Shown: piece by piece, positions 1 to 64,000 of the stretch | Numbering within the stretch: the first letter of the stretch is position 1 | Layout of the letters: every line of letters starts with the position of its first letter | Source of the DNA: a virus | Taxonomy: Duplodnaviria > Caudoviricetes | IMG/VR virus record: IMGVR_UViG_3300021387_000025 | Span: 55,956-119,955 of that record | Reading direction: 5' to 3' (one strand) | Length of the DNA stretch: 64,000 bases | Notes under the pieces: generated by a model | Database searches by the model: none | Told to the model about the DNA's origin: nothing | Seen by the model: the letters and a program-made list of their open reading frames with translations, nothing else | Made by a program: the position numbers and the translations under genes

Positions 1-2900
1 AGTGTCGATCCAATTCCCATCATAGCTGTCTAAGTAATATTTAAAGCTTGTTGCTAGTTTTTAAATGTCACTCCTAATTTATCAGCCTATTCTCCAGTAA
101 TTGACATCTAAATTCCTGCTTCTTTAGCTTCTTGAGTATATTTGGCTAAACTTTCAGCATCAGTAATAGCTGATTTTTCTAACTTCTTAAAAATTTTTAA
201 TTGCTATTCATTTAATATATTTTCATCAACCGACTATAAAGCAGTATCAAAAATATTTTGTATGTTGTTTTGATTTAAATTAAAATCTATATCACTTAAA
301 TCAACTGTTTTTAATCCAAGCTAGCCAGCACTTAATTTAGATGAAAATTTCTTTGCTAACCAATCTTTGATATTTCCAAATTTATCTTTAATTCCTTCTG
401 CTAAATTTTCTCCAACGTTTTTACCAATTTTAGTAATAGCAGACTTCTCACCTCTAAAAGCCATTCCCAGTTGAGCAATGTAACCTTTAATACCACTTTC
501 TGGATTACCAAAAAAACTATTAAATAATGAACGCCCTAATTTTAATCCACCAACAGAAATGCCAATTGCGGCGATCGACTTCAGTAATCCATTACCACCA
601 CTAATAGTATCAATAACTTTATTAAGAGCATTAATCAAACCAGTTAACATATCAACCGCACCCTTAATAATATCACTATTAGTAATAGACATCAAAAATT
701 GATCCCAAGCATTTTTTAACTTAGTCAATTTTGTTTCTAAAGATTCAAGTGTTTTGTTATATTGCTCAGTAGCCGCACCATTAGCATCTTGCGCAGCAGC
801 AGTCAACTCCTATGTACGTCTATAGTCTGACATAAGAGCAATAAAACGAGACTGCTGACGAGAACCGGCCGCCATAGTCGCGATATATCTTTGTTGAACG
901 ATATCTAAGTCATCCCACTTAGAAGCCAATTCCATAAAAATTTCGTCAAGACCTTTTTGCCCAACCAGGAACTCATTCAAATTAATTCCAGCTGTCCTTA
1001 AAGCCTTAGAAACTTTATTAACATCGATTTCTTCGCCTTCTTCATCAGTTCCAAGTAATTCGCCCTTTGAATATAAGTCTTTAACTTCAGAAAAACGTGC
1101 AACAACAGTCTTTAATGCAGTACCAGCAGTTTCTGCAGATTCACGAGTGGTTTCAATAATTTGTGCCAAAAACGCCGCGGTATTTTCAAATTGCATATTT
1201 GCAGAATTAGCAAGAGAAGCAACCTTAGTCATAGCTACTGAAATTTCATCAACATCAGAAGCAGAAATCGCAGCCAGTTTAGAATAAACATCTGCAATAT
1301 TGTCAGCATTAGCCTCGTTAATTTCCATGTTGAAACCACGAAGAGCATTGGTTACACGGTCGGTTGCCTCTGCCGCATCAAGTCCAGCAATACGCGCCAT
1401 TCTTAATGTAGCATTTGTAACTGCCATAACTTCGTTAGTTTTTAAACCTTGCTGATAATAAAGGGTAGACGCTTCATAAACATCGTGGATAGATACACCA
1501 AGCTCGTTTGCACGTTTTGTGTACTCAGGTAACTTAGTCCACATGTCTCCAACGGAAAATTCAGTAACAACAGCGGTTTCAGTCATGACTTTATCAAGAT
1601 CTTTAACCGTATCCATGGCAGAGCGAATAGCTCGTTTAAATAATCTTACAGCATTTCCAATAGAAAAGAATTGTAATATATTATTACGCATCTGATCTAA
1701 TTGTTTAGCCGATTCAGACATTTCATGAATAGAACCGCTAGCTTGATCAAATCCCCTAACAGCTTCTTCGCTTGCTGAACGAGAGGCAACCAAAGCTTCA
1801 TTAATTTTTTCAATTGTTTCTGTGGCTCCGGCGCCGCCCTTAGCTCTAATCTCTTCTATCTTTTCTTCTAATATTTCAAAAGAAGTTATACTCTCAGGAT
1901 CAATACCAAATTTATCCCAAGGTACATCAGTCATCTTCAATAATGAATCTTTGACCTTTTCAAAGGCGTCGCTTTTTACTTGGGCTAAATTATCATTTAA
2001 TTCTTTAAGTCGAGTTTTTGCAGATTCAGACTACTTTCCTAAATCTTCAACCGCTCTTGAAGCTTTATCTAAATTTGAGCTATCTGATCTAGCATTAGAT
2101 AATTCAGTTTTTAATTCTTCCTATTTTTTTCGCGCTTGAGCTAATTCTTCATAAGCCTATGTAAGATCCTACACTTCTTTAACTTCTGGCAGTGTCCCAT
2201 TTCTCTAAGCTTTATCATACGCTGCTTTCCAGCCAGATTTAGTTCCAGACTTATTTTTATACTCAGCTTTAAATTCTTCTTCAGTCTAAACTCTAGTTTT
2301 TACTTCTTTTTCAGCTAATTCAATAATTCTTTCTCTTTCTTGAACAAGCTTTTTTGTTTCATTAATTTCCTGTTGAATTTCTTCAACAGCACGATTTTTT
2401 GAAACTCGATCATTATATAAGCTCTATAATTCGGTTTGTTTTCTTAAATCTTTTTCTAATTTCTCTGCCGCCGCAGCCTACTCACGAACAGCTTTTGCAG
2501 CTTTACCAATATTACTTTCAGAATTATTTAACTCACGATTATAATCTTTAATAATCTTTGTTAATTTATCTAAACTTTTTTGATCTGCATCAAGTAATTT
2601 ATTCTGAACTTTACTTGACGAAATACGATTGTTTAATTGCTGCCACAAACTTCCAATTCGATCAAAACTTTTTGCAACCGACTTTTCATCAACAATACTT
2701 AATTCTTTATTTCCTGTTTTATTCTAAATGTTTTTAATCTCTGATTCTAAATTTGCAAAAAGATTTTTAAAATCGTCTTTCATGCCATCTGTCAAACTTA
2801 GTTTTGACAATTCAATTCTGACTTTATTAATTTCATTCTAAAAGCCAGTAATATTAGCACCAATATCAATAGTGGCTTTTATCGTAGTGTCCCTTGGCAT
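1..2900 (-). CDS. Tail tape measure protein (TP901-like core), runs off the window start; contains in-frame TAG=Gln
   Basis: ATG at 2900 with GGAGG RBS is in frame with track ORFs 810-1940 and 321-806, which are separated only by TAG. Typical TMP core (YYQQG, TNALRGFN, AGSRQQSRFIALM). Confidence 0.9.
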
Positions 2901-2955
2901 TCTTTTCCTCCAATAAAAAAATCGGCATTAACTTTCATTAATGCCGAAATTCCTA

Positions 2956-3738
2956 TTATAAGTCGCTTTCTATATCATCGCTTAAAAAGTACATTTCACT
3001 TACATAAGCATCCGTTCTCGACCCCACTGGCATGCCCACACCTTTAAACACTCCAACTAATGGAGAAGCTTGTGAACCCAGCTTTATAGATAAATCCGAC
3101 ATCAATTTAAGTTTTGGAATTTTTATAATTCCAGTTACGACCTTACCCGTTTCATCATCTTTTATACGGGTGCGGCCCTCTAAACTAACAAATCCATTTA
3201 AAAGCCGTTGTCCAATGCGGCATACCTTTGCTCCATTCGTATAATTATAAGTATATGTAACAATTAGCTCTTGATAAGGTTTCTATGCAGTAATTATATC
3301 CTAATTTATATAATAATAAATTGGTAAGCCAGTTTCTTTATCATATACAAATAAGTCACCAGATGGAATATTTTTTAATTTTGCATGTCTATCTTCATCA
3401 CTTTCTACTTCTTCATAGGCGCTAATCTAAATTGGAGTTTCATCTTCTTCAATCAGCATTTTTGAATTATACATTAAACTAAATTGATCTTTTGAAAAAA
3501 CTCCCTATGAAAAAGTAAGATTTAGTTCTCTTGTTGTTTCCCAAAAAACGTGCGCTCGATTATCAAAACCACCTCGCGCGGCCACATAATCTTTTACTTC
3601 ATTTAATCCTGCAATTTGAATTTTATCAAATCGCGCCAATACTTCTCCTTCCTAAATAATCCTCTTAGGGGTCTCTATATCATAAGTAGATTTTATGAAC
3701 ACGTTCTCGAAATCTTTGAAGCTAAACTGTTCACTCAT
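2956..3738 (-). CDS. Tail tube-like protein (paralog of major tail protein), TAG-recoded
   Basis: Absent from track because of TAGs. Read-through gives 260 aa with VAARGGFDN..FWE, resembling VDARGGKGN..TWD of 3804-4703; GGAGAGG RBS. Confidence 0.7.
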
Positions 3739-3757
3739 TTCCTCTCCTTAAACAAAA

Positions 3758-3785
3758 AGCGGAGGAAGCAAGCCTCCTCCGCCTA
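3758..3785 (-). terminator. Intrinsic terminator after major tail gene
   Basis: GC-rich hairpin GCGGAGGA...TTCCTCCGC followed by TTTTT on the minus strand. Confidence 0.7.
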
Positions 3786-3803
3786 ATATGCAATATTTAC
3801 TTA

Positions 3804-4703
3804 TTATGCTTCAAGGTCATACTGCACAAGTTTCATCATATCGCCATCTTCTGGACGAAGAACTGTAAGGTTCATATTGAATACAGAAGGATCGCCTTCA
3901 GCTTCAAGAGTAATTGTCTGTTCAGCAGTCATCTTAGCCTTCGGGATGATGAACTGGAAGAACTGATCCTTACCAGTAACATCTGAACGAGCATATGTAT
4001 CGCCCTGAATATAGTATGTGCCTGGGAACGAATCACCAGAAATGGTAATTGTCTTTGTAGTAGCCTTTACCCAGTAAGTAAACATAAACTTGTGTCCAGC
4101 ATAAGCGCCAGTGCCGTCTTGCTGACCTGTGCTATACAGAGCCTTTAAGTCACTAGCTGTAAAAGCTTCATCGAGCACTGTTCCATCTTCGTCATATAAC
4201 TTAGATGCCGCGCCAGTAATACTGAAACTAATTTGATTATCAAGCGCAACCATACCAACAGGAGCGACTGCATCAGGACCAATATAAAGCTTTGCACGCT
4301 TACTACCTTCATTAACGTCATAAATATCTGCCGTTACATAACTTACTGCAGCTTTGGTGTAGCCTTCAGCGTTCTGGCCCATACGAATTACAGCTGTCTT
4401 CATAATATAACCGCCAGCGCCCTGAGCAACAGTGCCATCGCCAAGCATGATAGACATGGACTTCGGGCTAAACAGCGCATCTTCAATACTAACTGTGATT
4501 TCCTTACCGTAATCCCAAGTTACAAGTTTCGGATTACCTTTACCACCGCGGGCGTCAACCTGCTCAGCAGTTTGCTCGATGGTAGAAACCTTTAAGGTAT
4601 CAAGGTAAAGTACGGGTTTGCCAGGAGTACCATCTGGATTGATCTCATACATGGTTACGTCAGCAACTTCCTTAATACCATAACGATCAAGAATACTAGC
4701 CAT
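3804..4703 (-). CDS. Major tail (tube) protein
   Basis: 299 aa, no TAG, strong RBS; position upstream of TMP; ARGG and EAEGDPS motifs seen in siphovirus tail tubes. Confidence 0.75.
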   Translation of the reverse strand: MASILDRYGIKEVADVTMYEINPDGTPGKPVLYLDTLKVSTIEQTAEQVDARGGKGNPKLVTWDYGKEITVSIEDALFSPKSMSIMLGDGTVAQGAGGYIMKTAVIRMGQNAEGYTKAAVSYVTADIYDVNEGSKRAKLYIGPDAVAPVGMVALDNQISFSITGAASKLYDEDGTVLDEAFTASDLKALYSTGQQDGTGAYAGHKFMFTYWVKATTKTITISGDSFPGTYYIQGDTYARSDVTGKDQFFQFIIPKAKMTAEQTITLEAEGDPSVFNMNLTVLRPEDGDMMKLVQYDLEA

Positions 4704-4725
4704 TCTTTAAATAGCCTCCTTATTT

Positions 4726-5457
4726 TTAATCATCTAAATTTCTAATCCAATATTTTGGTTTTACTTTTTTGCTATCTGCGCCCGCTAACAAACTACGAAT
4801 ATCTATATCGTATTTTTCTTTCTCTTGATATGTGGCCAAAAGAATAGGGATCGCTGCATAGCTTAACTCTCCAATATTAAGTGGATTTAATCCATAACCC
4901 ATACAACAAATTGATGAAATTGTGGATAATAAATTTAACCCCAAACCCTTTTTAGCTTTAACACGATCACGATAACGTGCTTTAGCTTTCATAGCCTTAA
5001 TTCGAGGATTTTCATCTGGATTCGGCGGTTCAATTGGTTTTCCTCCAATTGATTCTCTTATTAAATTCTAAAAATCAAAATAATCTTCTTCTTTCAAAAG
5101 ACGAAGACTTTCTATTGACTTCGTTCCAGAAACACTTCCAATTAAAATCTATTTCTGTTCAAATAAATAAGTTACTTCTTCGTGTAAAAAGAAAAATAAA
5201 GCTTTATCTAATAATTCCTTAAACTACTAATTATTATAAGCGTTATTTAGCAAATATTCAAAAGGAGTTAATAATTCTTTTAAATCAATTCCTCTTTCAA
5301 CATATTCATCTTCTATTTCTTCCTAAGAAAAAGTTAATAATTTCATGTACAAATAATATTCGTGATTAAGAGCGATGTCGCGAACTTTTGGCGGATAAAT
5401 ATAACAAATATCTTTAAAATTAACTGGCTCACCAAAATAAAAAGCTAAATTATTCAT
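4726..5457 (-). CDS. Tail morphogenesis hypothetical protein, TAG-recoded
   Basis: ATG at 5457 with GGAGG RBS, in frame with track ORF 4726-4992 via TAG read-through (243 aa). Confidence 0.7.
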
Positions 5458-5938
5458 AATCCTCCATTACAAAAGTCATTTCATAACAAGAAATTTCTTC
5501 AGTAATAAAATTTAAATCAAATCCAACATGCTCTAATCTACCAATACCATTTATAACTTTATGATTTAAAGATTTTAAAATTTCTCCCATAATACAAAAA
5601 GGTCTTAAATTTGTGTCTTTAATAAACCACTATGTCAAAGGGACAAATACTTCAATACATAATGTAATATTATTAAATTCATCATTTGACCTATCTGCAG
5701 AAGCTCTAACAACTCTAAGAGAAATTAAACTCTAAGCTGTTTCTTTTGGGCCAACACGAGGAACTACTTTAATTAATTTTTCAAAGATTTCATCTTCAAT
5801 CTGTGTCTGAGTTAAATCTTCTTTTGATAAAGGATCTTTATCAGAATAATATAATAATTTTAATAATTGCTAGTTAGCCTATAATCTATTTACAATCTTC
5901 TAAAGATTAATACCTAATTCACCTAAATTACGAACCAT
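5450..5938 (-). CDS. Putative tail completion/terminator protein, TAG-recoded
   Basis: ATG at 5938 with GGAGG RBS; open to TAA at 5450 when TAG=Gln (162 aa). Function inferred from position. Confidence 0.65.
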
Positions 5939-6668
5939 CGCGCGCCTCCTACACTCCATACTTCAACCAATAAAAATCTTTTGGATCATCGCTTTCTGTT
6001 TCTTCTGGCGGAGGGGTTAAATCATATTCATAAATAGGATCGATAGTTACATATTCAACTCCTTTAGAAGATTGAATATCATAACCTGTAACGCGATAAT
6101 ATTCTTGTAAAGGTTTCTCACCTACGATTAAATAATCATCTTTTCGAAGATAAGGAGTAGTTGGTAAAATAAAAAAGCTCGATTTTAAATTTTCCGTATA
6201 AAGTGTGTCCATACGGCTTCGAGATTTTAATTCATCTTTTAGCATATTGTCTTCTTGACCATACAAATAAGCCCAAGACTTATGTTCTTTTTTATCCCGT
6301 CCGGTCCACTTCAAAAAATGGGTCATATGTAACATAATATAACGATTATATCCACTAGCTTTTATTTTTTCTAAATAATAAACCATCCAAGGTTCTTCAA
6401 TATCATCTTTATCTGGAAGCCATAAAACAGTTCCAGATGGAATATTTACATTTACACGGGTTAATAAATAATGTAAAGTTTTTGTATCATCCTATTTATA
6501 CTTTTCAAAACTACCAATTTGAGTTTCACCTTCCCAATCAAACTCTATTAAATATACACTTTTAGATAAATAATACTCAAAGCCTATTTCTCTTTTTTTC
6601 TAAATGCGAGACTAATAATCATTTCCATATCGAGAAAGTCGATGCGAGTAAATATCCAAGTATTTCAT
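5928..6668 (-). CDS. Putative head-closure/neck protein, TAG-recoded
   Basis: ATG at 6668 extends track ORF 5949-6386 through TAGs. Ends at TAA 5928 under code 15 (or at TAG 5949). Confidence 0.65.
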
Positions 6669-6670
6669 TA

Positions 6671-6955
6671 TTACACCTCGCTATTAAGAAGATCCACTAA
6701 ATCAGAGCTGCCAAGAAGATTCATACAATCAAAAATAGTTTTTCGAAAGTATTTATAATTTAAATACCTAAGAGAATGAATCTTATGCATTAGTGTTAAA
6801 TAATTAATTGTCCATTCTTCTTCTGGTACATTAAATAATTCGGTGACAATGCTATCTAAAAAAGATTCCCATTGTCCTTTATTTTCAAACTCACAAAGCA
6901 AACCAAATAATTTATTTTTTAATCGGTTAATATAACCTTCTTCGATAGGAGTCAT
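6671..6955 (-). CDS. Hypothetical protein (head-tail region)
   Basis: Track ORF 94 aa, coupled to neighbours. Confidence 0.7.
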   Translation of the reverse strand: MTPIEEGYINRLKNKLFGLLCEFENKGQWESFLDSIVTELFNVPEEEWTINYLTLMHKIHSLRYLNYKYFRKTIFDCMNLLGSSDLVDLLNSEV

Positions 6956-7380
6956 TCTTGATCTGCCAAATGTCGATATTCAAACGGTTTCTTATTTACT
7001 GACCGATAATAAATAGCTTCTAAGCGTCTCGCATTGGCTTGTTCGGCGGCCAGCATCTGATTAAATTTATCAATTAAGTTTGCTTGTGAAAAATCACGTT
7101 CTACATATAATGGTTTCACATTTTCCCATGTTAAAATGGTACGATTTAACCATTCACATTTCATATAAGCTGCCAATATTTGAATTTCATCATTTGTTAA
7201 ATCATCTTCAAAACCGCAACTTGTATACTCTAAAGAGACTCTAGGAAATTTAAAGCGCATAATTGCAGCTTGCAATAAAGAAAAAAGATCCTATCTTAAT
7301 TCTCCTTCATCCCAGTCTTCCCATTCATCTTCTAAAATTTTGCTTAAAAAAGCATCATAAACCACATCAAAAGAAGTCAT
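6952..7380 (-). CDS. Putative head-tail adaptor, TAG-recoded
   Basis: ATG at 7380 (MTSFDVVYDAFLSKI) in frame with track ORF 6952-7275 across one TAG; position after capsid genes. Confidence 0.7.
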
Positions 7381-7381
7381 A

Positions 7382-7855
7382 TTATGCCTCCTTATTCTGC
7401 GCGCTTAAACGGATGGCCTGAATAATATCACGACCACAAAGCTCCTTTAAGAATTCTGCTTTATCAAAATCAGCAAGCCTATTAGCAACTGCATAATCTG
7501 CTAATTGCACAATCTGCTCATAACTTAATTTTTTAACTTTCTCTTTAAACTCTTTCAAAGAAAGATTTACCATATAACGTCTACGCTCTTTATCATTCAG
7601 CACGATAATGTTCACTGGCTCTGCCGCATCTTCAGGCTCAAGTCCAAGCTCCTGCTTTTCTTTCATGTCCTCAATATACAACATACCAGTATCAATCATA
7701 TATTTAAAACCGCGGTCATACATTAACTGCTCTAAAATTTCTGAGTCAACGGCATAGGTAGCGCCCTGTGCAATCCATTCATGCCGGAAAGGAATTTCAC
7801 GAACTTCTACTAAAATAGAACCACGGATAGTACTCACAATATTAATTTTACTCAT
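7382..7855 (-). CDS. Hypothetical protein downstream of major capsid
   Basis: Track ORF 157 aa with AAGGAG RBS. Confidence 0.75.
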   Translation of the reverse strand: MSKINIVSTIRGSILVEVREIPFRHEWIAQGATYAVDSEILEQLMYDRGFKYMIDTGMLYIEDMKEKQELGLEPEDAAEPVNIIVLNDKERRRYMVNLSLKEFKEKVKKLSYEQIVQLADYAVANRLADFDKAEFLKELCGRDIIQAIRLSAQNKEA

Positions 7856-7887
7856 TAAAAAATTCTCCTTTTACTCCTTTTAATTAA

Positions 7888-7918
7888 AAATGGGAGAGGG
7901 AGTTAGTCCCTCTCCCTT
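7888..7918 (-). terminator. Intrinsic terminator after major capsid gene
   Basis: Perfect GGGAGAGGGA/TCCCTCTCCC hairpin plus T-tract. Confidence 0.75.
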
Positions 7919-7928
7919 ATGATTATCC

Positions 7929-8999
7929 TCAGATATTTTCGTAAGGATTATAATATGTCTGGTCAACGCCAGTGTTCTTGTAAACACCCCAGTTATAGTG
8001 TGTAAGAATTGCGCAACCCATTTTCTTGTAAGCATAAACTTCAAGAGAGTTGTCACGGTTCTTAAAGTCATTAATCTGCGTAGCGCCTTCAAGCACAACT
8101 TTGACAACCTTCTCACCAGTAGAAGGAAGCACGTAAGCAAGCTGCGGATCAACATAAGTCCTATTATTCTTCTCATCAACAAAAGACTGCGGGATCTGAA
8201 CGATCGGAGCGCCACGGAAGATATTGACATAACCAGTTCTATGAATCTGCTCAATATCATCAGGCGAGTACACGCCAGCAACACCGCCGTAGTTTGTACT
8301 ATTACCAACAGTCACAGGGACGATAGCATCCGCGCCCATGTCAGCGATGAATTCCGGAGGAGCGAAGATAACAGGATTACCATACGCACGGACAACACTC
8401 ATCAGCTTGACCATCTTATCTGTATTGAAGTGGTTGGAAGTTGCCTTATTAGCATCCGGACGATCAGCAGCGTCATATGCAGCACGCAGAGCTTTCTGGA
8501 CTTCTACGAACACAGCATCTGTAAGACCCTGAGTCATAATGTCCATAACTTCTGCAAGGGATTCAGCACCATCGAGCATTCTTTCGAAGTCGATTGTCGC
8601 ACCGCCACCAACTGCATGAGCAGAAAGTTCAAATGTGCGGCTATCAAGTCTAAATGTCTCATAAACACCAGACAGACCAACCTGAGTAAGGAACTTCTTC
8701 GCACGAGCCTTACCAGTCTTAACTTTGAACAGTGCTTTTTGGCCTTGGCCAACAACCTGAACTTCCGCAAACGGAGACAGCGCCGCAATAACGTTCTTCG
8801 GCATAACCTGATCAATTGTCTCGATCATAATTTCATAAATATCATAACGGTTCTTCATGAACTGATTCACAGAACCAGCAAGTTCACGGAGACCATCAAC
8901 AAAAGCAGCATTAACATCAACATCCTGATTTGCAAAGCAAGCAGGAACTGTGCCCTTAGCAGCATGAAGGGCGATCTCTTTTAATTCACTAATAGTCAT
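7929..8999 (-). CDS. Major capsid protein
   Basis: 356 aa, no TAG, GGAGG RBS, followed by a terminator; lies after the protease/scaffold and decoration-like genes. Confidence 0.8.
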   Translation of the reverse strand: MTISELKEIALHAAKGTVPACFANQDVDVNAAFVDGLRELAGSVNQFMKNRYDIYEIMIETIDQVMPKNVIAALSPFAEVQVVGQGQKALFKVKTGKARAKKFLTQVGLSGVYETFRLDSRTFELSAHAVGGGATIDFERMLDGAESLAEVMDIMTQGLTDAVFVEVQKALRAAYDAADRPDANKATSNHFNTDKMVKLMSVVRAYGNPVIFAPPEFIADMGADAIVPVTVGNSTNYGGVAGVYSPDDIEQIHRTGYVNIFRGAPIVQIPQSFVDEKNNRTYVDPQLAYVLPSTGEKVVKVVLEGATQINDFKNRDNSLEVYAYKKMGCAILTHYNWGVYKNTGVDQTYYNPYENI

Positions 9000-9016
9000 T
9001 ATAATTCACCCTCCTA

Positions 9017-9562
9017 TTATTCAGCGATACAACGGAACTTAATACCAAAAGTACCATCAGGCATTGTTGTACTTTCAATAACCTCAAGAACAGGACCATA
9101 AGAAGGCTTGCTGGTGCCGACAAGGATTGTACCGTCAGAAGTAGCGCCGCCATATAACTTAGTAGTTTTATAGCTTGCAACCGCTGTCTTGAAAGCTGCA
9201 TCACTATCATAAGCAGTACCATAACTTACACAGTTAGTAGTAAATTTATCACCAACAGACAGATAGCCAAGTCTTGGGAAGAAGTCGTCCTTACCATTTA
9301 AAGAGAAATTCTTTAAACCAGGAGTACGTTCATCATACATATGTTCTGCACTATAATTTAAAGCAATCGGCAGAGAACTATCAGTTGCAAATTTTACTGT
9401 CCGATTTGCGGCATCAACAGCGAGTAACATACCATTTTCAAGTTTTGCTGTAGCAAAAGCTGTTGTATCAGGAGCGCATTGAGCTTCGATACGACCATCA
9501 CGACGGAAAGCACAGTTATTAATTTCAATCTGGCCATATCCATCAATACTCAGTCTTGCCAT
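9017..9562 (-). CDS. Putative capsid decoration/structural protein
   Basis: 181 aa between scaffold and capsid genes; LENGM motif; no TAG. Confidence 0.65.
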   Translation of the reverse strand: MARLSIDGYGQIEINNCAFRRDGRIEAQCAPDTTAFATAKLENGMLLAVDAANRTVKFATDSSLPIALNYSAEHMYDERTPGLKNFSLNGKDDFFPRLGYLSVGDKFTTNCVSYGTAYDSDAAFKTAVASYKTTKLYGGATSDGTILVGTSKPSYGPVLEVIESTTMPDGTFGIKFRCIAE

Positions 9563-9578
9563 TAATATTCATCCTCCA

Positions 9579-10943
9579 TTATCGTTTATAACGAGATAAA
9601 ATTTGTTCAATACCAGTTTTTGGAGTATCTTTTAAAACATACTCCGCTTCTGGCTTAAATGCCAAGCCACTCTTTTTTAACTCATAAGCAAGATGCATAT
9701 CAAGATCTTCAACGGTATACTCACCAAGCTTCGCTTTATAAGTGTCGATTACTTCTTCAGGGAGCTTTTCAACATACTCTGCCATAACAGCTTCCTTGCG
9801 CTGTGTCTCTACAGCTTGCTTATAATCTTTTAAAACAGTGTTTTCTTCGACAAGAGCGGAATACTGAGAATTCAGTTCATTATATTGTCCTTCAAGAGCA
9901 GTATATTTAGCTGTTTCAGATTCTGCTTCTGTATTTAAAGTAGCAATAGTTTGTGTCATTTCGTCAATTTTGGAACCTTGTTCCTCACAAACTCTGGCAT
10001 TATTTTCTGCATTAGTTAAATTTTCACTAACTAATTCATATGTATCACCATTTAACTAACGTAAAGTTTCAATGGTATCTTTTTCTTTTTCTGTTACATC
10101 AATGATGTAAACAATAGTACGTTCACCAAGAACAACACTATCATCTTCATCATTCTTTGTATAATTGACTCTTTCATATTGACCATTTTCAAGGCACACC
10201 ACAAGTGCATATTCGTCGTAAATCGCGCAGATCGAATATTCACAAGTCCAACCACCTTCTTCTGTAAAATTCGGATTTAATAAACTCCAAATTGCACTAT
10301 ATTTTTGATCATCAGAAAGCTTAAAATTAATTTTTGACATCTCCGATTCCTCACTTACAATAGTAAACTCTTTAATTTTCTAAATGGTATCACGGATAGA
10401 TTCCTGTAAGGAGAAGAAAGACGCACCTTCAAAACATGGCTCTACATTATCACCAAGAACTTGTAATCCCAAGAAACTTCCATGCTCAAAAACAATTTGT
10501 TTTTGACCTTGAAGAATGGCGGTATGATACATTAATGATGGTTCGTACAATTCCATCGACTATCCTTTACCTATAATTTCAGAAGCTTCTGGATATAAAG
10601 CTGTAAATAATAAAACATCGGTGCAAGCATAAGTACGCTCAACGCCATCTTCATCAAGATGCTGTTCCCAAGCAAAATTATTGTTTTCTGGTACAATACC
10701 ATAAATCTATCCCTCTTCACGAGAATGACCATGGTCACTAAAATCATCCAATAAATAAATACCTTTTACTGGGACATAGTGTAAAGTAGAAATTAATTCA
10801 TTCGCAAAGTCATCTGTTATAAATGTACCATTACGATTCGCGCCTTTATAGAAAATGCGACAACGTGCTTTAGAAAGTACATCATTAAAAGGTTCAATCT
10901 AACCATAAATACTAATCGGAAACTCAAATTCAGGTTTACTCAT
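9579..10943 (-). CDS. Prohead protease/scaffold protein, TAG-recoded
   Basis: ATG at 10943 gives 454 aa joining track ORFs 10056-10340 and 9579-9959. N-terminal YKGANRNGTFI..QSMEL..GLQVLG..PCFEGA protease-like domain and coiled-coil C-terminus. Confidence 0.75.
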
Positions 10944-12408
10944 CAGAGCCTCCCTAATGATCTAAAGATTCCTCATTCTAAATAGTCTTTACTGATTTAT
11001 CCTCTAAATCTAATGCTGGTCTGCCAACCTCACCAGACTATGTATAAGCAGAAGATAATGGTAAAAGTTTAGTATGAAGCTCTAATAAATCATTTTCCAA
11101 TGTTTTAATATTTGAAAGTTCCCTTTGATTAATTCCACTTGCTAAAGCAGGTAACAAGAAACTATATCCACTTTGTGCAAGTTTAAATGAATCCGCGATA
11201 TAATCACTTTGATTGTAATAAGTAATAGGAAGTAAAGTATATTTAAAGTCAATATTTGAATTTGCATATAAACAATTAAGTATATATGAAATAAATCTTG
11301 AATATTTATTTCCTAAAATCATCATAAGTGCTGTATCATTGCGAATTGATGTAGGTAAAGCCTAACTTCCAGTAGGTGAAAAGATCTAAGCACTTACACC
11401 GCCTTCACTATAGACATTTTGCAACATCTTATCTAATGAAGTGGTTGCATTTTCAGCAGCTGTCTTAGATATAATTGCGTCAACGTCCGCATAAGTTGTT
11501 AAAATGGACAAGTTTTTATTACCACGCATCATATTGACCGCGCCACGATGCATTTCCATCGCTTCTTCTGGCTCAAATAACAACTATCCATCTGGTAAAT
11601 GCGGAATTTTTTGAACAATAATCTTTCTAATTTCTTCTAGATTACGCTCTTGCTCATTGTCAACAGCATCTTCATATTGAAGCGTGGCAGGAATTACATC
11701 TAAAAATAATGGCAAACCATCTTCAAAAAAAGAAAAACAAATTCCTATCTCAGCGGGTAATTTAACCCAGGGATTAATTTCTTTATTCCTTGAGTATTTA
11801 CGATAATGTTTCTAAACAATATCTGGATACACATTCAATGCTGTCTACCGATCATCTTCATCAAATATTGTATTAAAATAAGTTATATTAAATTCTACAA
11901 TATCATTTCCATGAAAATCTTTATAACGGGAACGGCAGTAAGCACTTGGTAAATCAAATAATACAAAATCATCTTTACTTAATACTTTAATTACGCCGTA
12001 ATAACTTCCATCAATTAATACTTTCAAAGAAATATGCGTAAGTGTTTCTTGTAAATTTAACTTATCAAGATAATCTAAACAACTATAATATCTTTTGGCT
12101 ATATGTGGAGTGGAGAGTTTCTTGCCAAAACTTGGATTAGGTATTAATAAACCCTAATATGTTAATAAAGTCGCATAGTAGTAAAGAATTCTCTTGTATA
12201 AGCTTTTACATTCAAAAAAATTACGTGATAAAGCTTGCTGAGCGGCGACATCACCGGAATTAATAATTTGTTCAATCTCTTCGGGTTTATAATTGCGTAT
12301 AGAATGAATATGCTTGTAACCATAATTATTCCAAGCCTTTTCATTCGAAGCAACTATTTCATCTTGTATTTTCTTGAAGACGGTCAAATCAACTGGTTGT
12401 TCTTTCAT
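10936..12408 (-). CDS. Portal protein, TAG-recoded
   Basis: Track fragments 12154-12408, 11845-12027, 11386-11583 and 11038-11325 share a frame and are separated by TAG; 490 aa directly after terminase. Confidence 0.8.
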
Positions 12409-12413
12409 TTAGT

Positions 12414-14219
12414 TTATGTTCCTCCAGTGAAAAATACCAAGCTTCTTGACTCAAAAGCCGCTTTGCGTTTATTCTTCTTAAACATTTCTTCTTCAAGTTC
12501 TTTAATTCGCCATTGTCCATAGGCAAAAGCCGAATATTTATCTTTCGGGAACCGAGAATTAATTTGTTCAAGTACGATATCTAAACCAGTTCTTTTAAGT
12601 CTAAGATTAGCCATCTCTTCAAAAAGTTTAGTAGTCAACTCATGCGGCATAAGGCGCCGTACACGCTTTTCAAAACTCATATGCTATCCTGTTTTTGTCG
12701 CCATTAATGCTGTTCTAGCTTCTTGTTCTGTAATTAAAAATCTCACAAGACCGCTATTTAAACGAGTATAAGCATTACTATGAATTTTTGAATTTAAAGG
12801 ACCATTAGCTTTTAATGAGTATAAGATGTTTGAGATATCTTTCGGTTGAATTTTTTTATAATCATCATTATTAAAAAATCCATATGCGGGCCATTCAATA
12901 CCAGTTTCATCTATTTGCGGCCGAATCATTTCATCTGCTAAACCAACACCCAAACCATTACAATCAATTACAACTTCACGAGGATTGTAAAGCTAAATAA
13001 GACGCTTTAAATCAATTGCTTGCTGACTAAACTACTTTGTTTCTGCTTGGCGGCCTAATACTTCAATATATACTAATGTAGAAAACATTTTGTTATCTCT
13101 TATATTAACGCGCCATACACAAGCAACAGTTTGGTCAGAAAGTCGACCTACGTCCACTGATATTAAGTAGAATACATTATGATCTTCTCTAAATTTTTGC
13201 TTCCATTCTGGATTTTTTAATTTTCTATAACGAGAAAGTTTTTCAAAATCAAACCAACTTTCTTCACTCCCGCCAAGCCACGTGCCCATATATTCGGCCG
13301 CGAATGTCTATTCATTATAAGAAGGAGAGAGTTTAAGACTGCGTACATAATTATTATCAATAAGCCCATGCATAGCAGGAATACGATAGTCAAGACCAAT
13401 GCAAAAATTTCGAGAGGGATCAATTATAGCCTTTTCAAAAGTGTCAAGCAACGCTTCGTATGCAAACGAAGATTTAGTTCCCGCACTCGTCGCGTAGATG
13501 ACCTAGGTATTTATCTTTTCATAAGGATTAACAAGTCCATTTGCCATACGACGAGAAACATTCATCTAAGGCAATATGATCTCTGCGATTGCATCGCCAT
13601 CCTGGTCACGTGTTTCGTCTATGAGTGTCGCGTGCGTACGAATACCACGATCTGAATCAAGCGCGCCAACGATGGATAGGCGAGCGCCATTTTTAAAATA
13701 AAGGTCGCAATAATCCTTACCAAAATTAGCACGAACACCATCAGCATTGGCCGCCGAGTATTCTAATTCATTTTTTAGTAAAGGCCAAATTTTCCAAATC
13801 TCTTTTATTTTTTGTTGTGAAATTTTTGCCGCCTGAGATTTATTTGGCGCCACTATTGATCCAACATGGCCAGGAATAAACATACACTAAAGATATTTAG
13901 CAAGAATAGATAAAAAAGTTTTTGAAGTAGCACGGGCCGCAGTAATATACAAAGTAGTATATCTCATGCACGCGCGCAAGAAAATTCTCTAATAAGGAAA
14001 TAAATCAAAATTAGAATCAATTGGTTTAATCATATCCAAATATATATCTGGATATGCCGCAAACAGACACCAACAATCATACAAAAGTTCTTCATTTTTT
14101 TCAAGCCAAGGCTCACTAATAACTACACCTTTCTCTAGTTCAATCCCGTCTCGATATATTTTTTCTTGCTTATTAAAACGTGTTTTGACCGGGTCGCGCA
14201 ATGTAATTATTTCTTCCAT
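12414..14219 (-). CDS. terL: Terminase large subunit, TAG-recoded
   Basis: 601 aa after read-through. Walker A-like ARATSKT, Walker B LIDE, YATSAG coupling motif, nuclease SVDVGR, VIDCNGLG and KDKYSA. Confidence 0.9.
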
Positions 14220-15214
14220 TAAACACCCATGCCTCCGCTGGGATCAAAATCTTCTTCTTCATATTTAGCGTAAACTTCATTTTCATACTCATCCAAATCA
14301 AATTCAGGCTAAATGTCATATTGATTTGATCCTTCTTCCAATTTACTAACACTTTTTAAAGCTTCAATACGTTTTGTAATCTCGTCACCAATACCTCCTT
14401 CATTAATATAAAGCCTCTAATTGTAAGCTTCAATATTCTTAATGGATTCATCAATTATGTCACGAGTCGCGCCATCATAGAATTTATTTTGACGACCTCT
14501 TTTTTCAAGCCACATACCAACTTCTGCAAAAGAATCAAAGTCTGATGCATTTTTTGTGTTCTTTGGGGTAAATTCCGCAGCTTTTATAAGTTTGTCATAT
14601 GAAGCTAAAAACTTATCAACTTCTTTGTCTCCCGCACGAATACGACTATCAATTTCAAGTGATAACTTGCAAATCTTGCGCGCCTGGTCTTCCTAAAGTG
14701 TACCCGCTACATTTTGAGTAGCTAGCATTCCTTTATATAGGTCTTCTAAATATTCTAACTCTGACTTTTCGTAGTTCGCGCCCCATATGCTCTAAAGATC
14801 TTTTACTCGCTGATCATTAACAAGTGGAATTTCATCTTCAATTAGTCCAGCCTCTCTCAAAGCAATATACTGTTTATTGTAATCGGCCCAGCCAAGATTT
14901 CGATAACTTTCAGATGCAAAAACTCTAGCATAAACGGGCCAAATATCTTTTGTCTCGTTTAGGTCCTGAATACGAACCCACTCTTTAACTATAAAAGGAA
15001 TATCTGCCCATTGGCAAAGTTTATCAATTGAATCCCAAGAATATTCATGTTCGCGCAAATACGCATTAATGCAGCTATTACAAATCGGAAGCAAATGATC
15101 TTCATAGAAAATTGAATGAGTGTGCGCAAAGTCGTCAGTGGATGTACTTAGGTGACAACGGGCGCAAACTTTCGTGAGATTAGGACGTTTTTGAATCCGA
15201 GGTTCAATTCCCAT
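14219..15214 (-). CDS. Zn-binding protein upstream of terminase (possible small-terminase-like), TAG-recoded
   Basis: 331 aa after read-through; CARC..CNSC; TAATG overlap with terL. Confidence 0.7.
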
Positions 15215-15448
15215 TTATCGCGCCCCTCCCGCATTATTGGCTTCGCGCAAAATTTTTAAAAGCTCTCGTTTACGTTTGCGCCCAGATTGTTCAAAAGAAT
15301 CGATGACGTCCGCGCAAAGTTCACCAAAGTCTCTTGGATTCTCTCCCTCGATTAGTTGAACTTTTAAAATTCTGGCTACACCTAAAAAAATTTCTGGGCT
15401 TTTAATTCTTCCCAACTCTAATATAAATCTTTCGTTTAATCCATTCAT
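15215..15448 (-). CDS. Hypothetical protein
   Basis: Track ORF 77 aa, GGAGG RBS, coupled to both neighbours. Confidence 0.65.
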   Translation of the reverse strand: MNGLNERFILELGRIKSPEIFLGVARILKVQLIEGENPRDFGELCADVIDSFEQSGRKRKRELLKILREANNAGGAR

Positions 15449-16737
15449 TCTCGACCTCCATTGCGTTTTTTCTTCTCACATAATTTACAACGAGGAGAAA
15501 AACCGTCATTTGATCTCTATCTTCTTACGAAATTAGTCTCATTTAAAAGTAACGTATGGCCGCAATCTTTACAAACTTTGAAGTTTTCTGGAAAGAAAAT
15601 ATTCTTTACAATCTCTGCGTGCATGGCGGCGGCATCACAAATTCCTTGAAGACATTTCTACACATATAAAGTAGAAATATAGTTTGGAGAGTATTTGCGT
15701 TTAAATTCCTAATTAATTTTATCCGCAACTAACTAATTTGACATCTTCTAAGTTTTTAATTCCAAAATCCTTCTATGAATCGGTTCAAGGCGCGCCAACG
15801 ACACATACGACTCCAAAATACGTTTAAAAACTTCAAAGTTTGATCCTTCATCGCTTGCCTCTTCTAGCTCATCTCTCAAACTAAAAAAAGTATATAAGTG
15901 ATCCCTATTACAAAAATCAAAGAAAAGTTTTGAGTTGTTTTGATTTTGTGCCCATAAAAACTTTGAAATTTTTTCGAGTTCTTCTTGTTCGAAATCGTTT
16001 GGCTCTGGGAAACGATCATTGCGCCAAATCTTTTTAAAGAGGTCTTTGTCCCAGATCAAATCTAATGGTTTGAGTTGGACCTCATCGCCAAAACACAAAG
16101 GTTCTTGAATTTGAAAATTTGGGGTTGGGTTTAGTAGGATTTGTGAAGAATATGAATCTTTCAATATATATTGTTGGGTTCTGAGGTCAACGAGTTCACG
16201 TTTGAGTTTTAGGAAATGATATGAGCTTAGTTGGCGCGCCTTCGACTCCAAAAGGGATTTTTCTGATGGCGTGAAACGGCTTAGAAGCTCGGAGCGAATG
16301 GGAGTTTTTCTTTTGCCTTGTTGGAGTTCGTAGGTTTGAACGAGGAATTCTGTTTCGTCGATTTGGCGCCAAAGGGCTTCGAAGTCAGGGAGTAGGTGAG
16401 CTGGCGCATTTTTTCGCGTCGAAGAGCGTGAGAAAACTTCGCGCTAAACTTTCATGGGAGGATCAGTGGGTCGGCGCAGCATTGATTCGTTGAATGTGGG
16501 GGATTCTACGAGAGCGTCGAGGGATTCGACTTTTGAATCGGATTGGTTCCATTTTGAGTTGAGATCTAGGCCTTCTTGGAGGCCATTTAGGCCGCTTTGG
16601 CGGTCACGTCCCCAAAGTATATAATCTGAAATCGTCGCTAACTCAGATGGGGAAAATATATCTTCGTCTTTGATGTGATCGGCGATAAATTTAGCGCGCT
16701 CATCTCGCCATTCGAGCGAAAAATCTAATTTAAGCAT
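15445..16737 (-). CDS. Hypothetical DNA-binding protein with C-terminal Zn ribbon, TAG-recoded
   Basis: Joins 16444-16737 and 15748-16251 through TAGs to TGA at 15445 (430 aa); CKDCG...CKLC near the C-terminus. Confidence 0.7.
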
Positions 16738-16783
16738 TGTCTAAGCCGGCTTGGGTGCCAGCGTCTCCTTCTAATCTATTAAA

Positions 16784-16812
16784 AGTATACACAAATTTGG
16801 AGGAAAAGTCAA
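16784..16812 (-). promoter_or_regulatory. Sigma-A/70 promoter for the leftward packaging/virion operon
   Basis: TTGACT-17-TATACT on the minus strand upstream of 16737. Confidence 0.6.
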
Positions 16813-16829
16813 ATTTCGACAAGCTTTTA

Positions 16830-16890
16830 TAAGGAAATGAAATTTTAATTTTGTAAGGAAAATGAAATTTTAATTTCGTAAAGAAAATGT
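16830..16890. repeat. About 2.5 tandem copies of TAAGGAAA(A)TGAAATTTTAATTTYG
   Basis: Direct tandem repeat visible in the sequence. Confidence 0.7.
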
Positions 16891-17059
16891 ACCAGGGGCG
16901 CCCGTTCGAACGGGCGTTCGATCCGAAAATCCCAAATACACCCGCCGGGTATTGTGCAATTTGCACAAAAAAGAAATTGAAAGTTTGTGCATTCTGCCTA
17001 TTGCAATCCGGTGCTGATAGTGGTATACTTGACCCATCAAAAGAGAGGAGACCACCACA

Positions 17060-17518
17060 ATGACAAACCCCACCATTTTCGAACACATGATCGACGGATA
17101 CAACACTCACGCGTACACGCACGAGTACATTTTTGGTTTTGAGTACAAGGGCGTTGTCTATATGTCAAAAGCTACAAGCTCGGTTCTGCCCTTTGTCCTT
17201 TGCCTTGACCGCGCAAGCCGTGGCGCTGGATACGCGCTTCGCTTTAAGCCCAACAACGGGCAGAAGCTGGTCCTGATGGCTGGCGCTGAGGTCCTTTGCT
17301 CAAAGGAATATTTCGAATCGCTGGTTCAGTCCTCTATCTACAACGCGGGCGAGATCTTTGAGAAGCTGGTCACTGAAAAGTTCGGACAGACCTGGATCAA
17401 GGACAACGTACCGTTCACCCAGGACGGAGACCTCACGGTTGACGGGATCGCCTACCAGATCAAGTTCAACAAAGCTACCTTCATCAACGAAAAGCAGCTT
17501 GCAAGGCTCGAGGGCTGA
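17060..17518 (+). CDS. Hypothetical protein, PD-(D/E)XK nuclease-like; paralog of 20346-20804
   Basis: GEIFE..DGD..YQIK pattern; own promoter and RBS. Confidence 0.7.
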   Translation: MTNPTIFEHMIDGYNTHAYTHEYIFGFEYKGVVYMSKATSSVLPFVLCLDRASRGAGYALRFKPNNGQKLVLMAGAEVLCSKEYFESLVQSSIYNAGEIFEKLVTEKFGQTWIKDNVPFTQDGDLTVDGIAYQIKFNKATFINEKQLARLEG

Positions 17519-17610
17519 GCCTTGCACCCGCTGCCCGGGCCGATAAAAAAGGCTTGACAAACACAAGCTGGTATGATATAATAAAGCTATAAAGAAAAGG
17601 AGATAAAACA

Positions 17611-17787
17611 ATGAAGTTTTTATTTGTCGGTTATATAGCTCTGATTCTGGTGGTTTTCTTCTTCAGTATTATTCATCAGGATGATGTAAATAAGAATGGA
17701 TCTCGTAAATTCAACTGGCGCTTTGTAATTGTCCTGATTATGTTCATTGTTTCGCCAGTAGTTGCCAAGCTTTGCGGTCTGATGTGA
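17611..17787 (+). CDS. Small membrane protein
   Basis: 58 aa MKFLFVGYIALILVVFFF..., AAGGAG RBS, own promoter. Confidence 0.65.
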   Translation: MKFLFVGYIALILVVFFFSIIHQDDVNKNGSRKFNWRFVIVLIMFIVSPVVAKLCGLM

Positions 17788-17898
17788 TCGCAAAGTTGGC
17801 CGGGCGGCCGCTGCCGGAGAAAAAAAGATTAAAAAGCACTTGACAAACCGGAGAACATCTGTTATAATAGACTTATCAAAAGAGAGGAGAACACAACA

Positions 17899-18063
17899 AT
17901 GACAAAGGAAGAAATGCTTACACTGGTAATTAGAAGATTCGGATTTGAACATCAGTATACAATCGACTTTGCAGAGTCAATCGAATGGTTAGGACTGGAA
18001 GAGTCCAGAACGCTTCTCGAAGCGGTTCTGACACTCCCACTGGAAGAGGACGAAGAGGACTGA
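17899..18063 (+). CDS. Small acidic hypothetical protein
   Basis: 54 aa MTKEEMLTLVIRRFGFEH...; promoter, RBS and terminator present. Confidence 0.7.
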   Translation: MTKEEMLTLVIRRFGFEHQYTIDFAESIEWLGLEESRTLLEAVLTLPLEEDEED

Positions 18064-18241
18064 AGTCCTCTTCTCTTTGGGCGCGGAGTTAGTCATGACT
18101 AACCACTGCCCGGGCGATGGCGGAGTTAGTCATGACTAACTACGCAGAGTCCCGCTGCCGGTATAAAAGATTAAAAAGGGACTTGACAAACGCGCGATAG
18201 TATGATATAATAAGACTATCAAAAGAAAGGAAGAATTAAAG

Positions 18242-18460
18242 ATGTATAATGTAGATCTGGCTATGTGCAATGGTATGGATACAGTTATAACTCATGTAGA
18301 ACATATTCCGTTCTATTCGAGATGGGCGGCGCGCAAATATTCGCGCGAAGTTATCAAATGCATTGATGTCTATCATATAACAATTATGGACATGGAAACT
18401 GGTGAAATCGTTTTGGAATTAAATAATGACGGTTCGATTGAATGGGACTCGGAGGGTTAA
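18242..18460 (+). CDS. Hypothetical protein
   Basis: Track ORF with promoter, RBS and terminator. Confidence 0.7.
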   Translation: MYNVDLAMCNGMDTVITHVEHIPFYSRWAARKYSREVIKCIDVYHITIMDMETGEIVLELNNDGSIEWDSEG

Positions 18461-18587
18461 ACCCTCCGATTCTTTGCCCGGGCGTTGAGTTAGTCACGAC
18501 TAATTCAAAACTTTTCCGAAAAAACTATTGACAAAATTCTATTCTTATGTTATACTAAAGTCAGAAAAAGAGAAAGGAATCCGAAAA

Positions 18588-19025
18588 ATGAGAATTTGTT
18601 TTGATATGGATGGAACGATCGCCGATCTTTACGGAGTTGAAGGATGGTTGGAAAATCTCATTGAAGAAAATACAAGGCCTTACGAAGAAGCAAAAGTTTT
18701 ACTAAATATGCAGGCACTTGCAAGAGTTCTGAATAATCTCCAGAAAAAGGGATATGAAATCGGAATTATCTCGTGGCTTTCCAAAAATGGTTCTGAAAAA
18801 TATAACGAAAAAGTAAAACTTGCAAAAATCGAATGGTTGAAAAATCACTTAAAAAGTGTTAGATTCGACTTTCTGGAAATTGTCAAATATGGAACAGATA
18901 AAAATCTGGTTTGTACTGGAAAATCTGATATTTTATTTGATGATGAAATCGGAAACCGTGAAAACTGGAAAGGCATTTCCTATAATGTAGAAAATATCAT
19001 TGAAGTTTTAAGAAGATTGAAATAA
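18588..19025 (+). CDS. HAD-superfamily 5'(3')-nucleotidase-like protein
   Basis: FDMDGTIADL motif I and ILFDDE motif IV; ATG at 18588 after the RBS. Confidence 0.8.
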   Translation: MRICFDMDGTIADLYGVEGWLENLIEENTRPYEEAKVLLNMQALARVLNNLQKKGYEIGIISWLSKNGSEKYNEKVKLAKIEWLKNHLKSVRFDFLEIVKYGTDKNLVCTGKSDILFDDEIGNRENWKGISYNVENIIEVLRRLK

Positions 19026-19160
19026 TCCTCTTTTTTCTCGCGAAAACGGCGCCCGGGCGCAATCGAACACACGTACGAACAAAATTTTTTTTAAAAATAC
19101 TTGACAAACCGGAAAATGTATGCTATAATTAAACCATCAAAAGAAAGGAAGATAACAAAC

Positions 19161-19319
19161 ATGAAGACATGGGAAGAAATGAATAAAATGGAAAGACTCG
19201 CTGAAATTATGTTTCAAGAGGATGAAGAAAGGTATAATAATAATCAACCTTTGATGTATTACACTAAAGAAGATTTTGAAGCAGAAAAAAAAGAAAGAGA
19301 AAATGAAAAAAATACTTGA
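19161..19319 (+). CDS. Hypothetical protein
   Basis: ATG after AAAGGA RBS; the stop overlaps the next -35 box. Confidence 0.6.
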   Translation: MKTWEEMNKMERLAEIMFQEDEERYNNNQPLMYYTKEDFEAEKKERENEKNT

Positions 19320-19374
19320 CAAATTCCGGATTCTATGATATACTTATACCATCAAAAGAAAGGAAGAAACGAAA

Positions 19375-19656
19375 ATGAGCGGATTTTATGAATTAAAATG
19401 TATGGATGGAATGGGATTTTATACTTATTATTATTTTTATAGTCCTCGTGCAATTCGCAACCCCAAGATGGCATTAAATCGTGGTTACGCTTCTGACGCC
19501 ATGAGATTAGTGGTTGATGATAGAGAAGAAGACCCCGTTGCAATTAAATTCATGCACAATATTTTTGAATACATTTACAAAAAGTATTTCAAAAAGGCGG
19601 GGACTTTTAGATTGGGTTATCGTGTAGACTGGGAAAAAGAAAGTAAAAGAATCTAA
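19375..19656 (+). CDS. Hypothetical protein
   Basis: Track ORF with own promoter and RBS. Confidence 0.65.
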   Translation: MSGFYELKCMDGMGFYTYYYFYSPRAIRNPKMALNRGYASDAMRLVVDDREEDPVAIKFMHNIFEYIYKKYFKKAGTFRLGYRVDWEKESKRI

Positions 19657-19811
19657 AAAAATTGGCAAAAATCGAAATATCTGTTACAATTTAAACATCG
19701 AAAAAGAGGACCAAAAATCCTCTTTTTTTCGCGCCCGGACGAAAATTTTTACTTGACAAATTCTACTTTTTATGATATAATAAGTTTATCAAAAGAAAGG
19801 AATCTCCAAAA

Positions 19812-20063
19812 ATGAAGAAGTTTTTCGGTATTGAACACGGTTATAAATTCGAATGGAATGATCTTCGTTGTTTTGCAACGGTTATAAATGTCATCCTTAT
19901 AATGGTTTTTGGACTTTCTATTTCATGGTTCGGTCTTGGAATTGCAATAGTTGGTCTTGTTAAAGATTTAACAAGTGATCGGCATATTAACGGAATTGTA
20001 ATGCATTTATCAGGTATTGCATTAAATGTTTATTTCCTTTTTCTTTTGTACGGCGGAGTGTAA
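19812..20063 (+). CDS. Membrane protein
   Basis: 83 aa with hydrophobic segments; promoter, RBS and terminator. Confidence 0.7.
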   Translation: MKKFFGIEHGYKFEWNDLRCFATVINVILIMVFGLSISWFGLGIAIVGLVKDLTSDRHINGIVMHLSGIALNVYFLFLLYGGV

Positions 20064-20345
20064 AAACTCCGCTTTTTTCGCGCCGAAAACAAAAAAATTT
20101 TTTAAAAAGGTATTGACAAATCCCTTTTCTCATGATATAATAGTATCATAGAAAAGGGAAGTGGAGTGGACACCGAGGACGCAAACATCCAACCAACAAT
20201 CGAGTTAGTCATGACTAACTATTGCCCGGGCGCCAGTTAGTTGCGACTAACCGCGCGAAAAAATTTTTAAAAAATTGAAAAAAGGGGTTGACAAATACCG
20301 GTTCATCTGCTATAATAGACTTATCAAAAGAAAGGAAACACCGAC

Positions 20346-20804
20346 ATGAATACCTCGATTTTCAACTACCTCATCGACAACTACAACAAACTCTCCTACA
20401 CACACAACTACATTTTCGGTTTCGAATTCAATCATACAATCTATATGGCACACGCTGACGCCGAAGTTCTCCCCTACGTGCTGACGCTGGACAAGGCAAG
20501 CCGTGGCGCTGGTTACAGCATCCGCTTCAAGCCCAACAAAAATCAGAAAATGGTTCTGATCACGAAAGCTGAGGTTCTCTGCTCCGCTGAATATTTCGAA
20601 AGTGAAGTAGCCGAAAGCAAGTACAACGCTGGTGAGATTTTCGAAAAGATGGTAACCGAAAGATTCGGTCAGACTTGGGAAAAAGACAATGTTCCCTTTA
20701 CCGAAGACGGAGACCTCACAGTTGACGGAATCGCTTATCAGATCAAATTCAATAAAGCAACTTTCATCAATGAAAAGTCCCTCGCAAGGTTCCTCGCAAT
20801 GTGA
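20346..20804 (+). CDS. Hypothetical protein, PD-(D/E)XK nuclease-like; paralog of 17060-17518
   Basis: Near-identical C-terminal half (YNAGEIFEK..DGDLTVDGIAYQIKFNKATF). Confidence 0.75.
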   Translation: MNTSIFNYLIDNYNKLSYTHNYIFGFEFNHTIYMAHADAEVLPYVLTLDKASRGAGYSIRFKPNKNQKMVLITKAEVLCSAEYFESEVAESKYNAGEIFEKMVTERFGQTWEKDNVPFTEDGDLTVDGIAYQIKFNKATFINEKSLARFLAM

Positions 20805-20908
20805 ACCTTGCGACTTTTCTTTTGCCCGGGCGCGCCGAACAGAAGTTCGAGAAAAAATTTTTGAAAAAGCACTTGACATTTTCGACAAGGTATGCTATAA
20901 TACATAAT

Positions 20909-20995
20909 GTCAGGAGGAGAGAAAGGTAAACCTCGGCAAGCCATATAGGGAACGGGTTCAAATCCCGCGGAGTCGCTCTCCAAACCACGAAACTT
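20909..20995 (+). ncRNA. Putative small RNA with tRNA-like T-loop hairpin
   Basis: Follows a consensus promoter, no ORF; GGAGAG/CTCTCC closing stem and CGGG-TTCAAAT-CCCG. Confidence 0.45.
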
Positions 20996-21049
20996 TTAAA
21001 AAGTTGTGAAAAACCTCTTGACAAATCAAATCAAATGTGCTATAATAAA

Positions 21050-21304
21050 GGCACAGTAAGGGAAGGAAAACCCAAACAAACCCCTCGATCAAGCCAGCGT
21101 TCAGCCCTCTGTGAAAACAGAGAAACCGCAACCGACAGGACGGAAGGCGCAAGGTGCCTATGTAAGACGGACAACGAGGTTAAAGAGCGGTTAGCAAACA
21201 ACTCGCAAGGGTACGAACCCCTAACGCCGTGGGGTGCGTGAGTCTGAAGGAACTAAAATCCCTTTCAAAAACAAATGCGACTCTATGGCACCGCCATAGG
21301 TCGC
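21050..21304 (+). ncRNA. Putative ~250 nt structured RNA
   Basis: Consensus promoter at 21018, no RBS-led ORF, several hairpins, terminal GCGAC..TATGGC/GCCATA..GTCGC stem before GCCCGGGC. Confidence 0.5.
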
Positions 21305-21487
21305 GCCCGGGCCAAATTTTTTAAAATTATACTTGACAAATTAAAAAATCTATGCTATAATACATATAGAAAAAGAAAAGAAAAACAAAGGGCTTGCGGT
21401 AGTTGAATAAGATAGTTTGCAGAGACTTGCTCCTTTGAATTATTTGAAAGACTACTAACCCACCATTAAAAAGGAGGAAAACTTATA

Positions 21488-21766
21488 ATGATGATTAATC
21501 CCGAATATGCAAAACCTATTCTTAAACTTTCTAACTTGCTCAATGAGCGCAACATTCCCCACACAGTAAATGTGATTTGGGACGGTTTACAGATTCGCTT
21601 CCCTTGGAATGGTGGAGATATTATTTGCCATTCAGGTTCTTACTGGCATGAATATGGACATGTGGAATCAATGGGATGTCCTTGGGACAAGGACGATGTG
21701 ACTTGTCTTCGTGTTGACGAGGCAGGCGAACTTGTTGCTGATTGGTGGGCAGAGGTTGGGGATTGA
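21488..21766 (+). CDS. Hypothetical protein
   Basis: AAGGAGG RBS; long structured leader. Confidence 0.7.
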   Translation: MMINPEYAKPILKLSNLLNERNIPHTVNVIWDGLQIRFPWNGGDIICHSGSYWHEYGHVESMGCPWDKDDVTCLRVDEAGELVADWWAEVGD

Positions 21767-21867
21767 CCCAACCGTGCCCGGGCCGCCAAAAATTTTTGAA
21801 AACTACTTGACAAATCTACTTTTATATGGTATAATGTATTCAGAAAAAGAGAAAGGAACACTTAAAC

Positions 21868-22305
21868 ATGACAACTATTTTCTTTGATATGGACGGAACA
21901 ATTGCTGATCTGTACGGCGTAGAAAATTGGTTAGAATATCTTCAGAATGAAGATGCTTTCCCTTATGTAAATGCAAAAGCACTCCTAAATTTACAAGCAC
22001 TCGCGCGCAGACTCAATAATTTACAGAGAAAAGGATATAGAGTTGAGATTATTTCGTGGCTTTCTCGTACTTCTTCCGAAAATTATGATAGACTGGTTAC
22101 AACTGCAAAAATTGAATGGTTAGAAACTCATTTACACTCGGTTCATTTTAATAAAATTAATATCGTTCGTTATGGTACTAATAAAGACAACTTCCGCCAT
22201 TCAGATTTTGATATTTTATTTGATGACGAAGAAAAGAACCGCGAAAACTGGGGTGGAATTTCATACAATGTTGATAATATTCTTGAGGTGTTGAGGAGGT
22301 TATAA
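21868..22305 (+). CDS. HAD-superfamily 5'(3')-nucleotidase-like protein (paralog of 18588-19025)
   Basis: FDMDGTIADLYG and ILFDDE motifs. Confidence 0.8.
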   Translation: MTTIFFDMDGTIADLYGVENWLEYLQNEDAFPYVNAKALLNLQALARRLNNLQRKGYRVEIISWLSRTSSENYDRLVTTAKIEWLETHLHSVHFNKINIVRYGTNKDNFRHSDFDILFDDEEKNRENWGGISYNVDNILEVLRRL

Positions 22306-22439
22306 TGAGCAAAAAGAAAAAGAAAACTACGGACCGTGGGCCAACTTTCGTTGGATTATCTCCTATTTATGAGAAAACAAAGAAAGAAAGAATTGAAAGT
22401 AAATATAGAAAGCATAAAGGGCGCCAACTCGATGAGTAG
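22305..22439 (+). CDS. Small basic protein ending in TAG
   Basis: GAGGAGG RBS, TAATG coupling, 44 aa Lys-rich; the TAG lies inside the terminator hairpin. Confidence 0.6.
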   Translation: MSKKKKKTTDRGPTFVGLSPIYEKTKKERIESKYRKHKGRQLDE

Positions 22440-22566
22440 AGGGCGCCTTTTCTGTGGCCCGGGCGCCGAGTTAACATAGACTAACTAAAAATTTTTTGAA
22501 AAAATACTTGACTTTTTGAAAAAGATATGATATAATTGATTTATCAAAAGAAAGGAAACAAATCAA

Positions 22567-22722
22567 ATGTTCGGTGATCTTGTAAATCTCTATTGTTCCT
22601 ATTGTGATCTTGCGGACTACTACTTCTGGGCTTCTCGTGATTGGGATCGTAAAGAAAAATTCCAGGAGTATAAGAAACTGGCAAAGAATATCGAAGAAAT
22701 TTTGAAAGGAATGTGTGAATAA
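22567..22722 (+). CDS. Small hypothetical protein
   Basis: 51 aa after promoter and RBS. Confidence 0.55.
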   Translation: MFGDLVNLYCSYCDLADYYFWASRDWDRKEKFQEYKKLAKNIEEILKGMCE

Positions 22723-22723
22723 A

Positions 22724-22915
22724 ATGAATGAAGTTTGGTATAAGATTGTAACTCCTCAGACAACCGTTGAAATTCAGGACTATGCAACCGCAAAGCGTTT
22801 GGAAAGAAACGGCGCGCAGGTTGAAAGAATTTATAAATATAAAAATCTTTCGTGCATCACGGATGAAAAGAGAAGAGAAAAAATTCTCAGAAAGTACGGA
22901 CTGTCGATGGTGTAA
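22724..22915 (+). CDS. Hypothetical protein
   Basis: ATG after GAAAGGA; within track ORF 22715-22915. Confidence 0.6.
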   Translation: MNEVWYKIVTPQTTVEIQDYATAKRLERNGAQVERIYKYKNLSCITDEKRREKILRKYGLSMV

Positions 22916-23003
22916 ACCATCGATGGCCCGGGCCAAAAATTTTGCTTGACATTTTCTAAAAAGTATGCTATAATAGATTTATCAAAGAAAAGGAGATTTT
23001 CAA

Positions 23004-23177
23004 ATGACTCACATCGAATTAGTTGAAAAGATTATTGAAGGTTTTCAGAAGCAATTTAAAGAATATCCAGTAGAAAGTGAAAACGAAGAAACCTTCCGTC
23101 AGGGCATGATTTTTGCTTACAAATACTTAATTGAAGTTTTAAAGAACAATGGATATCCCTATATAGAAGAAGATTAA
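23004..23177 (+). CDS. Small acidic hypothetical protein
   Basis: 57 aa MTHIELVEKII..., promoter and AAGGAG RBS. Confidence 0.6.
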   Translation: MTHIELVEKIIEGFQKQFKEYPVESENEETFRQGMIFAYKYLIEVLKNNGYPYIEED

Positions 23178-23252
23178 AATTTTTCAAAAAGCACTTGACA
23201 AAATAAACTTTATAGTGTATAATAGTCTTATCAAAAGAAAGGAAATATAAAA

Positions 23253-23384
23253 ATGTTTTACTTTTTAATGAGTCTTTTAAGTGAAAATCCCGCGGGTGGT
23301 CCACAGATGTTTGGAGCTTTGTGTGACGGTTTTTATTTTGGAATTTTGCTTTGTCAGATAGTCAAGGCAATTAGAAGGAAATGA
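23253..23384 (+). CDS. Small membrane peptide
   Basis: 43 aa after promoter and RBS; hydrophobic C-terminal half. Confidence 0.55.
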   Translation: MFYFLMSLLSENPAGGPQMFGALCDGFYFGILLCQIVKAIRRK

Positions 23385-23492
23385 GCGAACACTTGTTCGC
23401 TCTTGCCCGGGCCGCCAATTTTTGAAAAAGTTCTTGACAAAATAAAAAAAGTATGCTATAATGAATCTATCAAAAGAAAGGAAATAATAAAA

Positions 23493-31625: not shown

Positions 31626-31971
31626 TTTTATATCCCTCATTTATTTGTTTTAAAGTACCCCATCCTGCTTCAGAAAGAGTATGAATAACTCTGATTTCGG
31701 GTGGCTTTGGCGGCGGACACTTAAAAGCCCACCATTCCGCGCCATCATACTCATGACGTTCAAGCCAAAAATCTTTCCCAACTAAAATTAAGTCATTTGC
31801 AATTTCCTGGCGACCATATCCAGGATCATATTCAATATTTGCTAACTCTATAAACTGTTCACGACTGATCTGAAAATCTTCTCCACCAAACCAATCAATA
31901 TCGTCTAAAGTTTTTCCATGCTTTTCTAAAATTTCTATAGTCTCTGCTAACAAATTTCTGAGTCTTTCCAT
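31612..31971 (-). CDS. Hypothetical protein
   Basis: YDPGYGRQEI..WLERHEYDGAEWW, a recurrent phage family. Confidence 0.75.
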   Translation of the reverse strand: MERLRNLLAETIEILEKHGKTLDDIDWFGGEDFQISREQFIELANIEYDPGYGRQEIANDLILVGKDFWLERHEYDGAEWWAFKCPPPKPPEIRVIHTLSEAGWGTLKQINEGYKNEMG

Positions 31972-31990
31972 TCAAACTCCTTAAAATTTC

Positions 31991-32257
31991 TTAATTATAT
32001 GCCAGCTCAATATCCGCTGGATAGATACTGTACAAAAAACCTTCTTCATCGGGACAATAGCCAGTGTTCATAATTTTTGAATGGAATTTAGACTTGTTAT
32101 CATGGATAAATTTCCAATATTCATAAGAAGATTTGGTTTGCGGCAATGGAATAGAAAGTGTCTTTGCGATTTTCTCTGCGTACTCAATCTGTTTTGCGGA
32201 CGCAGGTTTCATTAATTGAATTTTTTCATCTTCTTTTATAAGATTATCCATCGTCAT
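31991..32257 (-). CDS. Hypothetical protein
   Basis: Track ORF; ASAKQIEYAEKIA motif. Confidence 0.65.
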   Translation of the reverse strand: MTMDNLIKEDEKIQLMKPASAKQIEYAEKIAKTLSIPLPQTKSSYEYWKFIHDNKSKFHSKIMNTGYCPDEEGFLYSIYPADIELAYN

Positions 32258-32493
32258 ACTCCTTTTCCATTCTATTCTACCTTTTTATCCATTCCGTAAC
32301 AGATTTCATAAACAAAAAAAGTGCTGCGTCACCAGTTCTATAGATGGAAAACTTCTTTAATTCGTCGAGATCGACGTATATTGGACACGGCAAATCAAAC
32401 ATTTCACCATTCCATTTTATTTTTTTAATCTCTTTTTCCATTACACTTCTCCAACAATATAACCAATGAAATTATAATACTCACAACATTTCA

Positions 32494-32931
32494 TCATTCT
32501 CGCCTTTCTGCATCTTTGATAAACTCAATTCCATTTTCATTTATTTTCACAGATTTGATCTTTACGCCTTTCCCCATTTCACTGATCAAATCCATACACA
32601 TATCACGGTAATAATTAGCACGTTTTTGCCAGAACTCTGAGGTGTTGCTTTGCTCTGGCTGTACGGATGGCAAGTCTACAACAGCTTGTACGGCACTTTT
32701 AAGTCCAGCATTGTAATTAAAGACATTATCTTCATACTCGGAAATTGATTTATCTGGATCTACTATATAATCCTTAATTGCCTCAATCGCCGCCTGACGC
32801 GAAATCAAGTCCCCGACATTTGTGTCAGGAACATTAGAAGTAAGCCAATCAAGCATTTTTTCTTCAGGGTATGCCCAAAACTCCTCAGCATATATCCCGA
32901 AAACCTTTTTGAACAGTTCGGCATTACTCAT
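32494..32931 (-). CDS. Mosaic hypothetical protein (DLISRQAAI module)
   Basis: Track ORF, overlapping neighbour. Confidence 0.65.
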   Translation of the reverse strand: MSNAELFKKVFGIYAEEFWAYPEEKMLDWLTSNVPDTNVGDLISRQAAIEAIKDYIVDPDKSISEYEDNVFNYNAGLKSAVQAVVDLPSVQPEQSNTSEFWQKRANYYRDMCMDLISEMGKGVKIKSVKINENGIEFIKDAERRE

Positions 32932-33226
32932 CTTCTTCTCCTCTCATGTCCGCCCCGCAATTCGGACAGAACTTCCATTCATAATTAAAGCGCCCTTGAC
33001 ATTCAGAGCAAGTCCACCAATACTTATGTTTTGGCTCATTTTTTCGACTTATCCACTTCCCTCTTTTTCGTTCTGGCTGTACGGGCGGCAAATCTCTTAA
33101 TATTTTCAAGAAATGTCTATGCTCATATTCATGTGCGCAAGCTTCTTTTCCGTTTTGGTGATGATTTAAACGTCTGCTTTCTTCAACAGCATCCAATGCC
33201 GCCTGTCTGCTGATTAAGTCATCCAT
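32924..33226 (-). CDS. Mosaic protein with C-terminal Zn ribbon
   Basis: DDLISRQAA..RGKW..CSEC..FCPNCGADM. Confidence 0.7.
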   Translation of the reverse strand: MDDLISRQAALDAVEESRRLNHHQNGKEACAHEYEHRHFLKILRDLPPVQPERKRGKWISRKNEPKHKYWWTCSECQGRFNYEWKFCPNCGADMRGEEDE

Positions 33227-33431
33227 TAAAAGAATCCTCCCACTCTAAATAAGCAAATCCAAGCCAACAAATAAAACATAGCTCATTTTTACAATCCTCA
33301 TAATTATGCTCGTTTCCGTTCCATTTTCCGCACCTTGCACACATTGATTGAAGTTTTTCATCTTCATTCGCATAATCAATGTTGTGTTCATATGACTCTT
33401 TCAATTTTCTCTCAAGACTTTGTGTCATCAC
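33219..33431 (-). CDS. Cys-rich hypothetical protein
   Basis: Track ORF, coupled. Confidence 0.6.
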   Translation of the reverse strand: MMTQSLERKLKESYEHNIDYANEDEKLQSMCARCGKWNGNEHNYEDCKNELCFICWLGFAYLEWEDSFNG

Positions 33432-33651
33432 CTGCCCTCCCCATTTGCGCCAACAATAGTTTTACAAGCGGAAAATGTCTTCCTGTTTTCGTCCACTTTT
33501 GCGGATTCTTTGACGCATAAAGCGTACCTTTTGCATCCATCCCATCGATAAATCCATCCTGCCCGATATGAGTAATCACAACCACGGTGTCAGGTCTTCC
33601 ATCATTCCAATGGAATGCCACTTCATCACCTATCTTCATCAAATCTGCCAT
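33412..33651 (-). CDS. Hypothetical protein
   Basis: Track ORF with AAGGAG RBS. Confidence 0.65.
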   Translation of the reverse strand: MADLMKIGDEVAFHWNDGRPDTVVVITHIGQDGFIDGMDAKGTLYASKNPQKWTKTGRHFPLVKLLLAQMGRAGDDTKS

Positions 33652-33798
33652 TGTTGCTCCTTTCCTTTCTCCACTCTCTCAATTCATCTGTGAGATTGTC
33701 AATCGACTTGTGAATATCCATGATCGAAAGCCACGGTGCAAGGACAACGTAAAGAATCACCAAAGTAACAATTGAAATTGCAATTTTAGTCAAAATAT

Positions 33799-34149
33799 TC
33801 ATTCCTCATCACCTTCCTTCCCATGCCAGTAGGGGCAAGTATCATCTTCAGATACCACCGTCCCGCTGTCAGCGCAACGATAATTATTCCCGAACCAATG
33901 CCCATAGTTTTTGCAATTCTTGCACTTTATAACGTTTTCCTTTTTCTTTCCATCTGCACAGTAATAGCTTTCAAGATGACACATATGATGAATCCAACAG
34001 TACCGCATGTCTGAAAATTTCCCTGTCACGATATCAATACGTGTTGGTATTCCGTTCTTACAATCTTTGCAACGCACCACATACTCAAGGTCTTCGTTAC
34101 ACTTCATAAACTGATCATATCCAAGCTTTACAATCTCATTCCATGTCAT
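33799..34149 (-). CDS. Cys-rich protein (two CKxCK modules)
   Basis: ATG at 34149 after AAGGAG. Confidence 0.65.
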   Translation of the reverse strand: MTWNEIVKLGYDQFMKCNEDLEYVVRCKDCKNGIPTRIDIVTGKFSDMRYCWIHHMCHLESYYCADGKKKENVIKCKNCKNYGHWFGNNYRCADSGTVVSEDDTCPYWHGKEGDEE

Positions 34150-34542
34150 CTTCGCTCCTTTCTCCGTATTTAACCCCAAGTGCAAAACCGCTCATAAATA
34201 TGAGCGATATAAATAAAAAAATACCGAACCAATCAGACATCTTCGCATTCCTTTTCTTCTACGGCATCAGTCACTAACATTAAAAGTTCAGACACCGCAT
34301 GATCTCGCAAAAATTCTTTAAGCTCATAGATCATATTGTCATAGTCATAATTGTCATATCTGCTCATCTTCGCTCCTTTTTATCCCAACTTTACCCTCTT
34401 TTTCCGCTCAACCAATCGCCAACAGCACTGTAATATGTTAACTTTTTTTTCGTTTTCTTTTCCCTAAAGGTAATAACGATAAGCCCAATTATGCAAGCAA
34501 CTGCCGCAGCCCCCAATATACAAAGGGTAATTATGATTTCAC

Positions 34543-34887
34543 TCATTCCTCTACCTCTTCACTATATGGTTTTTCCGGCGCGGCGTGTACAGCTGTCATT
34601 ATGTCTCCAAAAGTATCTGAAGACTGAGGAATTAAACTAATGAGCTTTTCCAACTCTTTTATTTTTTCTTCAAGACTATCCATTTTCTCCTGTAAGGAAG
34701 CGGTAGCTTGCGCGTCAGAAAGGCTCTTATTCAATTCCTTCGCCATTTCGTCAAAACATCTTCTGTGAACATACCAATCCTGTTTATCATACTTTGACCG
34801 GATCTTGATGTGCCTCACGTGTCCGTTAGTGAAATCATAATCGCTAAACGGCTCTTTGCAGAGATTGCACATGTATATTTTGCTCAC
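34543..34887 (-). CDS. Hypothetical Zn-binding protein
   Basis: Track ORF; CNLC..HRRC. Confidence 0.6.
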   Translation of the reverse strand: MSKIYMCNLCKEPFSDYDFTNGHVRHIKIRSKYDKQDWYVHRRCFDEMAKELNKSLSDAQATASLQEKMDSLEEKIKELEKLISLIPQSSDTFGDIMTAVHAAPEKPYSEEVEE

Positions 34888-35081
34888 TCTTCTTCTACCT
34901 CTTTTTCTTCATTTTCTAACCATTTCATCAAGCTCTTTTCACACTTTGGACACAAATCAACAGATTCCCATCCACTCATAAAGCCTTTTACCATAGTGAT
35001 AGAAAACATTGGTAGTATTGAATTTACCATAGGATCTGTATTTATTCTTGTTCCACACCTATCACACGTTTTTGTAATCAT
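34884..35081 (-). CDS. Zn-ribbon protein
   Basis: CDRCG..DLCPKC. Confidence 0.7.
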   Translation of the reverse strand: MITKTCDRCGTRINTDPMVNSILPMFSITMVKGFMSGWESVDLCPKCEKSLMKWLENEEKEVEEE

Positions 35082-35505
35082 TCTTCACTCCTTTCTGTAT
35101 ATATCCATCCGAGAAGTACTTTTGCTACCCATCTATGAAATCGATTCGGCAATTTCGTATAAATTGAAATAGTAAACCCTTCATGTATCGTCAACGTTCC
35201 GACTGGCTTTGGGAAATCAATCGAAATATGTTCAAGTTCGCTCATCTTTTACCCCTTCCTTTGAAGAATGTTTAGAACAACAATATCGTGGATCAACTTC
35301 GCATTTCCACACATCGCAATAATCGTAGTACCAATTATAATGTTCACAGTTATCACAAAATTTACCTTCTGGCGATAACCATCTAATACAAATATTATTC
35401 ATTTTTTACCTCTTTCACTTCTGAAAAAGAAGAATCAATATCAGAAGGAACATAATAACTGTGAGACAAAATTGAATGTAACCCATTTTCGCTCCTTTCA
35501 AATCC

Positions 35506-35709
35506 TCACCTGAACATACGCTCCAGCTTGCTCACCGTCCCGTCTTCGTTTACAACGATTGCGACATTGGTTGGAATGTCGATGGTCGGCACGATGTCTG
35601 CGGAATAGTTTTCCAGAAAATCAATGATACGCATAGGCTTTGTCGAATATTCCTCATACTCTTCATCATAAAACTGGAAGTTTATCACTTTTTCTCCGTC
35701 AATCAACAT
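35506..35709 (-). CDS. Hypothetical protein
   Basis: Track ORF with RBS. Confidence 0.6.
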   Translation of the reverse strand: MLIDGEKVINFQFYDEEYEEYSTKPMRIIDFLENYSADIVPTIDIPTNVAIVVNEDGTVSKLERMFR

Positions 35710-35758
35710 CTTCGTTCCTTTCCGTCATGTATTCCTTTCTTCAAACGTAGAATGCTAT

Positions 35759-36022
35759 TTATTGCGTGCCATACAGCAACGGTTTTCCATCACTATCAAG
35801 GAGAGGTGTAATTGCACAATGATAACAATCATATATGACAAGATACAAGACGCCGGTTTCTTTATCCGTAATCACTGTTTCATAATATGGTGCATTACAA
35901 TTATCACCGGATACAATAATGAATCTATCTGATTTTGTGAAATATTCACCTACGTTTCTTCCGCAACCACATAGCACCACTGCAAAAATAACCATGAGCA
36001 TTACACATATTGCTTTTTTCAT
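35759..36022 (-). CDS. Putative lipoprotein
   Basis: MKKAICV..LCGC lipobox-like; DKETGVLY..ITPLLDSDGKP. Confidence 0.7.
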   Translation of the reverse strand: MKKAICVMLMVIFAVVLCGCGRNVGEYFTKSDRFIIVSGDNCNAPYYETVITDKETGVLYLVIYDCYHCAITPLLDSDGKPLLYGTQ

Positions 36023-36204
36023 TCTTCGCTCCTTTCGTAAACTTCTCCCCAAACAAGTATTGCTTCAATCGCAACAGCCACAATAAGCACCAGCCGAAAG
36101 AAGGTGTACCACTCAAGTACAAACGATAAACAAGTCAATACTGGCAATCCCAAGATGGCAAGGGTCACGACTATCGTACCAATGGCTTTTACGATATAAT
36201 TCAT
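36019..36204 (-). CDS. Small membrane protein
   Basis: Two hydrophobic segments. Confidence 0.6.
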   Translation of the reverse strand: MNYIVKAIGTIVVTLAILGLPVLTCLSFVLEWYTFFRLVLIVAVAIEAILVWGEVYERSEE

Positions 36205-36379
36205 TTTTCACTCCTTTCTCCTTTTCGTCTCCCCAATGCATATCCCAAGAAGAAAACAGCAAGCAACAGTGAGGTTATACCAATCCAGTCATACATCTTC
36301 GTTTATTTCATCCTTCCGGCTCTTCCATGCACATCCCAAAAAGAAAACAGAAATCAACAGTCGGATTATACACTCCAAA

Positions 36380-36706
36380 TCAGACATCTTCGCTCCTTTC
36401 GTACGGTTTCGGTAAAGGCATCCATGCAGTCGGCATTACATACCAATCATTCCATTCGCCATCGGCCACTATACCAATATCTACACATATACGCCCGTCA
36501 TTTTCGTAAGTGCATAAATAACGTCCATCTTCTGGCAGTCTCTCCTCAACCGACACCCACCTCGGCTCTGACTGTTCAGTCAATTCGTATGCCTCTTCGA
36601 GAGCTTTATAAAGTCGATTACATTCCATTGCGTTTCCAAGATGGAAATACTTACAAACAGCACCAAATGCCTTTGACATATCAATCATTTTATTCATTTT
36701 ATCCAT
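36380..36706 (-). CDS. DUF551-like protein
   Basis: WVSVEERLPE...AWMPLP signature. Confidence 0.7.
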   Translation of the reverse strand: MDKMNKMIDMSKAFGAVCKYFHLGNAMECNRLYKALEEAYELTEQSEPRWVSVEERLPEDGRYLCTYENDGRICVDIGIVADGEWNDWYVMPTAWMPLPKPYERSEDV

Positions 36707-36708
36707 TT

Positions 36709-37005
36709 TTACTCCTTCCTGAGCGCGCTTCCGCAATACCAATCTCCATCTGTTAACCAGTTTTTACACGGCAAGCTTGCAATATTTAGCGTATGCATGT
36801 TATTATTACCAATGTATTCTTCTGATCGCCAGTGCTTACAGTCTCGGCAATGGATGACTTCTGACTGCGCTGGCGGCAAATCTTCAAGTCTTCGTATTAG
36901 TCCACATGATCTGTTCTGTCTCGGAATATTAAAACAATCCAAAAGCCAATCATTAGCGGCATCAATCGCTGCCTGTCTACTGATTAAATCATCCATTCTG
37001 TTCAC
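36709..37005 (-). CDS. Mosaic protein (DDLISRQAAI + CRDCKHW)
   Basis: Track ORF. Confidence 0.65.
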   Translation of the reverse strand: MNRMDDLISRQAAIDAANDWLLDCFNIPRQNRSCGLIRRLEDLPPAQSEVIHCRDCKHWRSEEYIGNNNMHTLNIASLPCKNWLTDGDWYCGSALRKE

Positions 37006-37250
37006 CTTTCATAAATAATCTCAAGCGGTTCTATTACATTCGGCAAAGTCATCCCCATGTGTTCTCCATACAGTTCTATAAAATTCCACAACTGGAATTC
37101 CGTATATCCATTTTCATCTTCTTCCGGAAACTTCGGTTTGCATACCTCTCTTCCCGCAGTCTGATTTATCCTATCGTATTGATGATAATATATTTCTTTG
37201 CCCCAGTCGGTCAGTTTTACCTTGATCAGTTCATTAAGATTAATTCTCAT
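37002..37250 (-). CDS. Hypothetical protein
   Basis: NLNELIKVKLTDWG..GYTEFQLW, a recurrent phage family. Confidence 0.7.
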   Translation of the reverse strand: MRINLNELIKVKLTDWGKEIYYHQYDRINQTAGREVCKPKFPEEDENGYTEFQLWNFIELYGEHMGMTLPNVIEPLEIIYER

Positions 37251-37443
37251 TCTTTGCTTTTTCCGTCTCCTCTTCCATCATGTCAGCTATCTCCGCGAGA
37301 AGCACCAAGCATCGAAGCGCTATATCGGTAATGGCTGTGGTATTGACCTTTATGATAAGGTCAGTGTTTCCTGTCCATCCAGCTAACGCGACCGCATCCT
37401 CACATGCTTTCTTGAACTTTTCCACTTCACTTAATCTGCTCAT
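37240..37443 (-). CDS. Hypothetical protein
   Basis: Track ORF, coupled. Confidence 0.6.
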   Translation of the reverse strand: MSRLSEVEKFKKACEDAVALAGWTGNTDLIIKVNTTAITDIALRCLVLLAEIADMMEEETEKAKNEN

Positions 37444-37832
37444 TCTTCTCTCCTTTTATATGGTTCTGGCAAAGGCATGTAAGCAATAACCTTTGTATAC
37501 TGCGGAATATCAAAAATCGACCAACCCCAGTCACCTGAAATTCCTAAACTGAAAATGTCCCTTGTCCATCTACATTCACATTGATAGCCTGTGTCGGTGC
37601 AGACCCAATAACGATTGAACTTCTCCGGCGGCTTAACCTCGACAGGAATCCATCTTGGCTCTGACACTTTAGTTACAACAACCCTGTTCTCTGAGATCGA
37701 AATATCATATAAACCGCTATTGTGAAAAATGATTCCAGCGCCAACTTCAAAATTAGAATCAGTTTTATTTTCAAAAACAATTTGATTATTAACGTCAATT
37801 ATTTTTTCTTCGCCACCAACAAACCAGCTCAT
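37440..37832 (-). CDS. DUF551-like protein
   Basis: WIPVEVKPPE...AYMPLPEPY. Confidence 0.7.
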   Translation of the reverse strand: MSWFVGGEEKIIDVNNQIVFENKTDSNFEVGAGIIFHNSGLYDISISENRVVVTKVSEPRWIPVEVKPPEKFNRYWVCTDTGYQCECRWTRDIFSLGISGDWGWSIFDIPQYTKVIAYMPLPEPYKRREE

Positions 37833-38108
37833 TTATTCATTCTCTCCTCTCATATCCGCGCCACAGTTCGGGCAGAAGTCCGAATCCGCTTCACTATGTT
37901 CTCCGCACTGATCGCATTTATAAGGGTGATGGACAAGTCCCCACGGTTTAAATGTTTCATCTATCCACTTTCCCTTCTTTCGCTCTACTGCATCGGCGGT
38001 CGGCACTTTGTCGATTGCCTCCCTAAGTGCTTTGTGCTGAATATCTGTACGCTGATGGTATACTTCCGTTAGAACGGTATACACATCTTCATCGGTTAGA
38101 TATCTCAT
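37833..38108 (-). CDS. Zn-ribbon mosaic protein
   Basis: ERKKGKWI..CDQC..FCPNCGADM. Confidence 0.7.
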   Translation of the reverse strand: MRYLTDEDVYTVLTEVYHQRTDIQHKALREAIDKVPTADAVERKKGKWIDETFKPWGLVHHPYKCDQCGEHSEADSDFCPNCGADMRGENE

Positions 38109-38538
38109 TGCTTTTCTCCTCTCTCATATCTGCCCCACACGTTCCACAAAACGCATGGAATTTTTCCATCTGATCAACACTCGTGACGCTGATAACTCGA
38201 TGACAGTTTGAGCAGTAATAGTACCACGGCATATCACTCCTCTGAATCCACTTCCCTCTCTTACGTTCTGGCTCTGCATCGCTTACAGGGAAGAAATTTA
38301 TCAAAGCTACATTTTGCTCCCCCTCATACCAGTCAGATTTCCATGCAAAATATCCATCTTCTTGCAGGTCAACCATAAATAATTCGTTTGTCCTGACACC
38401 ATCAATCTCAATCGTAACAATTATATCTTCAATAACCGTTACGTGATTCTGTATGTATTGTCCAATTACATTATAAGGGTCTTCTCCATTAGGCACTTTT
38501 AGCATCACTTCCTCAGCGTGTCTGCCTTCTTTAGTCAT
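38089..38538 (-). CDS. Zn-ribbon mosaic protein
   Basis: ERKRGKWI..CSNC..FCGTCGADM. Confidence 0.7.
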   Translation of the reverse strand: MTKEGRHAEEVMLKVPNGEDPYNVIGQYIQNHVTVIEDIIVTIEIDGVRTNELFMVDLQEDGYFAWKSDWYEGEQNVALINFFPVSDAEPERKRGKWIQRSDMPWYYYCSNCHRVISVTSVDQMEKFHAFCGTCGADMREEKSNEISNR

Positions 38539-38731
38539 CGGTTCCTCCTTTCCACGGCGTTAATATTATACCAGCCCTCTGCATCACTAATTTGGCTACG
38601 GCGGGCTTATATTTTCTGATGATTATGCCGCATTTTGACTCTTGTCTGTAATACTTCGGCTTCTCATCTGTCCGTTCCGCTTCTTCCCATTCCGGGTCAT
38701 AAAACGGCTCTTTTTGTCTGTCATGATACAT
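38531..38731 (-). CDS. Hypothetical protein
   Basis: Track ORF, coupled. Confidence 0.5.
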   Translation of the reverse strand: MYHDRQKEPFYDPEWEEAERTDEKPKYYRQESKCGIIIRKYKPAVAKLVMQRAGIILTPWKGGTDD

Positions 38732-38801
38732 TCGATTTCATACTTTTCCTTTCCCACAAATCGTGCGCCGCACACATAGCAATAATTAATATTTTCAAGA
38801 A

Positions 38802-39107
38802 TCAACTCATATCTGCTCCGCAATTAGGGCAGAAGTTTGTCTTCTCAATTCTTTCCAATCGAGGAAATAAGTAGAATCGCGAATCAAAGCGTGACACCCC
38901 CGGAATATCTTCTCCGCATTCGCTACAAGTCCAATAAATACCATCCGCATCCGACATCTTAATCCACTTTCCCTTCTTCCGCTCTACTACATTTGGATTT
39001 ATGGCAGTACTAATATCAACTTCGTTTACCCATTTCAAAACTGACCAATCTAAACTTATTGCATGTTTCATCAACTTATCCACGTCAGCATATTTAGTTA
39101 CTGCCAT
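38802..39107 (-). CDS. Zn-ribbon mosaic protein
   Basis: ATG at 39107 after AGGAG; ERKKGKWI..CSEC..FCPNCGADM. Confidence 0.7.
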   Translation of the reverse strand: MAVTKYADVDKLMKHAISLDWSVLKWVNEVDISTAINPNVVERKKGKWIKMSDADGIYWTCSECGEDIPGVSRFDSRFYLFPRLERIEKTNFCPNCGADMS

Positions 39108-39254
39108 CCCTTTTTCTCCTCTTCTTCTCCCACAAACTGCAATAATCATTATCTTTGACACATATGTTAAAGTTCCAACAGAAATCTTCACCATACTCAT
39201 CATGCCAACCACAATTCTTGCACTGCACCACTTCTTTCGGCGCCTGTTTCGAAA

Positions 39255-39530
39255 TCAATTCGTCCATAATTCTTTCTTTACCTTTCTTGTGATTTCATGG
39301 CAAGTTCTGACAAGACTATCCTCGGACTGTTCTTCTGTCATTTCCGCATCAATCTCTTTACAAATCTTTTCCTCTCTGCTCATCGCCGCAAGGAAAATTC
39401 TCTGTTCCTTGTCGGTCAACCGTTCTGGAAATGCGGATGGGATATTCCCAATAGCCTTAATAACCCCTTCTCTTGCATATTTCAATTCAAGATTTTTTAA
39501 TACCACGTCTCTTTCAATCCAATCTGTCAT
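39255..39530 (-). CDS. Hypothetical protein
   Basis: Track ORF with RBS. Confidence 0.65.
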   Translation of the reverse strand: MTDWIERDVVLKNLELKYAREGVIKAIGNIPSAFPERLTDKEQRIFLAAMSREEKICKEIDAEMTEEQSEDSLVRTCHEITRKVKKELWTN

Positions 39531-39732
39531 TGCCGCTCTCCTCTCTCATGTCCGCTCCACAGTTCCATTTTCCGTACAAGGCGGCCGCCTCTATTTCTTC
39601 ACGATACCATTTACATTCTTCTTCAAGTTCGTTCATATCATCTATAGTTGATATGCCTTCACTAATACATCCCATTTCAGAGTCTTCATATTTATCCAAA
39701 AGCTCTAAAGCAATCTCTTTTAAACTTCTCAT
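39514..39732 (-). CDS. Hypothetical protein ending in a CGADMR remnant
   Basis: Track ORF. Confidence 0.6.
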   Translation of the reverse strand: MRSLKEIALELLDKYEDSEMGCISEGISTIDDMNELEEECKWYREEIEAAALYGKWNCGADMREESGNDRLD

Positions 39733-39734
39733 AA

Positions 39735-40409
39735 TTAATACCCCGAATAATCAATCAATACCGGCTGTTCGTCTCTATATCCCCAATTTGCACTATGAAG
39801 ATCATTGATCTCAAAAGCGTTAATAAAACTAACTAAATCATCAACTCTCTTTTGATCTCCAAGCATGGCGTAAACACGATCTTCATTATCTAATGAATAT
39901 GAATCTTCCCATGCTTCTTCTTGAATTTTATCATCATCTAAATCTTTACAGCTATAAAAGTTATCAATAGTGTAATTATAAAAAGAATCAGAAACAGCAT
40001 CGTCATCAACCCATACATGTTCCTGCACATAAACATCGACACCGCAGACTTCTTCAAAATAATAAGAAGCAGCAAAAAAATCCTCTAATCCTCTATTCAT
40101 AGCGGCCGCGTAGTTTTGAGCTTCAAGTCTATTATAATCTCGAATAAGAGAAGGATCATTAAAACCAAACTTTAAAACCCAATTCTCTCCTTCAGGGATT
40201 ACAACAACCCTGGTCGCGCCATTGGTAACGCGGCAATGGATTTCTTTTAAATAGTTAAAATGAGAATTTAACCAAGATTCTACTTGATGTTCATAACCAT
40301 AACCATAACGTTTCTTAGGACAATCTAAAGCCCAAAGAAAATCATTTGCGAATAAATCACAAACAATGTCATGTAAGCGTTCTCTTTCATCAGTGGTTAA
40401 AGTCTTCAT
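39735..40409 (-). CDS. Protein kinase-like protein
   Basis: GATRVV, VLKF, helix-C Glu, DLHSAN catalytic loop and LIDY; own promoter. Confidence 0.7.
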   Translation of the reverse strand: MKTLTTDERERLHDIVCDLFANDFLWALDCPKKRYGYGYEHQVESWLNSHFNYLKEIHCRVTNGATRVVVIPEGENWVLKFGFNDPSLIRDYNRLEAQNYAAAMNRGLEDFFAASYYFEEVCGVDVYVQEHVWVDDDAVSDSFYNYTIDNFYSCKDLDDDKIQEEAWEDSYSLDNEDRVYAMLGDQKRVDDLVSFINAFEINDLHSANWGYRDEQPVLIDYSGY

Positions 40410-40478
40410 ATAATTATCCTTTCTTCATTTTCTATAAATATTATATCATATATTTATAAAAATTTCAAGTTATATTTT

Positions 40479-40856
40479 TTAAAATGTCGCTCGCGCGAGA
40501 AGCATTGGTGGTACAATCGGTTTTACTGGTGCATAACTATATTCATTATTATCTTTTGTCCAAATTCGATAAAGATAACTTGAAGAATCAGCTATACATT
40601 CACACTTAAAAACAACTGCATCCCATACATTCAAATTACCATTACAATAAAAATGTGAATTATCTTTATTAAAATTAGCATAACCAACGTTTAGTCCATT
40701 AGAATAAATCCAAACCACTCTACGATCTGCTTTGTCGGCGGCCGTAGCTTGAATTTCGTCCAAGTAATCTTTTACAGTTGGATTGAATTTTAACACATAT
40801 TTTACATCCCAGTAAACGAGATCATTGTCAATCTTTTTTAATTTATATCTTAACAT
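40479..40856 (-). CDS. Hypothetical protein
   Basis: Track ORF with upstream promoter. Confidence 0.6.
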   Translation of the reverse strand: MLRYKLKKIDNDLVYWDVKYVLKFNPTVKDYLDEIQATAADKADRRVVWIYSNGLNVGYANFNKDNSHFYCNGNLNVWDAVVFKCECIADSSSYLYRIWTKDNNEYSYAPVKPIVPPMLLARATF

Positions 40857-40932
40857 TTTACACTTCTCCCATTTTCTAAATATATTATATCATACATTTA
40901 AAATTTTTTCAAATTAAAAAAAAAAGAGGAAG

Positions 40933-41148
40933 TTAATACTCCCTCTTTAAAGCTCCCCATTTTTCAAAAACTTTTTTAAGTTCTTCTAACATTTTATCAT
41001 CTTCTATATAAAAGATGTCAGTTCGTGTATTTGCATAAACTTCACCGAGTGCATTAGACATTAACTGTCCAAATCTCCAATCAGGAACCTTATGCCACAG
41101 TTCCTTTAATTCATCACAAAACTCATCAATACGATTTGGATCTCTCAT
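40933..41148 (-). CDS. Hypothetical protein
   Basis: MRDPNRID..PDWRFGQL..DIFYIED, a recurrent phage family. Confidence 0.75.
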   Translation of the reverse strand: MRDPNRIDEFCDELKELWHKVPDWRFGQLMSNALGEVYANTRTDIFYIEDDKMLEELKKVFEKWGALKREY

Positions 41149-41160
41149 ATTTTACTCCTT

Positions 41161-42033
41161 TCATTTTACAAGCGTCGCGCGTGTTAAGACGGTCTGCTTA
41201 ATATTTTTATACTCCGCATGGTCTTTTACAGTCGCGCGAAAATGACATTCATCACCTTCCTGATAATAACACGAAGTAGACCATTTGTAAATATTCCCAG
41301 CCTCATCATGCATCAAATACATATACGTCGTCTTTGAACCCCAGGGGCCACCACTAAAACTGTAAGAACCTTCAAATGCACGATCAATTTTCACACGGAT
41401 CTCAATACGATCGCCAACATTCCCAACCCACTGACTCGGAGAGCCTTCTGCCGCACGCTGACGCTCAATCCAAAGAGGTTCAACTTCGTCTTTATCTTTC
41501 CACTCAATAAAGACGTTCTCTTTTAAAACATCTTTTTCGGTCAGACGCTGACACTCATAGGCATCGAGGGCGGCCGGCGCGTACCAACCTACCTGCGGCT
41601 TGAACTTGCAGCCAAGAGCTTTGAGTTCATCCTTAATCTCAAAAGTGTTGCCAACAACACGGTAGATAACCCATGTTACAACGCCATCAATTTCTTCCTG
41701 ACCGAAGCCGGCTTTACGAAGATTTTCTCCTCGATTTGCGATCGCTTTAGCTACACGTTCTGCTTCAGCTTTCTTAGCGCGAGCCTCACGCTGCGCTTCC
41801 AGCTTCGCAGCATATTCGGGAGTATAAACTTTTACGACCGTTCCTTTGTCATCAATGCCGCTGCCGCCGCAATCATAGCACGTAAATCCAGGCCAGCCTT
41901 CCCAGCCACCACGACCGCCGCATCTGTCACAACGCCAATCTCTGAAATAACGAGTTCCATTTCGATCAGTTTTTTCGTATTTCCAACGAGGTTCCATTTT
42001 AAGGATAGCTTCTGTAGATTCCGTACTAATCAT
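41161..42033 (-). CDS. Zn-finger plus C-terminal OB-fold-like protein
   Basis: CDRCGG..CYDCGGSG; WVGNVGDR..ATVKDH.EY..KQTVLTR. Confidence 0.7.
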   Translation of the reverse strand: MISTESTEAILKMEPRWKYEKTDRNGTRYFRDWRCDRCGGRGGWEGWPGFTCYDCGGSGIDDKGTVVKVYTPEYAAKLEAQREARAKKAEAERVAKAIANRGENLRKAGFGQEEIDGVVTWVIYRVVGNTFEIKDELKALGCKFKPQVGWYAPAALDAYECQRLTEKDVLKENVFIEWKDKDEVEPLWIERQRAAEGSPSQWVGNVGDRIEIRVKIDRAFEGSYSFSGGPWGSKTTYMYLMHDEAGNIYKWSTSCYYQEGDECHFRATVKDHAEYKNIKQTVLTRATLVK

Positions 42034-42098
42034 TTTGGGTTAATTCCTTTCTCATTTTCTATATACATATTATATAATATTTTTTATAAAAAATCAAA

Positions 42099-43724
42099 TT
42101 AAAATAAAGCAAAATTTTCTATATCCTTGAAAAGATTAAATTTAGTTCGAATTGAAATTCGTTTCGAAATCAAATCATTATAAATCTGTTTATTGCGTGC
42201 AGTCGGCATCCATTCATAAGATTTCCCATAAGGGTGAACCCAATATCTTACATATAATGGAGATCTTTTTCCATAACGATTTTTTAAAATTGGAAGTTCA
42301 TAAGCTATATCATTTAATCCTCGGTAACTTGAAGTAATTTCAATACTATTACTTAATTTTAATTCTTCTGCCGCTTCTAAAATTTTAGAAGCTGGAACTA
42401 AATATTTGCCGCTGATTAAATAAAAACAAACAGTATCCACTACTTGTCCCATTGTGAAATTCATTAGTTCGCCAAGATACCCATTAAGAACATGAATTAA
42501 ATTATTGTATGTCGTCTAAGTCTCATTAGCAAAAGTAGTGTTAAAATAATAATTGGCAATAAAGTCTAAAAACTATTCTGAGTTATCCATATATTCAGAT
42601 AATTTATCTGGGTGAATATTAGTTTCTAAATCTCTAATAAGCTAAGTCTATTCAAATTCATTTTTAAAGGTATTTATATTTTTAACCTAAAGTCCTAAAT
42701 TTTTAATGATCATTACATCTGTTTTTGCTTGTTCACCACGTTTATACATATCTCCTAAAATTTTCGCAAACCAAGATCTATGACCTATCTGTTGATCTAA
42801 AAAAGTAAAAATTACAGCAGCCTAAAATTCACCTAATGCGCCTTGTACCGCGCTAATAAAATTACTACCACGTGTACCTTGGAAAAATAATTCTGGCTAA
42901 CGTTCCTATGCAACAAAATTTTTTTGCCAAGTCCAAAGAACTGCAGTTTTTAATTCTGGAGTTGCCTCCTTGCATAACTCATTACAAATAAAATCTTTTA
43001 TATATTTAGCTGCTTTTTCAAATTCTTTCAATATAGTTTCATTTTTATTTTTCTTAGCGTCTTCATATTGTGATAAAGTACATCCCCAAGGAAAATTGGG
43101 GATAGATGGTGGTTCCCAGCTTACATCAAAATTTTTTGTTTCTTTATTCTACAAAGTAATCTATAAGCCACGATTATTTCCTTTGTCGTCAGTCGAAATT
43201 AAATCAGAAATTCTTTGTTCTGCTGCATCCATAACTAAACTACTTGTTAAAAAATGTCTATCTTTATAAATTTTGTTTAAAATTGCTTTTACATTGGCTG
43301 CATTATAAACTAAATTTAAAGTAACCATATTATCAGAATTTGAAACAATATTTATATTTTTTATGTTTTTAAAAGATACATTATCTCTAAGTTTTACAGA
43401 AGCCTCTCTCATACGATTAAAATCAAAAGTAAACTAAACTTCTTCATTATAAAGAGTCCCTCGTTCAGACGCAAAGCGCGCCAATTCCTCATTAAGTTTT
43501 GCTGGTTCAAAATTTTTTAAAACTTTAATATTTTCTTCTTTTAACAGCATACGAAATTTAGAAATAAAATCTTCATAATTATCGGTTCCAACAGTCTAAT
43601 ATAACTTTTGCTCTTCAGCTTCTAAATGACGTTTTGCGCTTTCGATTTGATTTTCTTCTCGATATTGAAAATCTAAATCTATTTTTTCTATTGCATAGAA
43701 AGAACTAGTATGTAACTATCCCAT
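42099..43724 (-). CDS. Large hypothetical protein, heavily TAG-recoded
   Basis: ATG GGA TAG.. after AGGAGG; joins 43161-43412 and 42099-42464 in frame (541 aa). Confidence 0.7.
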
Positions 43725-43775
43725 TCTTCCTCCTAAAAAGTCTGGCACCAAAGGCGCCAGACCTTAAACTTTTTA

Positions 43776-44741
43776 TTAACTCAAATCTGATAATGATACA
43801 GCCGCCCACGCGCCATCAACTACAGCTAACACCTTTCCATTATCTGTCGCAGTTACTGCTGGTAATGGATTTGTGACACTAATTGTTAATGCACTATTTG
43901 CATATGAAGATGATAGCCCAGTACTAGCATTTATTTTGGTATAAGATTCTCGAACAGTAACACTCCAACCATTATTCTTATTAAATTTATAGACATACAC
44001 CTAATCGCCTTGCTGAGATATTGTATGTGAACTTACAGACCTATAATATTGAAATTCAACTTCAGTTGGGTTGTCTGCATTATTAACATAAGCCATGAAT
44101 GCCATACGAGTTTGCGAGCCAGTAGCTGGATTAGAGTTCGAAGAAGCTCGACAATAAACAATAGTATGGGTATTGTACGCCTCAATAAATTCTGCCCAAG
44201 TAGAATGTCCATAAGATAAAATTGCCATACCCATCTAACACGTCCAAAGACCATTTGAAACTCTCATAATCTTTCCATCGTCGGCAGATGTAACAGCTGG
44301 CAGCGCATTTGCAGTCCAAATAAATTTTTCACCCGTCGTAACAAGCGATAAATCAGTTCCACCATTAACTGGTTCTTTACTATCAGGGATAACTCCTTCC
44401 GCAATATCAGTTGATGGAATACCAGTAGCAGGTAACTAATAAGCACTATCTGCTAAATCTAACGAGGATTGTACTGAAGCCGCCAAATATGCTAAATCAA
44501 TTCCTGTGGCTGGCACTATATCTTCAAAAGAACCCCAACCGACGTCATAATCAGTATTTGATTCTTTAATTAAAACTTCACTAGCTGCGCCGCCAGATGG
44601 TATTCCTGTTGCAGTACCAGTAATAGCGTTACCATTGGCTCCATAAAACTTTTTTCCTGTAAAAACATCTGAGGCCGTAGCCGTAGTATCAGTAATATCA
44701 ATAAGTGTATTGCCACCATACACTACTTTATTTACAGCCAT
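43776..44741 (-). CDS. Putative tail fibre/virion protein, TAG-recoded
   Basis: Joins three track ORFs (321 aa); MAVNKVVYGG.TLID N-terminus; two LPAVT..D.GK repeats. Confidence 0.7.
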
Positions 44742-44764
44742 TTACTCCTTTAACTCCTCTTATA

Positions 44765-45349
44765 TTATGCGATTGTTACAGTCACTCCACCTTGAACATT
44801 ATCTGTTTCTACATAGGGAATTGCTTCAACTGTAACTTGGGTTAAATAGTTATATCCTGTCTCAGGAGTCACAACAAATTGAGCCACTGAAGGCGTAGCT
44901 GTGCGCGCCTGCGCATGAACGTTTTCGGATCCACTCATTGTACCAACGACACCAAGAATTGTAACACCTTGACGAATATTTTGACCAATAATTTTAATTT
45001 GTTCAGTTGGATCAATACTAACTTTACCAGATCCATCATGATATCCAAGCGGAACTGTATATTCATCACTAACAGTCGCAATACTTCCACTAACTGCACC
45101 ACGATTAGGCATAGAACCAGTTATCTTTGAAGCAGCAACATATGCAGTTTTATTAATTAAAATTTCACTTGCAAGAGCATCTGCATCAGAAGTATTAGCA
45201 TCAAACGTATTAGTACCAGTAATTATGGCACCAGATCTATCATGCGCCGTAACACCAGACTATAAGGCGGCCGCGGTAACTGTATCAGATGTTAAATCAA
45301 TTAATGTAGTGCCGCCATATACGACTTTATTTATATATTGATTAGCCAT
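44765..45349 (-). CDS. Putative tail fibre/virion protein, TAG-recoded
   Basis: ATG at 45349, NKVVYGGTTLIDLT; extends 44765-45112 (GYHDGSGKV, NIRQGVTILGV.G). Confidence 0.7.
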
Positions 45350-45686
45350 TTGCATCTCCTATTGTTACGGTAAAGCCACCACTCTCATTAGTGACTTGAG
45401 AATATAAAATTTTTTGTACCGTAATATTATCTAACACTTTCTTATATTGAGTTTCTAACAAAATATCATTTCGAGTAGACGGAATAATATTTGTTATACC
45501 TGTATAAATTTCAATTTGCTCAGATTCTGGCATTATAATTTCGCCAGTTATTGAAATATCTGTGTTAATGTAACCTGTTACAGATATTCCCGCATATGAA
45601 ATTTCACCTGTAATGGAAGGCCACTCATCAATACCGATTTCTGAAGTGGCACCATTACGATTTTGAATTCCAGAAATCATAGGCAT
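45342..45686 (-). CDS. Putative virion protein
   Basis: Track ORF; C-terminal N.SGG.TVTI similar to its neighbour. Confidence 0.65.
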   Translation of the reverse strand: MPMISGIQNRNGATSEIGIDEWPSITGEISYAGISVTGYINTDISITGEIIMPESEQIEIYTGITNIIPSTRNDILLETQYKKVLDNITVQKILYSQVTNESGGFTVTIGDANG

Positions 45687-45688
45687 TG

Positions 45689-46042
45689 TTACACCTCGGG
45701 CGCAATATTAAATATTGCATTATTAATAAAAGTATAAACACGACCATTAACTCCAAATGTTATCTCTAAATCATATACATATTCACCAAATGCCAGATTT
45801 TTTGTATCATTTGGAATTAGTTCTAAAATCATAGTAGCAATCGGAACCTGTTTACAAATAATAGGCTTATCATCCAGATATTTGCTATGCTTTGAATCCA
45901 TCAAATTACGTTTTAATTTAAATTTTACTACATCCCCTTGAATTGGAGTATATGTTTCACCATTAACTTTTATATTAATCTGTAATGGAAATGAATCTCC
46001 GCGTGTGAGGGTAATTGTAGTACCTTCAATTTTCCAAGCCAT
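45689..46042 (-). CDS. BppU-like baseplate/virion Ig-like protein
   Basis: ITLTRGDS..DTKNLAFGEYVYDLEI pattern. Confidence 0.65.
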   Translation of the reverse strand: MAWKIEGTTITLTRGDSFPLQINIKVNGETYTPIQGDVVKFKLKRNLMDSKHSKYLDDKPIICKQVPIATMILELIPNDTKNLAFGEYVYDLEITFGVNGRVYTFINNAIFNIAPEV

Positions 46043-46052
46043 TCACCCTCCT

Positions 46053-46874
46053 TTAGTCTAATAAATCAGCCAGCTGTGCAATTTCCGAACGCTCTGATTT
46101 AATCAAATGTACATAACCAAAAAGCTTGTTTCCAGCTAATTTTTCTACCATTGTTTCTAATCCTTTTGATTTTTCAAAAGAACTTTTATCTCTCTATTTT
46201 ATATCACCATCCATCCAAAGCTCTGAGCCTTCATCAACACGTCCCATAATAAGCTAAATGTGTTCTTTCAATAAGTTTTCAGATTCCATTGAATAGATAA
46301 TTGAATTTTTTATACTGCGGCCGCGCAGAAAAGCAAGAGGAATTACTTCCAACTTTCCTTGGTCAATTAAAATCTATAAGCCTTCAACGCCCCCACAATG
46401 ATCCCCGAATGGAAGTAAATAGGGCAATAACTTTTGATGTTCATCTCCTGGAAGTGCGCCAAGTTGATCAGTATCTTTAACTTGAACATTATTTCTAACA
46501 AATATAATCTTGTCAAAAATTCCTTTCTCAACGAACTCCAATGCTGCAATTACACAGGCCATTGTTTTTCCACTACCAAAATTTCCAGTTATCAGTTTCA
46601 AAGGTATGTTACGATTTTGAAGCAAATCCATAGCACAATATTGCTGTGGATTGCGCGGCTTCATAATTCCAGTGAAATCAGTCCCAAGTTTTGGATAAGG
46701 AACTTGAATAATTTTGTTTTTTACTTGCTATCCATAGTCAATTGGTTTATTATCTTTATCGGTTATAATTAAATATTCGTTTTGTCTTAAAAACGGAATT
46801 TGAAGGGTTCCTTGATAGAACTTAGAAAGTTCTAAATCGTCTAACTATTTAATTTTATAACCAGTATAATTCAT
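46053..46874 (-). CDS. phoH: PhoH-like ATPase, TAG-recoded
   Basis: GNFGSGKT, LGALPG, FLRGRSI, MGRVDEGS..DGDIKQ; 273 aa after read-through. Confidence 0.85.
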
Positions 46875-47497
46875 CATAATAAAATGTCAATATTCTCAAC
46901 AAGATCAGTAACAATATTATAAGTCATAGCTTCTTCGCAATGAATGTACCAATCAGTTTGAATCTTTGACTTTATAACCTCCTCTGGATATGTCGTATTT
47001 TCAATATAAAATTTTTCCATTCGAGCAATTTGAAGACGATAGTCTTCCATGGCTGCTTGAATTTCGTTGTAATTGCCCCCAATACCCTCACACGATCCTC
47101 TATGAAGTATAAAATACGCATTTGGTAGAGCATAACGCCGATGGCATCCAAGATAAACGATGCTGGCGGCCGAAGCAACCATTCCTAGTGCAATACCATA
47201 AATTGGAGTACGAGATAATTTAATAATACTTGTTAAAATTTCTCCGACGTCCAAACTGCCGCCAGGCGAATGGAAAAATATCTTTATTGGCTTACGTTCT
47301 TCAATAGGAATATTTACGTCATCTTGATTCCAACGTATAATAGCCTAAACTAAATCAAAATTACTCTCATCAATTTCACAGTCTAACCATAAACAACGAT
47401 TATTGAAATCGTGATAATAATTAACAAGAGCTGGAGATGCCAACTGTAAATTAGCATCGTCACTATCTAATAATAATTTTAATATATCTTCAGCCAT
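46874..47497 (-). CDS. clpP: ClpP-like protease, TAG-recoded
   Basis: FHSPGGS, VASAAS (catalytic Ser), FILH; ATG at 47497 with AAGGAG. Confidence 0.8.
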
Positions 47498-47602
47498 TAT
47501 AATCTCCTTGATAAATTATCCTAAATATAAGTAAAAAGCTAAGCTTATTTCTCCATAAAAAAGTGGCGCGGATATTGTCCGCGCCATGTCAAAAAATTGA
47601 AA

Positions 47603-47905
47603 TCAGAAGATTTTAAACCATTCATCAAAAATTGATGTCCAGTCATCATCTTTAGAAGTGTAGGTCATATGATAAGATCCAAAATCACGGACGAACTGGG
47701 TTCTGAGTTCTGCATAATGTTTCTGCGCTTCCTGCATTGCTTTGTATGCTTCCTCAACTTCCTTCGCGCGCTCTTTGCGCTTTTCGTTAAGTTCTTTCTT
47801 CTGCTTTTCTTCGGCTTCAACTTTTGCATTGTAAGCTTTTTCAGCTTCAAGACAAGCCTTTTCACTATCATACGCCTTTTTTAAGATTTCACTGTAGTAT
47901 TTCAT
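47603..47905 (-). CDS. Coiled-coil hypothetical protein
   Basis: Track ORF with GGAGG RBS and terminator. Confidence 0.75.
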   Translation of the reverse strand: MKYYSEILKKAYDSEKACLEAEKAYNAKVEAEEKQKKELNEKRKERAKEVEEAYKAMQEAQKHYAELRTQFVRDFGSYHMTYTSKDDDWTSIFDEWFKIF

Positions 47906-47949
47906 CCATTCCTCCCTGGATTTTTTTTAGGGTTCCTTTCCCCTATTTT

Positions 47950-48455
47950 TTAGGTAGCTTTCTTTCATCCTTACGGACTACGGCGACCCCTGGTTCGCTA
48001 CTGACCTATTCAGGCCCTCCACATTCAGCGATGTCGCCCCGCATCCTGCTTCAACGAGCAAATTTACATCCGTTTTACGTGTAGAGTGTTCCACAAATTT
48101 GAGCCACTATAAATCAGTGGCTCAAACATTTACGACTTCCCTTCGCCTTCTTATTTGTTATAGAAGCGTTTGCCGCTAGCCATTAAATGGTAGTTCAAGT
48201 CGCCAACCTCGTGTTAACGCTCCTTTGTGATTAGCCCTTTGGACTTTCACCTCCAGTAGCAGACTCAAACACAATTTTCATTGGCCTTACCTCCTACGAG
48301 AGAATATATAGTCGAACTTTTCCGCGGCTTTTCGTTCGATAAAACCGGCATATAGAAGAGCCTTTGCGCTACACCGAGTTGGCAGTACTCCGCGCGAGCC
48401 GGTAGTCTTTAGGTTGACTAGCCACACATCCGTTTATGCACTTATTTGTTATCGT
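47950..48455 (-). ncRNA. Putative structured non-coding RNA(s)
   Basis: About 500 nt, GC-richer, no credible ORF, hairpins (e.g. TTTGAGCCACT/AGTGGCTCAAA), directly downstream of tRNA-Met. Confidence 0.4.
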
Positions 48456-48460
48456 GCGAT

Positions 48461-48533
48461 TTGCGGAGACAGGACTTGAACCTGCAACCTCCAGGTAATG
48501 GGCCTGGCAAGCTTCCAATTGCTCCACTCCGCG
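48461..48533 (-). tRNA. tRNA-Met(CAT), initiator-like
   Basis: Cloverleaf, C1:A72 mismatch, CCAGG-CCCATTA-CCTGG. Confidence 0.85.
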
Positions 48534-48625
48534 ATAATATGCCGCAGCCCCGTGTTTAACGACCTTTCTGGAACGCGGCTCTCGCCAGGTCGATCAAAAG
48601 AAAAGATATAACAAAGGCTTCAAAC

Positions 48626-49241
48626 GAATGCACTCTCAAAAATATATAATTAGTGTACGTCTTCACGTTGCTAAAATTAAACGTCAATATATTCAGTCAT
48701 ATGGGAGATAAGTCTGAGCCAAGAACCCGTCGATTCAAAACTTCTTACCCCGACCGTTTTCCACGGTCACAGGTTCTGCACCTTTATTCCATAAGAGGAT
48801 TGATTACCTCTACCGTTCACGGGACATTCAGAATAAAATTAAAGATTTCCACTAATCTTGATTCGCCGCAGATTTCCGCTACTTGGAGTGGATTACGAAT
48901 GATTATTTCAACTGCGCAACGGCTTGTTGGTGAGTTTCCAAGGTTTACCTTCAGCACCACCTGTCCAGATCTAACTTGGATTCGGCAAGTCTATTAAACC
49001 TGCTGTCTATTACGCCGCCCATTCGCTTCCTACTTTTATTGGCATTTAACTTCAGTACTAAAGCATGTGACGAGTGGGAGTTCACTCCTCTTGGTTAGAC
49101 AGCTCGCACTGTCTAAACCCGAAGTATCCATAAGTATCCTTATTTCGTATCCTCGGCCGCCTTGAACGCTTTATCTCAGCCCAGAAGTCGTTTCTGGTCT
49201 GCACTGAGTTACAATAATTATATATTTTTCAAAGTGCATTC
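48626..49241 (-). ncRNA. Large structured RNA, ROOL-like
   Basis: 616 nt closed by a long terminal helix (GAATGCACT..AAAAATATATAATTA), own TTGACT-17-TATACT promoter, next to a tRNA. Size and context fit ROOL; family call is from recollection. Confidence 0.65.
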
Positions 49242-49439
49242 TTTATTTTCTATACATATAGTATATCAGAAATTTAAGAAAAAGTCAAATTTTATTCCCT
49301 AACTTCTATAACAATTTTACATTCTTCATCAATAGACATACGAAAAACATTAAAATTTTCACAGTCTAATCCAGAAGTTAATACATAAACATTTGTATCT
49401 AAATCAGGACTTATTGTAGTTAATAGCTTAATTAAATCC

Positions 49440-49625
49440 CTAACGGTCATTTACCGAAGCCTCCACATCATTCTGCTTTAACATTTTTGAAACTAATTTA
49501 ATCATTTCAGATTCATTAATATAATCAGGACAATCTTTTGGGCATAAACAATTTCCAAACCCTTGTAATGAACAGGTATTAATACTGCCATCGCGTTTAT
49601 AATTAACACAACTTGTTTGGATCAT
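49440..49625 (-). CDS. Small Cys-rich protein
   Basis: Track ORF downstream of a promoter. Confidence 0.5.
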   Translation of the reverse strand: MIQTSCVNYKRDGSINTCSLQGFGNCLCPKDCPDYINESEMIKLVSKMLKQNDVEASVNDR

Positions 49626-49752
49626 TTCACGCCTACTTTCTTTTTCTCTTTCATTTTACATATATAATTATATTATAATTTTAAAAATTTTTCAAACTTT
49701 CAGAGAAAGAAAATTGTGGGAGTAGGAATTAATCCTACTCCCATTTCTGTGT

Positions 49753-49965
49753 TTACGGCGCCAGAAGTTCCTATTGGTCATTGTACTTTTTGCGACTTAC
49801 ACCAACAATAGCACCAATAAAAGTGGTAACAACCGCAATTGTACCAACAATTTCCTGCCCAAAAGGAAATCCCCAAATCTTGGCAATACCAAAATATAAG
49901 GCGCCGAGTGCTGGGAGAACAATTTCTCCGATGAATCTAATAATGTTAAAAACTTTATCGTTCAT
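49753..49965 (-). CDS. Holin (Dp-1-like)
   Basis: VLPALGALYFGIAKIWG..IVGTIA..TFIGA; a TAG at 49771 reads through to TAA at 49753. Confidence 0.8.
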
Positions 49966-49967
49966 TC

Positions 49968-50447
49968 TCACTCCTTCCATTGTTCAAGAAGCTGCTGAAT
50001 AGCCATACGCTCCTTTTCTGTTTTTGCACTGTTCATCATCTCACGAAGATCCATTTTAAGGTCTTCTTTATTGTTGTGACCAGAATAACCATATCCATAA
50101 GATCTATTATCATAGGAGTATGGAGGCATCTCTCGACTTACGTAGCGGCCGCCCATTGAGCCTCTACCATCCCGATAACTAGATTCACGGCTCCACATAT
50201 CCTGCTCGCGCGGAGGCATCATGTCATAGGACATATAACGTGGATAATAACGCTCAGAATAGCCCTGCATTGGCTCTTCTTTTTCTTGATAGCCATATTC
50301 TTTCATGGCGCAAATAGTTTCGATATCTTTGATGATATCTACGGCTTTATCTAAGCGTTCTAGCTCAGTAGGGGAGATGTCATTTTTCTTAGAAATTTCA
50401 TCAATTTCTTTTTCAAGAACTTTTTTAAGATTTTTTAAAGATTCCAT
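49968..50447 (-). CDS. Hypothetical protein, Tyr/Ser/Arg-rich
   Basis: Track ORF with GAGGAGG RBS. Confidence 0.75.
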   Translation of the reverse strand: MESLKNLKKVLEKEIDEISKKNDISPTELERLDKAVDIIKDIETICAMKEYGYQEKEEPMQGYSERYYPRYMSYDMMPPREQDMWSRESSYRDGRGSMGGRYVSREMPPYSYDNRSYGYGYSGHNNKEDLKMDLREMMNSAKTEKERMAIQQLLEQWKE

Positions 50448-50457
50448 TTTGCCCTCC

Positions 50458-50913
50458 TCACGCTGTTCTAGTTACGCTAAGAGTAGCGTTCTGAACGTCA
50501 ATTGGTTGAATTTCATAGCCCGCTTCTGTTGAAGCAGCGACATTTTCTACAGAGATTGAATTGCAGCATCCTTTTGGAACATCGACTGTTAAAACACAAG
50601 TTACATTAAAGTAATTGCCAACTGCTGCTGGAGTTACAATTGCACGGCTCACTTGAAATTCCTCTCCATCAATAGCGATTGCTACTGCAATAGGAACGAC
50701 TGTTGCGCCTTCAGCAAGGGCAATGTTGCCGTTGAATTCAATTTTGTAGCGCGCAAAGCAACAATATGGATTGTTGACGATACCTCTGAGAGTAACAATT
50801 CCACTTTCGTTTCTATGAAGAACATAGCCACGGTTACAGGGAATAGCATTGTTCAGTAAAACGTTGCCGTTTGGAGCAACTGTTTGTACTGGATTGTAAG
50901 TATACTCTGCCAT
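50458..50913 (-). CDS. BclA C-terminal-like beta-sandwich protein
   Basis: Cys-containing HRNESGIVTLRG..FNGNI..NATLSVTR. Fold inferred. Confidence 0.6.
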   Translation of the reverse strand: MAEYTYNPVQTVAPNGNVLLNNAIPCNRGYVLHRNESGIVTLRGIVNNPYCCFARYKIEFNGNIALAEGATVVPIAVAIAIDGEEFQVSRAIVTPAAVGNYFNVTCVLTVDVPKGCCNSISVENVAASTEAGYEIQPIDVQNATLSVTRTA

Positions 50914-51078
50914 TTTTAAAGGCCTCCTTTGGGGAATTTTTTATCGCTGATGAGCGATATTAAAGTTATATTTTATTTAATTACATTATTCTGAAAGCAT
51001 AAATATAAATATTACTATTCAATGCTTCGATCTATCACTTTCAATCAATCGCGTTTTGCTATGTAAGACTCCTTTCTG

Positions 51079-52506
51079 TTAAAAACCAGTCGCTAAAATA
51101 TCAACATTTATCACTGTTCCGTCCGCAGGAATAGATCCATCTGCCCCTCTTACATAAATAATAAAGTTGCCACCGGAAAATTGTACGGAAAACGAGTACC
51201 CAGCACTTGAGCCGGATGTATATCTGTGGGTTACCTGCACATTCCACGAAGATGATATACCGTAGTCGGAGGCAGGTAGTACAACCGCGCCAGAAGTGGG
51301 TGTTATGTTTACGTTAAAACGTTTAATTTTTCTTATAAACGATGTCAACTCCACATTGGTTTTACTGCCCGGCACATATTCCGCGTCCTCGATGCTTGCA
51401 GGACGGATCATCGGGCGGAAGATAAGATTGCTGACGGTTTGACCGCTTTTAATAATCAAATCATACACCATTAAATGTGACTGTACGATTTGCACTTGTG
51501 AACCGTTCCCGATATCTCTTTCAGAAGTAGATGAACCATCCCACGCTTTTGCCCTCGCCGATGTTGTTCCATCCCACAAAACAACATAGTATTTGGATTC
51601 TGATCCACCAGAGGGGCATCCTGTCAAATAATAATTTCCGTTCGGAATGGAGTTGTTCAGATTTATGGTTATTTCCGCGTCCCCGCTTGCTGTTCCGTTT
51701 GCCGTTATTGTTCCATCTGAATTCACGGTAAACGTGACCCCATTTTTTGTCTCTGTTGCGTTTATATTCACGAGCAGATTCTTACTCGGCACATCCTGCG
51801 CGTATATCACCCTGTCCGCTTCCAGCGACTTGCCGTTGATCGTGGTGGTCTTATAAGCCATACTATCGTCTAATTGACTAATTAAATTCATTTCCCATTC
51901 TCTATTAAACTCAACTTCATTAGTCAATTTAACATTATTATCCCAGTATGGAACATAAATACTATTTGTATCCGTTCCAACACGAATCATGGGTTTAAAA
52001 ATTACAGGAATTTCAGACGATCCTATAGTGGTCCCATCTTTTACAACTATCTGCCAATACTCTGCCTCTGCGGGACCCATTAAGCTATCGTTTCCAATGT
52101 GTACCTAAGTTCCGTTTCCTATATCTAAATCTGATGGAGTTGTTCCATCCCAAGATGGACTTCTCTCATCTCCATCCATACATCTAACATGAAAGGTGCT
52201 TGCAGATCCGCCAGAAGGGCAACCACTTAAATAGTAATTTCCTTCGGGAAGATAGTTTACATCGGGTAAGTGAGGTATTCCAATTGAATAAATTGCATCT
52301 CCATCTGTTGCGGTGCCATAAGCAGATATAGTTCCGTCTGCCGAATTAGCTTCAAAATAGACACCATTATACATCACACCACGCATACCTTCAATTTTCG
52401 TCTGTAATAAATTTTTACTCCAATTGTTTTGAGCAAAATCTCCAATAGTCTATTTAACACCTTGATGATATCTATTTAACCCATTGGCATCTAAAAATTC
52501 TGCCAT
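51079..52506 (-). CDS. Tail fibre/adhesin-like protein with duplicated domain, TAG-recoded
   Basis: ATG at 52506 joins 52105-52386 and 51079-52080 (475 aa); two KNLL..NGV.F..DGTI.A.GTA..GCPSGGS repeats. Confidence 0.7.
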
Positions 52507-52553
52507 TAATTTTGAAGTGGGGAGGGCTTTTCAGCCCTCCCGCTATTCAATTG

Positions 52554-53252
52554 TTAGGCTACAGAACCGCATCCGCAGCTGCTGTACCAGTTCTGGCCGC
52601 AGCAGTTAGGATTCTGTACCATATATGCAGGGATCGGAACAGGGTTAAGATACTGCTCAAGGGCCTGGGTCTGAGCCGCGTTGTCAGCAAGAATCTTAGC
52701 TGTCTGTGCCGTCTGAGAAGCCTGCATATTTGCAAGGTTGATTTGTGTCTGGAGATTTGCGTTCTGAGTCTTAAGCGCATCAATTTCTTGCTGGCAAAGC
52801 TTATCTAGTACAGTCTGAACGCTAGACTGAATAGCCTAACGTGTCTGCGCACCTTCGTTTGCCATTGTGTACTTAAGATCAGCAGTTGCCGCGCGATTTT
52901 CGCAGCAGCAATTCTGAAGGCTCATAGAAATGCCATTAAGAGCCTGAAGTGTGTTAGCTTGTGCATTGCAACGAGAAACTTCTGCATTTGCAAAACCGTT
53001 AGCAACAGTTGTATTAAGACCAGCAATACCATTGGTCAAAGCCGCCTAATCAAATCCATTCTGAATTGCGAAAGGCATTCCGTATCCACCCTGATAGCCA
53101 CCATTGTTACCCCAACCATTATTCATGAAGAATAAGAAAAGGATAATAAGCCACCAAGCGCCATCGTTGCCAAAACCAAAGCCATTGTTGCCATTGCCCA
53201 TGACAGCAGCCACATCAGCTGCAGAAAGGCCGTTTCCATCTGTTAAAGCCAT
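52554..53252 (-). CDS. Gly/Asn-rich, CCC-containing coiled-coil protein, TAG-recoded
   Basis: Joins 53046-53252 and 52836-53039 and continues to TAA at 52554 (232 aa); ends P.PAY.VQNPNCCG..GCG. Confidence 0.8.
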
Positions 53253-53280
53253 TTGCTTTAACCTCCTTGAAATATTTTTA

Positions 53281-53493
53281 TTAAGAGCCTCTTCTCCCTG
53301 TCAATTGATTTGCCATCTGACTAAATTGATTAAACTGCTCTTGAGTCATTTGGCCATTTTGAAGAAGTTCCTAAACTTTTTTCCGTGGATCTCCGCGAAA
53401 ATTATTCATAAACTGTTGAAATTGTTGAAATATATTTGAATTTTGATTCTGATTCTGATTCTAAGGGAACATATAAGATAAAGGATTAGGCAT
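53281..53493 (-). CDS. Gln/Asn-rich small protein, TAG-recoded
   Basis: 70 aa; GDPRKKVQELLQNGQMTQEQFNQ. Confidence 0.7.
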
Positions 53494-53825
53494 TATCTTT
53501 TCTCCTTGTAAGTCATTTGACTAATAAGTTGTTTTAATTCATCAATAGATTTGTTAAAAGTTTCAGAAGTGACATATTGTTCATTATTAGGCGTAGTTGG
53601 CGGCGCAGGCACAATCTCTTTAAATTCAAAGATCTTAAAAGAAGCAACCTCTCCGCTTAAAGTTGCGCTTTTAACATAAAAACGAGGGTTCTATCGCTCC
53701 ATAAAAAATCCAGTGGCTCCTGGCGCGACGTAAGCATTTCTAGCATCTAATTCTGTTTCAACCCATATAATAGGCGTAGTTACTGGATTACTATAAGTTG
53801 TATTATACGGATAATTTACTGCCAT
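53493..53825 (-). CDS. Hypothetical protein, TAG-recoded
   Basis: 110 aa; AYVAPG..FYVKS..YVT..F; TAATG coupling. Confidence 0.7.
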
Positions 53826-54208
53826 TATTTTTCTCCTTTCTTCCAATAATATATTGGTATTTCGTCTCCACTATTCCAAGTATCATAATAATTACCATCA
53901 ATTACAGCAATTACATGGCTACCAGTTGCGAGCAAAAATTTTCCTTTTGGTTTATCTTTACAAAAATCTCTAACTGTATAACAATATGGACAAGTATTTG
54001 GAATTACTTCTCTAACATAACCTCTTTTCTACAGATAAGAACTCCAAACAGCATTAGATGAAGGCATATCACATAACAATAAGCCTTCATTACAAATATC
54101 CATATAAATGTCTTCCCAATAACCATTCGTGAGAATACAAATGCCGCGTATTACACAGTCTCCAACAATATTGCGTATTGGATTTGGATTAGAATAAATA
54201 TAAGCCAT
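53825..54208 (-). CDS. Putative cysteine peptidase-like protein, TAG-recoded
   Basis: NPNP..GDCVIR, GSHVIAV and YYDTWNS suggest a Cys-His-Asp triad. Confidence 0.65.
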
Positions 54209-54291
54209 TAGCTACTCCATGTAAAGACATTGACAATTTTACCTATTTCTATTTATATTATAACCAAAATTTAATAAAAATTCAAATTTTT

Positions 54292-54615
54292 TCACAAGTC
54301 AAAAAAAATTTTATTGTCAATACAATAAAATTTAACGCGATCTGCATCTAAAGGGTCAAATAAGTTATAAGCTTCCCACTCATAACATTCATATATTTCC
54401 TCTTTAGGTACAAGACCGCGTATATCGTAAAAATCTTCGTCAATTTTGGTTATAAAGTGATTGTCAATAGCTAAATAATAAATAGTTCCTGTGAACTTGG
54501 CGGCCAAGGCATGCGCGAAGACATAACAATCACCATTCAAATATTTTTCTTCATATTTAAGTGGATCATCCTACTTAAAATTTTCAATGATTTGGAGTAT
54601 TTCTTTTTGATCCAT
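54292..54615 (-). CDS. Hypothetical protein, TAG-recoded
   Basis: ATG at 54615, one TAG, extends the track ORF; GDCY.FA..NHF..FYDI.G. Confidence 0.65.
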
Positions 54616-54989
54616 TAAAATTCCTCACAAAAGCGATCAATAAAATCGTTCGGATCATCATTAAACTTAATAACTAAATCATTAGTTGTGTATTCGCCAG
54701 CTAAACTTTCATTAATATACCAAATATCATATGCAACATCGTCGATACGATTTAAATCATAAAACTCTTCAACCGTCGAAACTTTTTCTTCCTGATCTTC
54801 GTATTCAGATTTTGCTCTATCATACAATTCATCATGAATTTCAATGTGTGTATCAATAATATATAATGATTCATGTTCTGCGATATCTATGACCTCTATG
54901 AAATCATCAACATCAACTATCATTCGTGTGTATATACCATTGCGCCCTTCGTTTAATTTATCATAAGCATAAATTGCATATCTACCCAT
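54615..54989 (-). CDS. Acidic hypothetical protein
   Basis: True start ATG at 54989 with AAGGAG; the track start overlaps tRNA-Gln. Confidence 0.7.
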   Translation of the reverse strand: MGRYAIYAYDKLNEGRNGIYTRMIVDVDDFIEVIDIAEHESLYIIDTHIEIHDELYDRAKSEYEDQEEKVSTVEEFYDLNRIDDVAYDIWYINESLAGEYTTNDLVIKFNDDPNDFIDRFCEEF

Positions 54990-55019
54990 AAATCTTACTC
55001 CTTTAAAATTGTGTATTAA

Positions 55020-55091
55020 CAGCCCCGGATAGAGTTGGACTATCTCCTTGTGGGTCAAAGCCACACGCGCTAACCGTTACGCAACAGGGCT
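55020..55091 (-). tRNA. tRNA-Gln(TTG)
   Basis: TGTGG-CTTTGAC-CCACA; atypical T-loop TCCAACT. Confidence 0.75.
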
Positions 55092-55094
55092 AAA

Positions 55095-55970
55095 ATAGCG
55101 GCTGGTAACCAACCTAACGGCCGCCGCTATAGCCGCGATCATTGTGCCAGATCGAAAGCGGAAGTTTAATCTGTAACTTCCAAGCCGCGCTTATCTTATC
55201 GAGTGACCGCGTCCACACGACTATGACTTTTAGGTATGAGAGCATAGCTTCTCTTAAAACTTAGCTTGGTACGCATAAATATATAGAGGCGTGCTAAGGG
55301 AAGCAGGGAAGAGTTGCGGAGGGATCATCGGCCTCTTGCTTCGGGTCATTATTATTGACAGGTACCTCAACGCCGTAGAGCGAATCAACTCCCTTATGCC
55401 TTTGGGCTAAGATTTCCTTATGGTCTACAGTTGATCAAAATGAGGATTTATGCTGCGTACACCTTATGTCAGCCAACCTACTTCAAAAAACCCAATTCAA
55501 TACAAGTAAATCCTTGGTAAAAAACCTATCGTTCTTTTGTTCAAAAAATACCTTAAACCTAATAGATTTGTTCGGAATTGGCCAGTCCACGCAGAATATT
55601 AAGGCAGGTAGCGGCTCGTGCCTCTATTAGGTAGTATAGCTAAGTAACGCTGAGCCACAGCGAAATTCGAATTCCTACGACACCCAGCCTATCGTAGTTT
55701 AATTTGGTTTAAAGTCTAGAGCTGGAGTGGACTATCAAAAGCCTTTAAGTGTGCATGTTATACAGAGGCCTAAAGGAGTATAAAATTGATCGGGTGTGCA
55801 GTCAGCTAACCTCGTTTAAACCACGAGCGCTTCAATCACACGCATCCCTGATGGATTTCACAACCTTAGCACTGGGACTTCCGGTTTACCCTGTTAAGTT
55901 GGTCCTTAATATGTTCCATCGTACGGGCCCCTATTGTCTTGGTAACTTTTTAATGCTTGTTTACCGATCA
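55095..55970 (-). ncRNA. Putative large structured non-coding RNA region
   Basis: About 880 nt without credible ORF, GC-richer, many helices (e.g. TGATCGG/CCGATCA), upstream of tRNA-Gln. Confidence 0.45.
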
Positions 55971-55974
55971 TCAA

Positions 55975-56226
55975 TTAATTAATTGGTTCGCCCCATTCTG
56001 CTTCTGTAAATCTTTTAGCCAGATCTTCAGTAATAGCAATCGGGCCTTCTTCAAGAGCACACATTTTCATAGAAACAATATTCTCTACTCCATACATATA
56101 TTCTAATTCATGAGTACAACTTGCGTAGTTTTTTGCGTTACAAATAGTCCATTCTTTTTTCTGATCATAAGTTTCTTCGTCAACATATTCTACTTCGCAG
56201 ATATACAACTTAGTTTTTGTTTTCAT
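55975..56226 (-). CDS. Hypothetical protein
   Basis: ATG at 56226 after AAAGGAG; promoter upstream. Confidence 0.7.
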   Translation of the reverse strand: MKTKTKLYICEVEYVDEETYDQKKEWTICNAKNYASCTHELEYMYGVENIVSMKMCALEEGPIAITEDLAKRFTEAEWGEPIN

Positions 56227-56287
56227 AAGTTCTCCTTTCATTTTCTAAATATATTATACTATATATTTAAAAGAAAATCAAATTTTA

Positions 56288-56360
56288 ATGCCGCGGTAGG
56301 ACTTGAACCTACGACCTCTCCCCTATATGGGAGCGCTCTATCCTTCTGAACTACACGGCG
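56288..56360 (-). tRNA. tRNA-like gene, undetermined anticodon (6-nt loop)
   Basis: Good D and T arms; CTCCC-ATATAG-GGGAG. Confidence 0.6.
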
Positions 56361-56672
56361 AATCTCCTTGTTTGTACTAAGGTTGGAGATAAAACCCGTT
56401 AGAAACTCTACAACTGCACTTGAAGTAGAGACGACGATTCCCAAAGGGAATAACTGCGTTGTTGGGATCAACACTTTACTTTCCCATCGTCTATTAATGC
56501 TACTTTCCGCGGCGGTGGTGACCATATTAACCACTTTTCGATTGTCACTTATAGGTGCGACCTATAGAGGTGGCGAGGACTACCAGTACTTTCCTCCCCT
56601 GCCGCTAGGCTTTCACTTACATTAAGCGGTTGCTTTTCTTAGATATCAATCCGAAAAGACTTACTGCCACAA

Positions 56673-56746
56673 TACGCCCCCAGGGAGTCGAACCCCGTGT
56701 CATCGGATATAAGCCGATTCCCCAAATACCGTCGAGGACAAGGCGC
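56673..56746 (-). tRNA. tRNA-Ile(TAT)
   Basis: ATCGG-CTTATAT-CCGAT. Confidence 0.75.
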
Positions 56747-56747
56747 G

Positions 56748-56830
56748 TGCAGGAAGCGGGACTTGAACCCACACGAGCGTACGCTCCGGCGCTTTTGAGG
56801 CGCCTGCCTCTCCCATTTAGCAATTCCTGC
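56748..56830 (-). tRNA. tRNA-Leu(CAA)
   Basis: GGCGC-CTCAAAA-GCGCC, long variable arm. Confidence 0.85.
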
Positions 56831-56834
56831 AAAA

Positions 56835-56917
56835 TCGGCCGGGTTGGACTCGAACCAACGATGTTTCTGGTGTGGCAAATTTACAGTCTGCTGCAGTCGC
56901 CGCTGTGCCACCGACCG
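56835..56917 (-). tRNA. tRNA-Tyr(GTA)
   Basis: GCAGA-CTGTAAA-TTTGC; C1:G72. Confidence 0.85.
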
Positions 56918-56924
56918 ATAAAAA

Positions 56925-56999
56925 TACCACAGGTGGGATTCGAACCCACACTTGTGCGATCTTAAGTCGCATGCCTGCTGCCAGTTGGGCTACTGTGGC
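56925..56999 (-). tRNA. tRNA-Leu(TAA), short variable loop
   Basis: TGCGA-CTTAAGA-TCGCA. Confidence 0.85.
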
Positions 57000-57002
57000 A
57001 AA

Positions 57003-57293
57003 TTATTTACTTTTACAGCATTTTAACCAATAACGATAAAAATCTTTTAAGGTAGGATAGCGATCTCTTAAATACTGATTATCGCCACGTTCCCATGAAG
57101 CTTTTGCTTCTTCCCAAGTCCAACGATTAATGAAATCATGAATATCCCAAGATTCGAAGACTTTTTTGTAAGCACCACCATTAGGCAAATCTTCTGTATT
57201 TCTAACTTTTTTATTGGCAAACTTTTTGCTTTCTTGTGTTGATCCAGGAGATCCATCTGTATAATATGGATTTTTCTTATATGATCTGCTCAT
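57003..57293 (-). CDS. Hypothetical protein
   Basis: MSRSYKK..KKFANKKVR..GGAYKK..WDI, AAGGAG RBS. Confidence 0.75.
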   Translation of the reverse strand: MSRSYKKNPYYTDGSPGSTQESKKFANKKVRNTEDLPNGGAYKKVFESWDIHDFINRWTWEEAKASWERGDNQYLRDRYPTLKDFYRYWLKCCKSK

Positions 57294-57307
57294 TTAATTC
57301 TCCTTTG

Positions 57308-57381
57308 TAACTCCTCGGGGAGTCGAACCCACGATTTTGACCTTGAAAGGGTCATGACCTAGCCATTTAGTCGAAGGAGTC
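57308..57381 (-). tRNA. tRNA-Glu(TTC)
   Basis: TGACC-CTTTCAA-GGTCA. Confidence 0.85.
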
Positions 57382-57384
57382 ATA

Positions 57385-57456
57385 AGCAAGTAGTGGGAAT
57401 TGAACCCGCATTTCAACTTTGGCAAAGTTGTGTAATGACCATTATACTATACCTGC
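57385..57456 (-). tRNA. tRNA-Gly(GCC)
   Basis: CAACT-TTGCCAA-AGTTG. Confidence 0.85.
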
Positions 57457-57554
57457 GCGCTAGTAGTTTCTTTGTAATGGGAAACGATCTATTAAAGACC
57501 ATAAGCGGTTTTGCCGGTAGCGACCCGACTACAGAAGGACACTCAGCCACCTCG

Positions 57555-57627
57555 TGCTTCCCGAGAGACTTGAACTCCCAACCTATGGCGTATGAAACCA
57601 TTGCGCTAACCATTGCGCCAGAGAAGC
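57555..57627 (-). tRNA. tRNA-Met/Ile2(CAT)
   Basis: ATGGT-TTCATAC-GCCAT. Confidence 0.85.
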
Positions 57628-57633
57628 TTAAAA

Positions 57634-57709
57634 ACTAATTGTGTAGGAATCGAACCTACCATCTTCACTGCTCGAGTGCTGCTGTGCATCCTTGCAAGCT
57701 CACAATTAG
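57634..57709 (-). tRNA. Atypical tRNA-like gene (8-bp acceptor, degenerate anticodon arm)
   Basis: CTAATTGT/ACAATTAG, canonical T arm, CAC-TCGAGCA-GTG. Confidence 0.45.
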
Positions 57710-58179
57710 TGAGGTCTGCGCAAACCTCGTGGTTTTCCTCAATACAGTTTCCTTGCTCTCCCGATGCTTTTATATACCGAGCCAGGATGGACGCGGTCTG
57801 GACTATCCAAATTTTTTTTGACTATACAATTTCCGTCTTACCAGATTCTTGTTTTACTTATGCTGGAACTTCTCGCAGGTCATGACTCCTGCATCAGATA
57901 TTAGGCAATCAATCTATAAGGTTTGCCAGGTCTACCCGAAATTGTGCACCCCGCGCGTCAAGGAATAGTCAAATATTCGTTTTTATACTTTTTGGTACGA
58001 ATAAACCTCACCTACAGCTGTCGTCGCTCACAAGACACAATATTAATCTCAGGCCCAGAGTTTCCTTATCCTGTTTCTATTAAAGTCACAATGCTTTAAT
58101 CTGTGGTCACTTAATATTGCCGCGCGGCCTCATCCGCGCCAGTCATATCCTGTCAATTCAGGCTTTATGTAGGTTGAAA

Positions 58180-58253
58180 CGTCCCGAGCGGGGATCGAAC
58201 CCGCGATCTCCAGGTTGACAGCCTGGTGTTCTAACCAACTGAACTATCGGCAC
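58180..58253 (-). tRNA. tRNA-Asp(GTC)
   Basis: CCAGG-CTGTCAA-CCTGG. Confidence 0.9.
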
Positions 58254-58478
58254 ATAAATAACTAGATTAACTTCAAACTAGTCTTGGAACTCCAGTATGC
58301 TGCAACTTCTGGCACTTTCCTTTCTCACTCTCACGGCTTGCAGACCGGAAGGAGGAAGCTTTTACCCCATACGCACCTCAGTTCTGTTTTCCCCATTATG
58401 CCTAGGGGTGTCCACCTATTACATATGTTTTTCTTAGGGCTTGCCGCGCTTGTCGCGTAAGGTGGCGGATCACCTCAG

Positions 58479-58579
58479 TAGCAGATGTAGGTATTGCACC
58501 TACCGAGAGATTTACGTCATATGGAGACAACTCACGGGCCATTGATGTCCGCCTGCCTCTTTAACAGTTTAATCTGCCA
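58479..58579 (-). tRNA. Atypical tRNA-like gene (Sec-like outline)
   Basis: TGGCAGAT/ATCTGCTA acceptor, GTAGG-TGCAATA-CCTAC, long extra arm, GGACATCAA anticodon region. Confidence 0.4.
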
Positions 58580-58580
58580 G

Positions 58581-58652
58581 TGGACACGGTGGGATTCGAA
58601 CCCAATCTTCCTGATTGCAAGTCAAGCGCTCTCCCAATTGAGCTACCGGCCC
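58581..58652 (-). tRNA. tRNA-Ala(TGC)
   Basis: CTTGA-CTTGCAA-TCAGG; G3:U70. Confidence 0.85.
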
Positions 58653-58756
58653 ATATTCCATTTTTGTTCTTAGAAGAGAATGGTAACTCCACCTGGTCTT
58701 ACAACAGTTCAGTTTAAAGTCCTAACTGGGATGGCAGCAAACTATAAAGGACTAAA

Positions 58757-58830
58757 CGGCCCCTCACGGACTTGAACCGCGGACCTCTCGCTTAACAGGC
58801 GCTCGCTCTAACCAACTGAGCTAAGGGGCC
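58757..58830 (-). tRNA. tRNA-Asn(GTT)
   Basis: CGC-CTGTTAA-GCG; GGCCCCT/AGGGGCC acceptor. Confidence 0.85.
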
Positions 58831-58833
58831 AGA

Positions 58834-58907
58834 TACCCCAAGTAGGATTCGAACCCGCACTAAACAGATCCTAAGTCTGTCGCCTCTACCATTTGGGCTA
58901 TTAGGGC
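58834..58907 (-). tRNA. tRNA-Leu(TAG), short variable loop
   Basis: ACAGA-CTTAGGA-TCTGT. Confidence 0.85.
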
Positions 58908-59035
58908 AAATTAAACGCATTGGTTATTGTTCCACTATCAACTACTTACAGGGTCCTCTTACCCAAGCCAATTTATTTATTTCTCTCTCACTTTCTATAA
59001 ATATTATATAATATTTATAAAAAAATATCAAATTT

Positions 59036-59824
59036 TTATTCTTCTATTTTTCTTAAATATGGTTCGTGTGACATAACATCAGATACATATTTTGCATTAT
59101 AGGCGCCATAATCACTTTGCATATGACGAGAAATCATTTCATACACATCAAGTCCCATATTCGCCCTATTTGCCATATTTTCTGTAAATACATCAATTTG
59201 TGCATATGGATCAAAAATATCTCCACGATTCCAATCCCAAAATCTCATTCGAAACTAAAATAAACCATAATCGAGACCATCATTAGAAACATCATACTAA
59301 TTAAATTGCGATTCCTACCACGCGATCATAATTGCATACGGCATAAACCATTCAATTTCATAATCTTGCAATTTCTCATACAAATAAATTTGAATATCTA
59401 AACTTAATGTCTCCGTGCCAACAGCATATATTTCAATTTTTTCTTCGGATGAAATAGTATCATTAGAATCTATTTCTTTCTACTGTTCTTTTTCTTTTAT
59501 CTTTCGTACCAATGAACTCTTGAAAAAATCAATTCGTTCTCTTTTATAAATCGAAGTTGTGAACGCCATCTCTTTGGAGCAAGAATCCTCCAATGACTTG
59601 TCTTCCTCTAAAGACTTTTTCTCCACTTCTGTCTCTAAGTCATATTCTCGACTTTCTTCTTCAACTAACGTCTATTCATAAATTTTATACCACTCCTAAA
59701 ACTATTCAGGATTTTCACAAGGCATCCCACTTTTATATGGTTTTCGCGCCATGTAAGGCAGTATATAAGAAAATAACATAAAAAATAATAATACTAATGC
59801 AATTATTTTTTTAATTAGATTCAT
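59036..59824 (-). CDS. Membrane-anchored lytic transglycosylase (SLT-like), TAG-recoded
   Basis: 262 aa; N-terminal hydrophobic anchor; IAW[TAG]ESQFN..DYGLF[TAG]F corresponds to the QES and GLFQ motifs. Confidence 0.75.
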
Positions 59825-59963
59825 TTTTCTTCTTCTTTTCCCACTCCTTACAAGAATTATTTTTATTAACATTTTCATAAGAAAGAGGAGACTTGAAATT
59901 TTTACAAAGATTATTTTTGTAATAGAAACAATTAGAACAATTACAAATAGTAATATTATCCAT
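59811..59963 (-). CDS. Small Cys-rich protein
   Basis: ATG at 59963 after AAAGGAG; the rest of the track ORF overlaps tRNAs. Confidence 0.55.
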   Translation of the reverse strand: MDNITICNCSNCFYYKNNLCKNFKSPLSYENVNKNNSCKEWEKKKKNESN

Positions 59964-59984
59964 ATTATACTCCTTTCTTAGTAA

Positions 59985-60055
59985 TAGAAAACGTCGGATT
60001 CGAACCGCGACTCCGCATCCCAAATGCGGTGTGTTACCATTACACCACGTTCTCT
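59985..60055 (-). tRNA. tRNA-Pro(TGG)
   Basis: CCGCA-TTTGGGA-TGCGG. Confidence 0.8.
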
Positions 60056-60060
60056 TTAAA

Positions 60061-60166
60061 TTCGGGCAAGGATTTGCACCTTGCATGGCATACGGCGTTT
60101 GCCACCGTTCCAATTTCCTTCGTTGTAGGTCTATATACTGTTGCGTCTACCTATTCCGCCACCGAA
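60061..60166 (-). tRNA. Atypical Leu-like tRNA-like gene with expanded centre
   Basis: Leu-type D arm GGCGGAATAGGTAGACGC, T arm with TGCAAAT loop, no regular anticodon arm. Confidence 0.45.
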
Positions 60167-60237
60167 AGTATCTGACGGGAATTGAACCCGCACCCACAGC
60201 TTGGAAGGCTATTACGCTACCATTACGCCACAGATAC
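60167..60237 (-). tRNA. tRNA-Gly(TCC)
   Basis: ATAGC-CTTCCAA-GCTGT. Confidence 0.85.
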
Positions 60238-60240
60238 ATA

Positions 60241-60316
60241 CACGAGCAGTAGGATTCGAACCTACACCGCAAACCGTTTAAGGGATTGCATTACTACCAC
60301 TTCATACTATGCTCGC
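60241..60316 (-). tRNA. Atypical tRNA, anticodon TAA in an extended stem
   Basis: GCAATCC-CTTAAAC-GGTTTGC; G73. Confidence 0.55.
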
Positions 60317-60318
60317 AG

Positions 60319-60391
60319 AGCCGGCGAAGGGAGTCGAACCCTTAACCTACTGATTACAGGTCAGTTGCGCTGCCAATTGCGCCACGCCGGC
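60319..60391 (-). tRNA. tRNA-Thr(TGT)
   Basis: ACTGA-CCTGTAA-TCAGT. Confidence 0.9.
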
Positions 60392-60531
60392 ATATTGTGC
60401 GGCCCAACCCGCACAGGCAGAGATCTTTCTCTGGAGTTTCCCAACTTTTTTAAAGTCCACTGACTGACGTGCCTCGAAAAGGGCTAATAAGAAACAAAGC
60501 TTCGATATTTGGACGCCAACAACATTCAGTA

Positions 60532-60855
60532 TTAGGTGGTGGAACTTATAATATAGTCATATACTTCTTCAGTAGAATAAAAATGAATTTCTTCCTTGTT
60601 TGCATCAGTGTAAGGCATTGTTATAAATTCTCCTCCGGCAGTAAAAATCCAATAGTCAAGCGGAGTACCAAACCAATTATCATACATATCGTCTGAAAAT
60701 TCACATAATTTATCAACTAAAGTGTAATAACCATCAAACCAATTATCAAAAACACATTCTGACACTTCAAAATGAGAAGTAATTTCACAAATCTTTTTGT
60801 GCATAGAAACAAGATTGTCTACGTTTTCAACAAACTGCTCTTTTGTCAATTTCAT
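60532..60855 (-). CDS. Hypothetical protein
   Basis: Track ORF with RBS. Confidence 0.7.
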   Translation of the reverse strand: MKLTKEQFVENVDNLVSMHKKICEITSHFEVSECVFDNWFDGYYTLVDKLCEFSDDMYDNWFGTPLDYWIFTAGGEFITMPYTDANKEEIHFYSTEEVYDYIISSTT

Positions 60856-60894
60856 TAAAACTTTTTTCCTCTCACTTATTATGTAAATATTATA

Positions 60895-61563
60895 TTATAA
60901 ATTTCTAATTTTTTCAAGTGTTTTATAATGATAATTTTTTGTTTCTGAAAGAATACCTACTTTAATTAATATACCTAAATTAATTGGCATCCACTCAATA
61001 TTATCCGCAGCTAAATTGATATGAGCCATATCAGGTACTGCTGGTGCATTATGAACATGCCCATGAATATTTATACAAATATCTTCAAGTCCATAAATAG
61101 GCTCGTGCGAAAGCAAAATACGATCAGCAATAAATAGCGGCCCGTTATAAACCTCATCAAAATATCCTGTTCTGGCATAAACTGCCACTTTTAAACCATG
61201 TTCTTCACCTATATAAAGCTCTTTATTAGTCTGTATTAGTTTTTTTGCGTCATCAGGATATAGAAAATCTAAAAACTGTCCTCCCTTTAAATAGTTAGAC
61301 ACTCCAGAATCATGATTTCCAGTAATCAAAACTTTATAACAATTAAATCTATTAAAATATTTTGGATCTCCAACATCGCCAAGACAAATTAATGTATCAT
61401 TTTTTCCAATTCTTGGTTTAATATTTTTTATATAAGTTTCAGGATCGGGCCAATTAGGATTCATAATTTTACAATCTGGATCGTCAAAATGAGGGTCACT
61501 AATAATCCAAATAGCGCCTTTTTCTGCCCATGATTGAAATTTTGGATATAATGATTTAATCAT
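60895..61563 (-). CDS. Calcineurin-like metallophosphoesterase
   Basis: SDPHF, LGDVG, GNHD, SHEP and HGHVH motifs. Confidence 0.85.
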   Translation of the reverse strand: MIKSLYPKFQSWAEKGAIWIISDPHFDDPDCKIMNPNWPDPETYIKNIKPRIGKNDTLICLGDVGDPKYFNRFNCYKVLITGNHDSGVSNYLKGGQFLDFLYPDDAKKLIQTNKELYIGEEHGLKVAVYARTGYFDEVYNGPLFIADRILLSHEPIYGLEDICINIHGHVHNAPAVPDMAHINLAADNIEWMPINLGILIKVGILSETKNYHYKTLEKIRNL

Positions 61564-61573
61564 AAATTCTCCT

Positions 61574-61846
61574 TTATTTTGCTGTCGCTGTTTCTGATTT
61601 TATTGAGCCTGGTTCAACTGCAGTTCCTTCGGCATAAGTTACGCCTTGCGCGCAAGTTATTTTATCCCAATTTGGAAAATATGGATCATCCCAAGTTGGA
61701 TAATATGGATAAGAAAAATCAGTACAAAAACTACCTGTACGATCACAAATTCCACAAGGAAGCCTATACTTACAAGTAGAGTTAAAATTTGTTTTTAATG
61801 TATATGATTTTGAAGTTGAAGTTGAAGTTGTATTATCTTCTCTCAT
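61574..61846 (-). CDS. Hypothetical protein
   Basis: AAGGAGG RBS; CKYRLPCGIC. Confidence 0.7.
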   Translation of the reverse strand: MREDNTTSTSTSKSYTLKTNFNSTCKYRLPCGICDRTGSFCTDFSYPYYPTWDDPYFPNWDKITCAQGVTYAEGTAVEPGSIKSETATAK

Positions 61847-61866
61847 TTTTATTCCTCCTTAGTTTA

Positions 61867-61954
61867 CGGAAAGGGCGGGATTTGAACCCGCGCACCGCGC
61901 AAACAGCCTAACGCCTTAGCAGGGCGTCCTCTTCAACCACTTGAGTACCTTTCC
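61867..61954 (-). tRNA. tRNA-Ser(GCT)
   Basis: ACGCC-CTGCTAA-GGCGT, long variable arm. Confidence 0.9.
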
Positions 61955-61957
61955 ATA

Positions 61958-62030
61958 TGGCTGGAGTTGGAGTCGAACCAACGTGAGTGGATTTTCAGTC
62001 CACCGCCCCGACCGCGTAGACCATCCAGCC
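61958..62030 (-). tRNA. tRNA-Phe(GAA)
   Basis: GTGGA-CTGAAAA-TCCAC. Confidence 0.85.
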
Positions 62031-62034
62031 ATAA

Positions 62035-62105
62035 AGACAATGATAGGATTTGAACCTATAATCACTGGGTTGCAACCAGCCGCCTTGCCATTTGGCTACA
62101 TTGCC
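62035..62105 (-). tRNA. tRNA-Cys(GCA)
   Basis: GCTGG-TTGCAAC-CCAGT; U73. Confidence 0.9.
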
Positions 62106-62108
62106 TTA

Positions 62109-62194
62109 CGACAGGGGAGGGATTCGAACCCTCGGTGCGTTTCCGCACACTGATTTTCAAGACCAGCTCCATAAGCCAGCTAGGAGACCCTGCC
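62109..62194 (-). tRNA. tRNA-Ser(TGA)
   Basis: CTGGT-CTTGAAA-ATCAG, long variable arm. Confidence 0.85.
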
Positions 62195-62199
62195 ATTGA

Positions 62200-62532
62200 T
62201 TAAAGTTTAGCACAAATAGAACTCAAATGCTCAAGAGCCATACGAAATTCAGTAAAAGAATCATCAACATAAGACTTCAACGAATCATACTTTGCGCTCA
62301 TTTCATTTGTCTTTTCAACCCATTCAATATATTTTTCCATTGCTCGATTATTACGTTTCTGCGCCACCTTTACTGCACAACGCGCCGCCGCCAAACGTTT
62401 GCCTGTCTCTTCGTCAAACGTATCTCTTGGATCACATTTAGCAATTCCACGTACAGTTTTACCTGCATAGGTTGTCACTGCTACAACAATACCATGTTCT
62501 TTACTTACATAATACTTATAATTGTCAAACAT
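62200..62532 (-). CDS. Hypothetical protein
   Basis: TYAGKTVRGIAKCDPRDTFDEETGKRLA, a recurrent phage family. Confidence 0.75.
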   Translation of the reverse strand: MFDNYKYYVSKEHGIVVAVTTYAGKTVRGIAKCDPRDTFDEETGKRLAAARCAVKVAQKRNNRAMEKYIEWVEKTNEMSAKYDSLKSYVDDSFTEFRMALEHLSSICAKL

Positions 62533-62563
62533 ATTTTATTCCTTTCATTTTTAATTTTATAGA

Positions 62564-62635
62564 TCTTCTCGGCACGAATCAAACGCGCATCTTCGGTTCC
62601 GTAGACCGACGTTTTTTCCTTTATACTACGAGAAG
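62564..62635 (-). tRNA. tRNA-Arg(ACG)
   Basis: TCGGT-CTACGGA-ACCGA; T-loop TTTGATT. Confidence 0.75.
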
Positions 62636-62638
62636 TCA

Positions 62639-62709
62639 GGTGACTAGAGGGGATTGAACCCTCACCTTCAGATCCACAATCTGAGGCACTACCATTATGC
62701 AATAGTCAC
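62639..62709 (-). tRNA. tRNA-His(GTG)
   Basis: TCAGA-TTGTGGA-TCTGA; C73. Confidence 0.85.
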
Positions 62710-62711
62710 AG

Positions 62712-62785
62712 TAGGGATGATGGGATTCGAACCCATGATTTTTCGCGTATCAGACGAATGCTCTAACCAACTGAACTACATCCCA
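62712..62785 (-). tRNA. tRNA-Ile(GAT)
   Basis: TTCGT-CTGATAC-GCGAA. Confidence 0.9.
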
Positions 62786-62800
62786 TTGTTTATGTTGCAA

Positions 62801-62872
62801 TCTGCGCGATAGGAATCGAACCTATATTGACGGATTAGAAGTCCGTGGCGTTATCCATTACACCACGCGCAG
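62801..62872 (-). tRNA. tRNA-Arg(TCT)
   Basis: ACGGA-CTTCTAA-TCCGT. Confidence 0.85.
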
Positions 62873-62875
62873 TTG

Positions 62876-62948
62876 TACGCGTGGTGGGATTTGAACCCAC
62901 GACCAATAGATTAAGAGTCTACTGCTCTACCAACTGAGCCACACGCGC
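62876..62948 (-). tRNA. tRNA-Lys(CTT)
   Basis: GTAGA-CTCTTAA-TCTAT. Confidence 0.9.
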
Positions 62949-62952
62949 ATGA

Positions 62953-63024
62953 TCTGCGTGATGAGACTCGAACTCACAACTCACAGATTAAAAGTCTGTT
63001 ACTCTTCCTTTGAGTTACACGCAG
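62953..63024 (-). tRNA. tRNA-Lys(TTT)
   Basis: ACAGA-CTTTTAA-TCTGT. Confidence 0.85.
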
Positions 63025-63069
63025 TTAAATTATTCAATTTTAAAACTTTTAACCTGTTTTCGTTTCATT

Positions 63070-63282
63070 CTATTCTCCTTCTTGAAAATCAGTTTTCCAT
63101 TCTTCTTTAGAATAAAAACCGTTATTTAAATTTGCTTTCTGCCAAGAATTTTGGTCTTTTTGACGGCCTTGACTGTCAACCAATTCTCCGCAAACACCAC
63201 CATAAATTACTAATATGTCTTTATTGCAAAATTTGCCGCCATTAAATTTACATTGAATATTATTACATACGATTGAATTCAT
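63070..63282 (-). CDS. Small Cys-rich protein
   Basis: ATG at 63282 just after the suppressor tRNA, whose 3' acceptor strand (GGGGG) could act as RBS; ends in TAG (may read through). Confidence 0.55.
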   Translation of the reverse strand: MNSIVCNNIQCKFNGGKFCNKDILVIYGGVCGELVDSQGRQKDQNSWQKANLNNGFYSKEEWKTDFQEGE

Positions 63283-63284
63283 AA

Positions 63285-63372
63285 CACCCCCTGTGGGACT
63301 CGAACCCACCCTACCCACTTCAGAGGTGTTACGGTTTTAGAGACCGGTGCGCTACCACTACGCTAAGGGGGA
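63285..63372 (-). tRNA. Amber suppressor tRNA(CTA) with long variable arm
   Basis: CGGT-CTCTAAA-ACCG anticodon arm, CCCCCT/AGGGGG acceptor, GTGGG-TTCGAGT-CCCAC, G73. Confidence 0.85.
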
Positions 63373-63377
63373 TTAAA

Positions 63378-63692
63378 TCACCTATTATTTATTAATTGCC
63401 CATTAAGCAAAACACTATCGTCACCAAACCATAGATTTGCAAAATCAGCTAAACTTTTATTTTCTCCAGCATCAAATTCTATCTAATCCGGCACGACATA
63501 AGTATCTAAATATCGAGCATAAGCTAACCAGCATAATTCAGTAGTATTTATGCTCTTTTTTTCTACTTTTTCGCGCCGCATCCTTATAAAAGTATCATTA
63601 TACAAATTTGCCCATTGATTAATAACAATAGGTTTTATCTTCCATGCCTCAAAAGATTTTCCAACATCAATTACCATTAATTTTACTTCCAA
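63378..63692 (-). CDS. Hypothetical protein, TAG-recoded
   Basis: Track ORF extends through TAG at 63483 to TGA at 63378, 5 nt before the suppressor tRNA; start codon uncertain. Confidence 0.55.
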
Positions 63693-63739
63693 CTTTATTT
63701 TATATACATATTATATATAAATTTTAATAAAAAATCAAG

Positions 63740-64000
63740 TTATTTTAAAGTTGTAAAAAACAATAACAAAAAAATTTGTTCATCATATTGCGGGAGAGAT
63801 CCAACCCATCCATAAAAATCTTCAGAAAGCTATTCAAACATTCTATCAAACCTATAATCATAAGAAAATCTTGAGTAAATATGCTTAGTTTCATCAATAT
63901 CTATTAAATGAACATTTTCATTACTGAGTTGTAACCATAAAGCTTCATTAATTTCTTCATACTTTTCTTTGGAAACCTACTAATTAAAAATTTGATATTC
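63740..64000 (-). CDS. 3' end of a TAG-recoded hypothetical gene (partial)
   Basis: Frame open from the window end to TAA at 63740 when TAG=Gln. Confidence 0.55.

What the first reader, a model, noticed from the sequence alone, without database searches (positions are those of the whole stretch)
63285..63372. Amber suppressor tRNA with an unexpected long variable arm
Seen: anticodon CTA, U1:U72 mismatch and G73 (Gln-like identity), but a ~21-nt extra arm typical of Ser/Leu/Tyr tRNAs. It heads the tRNA cluster, 5 nt after a gene that itself needs TAG read-through. Inference: an unusual scaffold that may need a phage-encoded synthetase and could be orthogonal; its position suggests possible feedback on its own expression.
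Basis: partly seen in the sequence, partly recalled or inferred. Interest (0 to 1): 0.75.

Follow-up and report, generated by a model that had tools for sequence, protein, structure and literature searches.

The report
Stop-codon tRNA with spare glutamine anticodon
This phage reads the stop codon UAG as glutamine through a single tRNA of its own, and that tRNA's odd extra arm is a small hairpin showing the normal glutamine anticodon loop, which may be how the host's glutamine-loading enzyme is made to accept a stop-codon reader.

Summary
Window 63285-63372 (-) is a real 88-nt tRNA with anticodon CUA, a U1·U72 mismatch, G73 and a 21-nt variable region. It is the only tRNA(CUA) in a complete 119,955-bp phage with 306 in-frame TAGs.

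TAG means glutamine. At 62 TAG sites, relatives carry CAA or CAG 1269 times and Ser codons 169 times. The residue profile matches that of true Gln codons (44.2% against 44.8% Q).

The tRNA is not a Ser/Leu/Tyr-type scaffold. Its D arm is class-I and Gln-like. It belongs to a phage-only family of 30 aligned sequences with a weak or mismatched 1:72 pair and an invariant G73.

The extra arm is a 2-5 bp hairpin with a 7-nt loop, N-U-Y-U-G-A-N. Here it is CAC[CUCUGAA]GUG, the tRNA's own anticodon loop with A36 changed to G36. That makes it a glutamine (CUG/UUG) anticodon loop.

In an independent set, all 13 non-Sec long-arm tRNA(UCA) show UCCAA, the Trp anticodon loop. Ordinary Ser/Leu/Tyr arms show neither motif.

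The phage encodes no Glu/GlnRS, GatB, RF or class IIa synthetase. Host charging through a surrogate anticodon is therefore my best reading (inferred, untested).

This scan noted the same design earlier on other phage DNA. I found no paper describing it in nature.

The parts
63285..63372 (-). Amber suppressor tRNA(CUA), 88 nt, 7/5 cloverleaf, U1.U72, G73, no encoded CCA
   Evidence: ARAGORN; Rfam RF00005 52.5 bits; the cloverleaf holds in 93% of cells, with covariation in the acceptor, D, extra-arm and T helices (the anticodon stem was fixed by the search pattern), across 30 family members
63338..63340 (-). Decoding anticodon CUA, in loop CUCUAAA
63310..63330 (-). 21-nt variable region (the 'long variable arm')
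   Evidence: read from the sequence
63316..63328 (-). Extra-arm hairpin CAC[CUCUGAA]GUG: a 3-bp stem and a 7-nt loop that copies a tRNA-Gln(CUG) anticodon loop
   Evidence: This register holds in 30/30 family members. The second closing pair covaries (C:G 22, U:A 4, G:C 3, A:U 1). Coordinates.
63321..63323 (-). Pseudo-anticodon CUG (Gln) on the extra arm
   Evidence: YUG is invariant in 30/30 sequences and the only change at the first base is C to U, so both forms are Gln anticodons. TYTGA occurs in 27/30 long tRNA(CUA), in 1 of more than 60 ordinary Ser/Leu/Tyr arms and in 0/24 tRNA(UCA).
63378..63692 (-). Upstream ORF, 104 codons, one in-frame TAG (63483-63485), TGA stop 5 nt before the tRNA; function unknown
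   Evidence: no Pfam or PHROG match
63710..63738 (-). Sigma-70-like promoter candidate TTGATT-17-TATAAT (10/12) upstream of the ORF and the tRNA cluster
   Evidence: the number of such sites is not above shuffled expectation, so this is weak evidence
63049..63279 (-). Small downstream ORF (about 76 codons, one TAG near its end) between the suppressor and tRNA-Lys
   Evidence: no family match
48460..63372 (-). Cluster of 29 tRNA genes headed by the suppressor; it holds every tRNA of the genome

Best explanation
This is the phage's own glutamine-inserting amber suppressor tRNA. It is the single adaptor that lets a complete 120-kb phage with genetic code 15 translate its roughly 300 in-frame UAG codons, most of them in structural and late genes, in a host that uses the standard code. 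Its body is a class-I, Gln-like tRNA. The 1:72 pair is weak (here U.U), and G73 and G10:C25 are present. The D stem is the same as that of the phage's tRNA-Gln(UUG). The CUA arm reads UAG on the ribosome. The 'long variable arm' is not a Ser/Leu/Tyr arm. It is a small hairpin whose 7-nt loop, CUCUGAA, equals the tRNA's own anticodon loop with A36 turned back into G36. In other words, it is a tRNA-Gln(CUG) anticodon loop. I infer that this spare loop gives the host's glutamine-charging enzyme the anticodon determinant (G36) that a UAG reader cannot carry. The enzyme is most likely GlnRS. In a host without GlnRS it would be non-discriminating GluRS followed by GatCAB. On this reading, amino-acid identity and decoding are carried by two separate arms. 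Shown: it is a real tRNA, it is the only CUA tRNA in the genome, TAG means Gln, and the loop motif and its hairpin are conserved and covary. Also shown: UGA suppressors carry the parallel Trp motif, and the phage has no synthetase. Inferred: that a synthetase reads the extra loop, and which enzyme does so.
For: tRNA calls agree at the reported coordinates. It is the only CUA tRNA in the complete genome (ARAGORN; Infernal). The genome has 306 in-frame TAGs, including ORFs of 2807 aa with 59 TAGs and 1634 aa with 37 TAGs, and every selected ORF ends in TAA or TGA. At 62 TAG sites, 80 related loci carry CAA 936 times, CAG 333 times and all Ser codons together 169 times. The aligned-residue profile equals that of true Gln codons, and Gln is the best-fitting amino acid by more than 2800 log-likelihood units. 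In the 30-member family, the 1:72 pair is never G:C or C:G, and G73 and G10:C25 are invariant. The extra arm has a 7-nt loop N-U-Y-U-G-A-N in 30/30 members. The first base of the triplet varies only between C and U, and the closing pair shows full Watson-Crick covariation. In a scan that set no condition on the arm, all 13 non-Sec long-arm tRNA(UCA) carry UCCAA, the Trp anticodon loop. The motifs are reciprocal and are essentially absent from Ser/Leu/Tyr arms. The phage has no Glu/GlnRS, class IIa aaRS, GatB or RF domain. Rumen Lachnospiraceae, Butyrivibrio and Clostridiales genomes carry a GlnRS-type gene (PF03950, ORFs of 554-587 aa). Bacterial Gln identity includes G73, U1-A72, G10, U35 and G36, and an amber tRNA-Ser, which has a long arm, was converted to Gln identity by changes in the acceptor stem (review PMC9976931). 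An engineered pseudo-anticodon placed in the V-arm of amber suppressors enhanced aminoacylation (Mukai 2020, PMC7590224).
Against: There is no experimental evidence. In this particular tRNA the hairpin has only 3 bp, and the nearest-neighbour model scores the pseudo-anticodon register 1 to 2.5 kcal/mol worse than two other registers. The register therefore rests on comparative data. The arm is not required for TAG-to-Gln recoding. The closest TerL relative (91% identity) uses a 73-nt suppressor with a full Gln acceptor stem and no extra arm, and phAss-1-like phages carry a short and a long suppressor side by side. It is unknown whether the anticodon-binding domain of a monomeric GlnRS can reach a loop that leaves the tRNA core at positions 44-48. 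The family was collected with an exact 17-mer of the anticodon arm, so its members are related and part of the conservation is shared ancestry. The host, and hence its charging pathway, is not identified.
Confidence: 0.6

Rival explanations
1. It is an ordinary glutamine amber suppressor, charged through its acceptor end, U35 and G10 alone, as E. coli supE is. On this view the extra arm is a relic of an anticodon-arm duplication or serves another purpose. That purpose could be blocking class II synthetases such as LysRS that misread CUA tRNAs, acting as a decoy or shield against tRNA-directed nucleases, stabilising the fold, or binding a modification enzyme.
For: Close relatives manage with short suppressors that lack the arm. 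Amber suppressors with a Gln-type acceptor stem are charged by GlnRS without G36 (PMC9976931). The extra loop differs from the real anticodon loop at one base, as a recent duplication would.
Against: The motif stays fixed while 15 of the 16 acceptor, D and T stem pairs have changed with compensation. The only change at the first triplet base is between the two Gln anticodons. An unrelated set of UGA suppressors shows the Trp anticodon in the same place. A relic or a generic shield would not track the amino acid in this way.
Confidence: 0.25
2. The spare anticodon is read by the indirect pathway. A non-discriminating GluRS accepts the tRNA through the UUG/CUG loop, and GatCAB then converts Glu to Gln, because the host lacks GlnRS.
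For: Relatives of this phage infect Bacillota, and many Bacillota lack GlnRS; the B. subtilis and L. lactis controls are negative. GatCAB and GluRS2 rely on the 1:72 position (PMC9976931).
Against: The rumen Lachnospiraceae, Butyrivibrio and Clostridiales genomes tested do have a GlnRS-type gene. The spare triplet is CUG in 23 of 30 members, whereas GluRS of B. subtilis depends mainly on a modified U34. This tRNA has U1.U72, not the U1-A72 pair used by the amidotransferase.
Confidence: 0.12
3. It is a class II (Ser, Leu or Tyr type) suppressor whose long arm directs SerRS, LeuRS or TyrRS, so that UAG is read as Ser, Leu or Tyr.
For: It has a long extra arm, and G73 is shared with bacterial tRNA-Ser. 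Other long-arm CUA tRNAs with a class II body do exist in phages (L100).
Against: TAG sites align with Gln codons, and the profile matches true Gln codons, with Ser more than 3600 log-likelihood units worse. The D arm is class I. The acceptor has C2:G71 rather than the G2:C71 of tRNA-Ser. A73, needed for Leu and Tyr, is absent.
Confidence: 0.03
4. This is the first reader's reading: an orthogonal scaffold that needs a phage-encoded synthetase, with feedback from the TAG-containing upstream gene.
For: The scaffold is unusual, and some recoded phages do encode synthetases (TrpRS in Jade phages; Borges preprint).
Against: The complete genome has no Glu/GlnRS, class IIa synthetase, GatB or RF domain. 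The upstream ORF has no recognisable function or homologues.
Confidence: 0.04

Closest known systems
Phage-encoded tRNA-Sup(CUA) of TAG-to-Gln (code 15) phages: phAss-1 group, crAss-like, Lak, Agate and others (PMC10607447; Borges preprint 10.1101/2021.08.26.457843; PMC9523058)
   Same: It is a phage tRNA with anticodon CUA in a genome whose late genes are full of in-frame TAG read as Gln, with no phage GlnRS. phAss-1 itself carries an 88-nt homologue (L001 2989-3076).
   Different: Those papers list the genes and their anticodons only. I found no description of the extra arm or its Gln anticodon loop. In this genome the long-arm form is the sole suppressor.
E. coli supE (tRNA-Gln with anticodon CUA) and Gln-accepting amber suppressors (su+7 tRNA-Trp CUA; amber tRNA-Ser with changed 1:72 and 3:70)
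   Same: Weak 1:72 pair, G73, G10, C34 and U35. All are charged with Gln even though A36 replaces G36 (identity set and history in PMC9976931).
   Different: Those tRNAs have no second anticodon-like loop. This tRNA has C2:G71 and C3:G70 where E. coli has G2:C71 and G3:C70.
Engineered amber-suppressor tRNAs with a pseudo-anticodon arm in the V-arm (Mukai 2020, PMC7590224, section 2.6)
   Same: The design is the same: the decoding anticodon is CUA and a V-arm hairpin shows the cognate sense anticodon to recruit a synthetase. The effect on aminoacylation was measured in E. coli.
   Different: Those tRNAs are synthetic, built on an allo-tRNA chassis for HisRS, and needed a synthetase fused to an extra anticodon-binding domain. 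This one is natural, on a 7/5 class-I body, for Gln, and presumably works with an unmodified host enzyme.
Class II tRNAs (bacterial Ser, Leu, Tyr; Sec) and nematode V-arm tRNAs (recalled from memory, not checked here)
   Same: A variable region longer than 10 nt that forms a hairpin.
   Different: 4-bp D stem with a small D loop, a short stem on long single-stranded linkers, a 7-nt anticodon-like loop, and Gln decoding.
Anticodon-arm mimics in mRNAs read by synthetases (E. coli thrS operator; yeast aaRS mRNAs; PMC9976931, PMC6542539)
   Same: A hairpin outside a tRNA's decoding arm shows an anticodon loop that a synthetase recognises.
   Different: Those mimics regulate translation of the synthetase mRNA. 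Here the mimic sits inside a tRNA and would serve charging.

Membership tests
tRNA (Rfam RF00005) | Cloverleaf scoring above the curated threshold | tested here: met
   52.5 bits against a gathering score of 29. 93% of cells are paired, and 17 of 25 pairs show a change on both sides (none in the anticodon stem, which the search pattern fixed), across 30 homologues.
Phage code-15 suppressor tRNA-Sup(CUA) | Anticodon CUA in a phage genome with in-frame TAG codons | tested here: met
Phage code-15 suppressor tRNA-Sup(CUA) | TAG corresponds to glutamine | tested here: met
   CAA plus CAG 1269 of 2869 aligned sense codons. The profile equals that of true Gln codons.
Bacterial tRNA-Gln identity set (G73, U1-A72, G2-C71, G3-C70, G10, U35, G36, A37, U38; PMC9976931) | G73, weak 1:72 pair, G10, U35, A37 | tested here: met
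   G73, U1.U72, G10:C25, U35 and A37 are read in the sequence. G73 and G10:C25 are invariant in the family, and 1:72 is never G:C or C:G.
Bacterial tRNA-Gln identity set (G73, U1-A72, G2-C71, G3-C70, G10, U35, G36, A37, U38; PMC9976931) | G2-C71, G3-C70, and G36 and U38 in the decoding arm | tested here: not met
   This tRNA has C2:G71, C3:G70, A36 and A38. G36 is present only in the extra-arm loop CUCUGAA.
Class II tRNA of Ser/Leu/Tyr type | Long variable arm | tested here: met
   21-nt variable region
Class II tRNA of Ser/Leu/Tyr type | 3-bp D stem with an enlarged D loop; A73 for Leu/Tyr or G2:C71 for Ser; decoding as that amino acid | tested here: not met
   4-bp D stem with a 7-nt loop, against 3-bp stems with larger D loops (8-11 nt) in the phage's own Ser/Tyr tRNAs. 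It has G73 and C2:G71. TAG sites behave as Gln, not Ser, Leu or Tyr.
tRNA-Pyl (the label ARAGORN gives to any CUA anticodon) | 3-nt variable loop, very small D loop, no G18G19 or T-loop consensus; pylS in the genome | tested here: not met
   21-nt variable region, and G18G19 and GUUCGAGUC are present. The Pyl features are from my own knowledge. pylS was not searched for.
tRNA-Sec / allo-tRNA | 8/5, 9/4, 8/4 or 9/3 acceptor/T-stem arrangement | tested here: not met
   7-bp acceptor and 5-bp T stem. The Sec-like tRNA(UCA) found look different and lack the anticodon-like loop.
Pseudo-anticodon V-arm tRNA (design of Mukai 2020) | V-arm hairpin that shows the cognate sense anticodon in an anticodon-like 7-nt loop | tested here: met
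   CAC[CUCUGAA]GUG. Family-wide conservation and covariation, and the Trp counterpart in UGA suppressors.
Pseudo-anticodon V-arm tRNA (design of Mukai 2020) | The pseudo-anticodon raises aminoacylation by the cognate synthetase | not testable with these tools
   This needs aminoacylation assays or reporter suppression with loop mutants.

The most novel reading that the evidence does not exclude
Phages have evolved tRNAs that separate identity from decoding. A spare anticodon arm in the variable region shows the sense anticodon (CUG/UUG for Gln, CCA for Trp, possibly GAU for Ile) to an unmodified host synthetase, while the main arm reads a stop or otherwise non-cognate codon. This would be a general natural route to codon reassignment that needs no new enzyme.
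Probability: 0.5. Interest if true: 0.9.

Novelty: new variant of a known kind. Interest (0 to 1): 0.78.

Why it matters
An open question for recoded phages is how a stop-codon reader gets charged by a host synthetase that normally checks the anticodon. The Borges preprint states this explicitly.

A spare cognate anticodon on the extra arm would be a simple answer, and it can be tested directly with transcripts and purified GlnRS or TrpRS.

It would also be a natural precedent for an idea so far only engineered (PMC7590224): a tRNA whose decoding anticodon can be changed freely while its amino-acid identity is kept. That is useful for genetic code expansion.

For annotation, the motif gives a sequence-only way to predict which amino acid a phage suppressor tRNA carries.

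Tried and rejected
- **BLAST of the tRNA against relatives.** BLASTN of the 88-nt tRNA against five complete or near-complete relatives found nothing. A covariance model (R1) showed why: they carry different, short CUA tRNAs.
- **Bacterial genomes.** The 17-mer scan of 185,579 species genomes gave 29 hits. 27 are chance matches outside any tRNA. The other two are tRNA-rich contigs binned into MAGs that look like phage DNA. No host could be named from this.
- **Flanking ORFs.** Pfam and PHROG searches of the two flanking ORFs, and tBLASTN against all loci held, gave nothing.
- **Nearby RNA elements.** An Rfam search at E up to 1 around the tRNA found no ribozyme (such as theta/HDV-like) or other RNA beside it.
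- **Folding energy.** Minimum-free-energy folding does not single out the cloverleaf (z = -0.35) or the pseudo-anticodon register. The structure rests on covariation.
- **Alternative arm registers.** I first scored the arm as a 4-bp stem with a 5-nt loop. I dropped that register because its closing pair fails in 5 of 30 sequences, including this one. The 7-nt-loop register holds in all 30.
- **Shine-Dalgarno resemblance.** I considered that GGAGGU in the 3' strand of the arm mimics a Shine-Dalgarno sequence. I rejected this because the window's own copy reads GUGGGU.
- **Odd tRNA at 56288-56360.** I checked it as a possible alternative UAG reader. Its loop is AUAUAG, not CUA.
- **Literature.** Searches for a natural pseudo-anticodon or dual-anticodon suppressor found only the engineered case.

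Full report
**1. The observation**

ARAGORN places a tRNA at 63285-63372 on the minus strand with anticodon CUA. It labels the gene 'Pyl' only because of that anticodon. The Rfam tRNA model matches the same coordinates end to end at 52.5 bits, against a gathering score of 29.

Reading the sequence gives the following:
- The acceptor stem is UCCCCCU/AGGGGGU, with a U1.U72 mismatch and G73. There is no encoded CCA.
- The D arm is GCGU-AGUGGUA-GCGC.
- The anticodon arm is CCGGU-CUCUAAA-ACCGU, with a C27.U43 mismatch.
- The variable region is 21 nt.
- The T arm is GUGGG-UUCGAGU-CCCAC.

It is the first of 29 minus-strand tRNA genes. It begins 5 nt after the TGA stop of a 104-codon ORF (63378-63692) that has one in-frame TAG.

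**2. The genome and the meaning of TAG**

The window is the right-hand part of a complete 119,955-bp phage genome with direct terminal repeats and 36% G+C.

When only TAA and TGA are read as stops, 114 non-overlapping ORFs cover 80% of the genome and contain 306 in-frame TAGs. They include ORFs of 2807 aa (59 TAGs) and 1634 aa (37 TAGs). Every one of the 114 ends in TAA or TGA.

Portal, large terminase, PhoH and other late or structural genes carry TAGs. The large terminase places the phage with Bacillota phages and with the code-15 phage phAss-1.

To find the amino acid, I aligned all ORFs, with X at each TAG, against 80 related IMG/VR loci and read the codon opposite each X. At 62 TAG sites the partners are:
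- CAA, 936 times
- CAG, 333 times
- TAG, 210 times
- all six Ser codons together, 169 times

CAA is two mutations away from TAG, so this reflects selection and not mutational proximity. As a control, the residues opposite TAG (44.2% Q, then E, K, A, R, T, S) match those opposite true Gln codons in the same alignments (44.8% Q, then E, K, A, R). Gln is the best-fitting amino acid by more than 2800 log-likelihood units, and this holds in every identity band. TAG is glutamine.

**3. Only one reader of UAG, and no phage charging enzyme**

ARAGORN finds 29 tRNAs and Infernal 28 in the whole genome. All lie in the same cluster, and only this one has CUA. An odd tRNA-like gene at 56288-56360 has the loop AUAUAG, not CUA.

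Six-frame searches of the genome found none of the following. Each search was positive in the control genomes expected to carry the domain.
- the Glu/GlnRS catalytic domain
- the class IIa synthetase core
- GatB
- the release-factor domain

The tRNA must therefore be charged by host enzymes.

**4. What kind of tRNA it is**

A 17-mer of the anticodon arm retrieved 44 IMG/VR contigs holding 51 CUA tRNAs. About 40 of these are 88-95 nt long.

The same scan over one genome for each of 185,579 prokaryote species gave only two real tRNA hits. Both are on short, tRNA-rich contigs binned into MAGs. The family is therefore phage-borne.

In an alignment of 30 distinct members (A1):
- The cloverleaf is kept in 93% of cells.
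- Compensatory changes occur in all 7 acceptor pairs, 3 of 4 D pairs and all 5 T pairs.
- G73 and G10:C25 are invariant.
- The 1:72 pair is U:A (10), A:U (5), G.U or U.G (2) or a mismatch (13). It is never G:C or C:G.

These are the acceptor-side features of bacterial glutamine identity: G73, a weak U1-A72 pair and G10 (review PMC9976931). The D stem is the same as in the phage's own tRNA-Gln(UUG), and the D arm is class I in size. The phage's Ser and Tyr tRNAs instead have 3-bp D stems and larger D loops (8-11 nt). The body is Gln-like, not Ser/Leu/Tyr-like.

**5. The extra arm**

A note from earlier agents of this scan, on other phage DNA, said that such arms copy the glutamine anticodon loop. 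I treated that as a lead and tested it here.

I anchored the 30 variable regions on the shared motif. Every one can form a hairpin of 2-5 bp (usually 3) closing a 7-nt loop N-U-Y-U-G-A-N. The loops are CUCUGAA (20), CUUUGAA (5) and five single variants.
- U35-like and G36-like positions are invariant.
- The 34-like position is only C or U, giving the two Gln anticodons.
- The second closing pair shows full Watson-Crick covariation (C:G 22, U:A 4, G:C 3, A:U 1) with no mismatch.

The alternative register with a 5-nt loop fails at its closing pair in 5 of 30 sequences, including this one.

In the window the hairpin is CAC[CUCUGAA]GUG at 63316-63328. Its loop is the tRNA's own anticodon loop, CUCUAAA, with A36 replaced by G36.

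One caveat applies. The energy model scores this register 1 to 2.5 kcal/mol worse than two others for this sequence. The register rests on comparison across the family, not on thermodynamics.

**6. An independent test**

If the arm shows the cognate sense anticodon, then UGA-to-Trp suppressors with long arms should show CCA. I scanned IMG/VR for an anticodon loop CTTCAAA followed 26-38 nt later by a T loop. This sets no condition on the arm itself.

Of 24 distinct long tRNA(UCA):
- 11 look like tRNA-Sec and have no such motif.
- All 13 others carry [G/C]UCCAA in a hairpin loop. In some it is a perfect 5-bp stem with a 7-nt loop, a copy of a tRNA-Trp anticodon arm. These 13 sit on diverse acceptor stems and D arms.

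Across all long tRNAs in my loci:

| tRNA class | n | TYTGA in arm | TCCAA in arm |
|---|---|---|---|
| tRNA(CUA) | 30 | 27 | 0 |
| tRNA(UCA) | 24 | 0 | 13 |
| Ordinary Ser/Leu/Tyr | more than 60 | 1 | 0 |

The triplet on the arm tracks the amino acid assigned to the stop codon.

**7. Mechanism**

Shown:
- A single phage tRNA with a Gln-type acceptor end reads UAG.
- UAG is Gln.
- There is no phage synthetase.
- The extra arm is a conserved, covarying hairpin with a Gln anticodon loop.

Inferred: the spare loop supplies the anticodon determinants, above all G36, which contributes to binding and recognition by GlnRS. A UAG reader cannot carry these in its decoding arm. With the spare loop, a host enzyme would charge the tRNA with Gln.

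Rumen Lachnospiraceae, Butyrivibrio and Clostridiales genomes each have a GlnRS-type gene, and class I enzymes leave the variable side of the tRNA free (my own knowledge). The indirect GluRS/GatCAB route remains possible because the host is unknown.

An engineered precedent exists. Amber suppressors given a pseudo-anticodon V-arm were charged better by a matching synthetase (PMC7590224).

Against a strict requirement for the arm: the nearest relative by terminase (91% identity) uses a 73-nt suppressor with the full UGGGGUA Gln acceptor stem and no arm. phAss-1-like phages carry both forms in tandem. The arm may therefore compensate for bodies that lack part of the acceptor-stem identity. This one has C2:G71 and C3:G70. 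That correlation is not clean across the family.

My confidence levels are:
- about 0.9 that this is the functional Gln suppressor
- about 0.8 that the arm is a selected mimic of the Gln anticodon loop
- about 0.55-0.6 that a synthetase reads it

**8.

'Gln-like identity on an unusual scaffold' holds. 'May need a phage-encoded synthetase, could be orthogonal' is not supported, and the arm points the other way, towards use of the host enzyme.

'Feedback on its own expression' has no support:
- The upstream ORF has no family or homologue.
- The only promoter-like site (63738-63710) lies upstream of the ORF, and such sites are no more frequent there than in shuffles.
- No terminator or known RNA element lies next to the tRNA.

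**9. Novelty**

Suppressor tRNAs of code-15 phages are known. The papers I could read list them without comment on structure. Six full-text searches found no natural tRNA with a pseudo-anticodon arm.

This scan has reported the same design before on other phage genomes. I reproduced it independently here and added the control counts. I class it as a new variant of a known kind.

Noticed in passing
window 48638-49232 (-): ROOL RNA (Rfam RF03087, 257.6 bits, full length 1-574) lies inside the tRNA operon, next to tRNA-Met.
   Followed up: partly
window 56288-56360 (-): A tRNA-like gene (Rfam tRNA 42.6 bits) has a 6-nt anticodon loop AUAUAG, and ARAGORN cannot assign an anticodon. It is not a UAG reader.
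   Followed up: partly
L276:1500-1572 and L278:393-468 (relatives G001, G003): Close relatives by terminase carry short tRNA(CUA) of 73 and 76 nt without the extra arm. G001 has TerL 91% identical to the window's, and its suppressor has the canonical Gln acceptor UGGGGUA/UACCCCA with G73. The suppressor type has therefore been exchanged within this phage group.
   Followed up: partly
L278:1501-1591; L157 c[5587,5674]: Two long-arm tRNAs with sense anticodons were seen. A 91-nt tRNA(UAU) has the extra arm CGC[CAGAUUA]GCG, which shows GAU, the standard Ile anticodon. An 88-nt tRNA(CAU) has an arm that shows CCCAUAA. The 'cognate anticodon on the extra arm' rule may extend beyond stop-codon readers.
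   Followed up: no
L100:3799-3886: A long-arm tRNA(CUA) has G1:C72, G73, a class II D arm and no YUG loop. It is probably a Ser-type amber suppressor and so a different design in another phage.
   Followed up: no
L201:1370-1467 and L270:12-109: A 98-nt tRNA(UCA) has the extra arm ACCGU[CUCCAAA]ACGGU, a full 5-bp/7-nt copy of a tRNA-Trp anticodon arm. ARAGORN cannot decide which arm is the anticodon arm.
   Followed up: partly
L001 2911-2982 and 2989-3076 (phAss-1, OQ749652.1): phAss-1 and at least six related contigs carry a short (72-75 nt, U1.C72, G73) and a long (88-91 nt, A1:U72, G73) tRNA(CUA) a few nt apart (3-6 nt). Both are annotated only as tRNA-Sup-CTA.
   Followed up: partly
whole genome G000 (window offset +55955): TAG is absent from large blocks of the genome (for example ORFs at genome 19255-29833, and the 1330-aa ORF at 33201-37193). 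It is dense in the structural block at genome 44393-72767, which fits amber gating of late genes.
   Followed up: no
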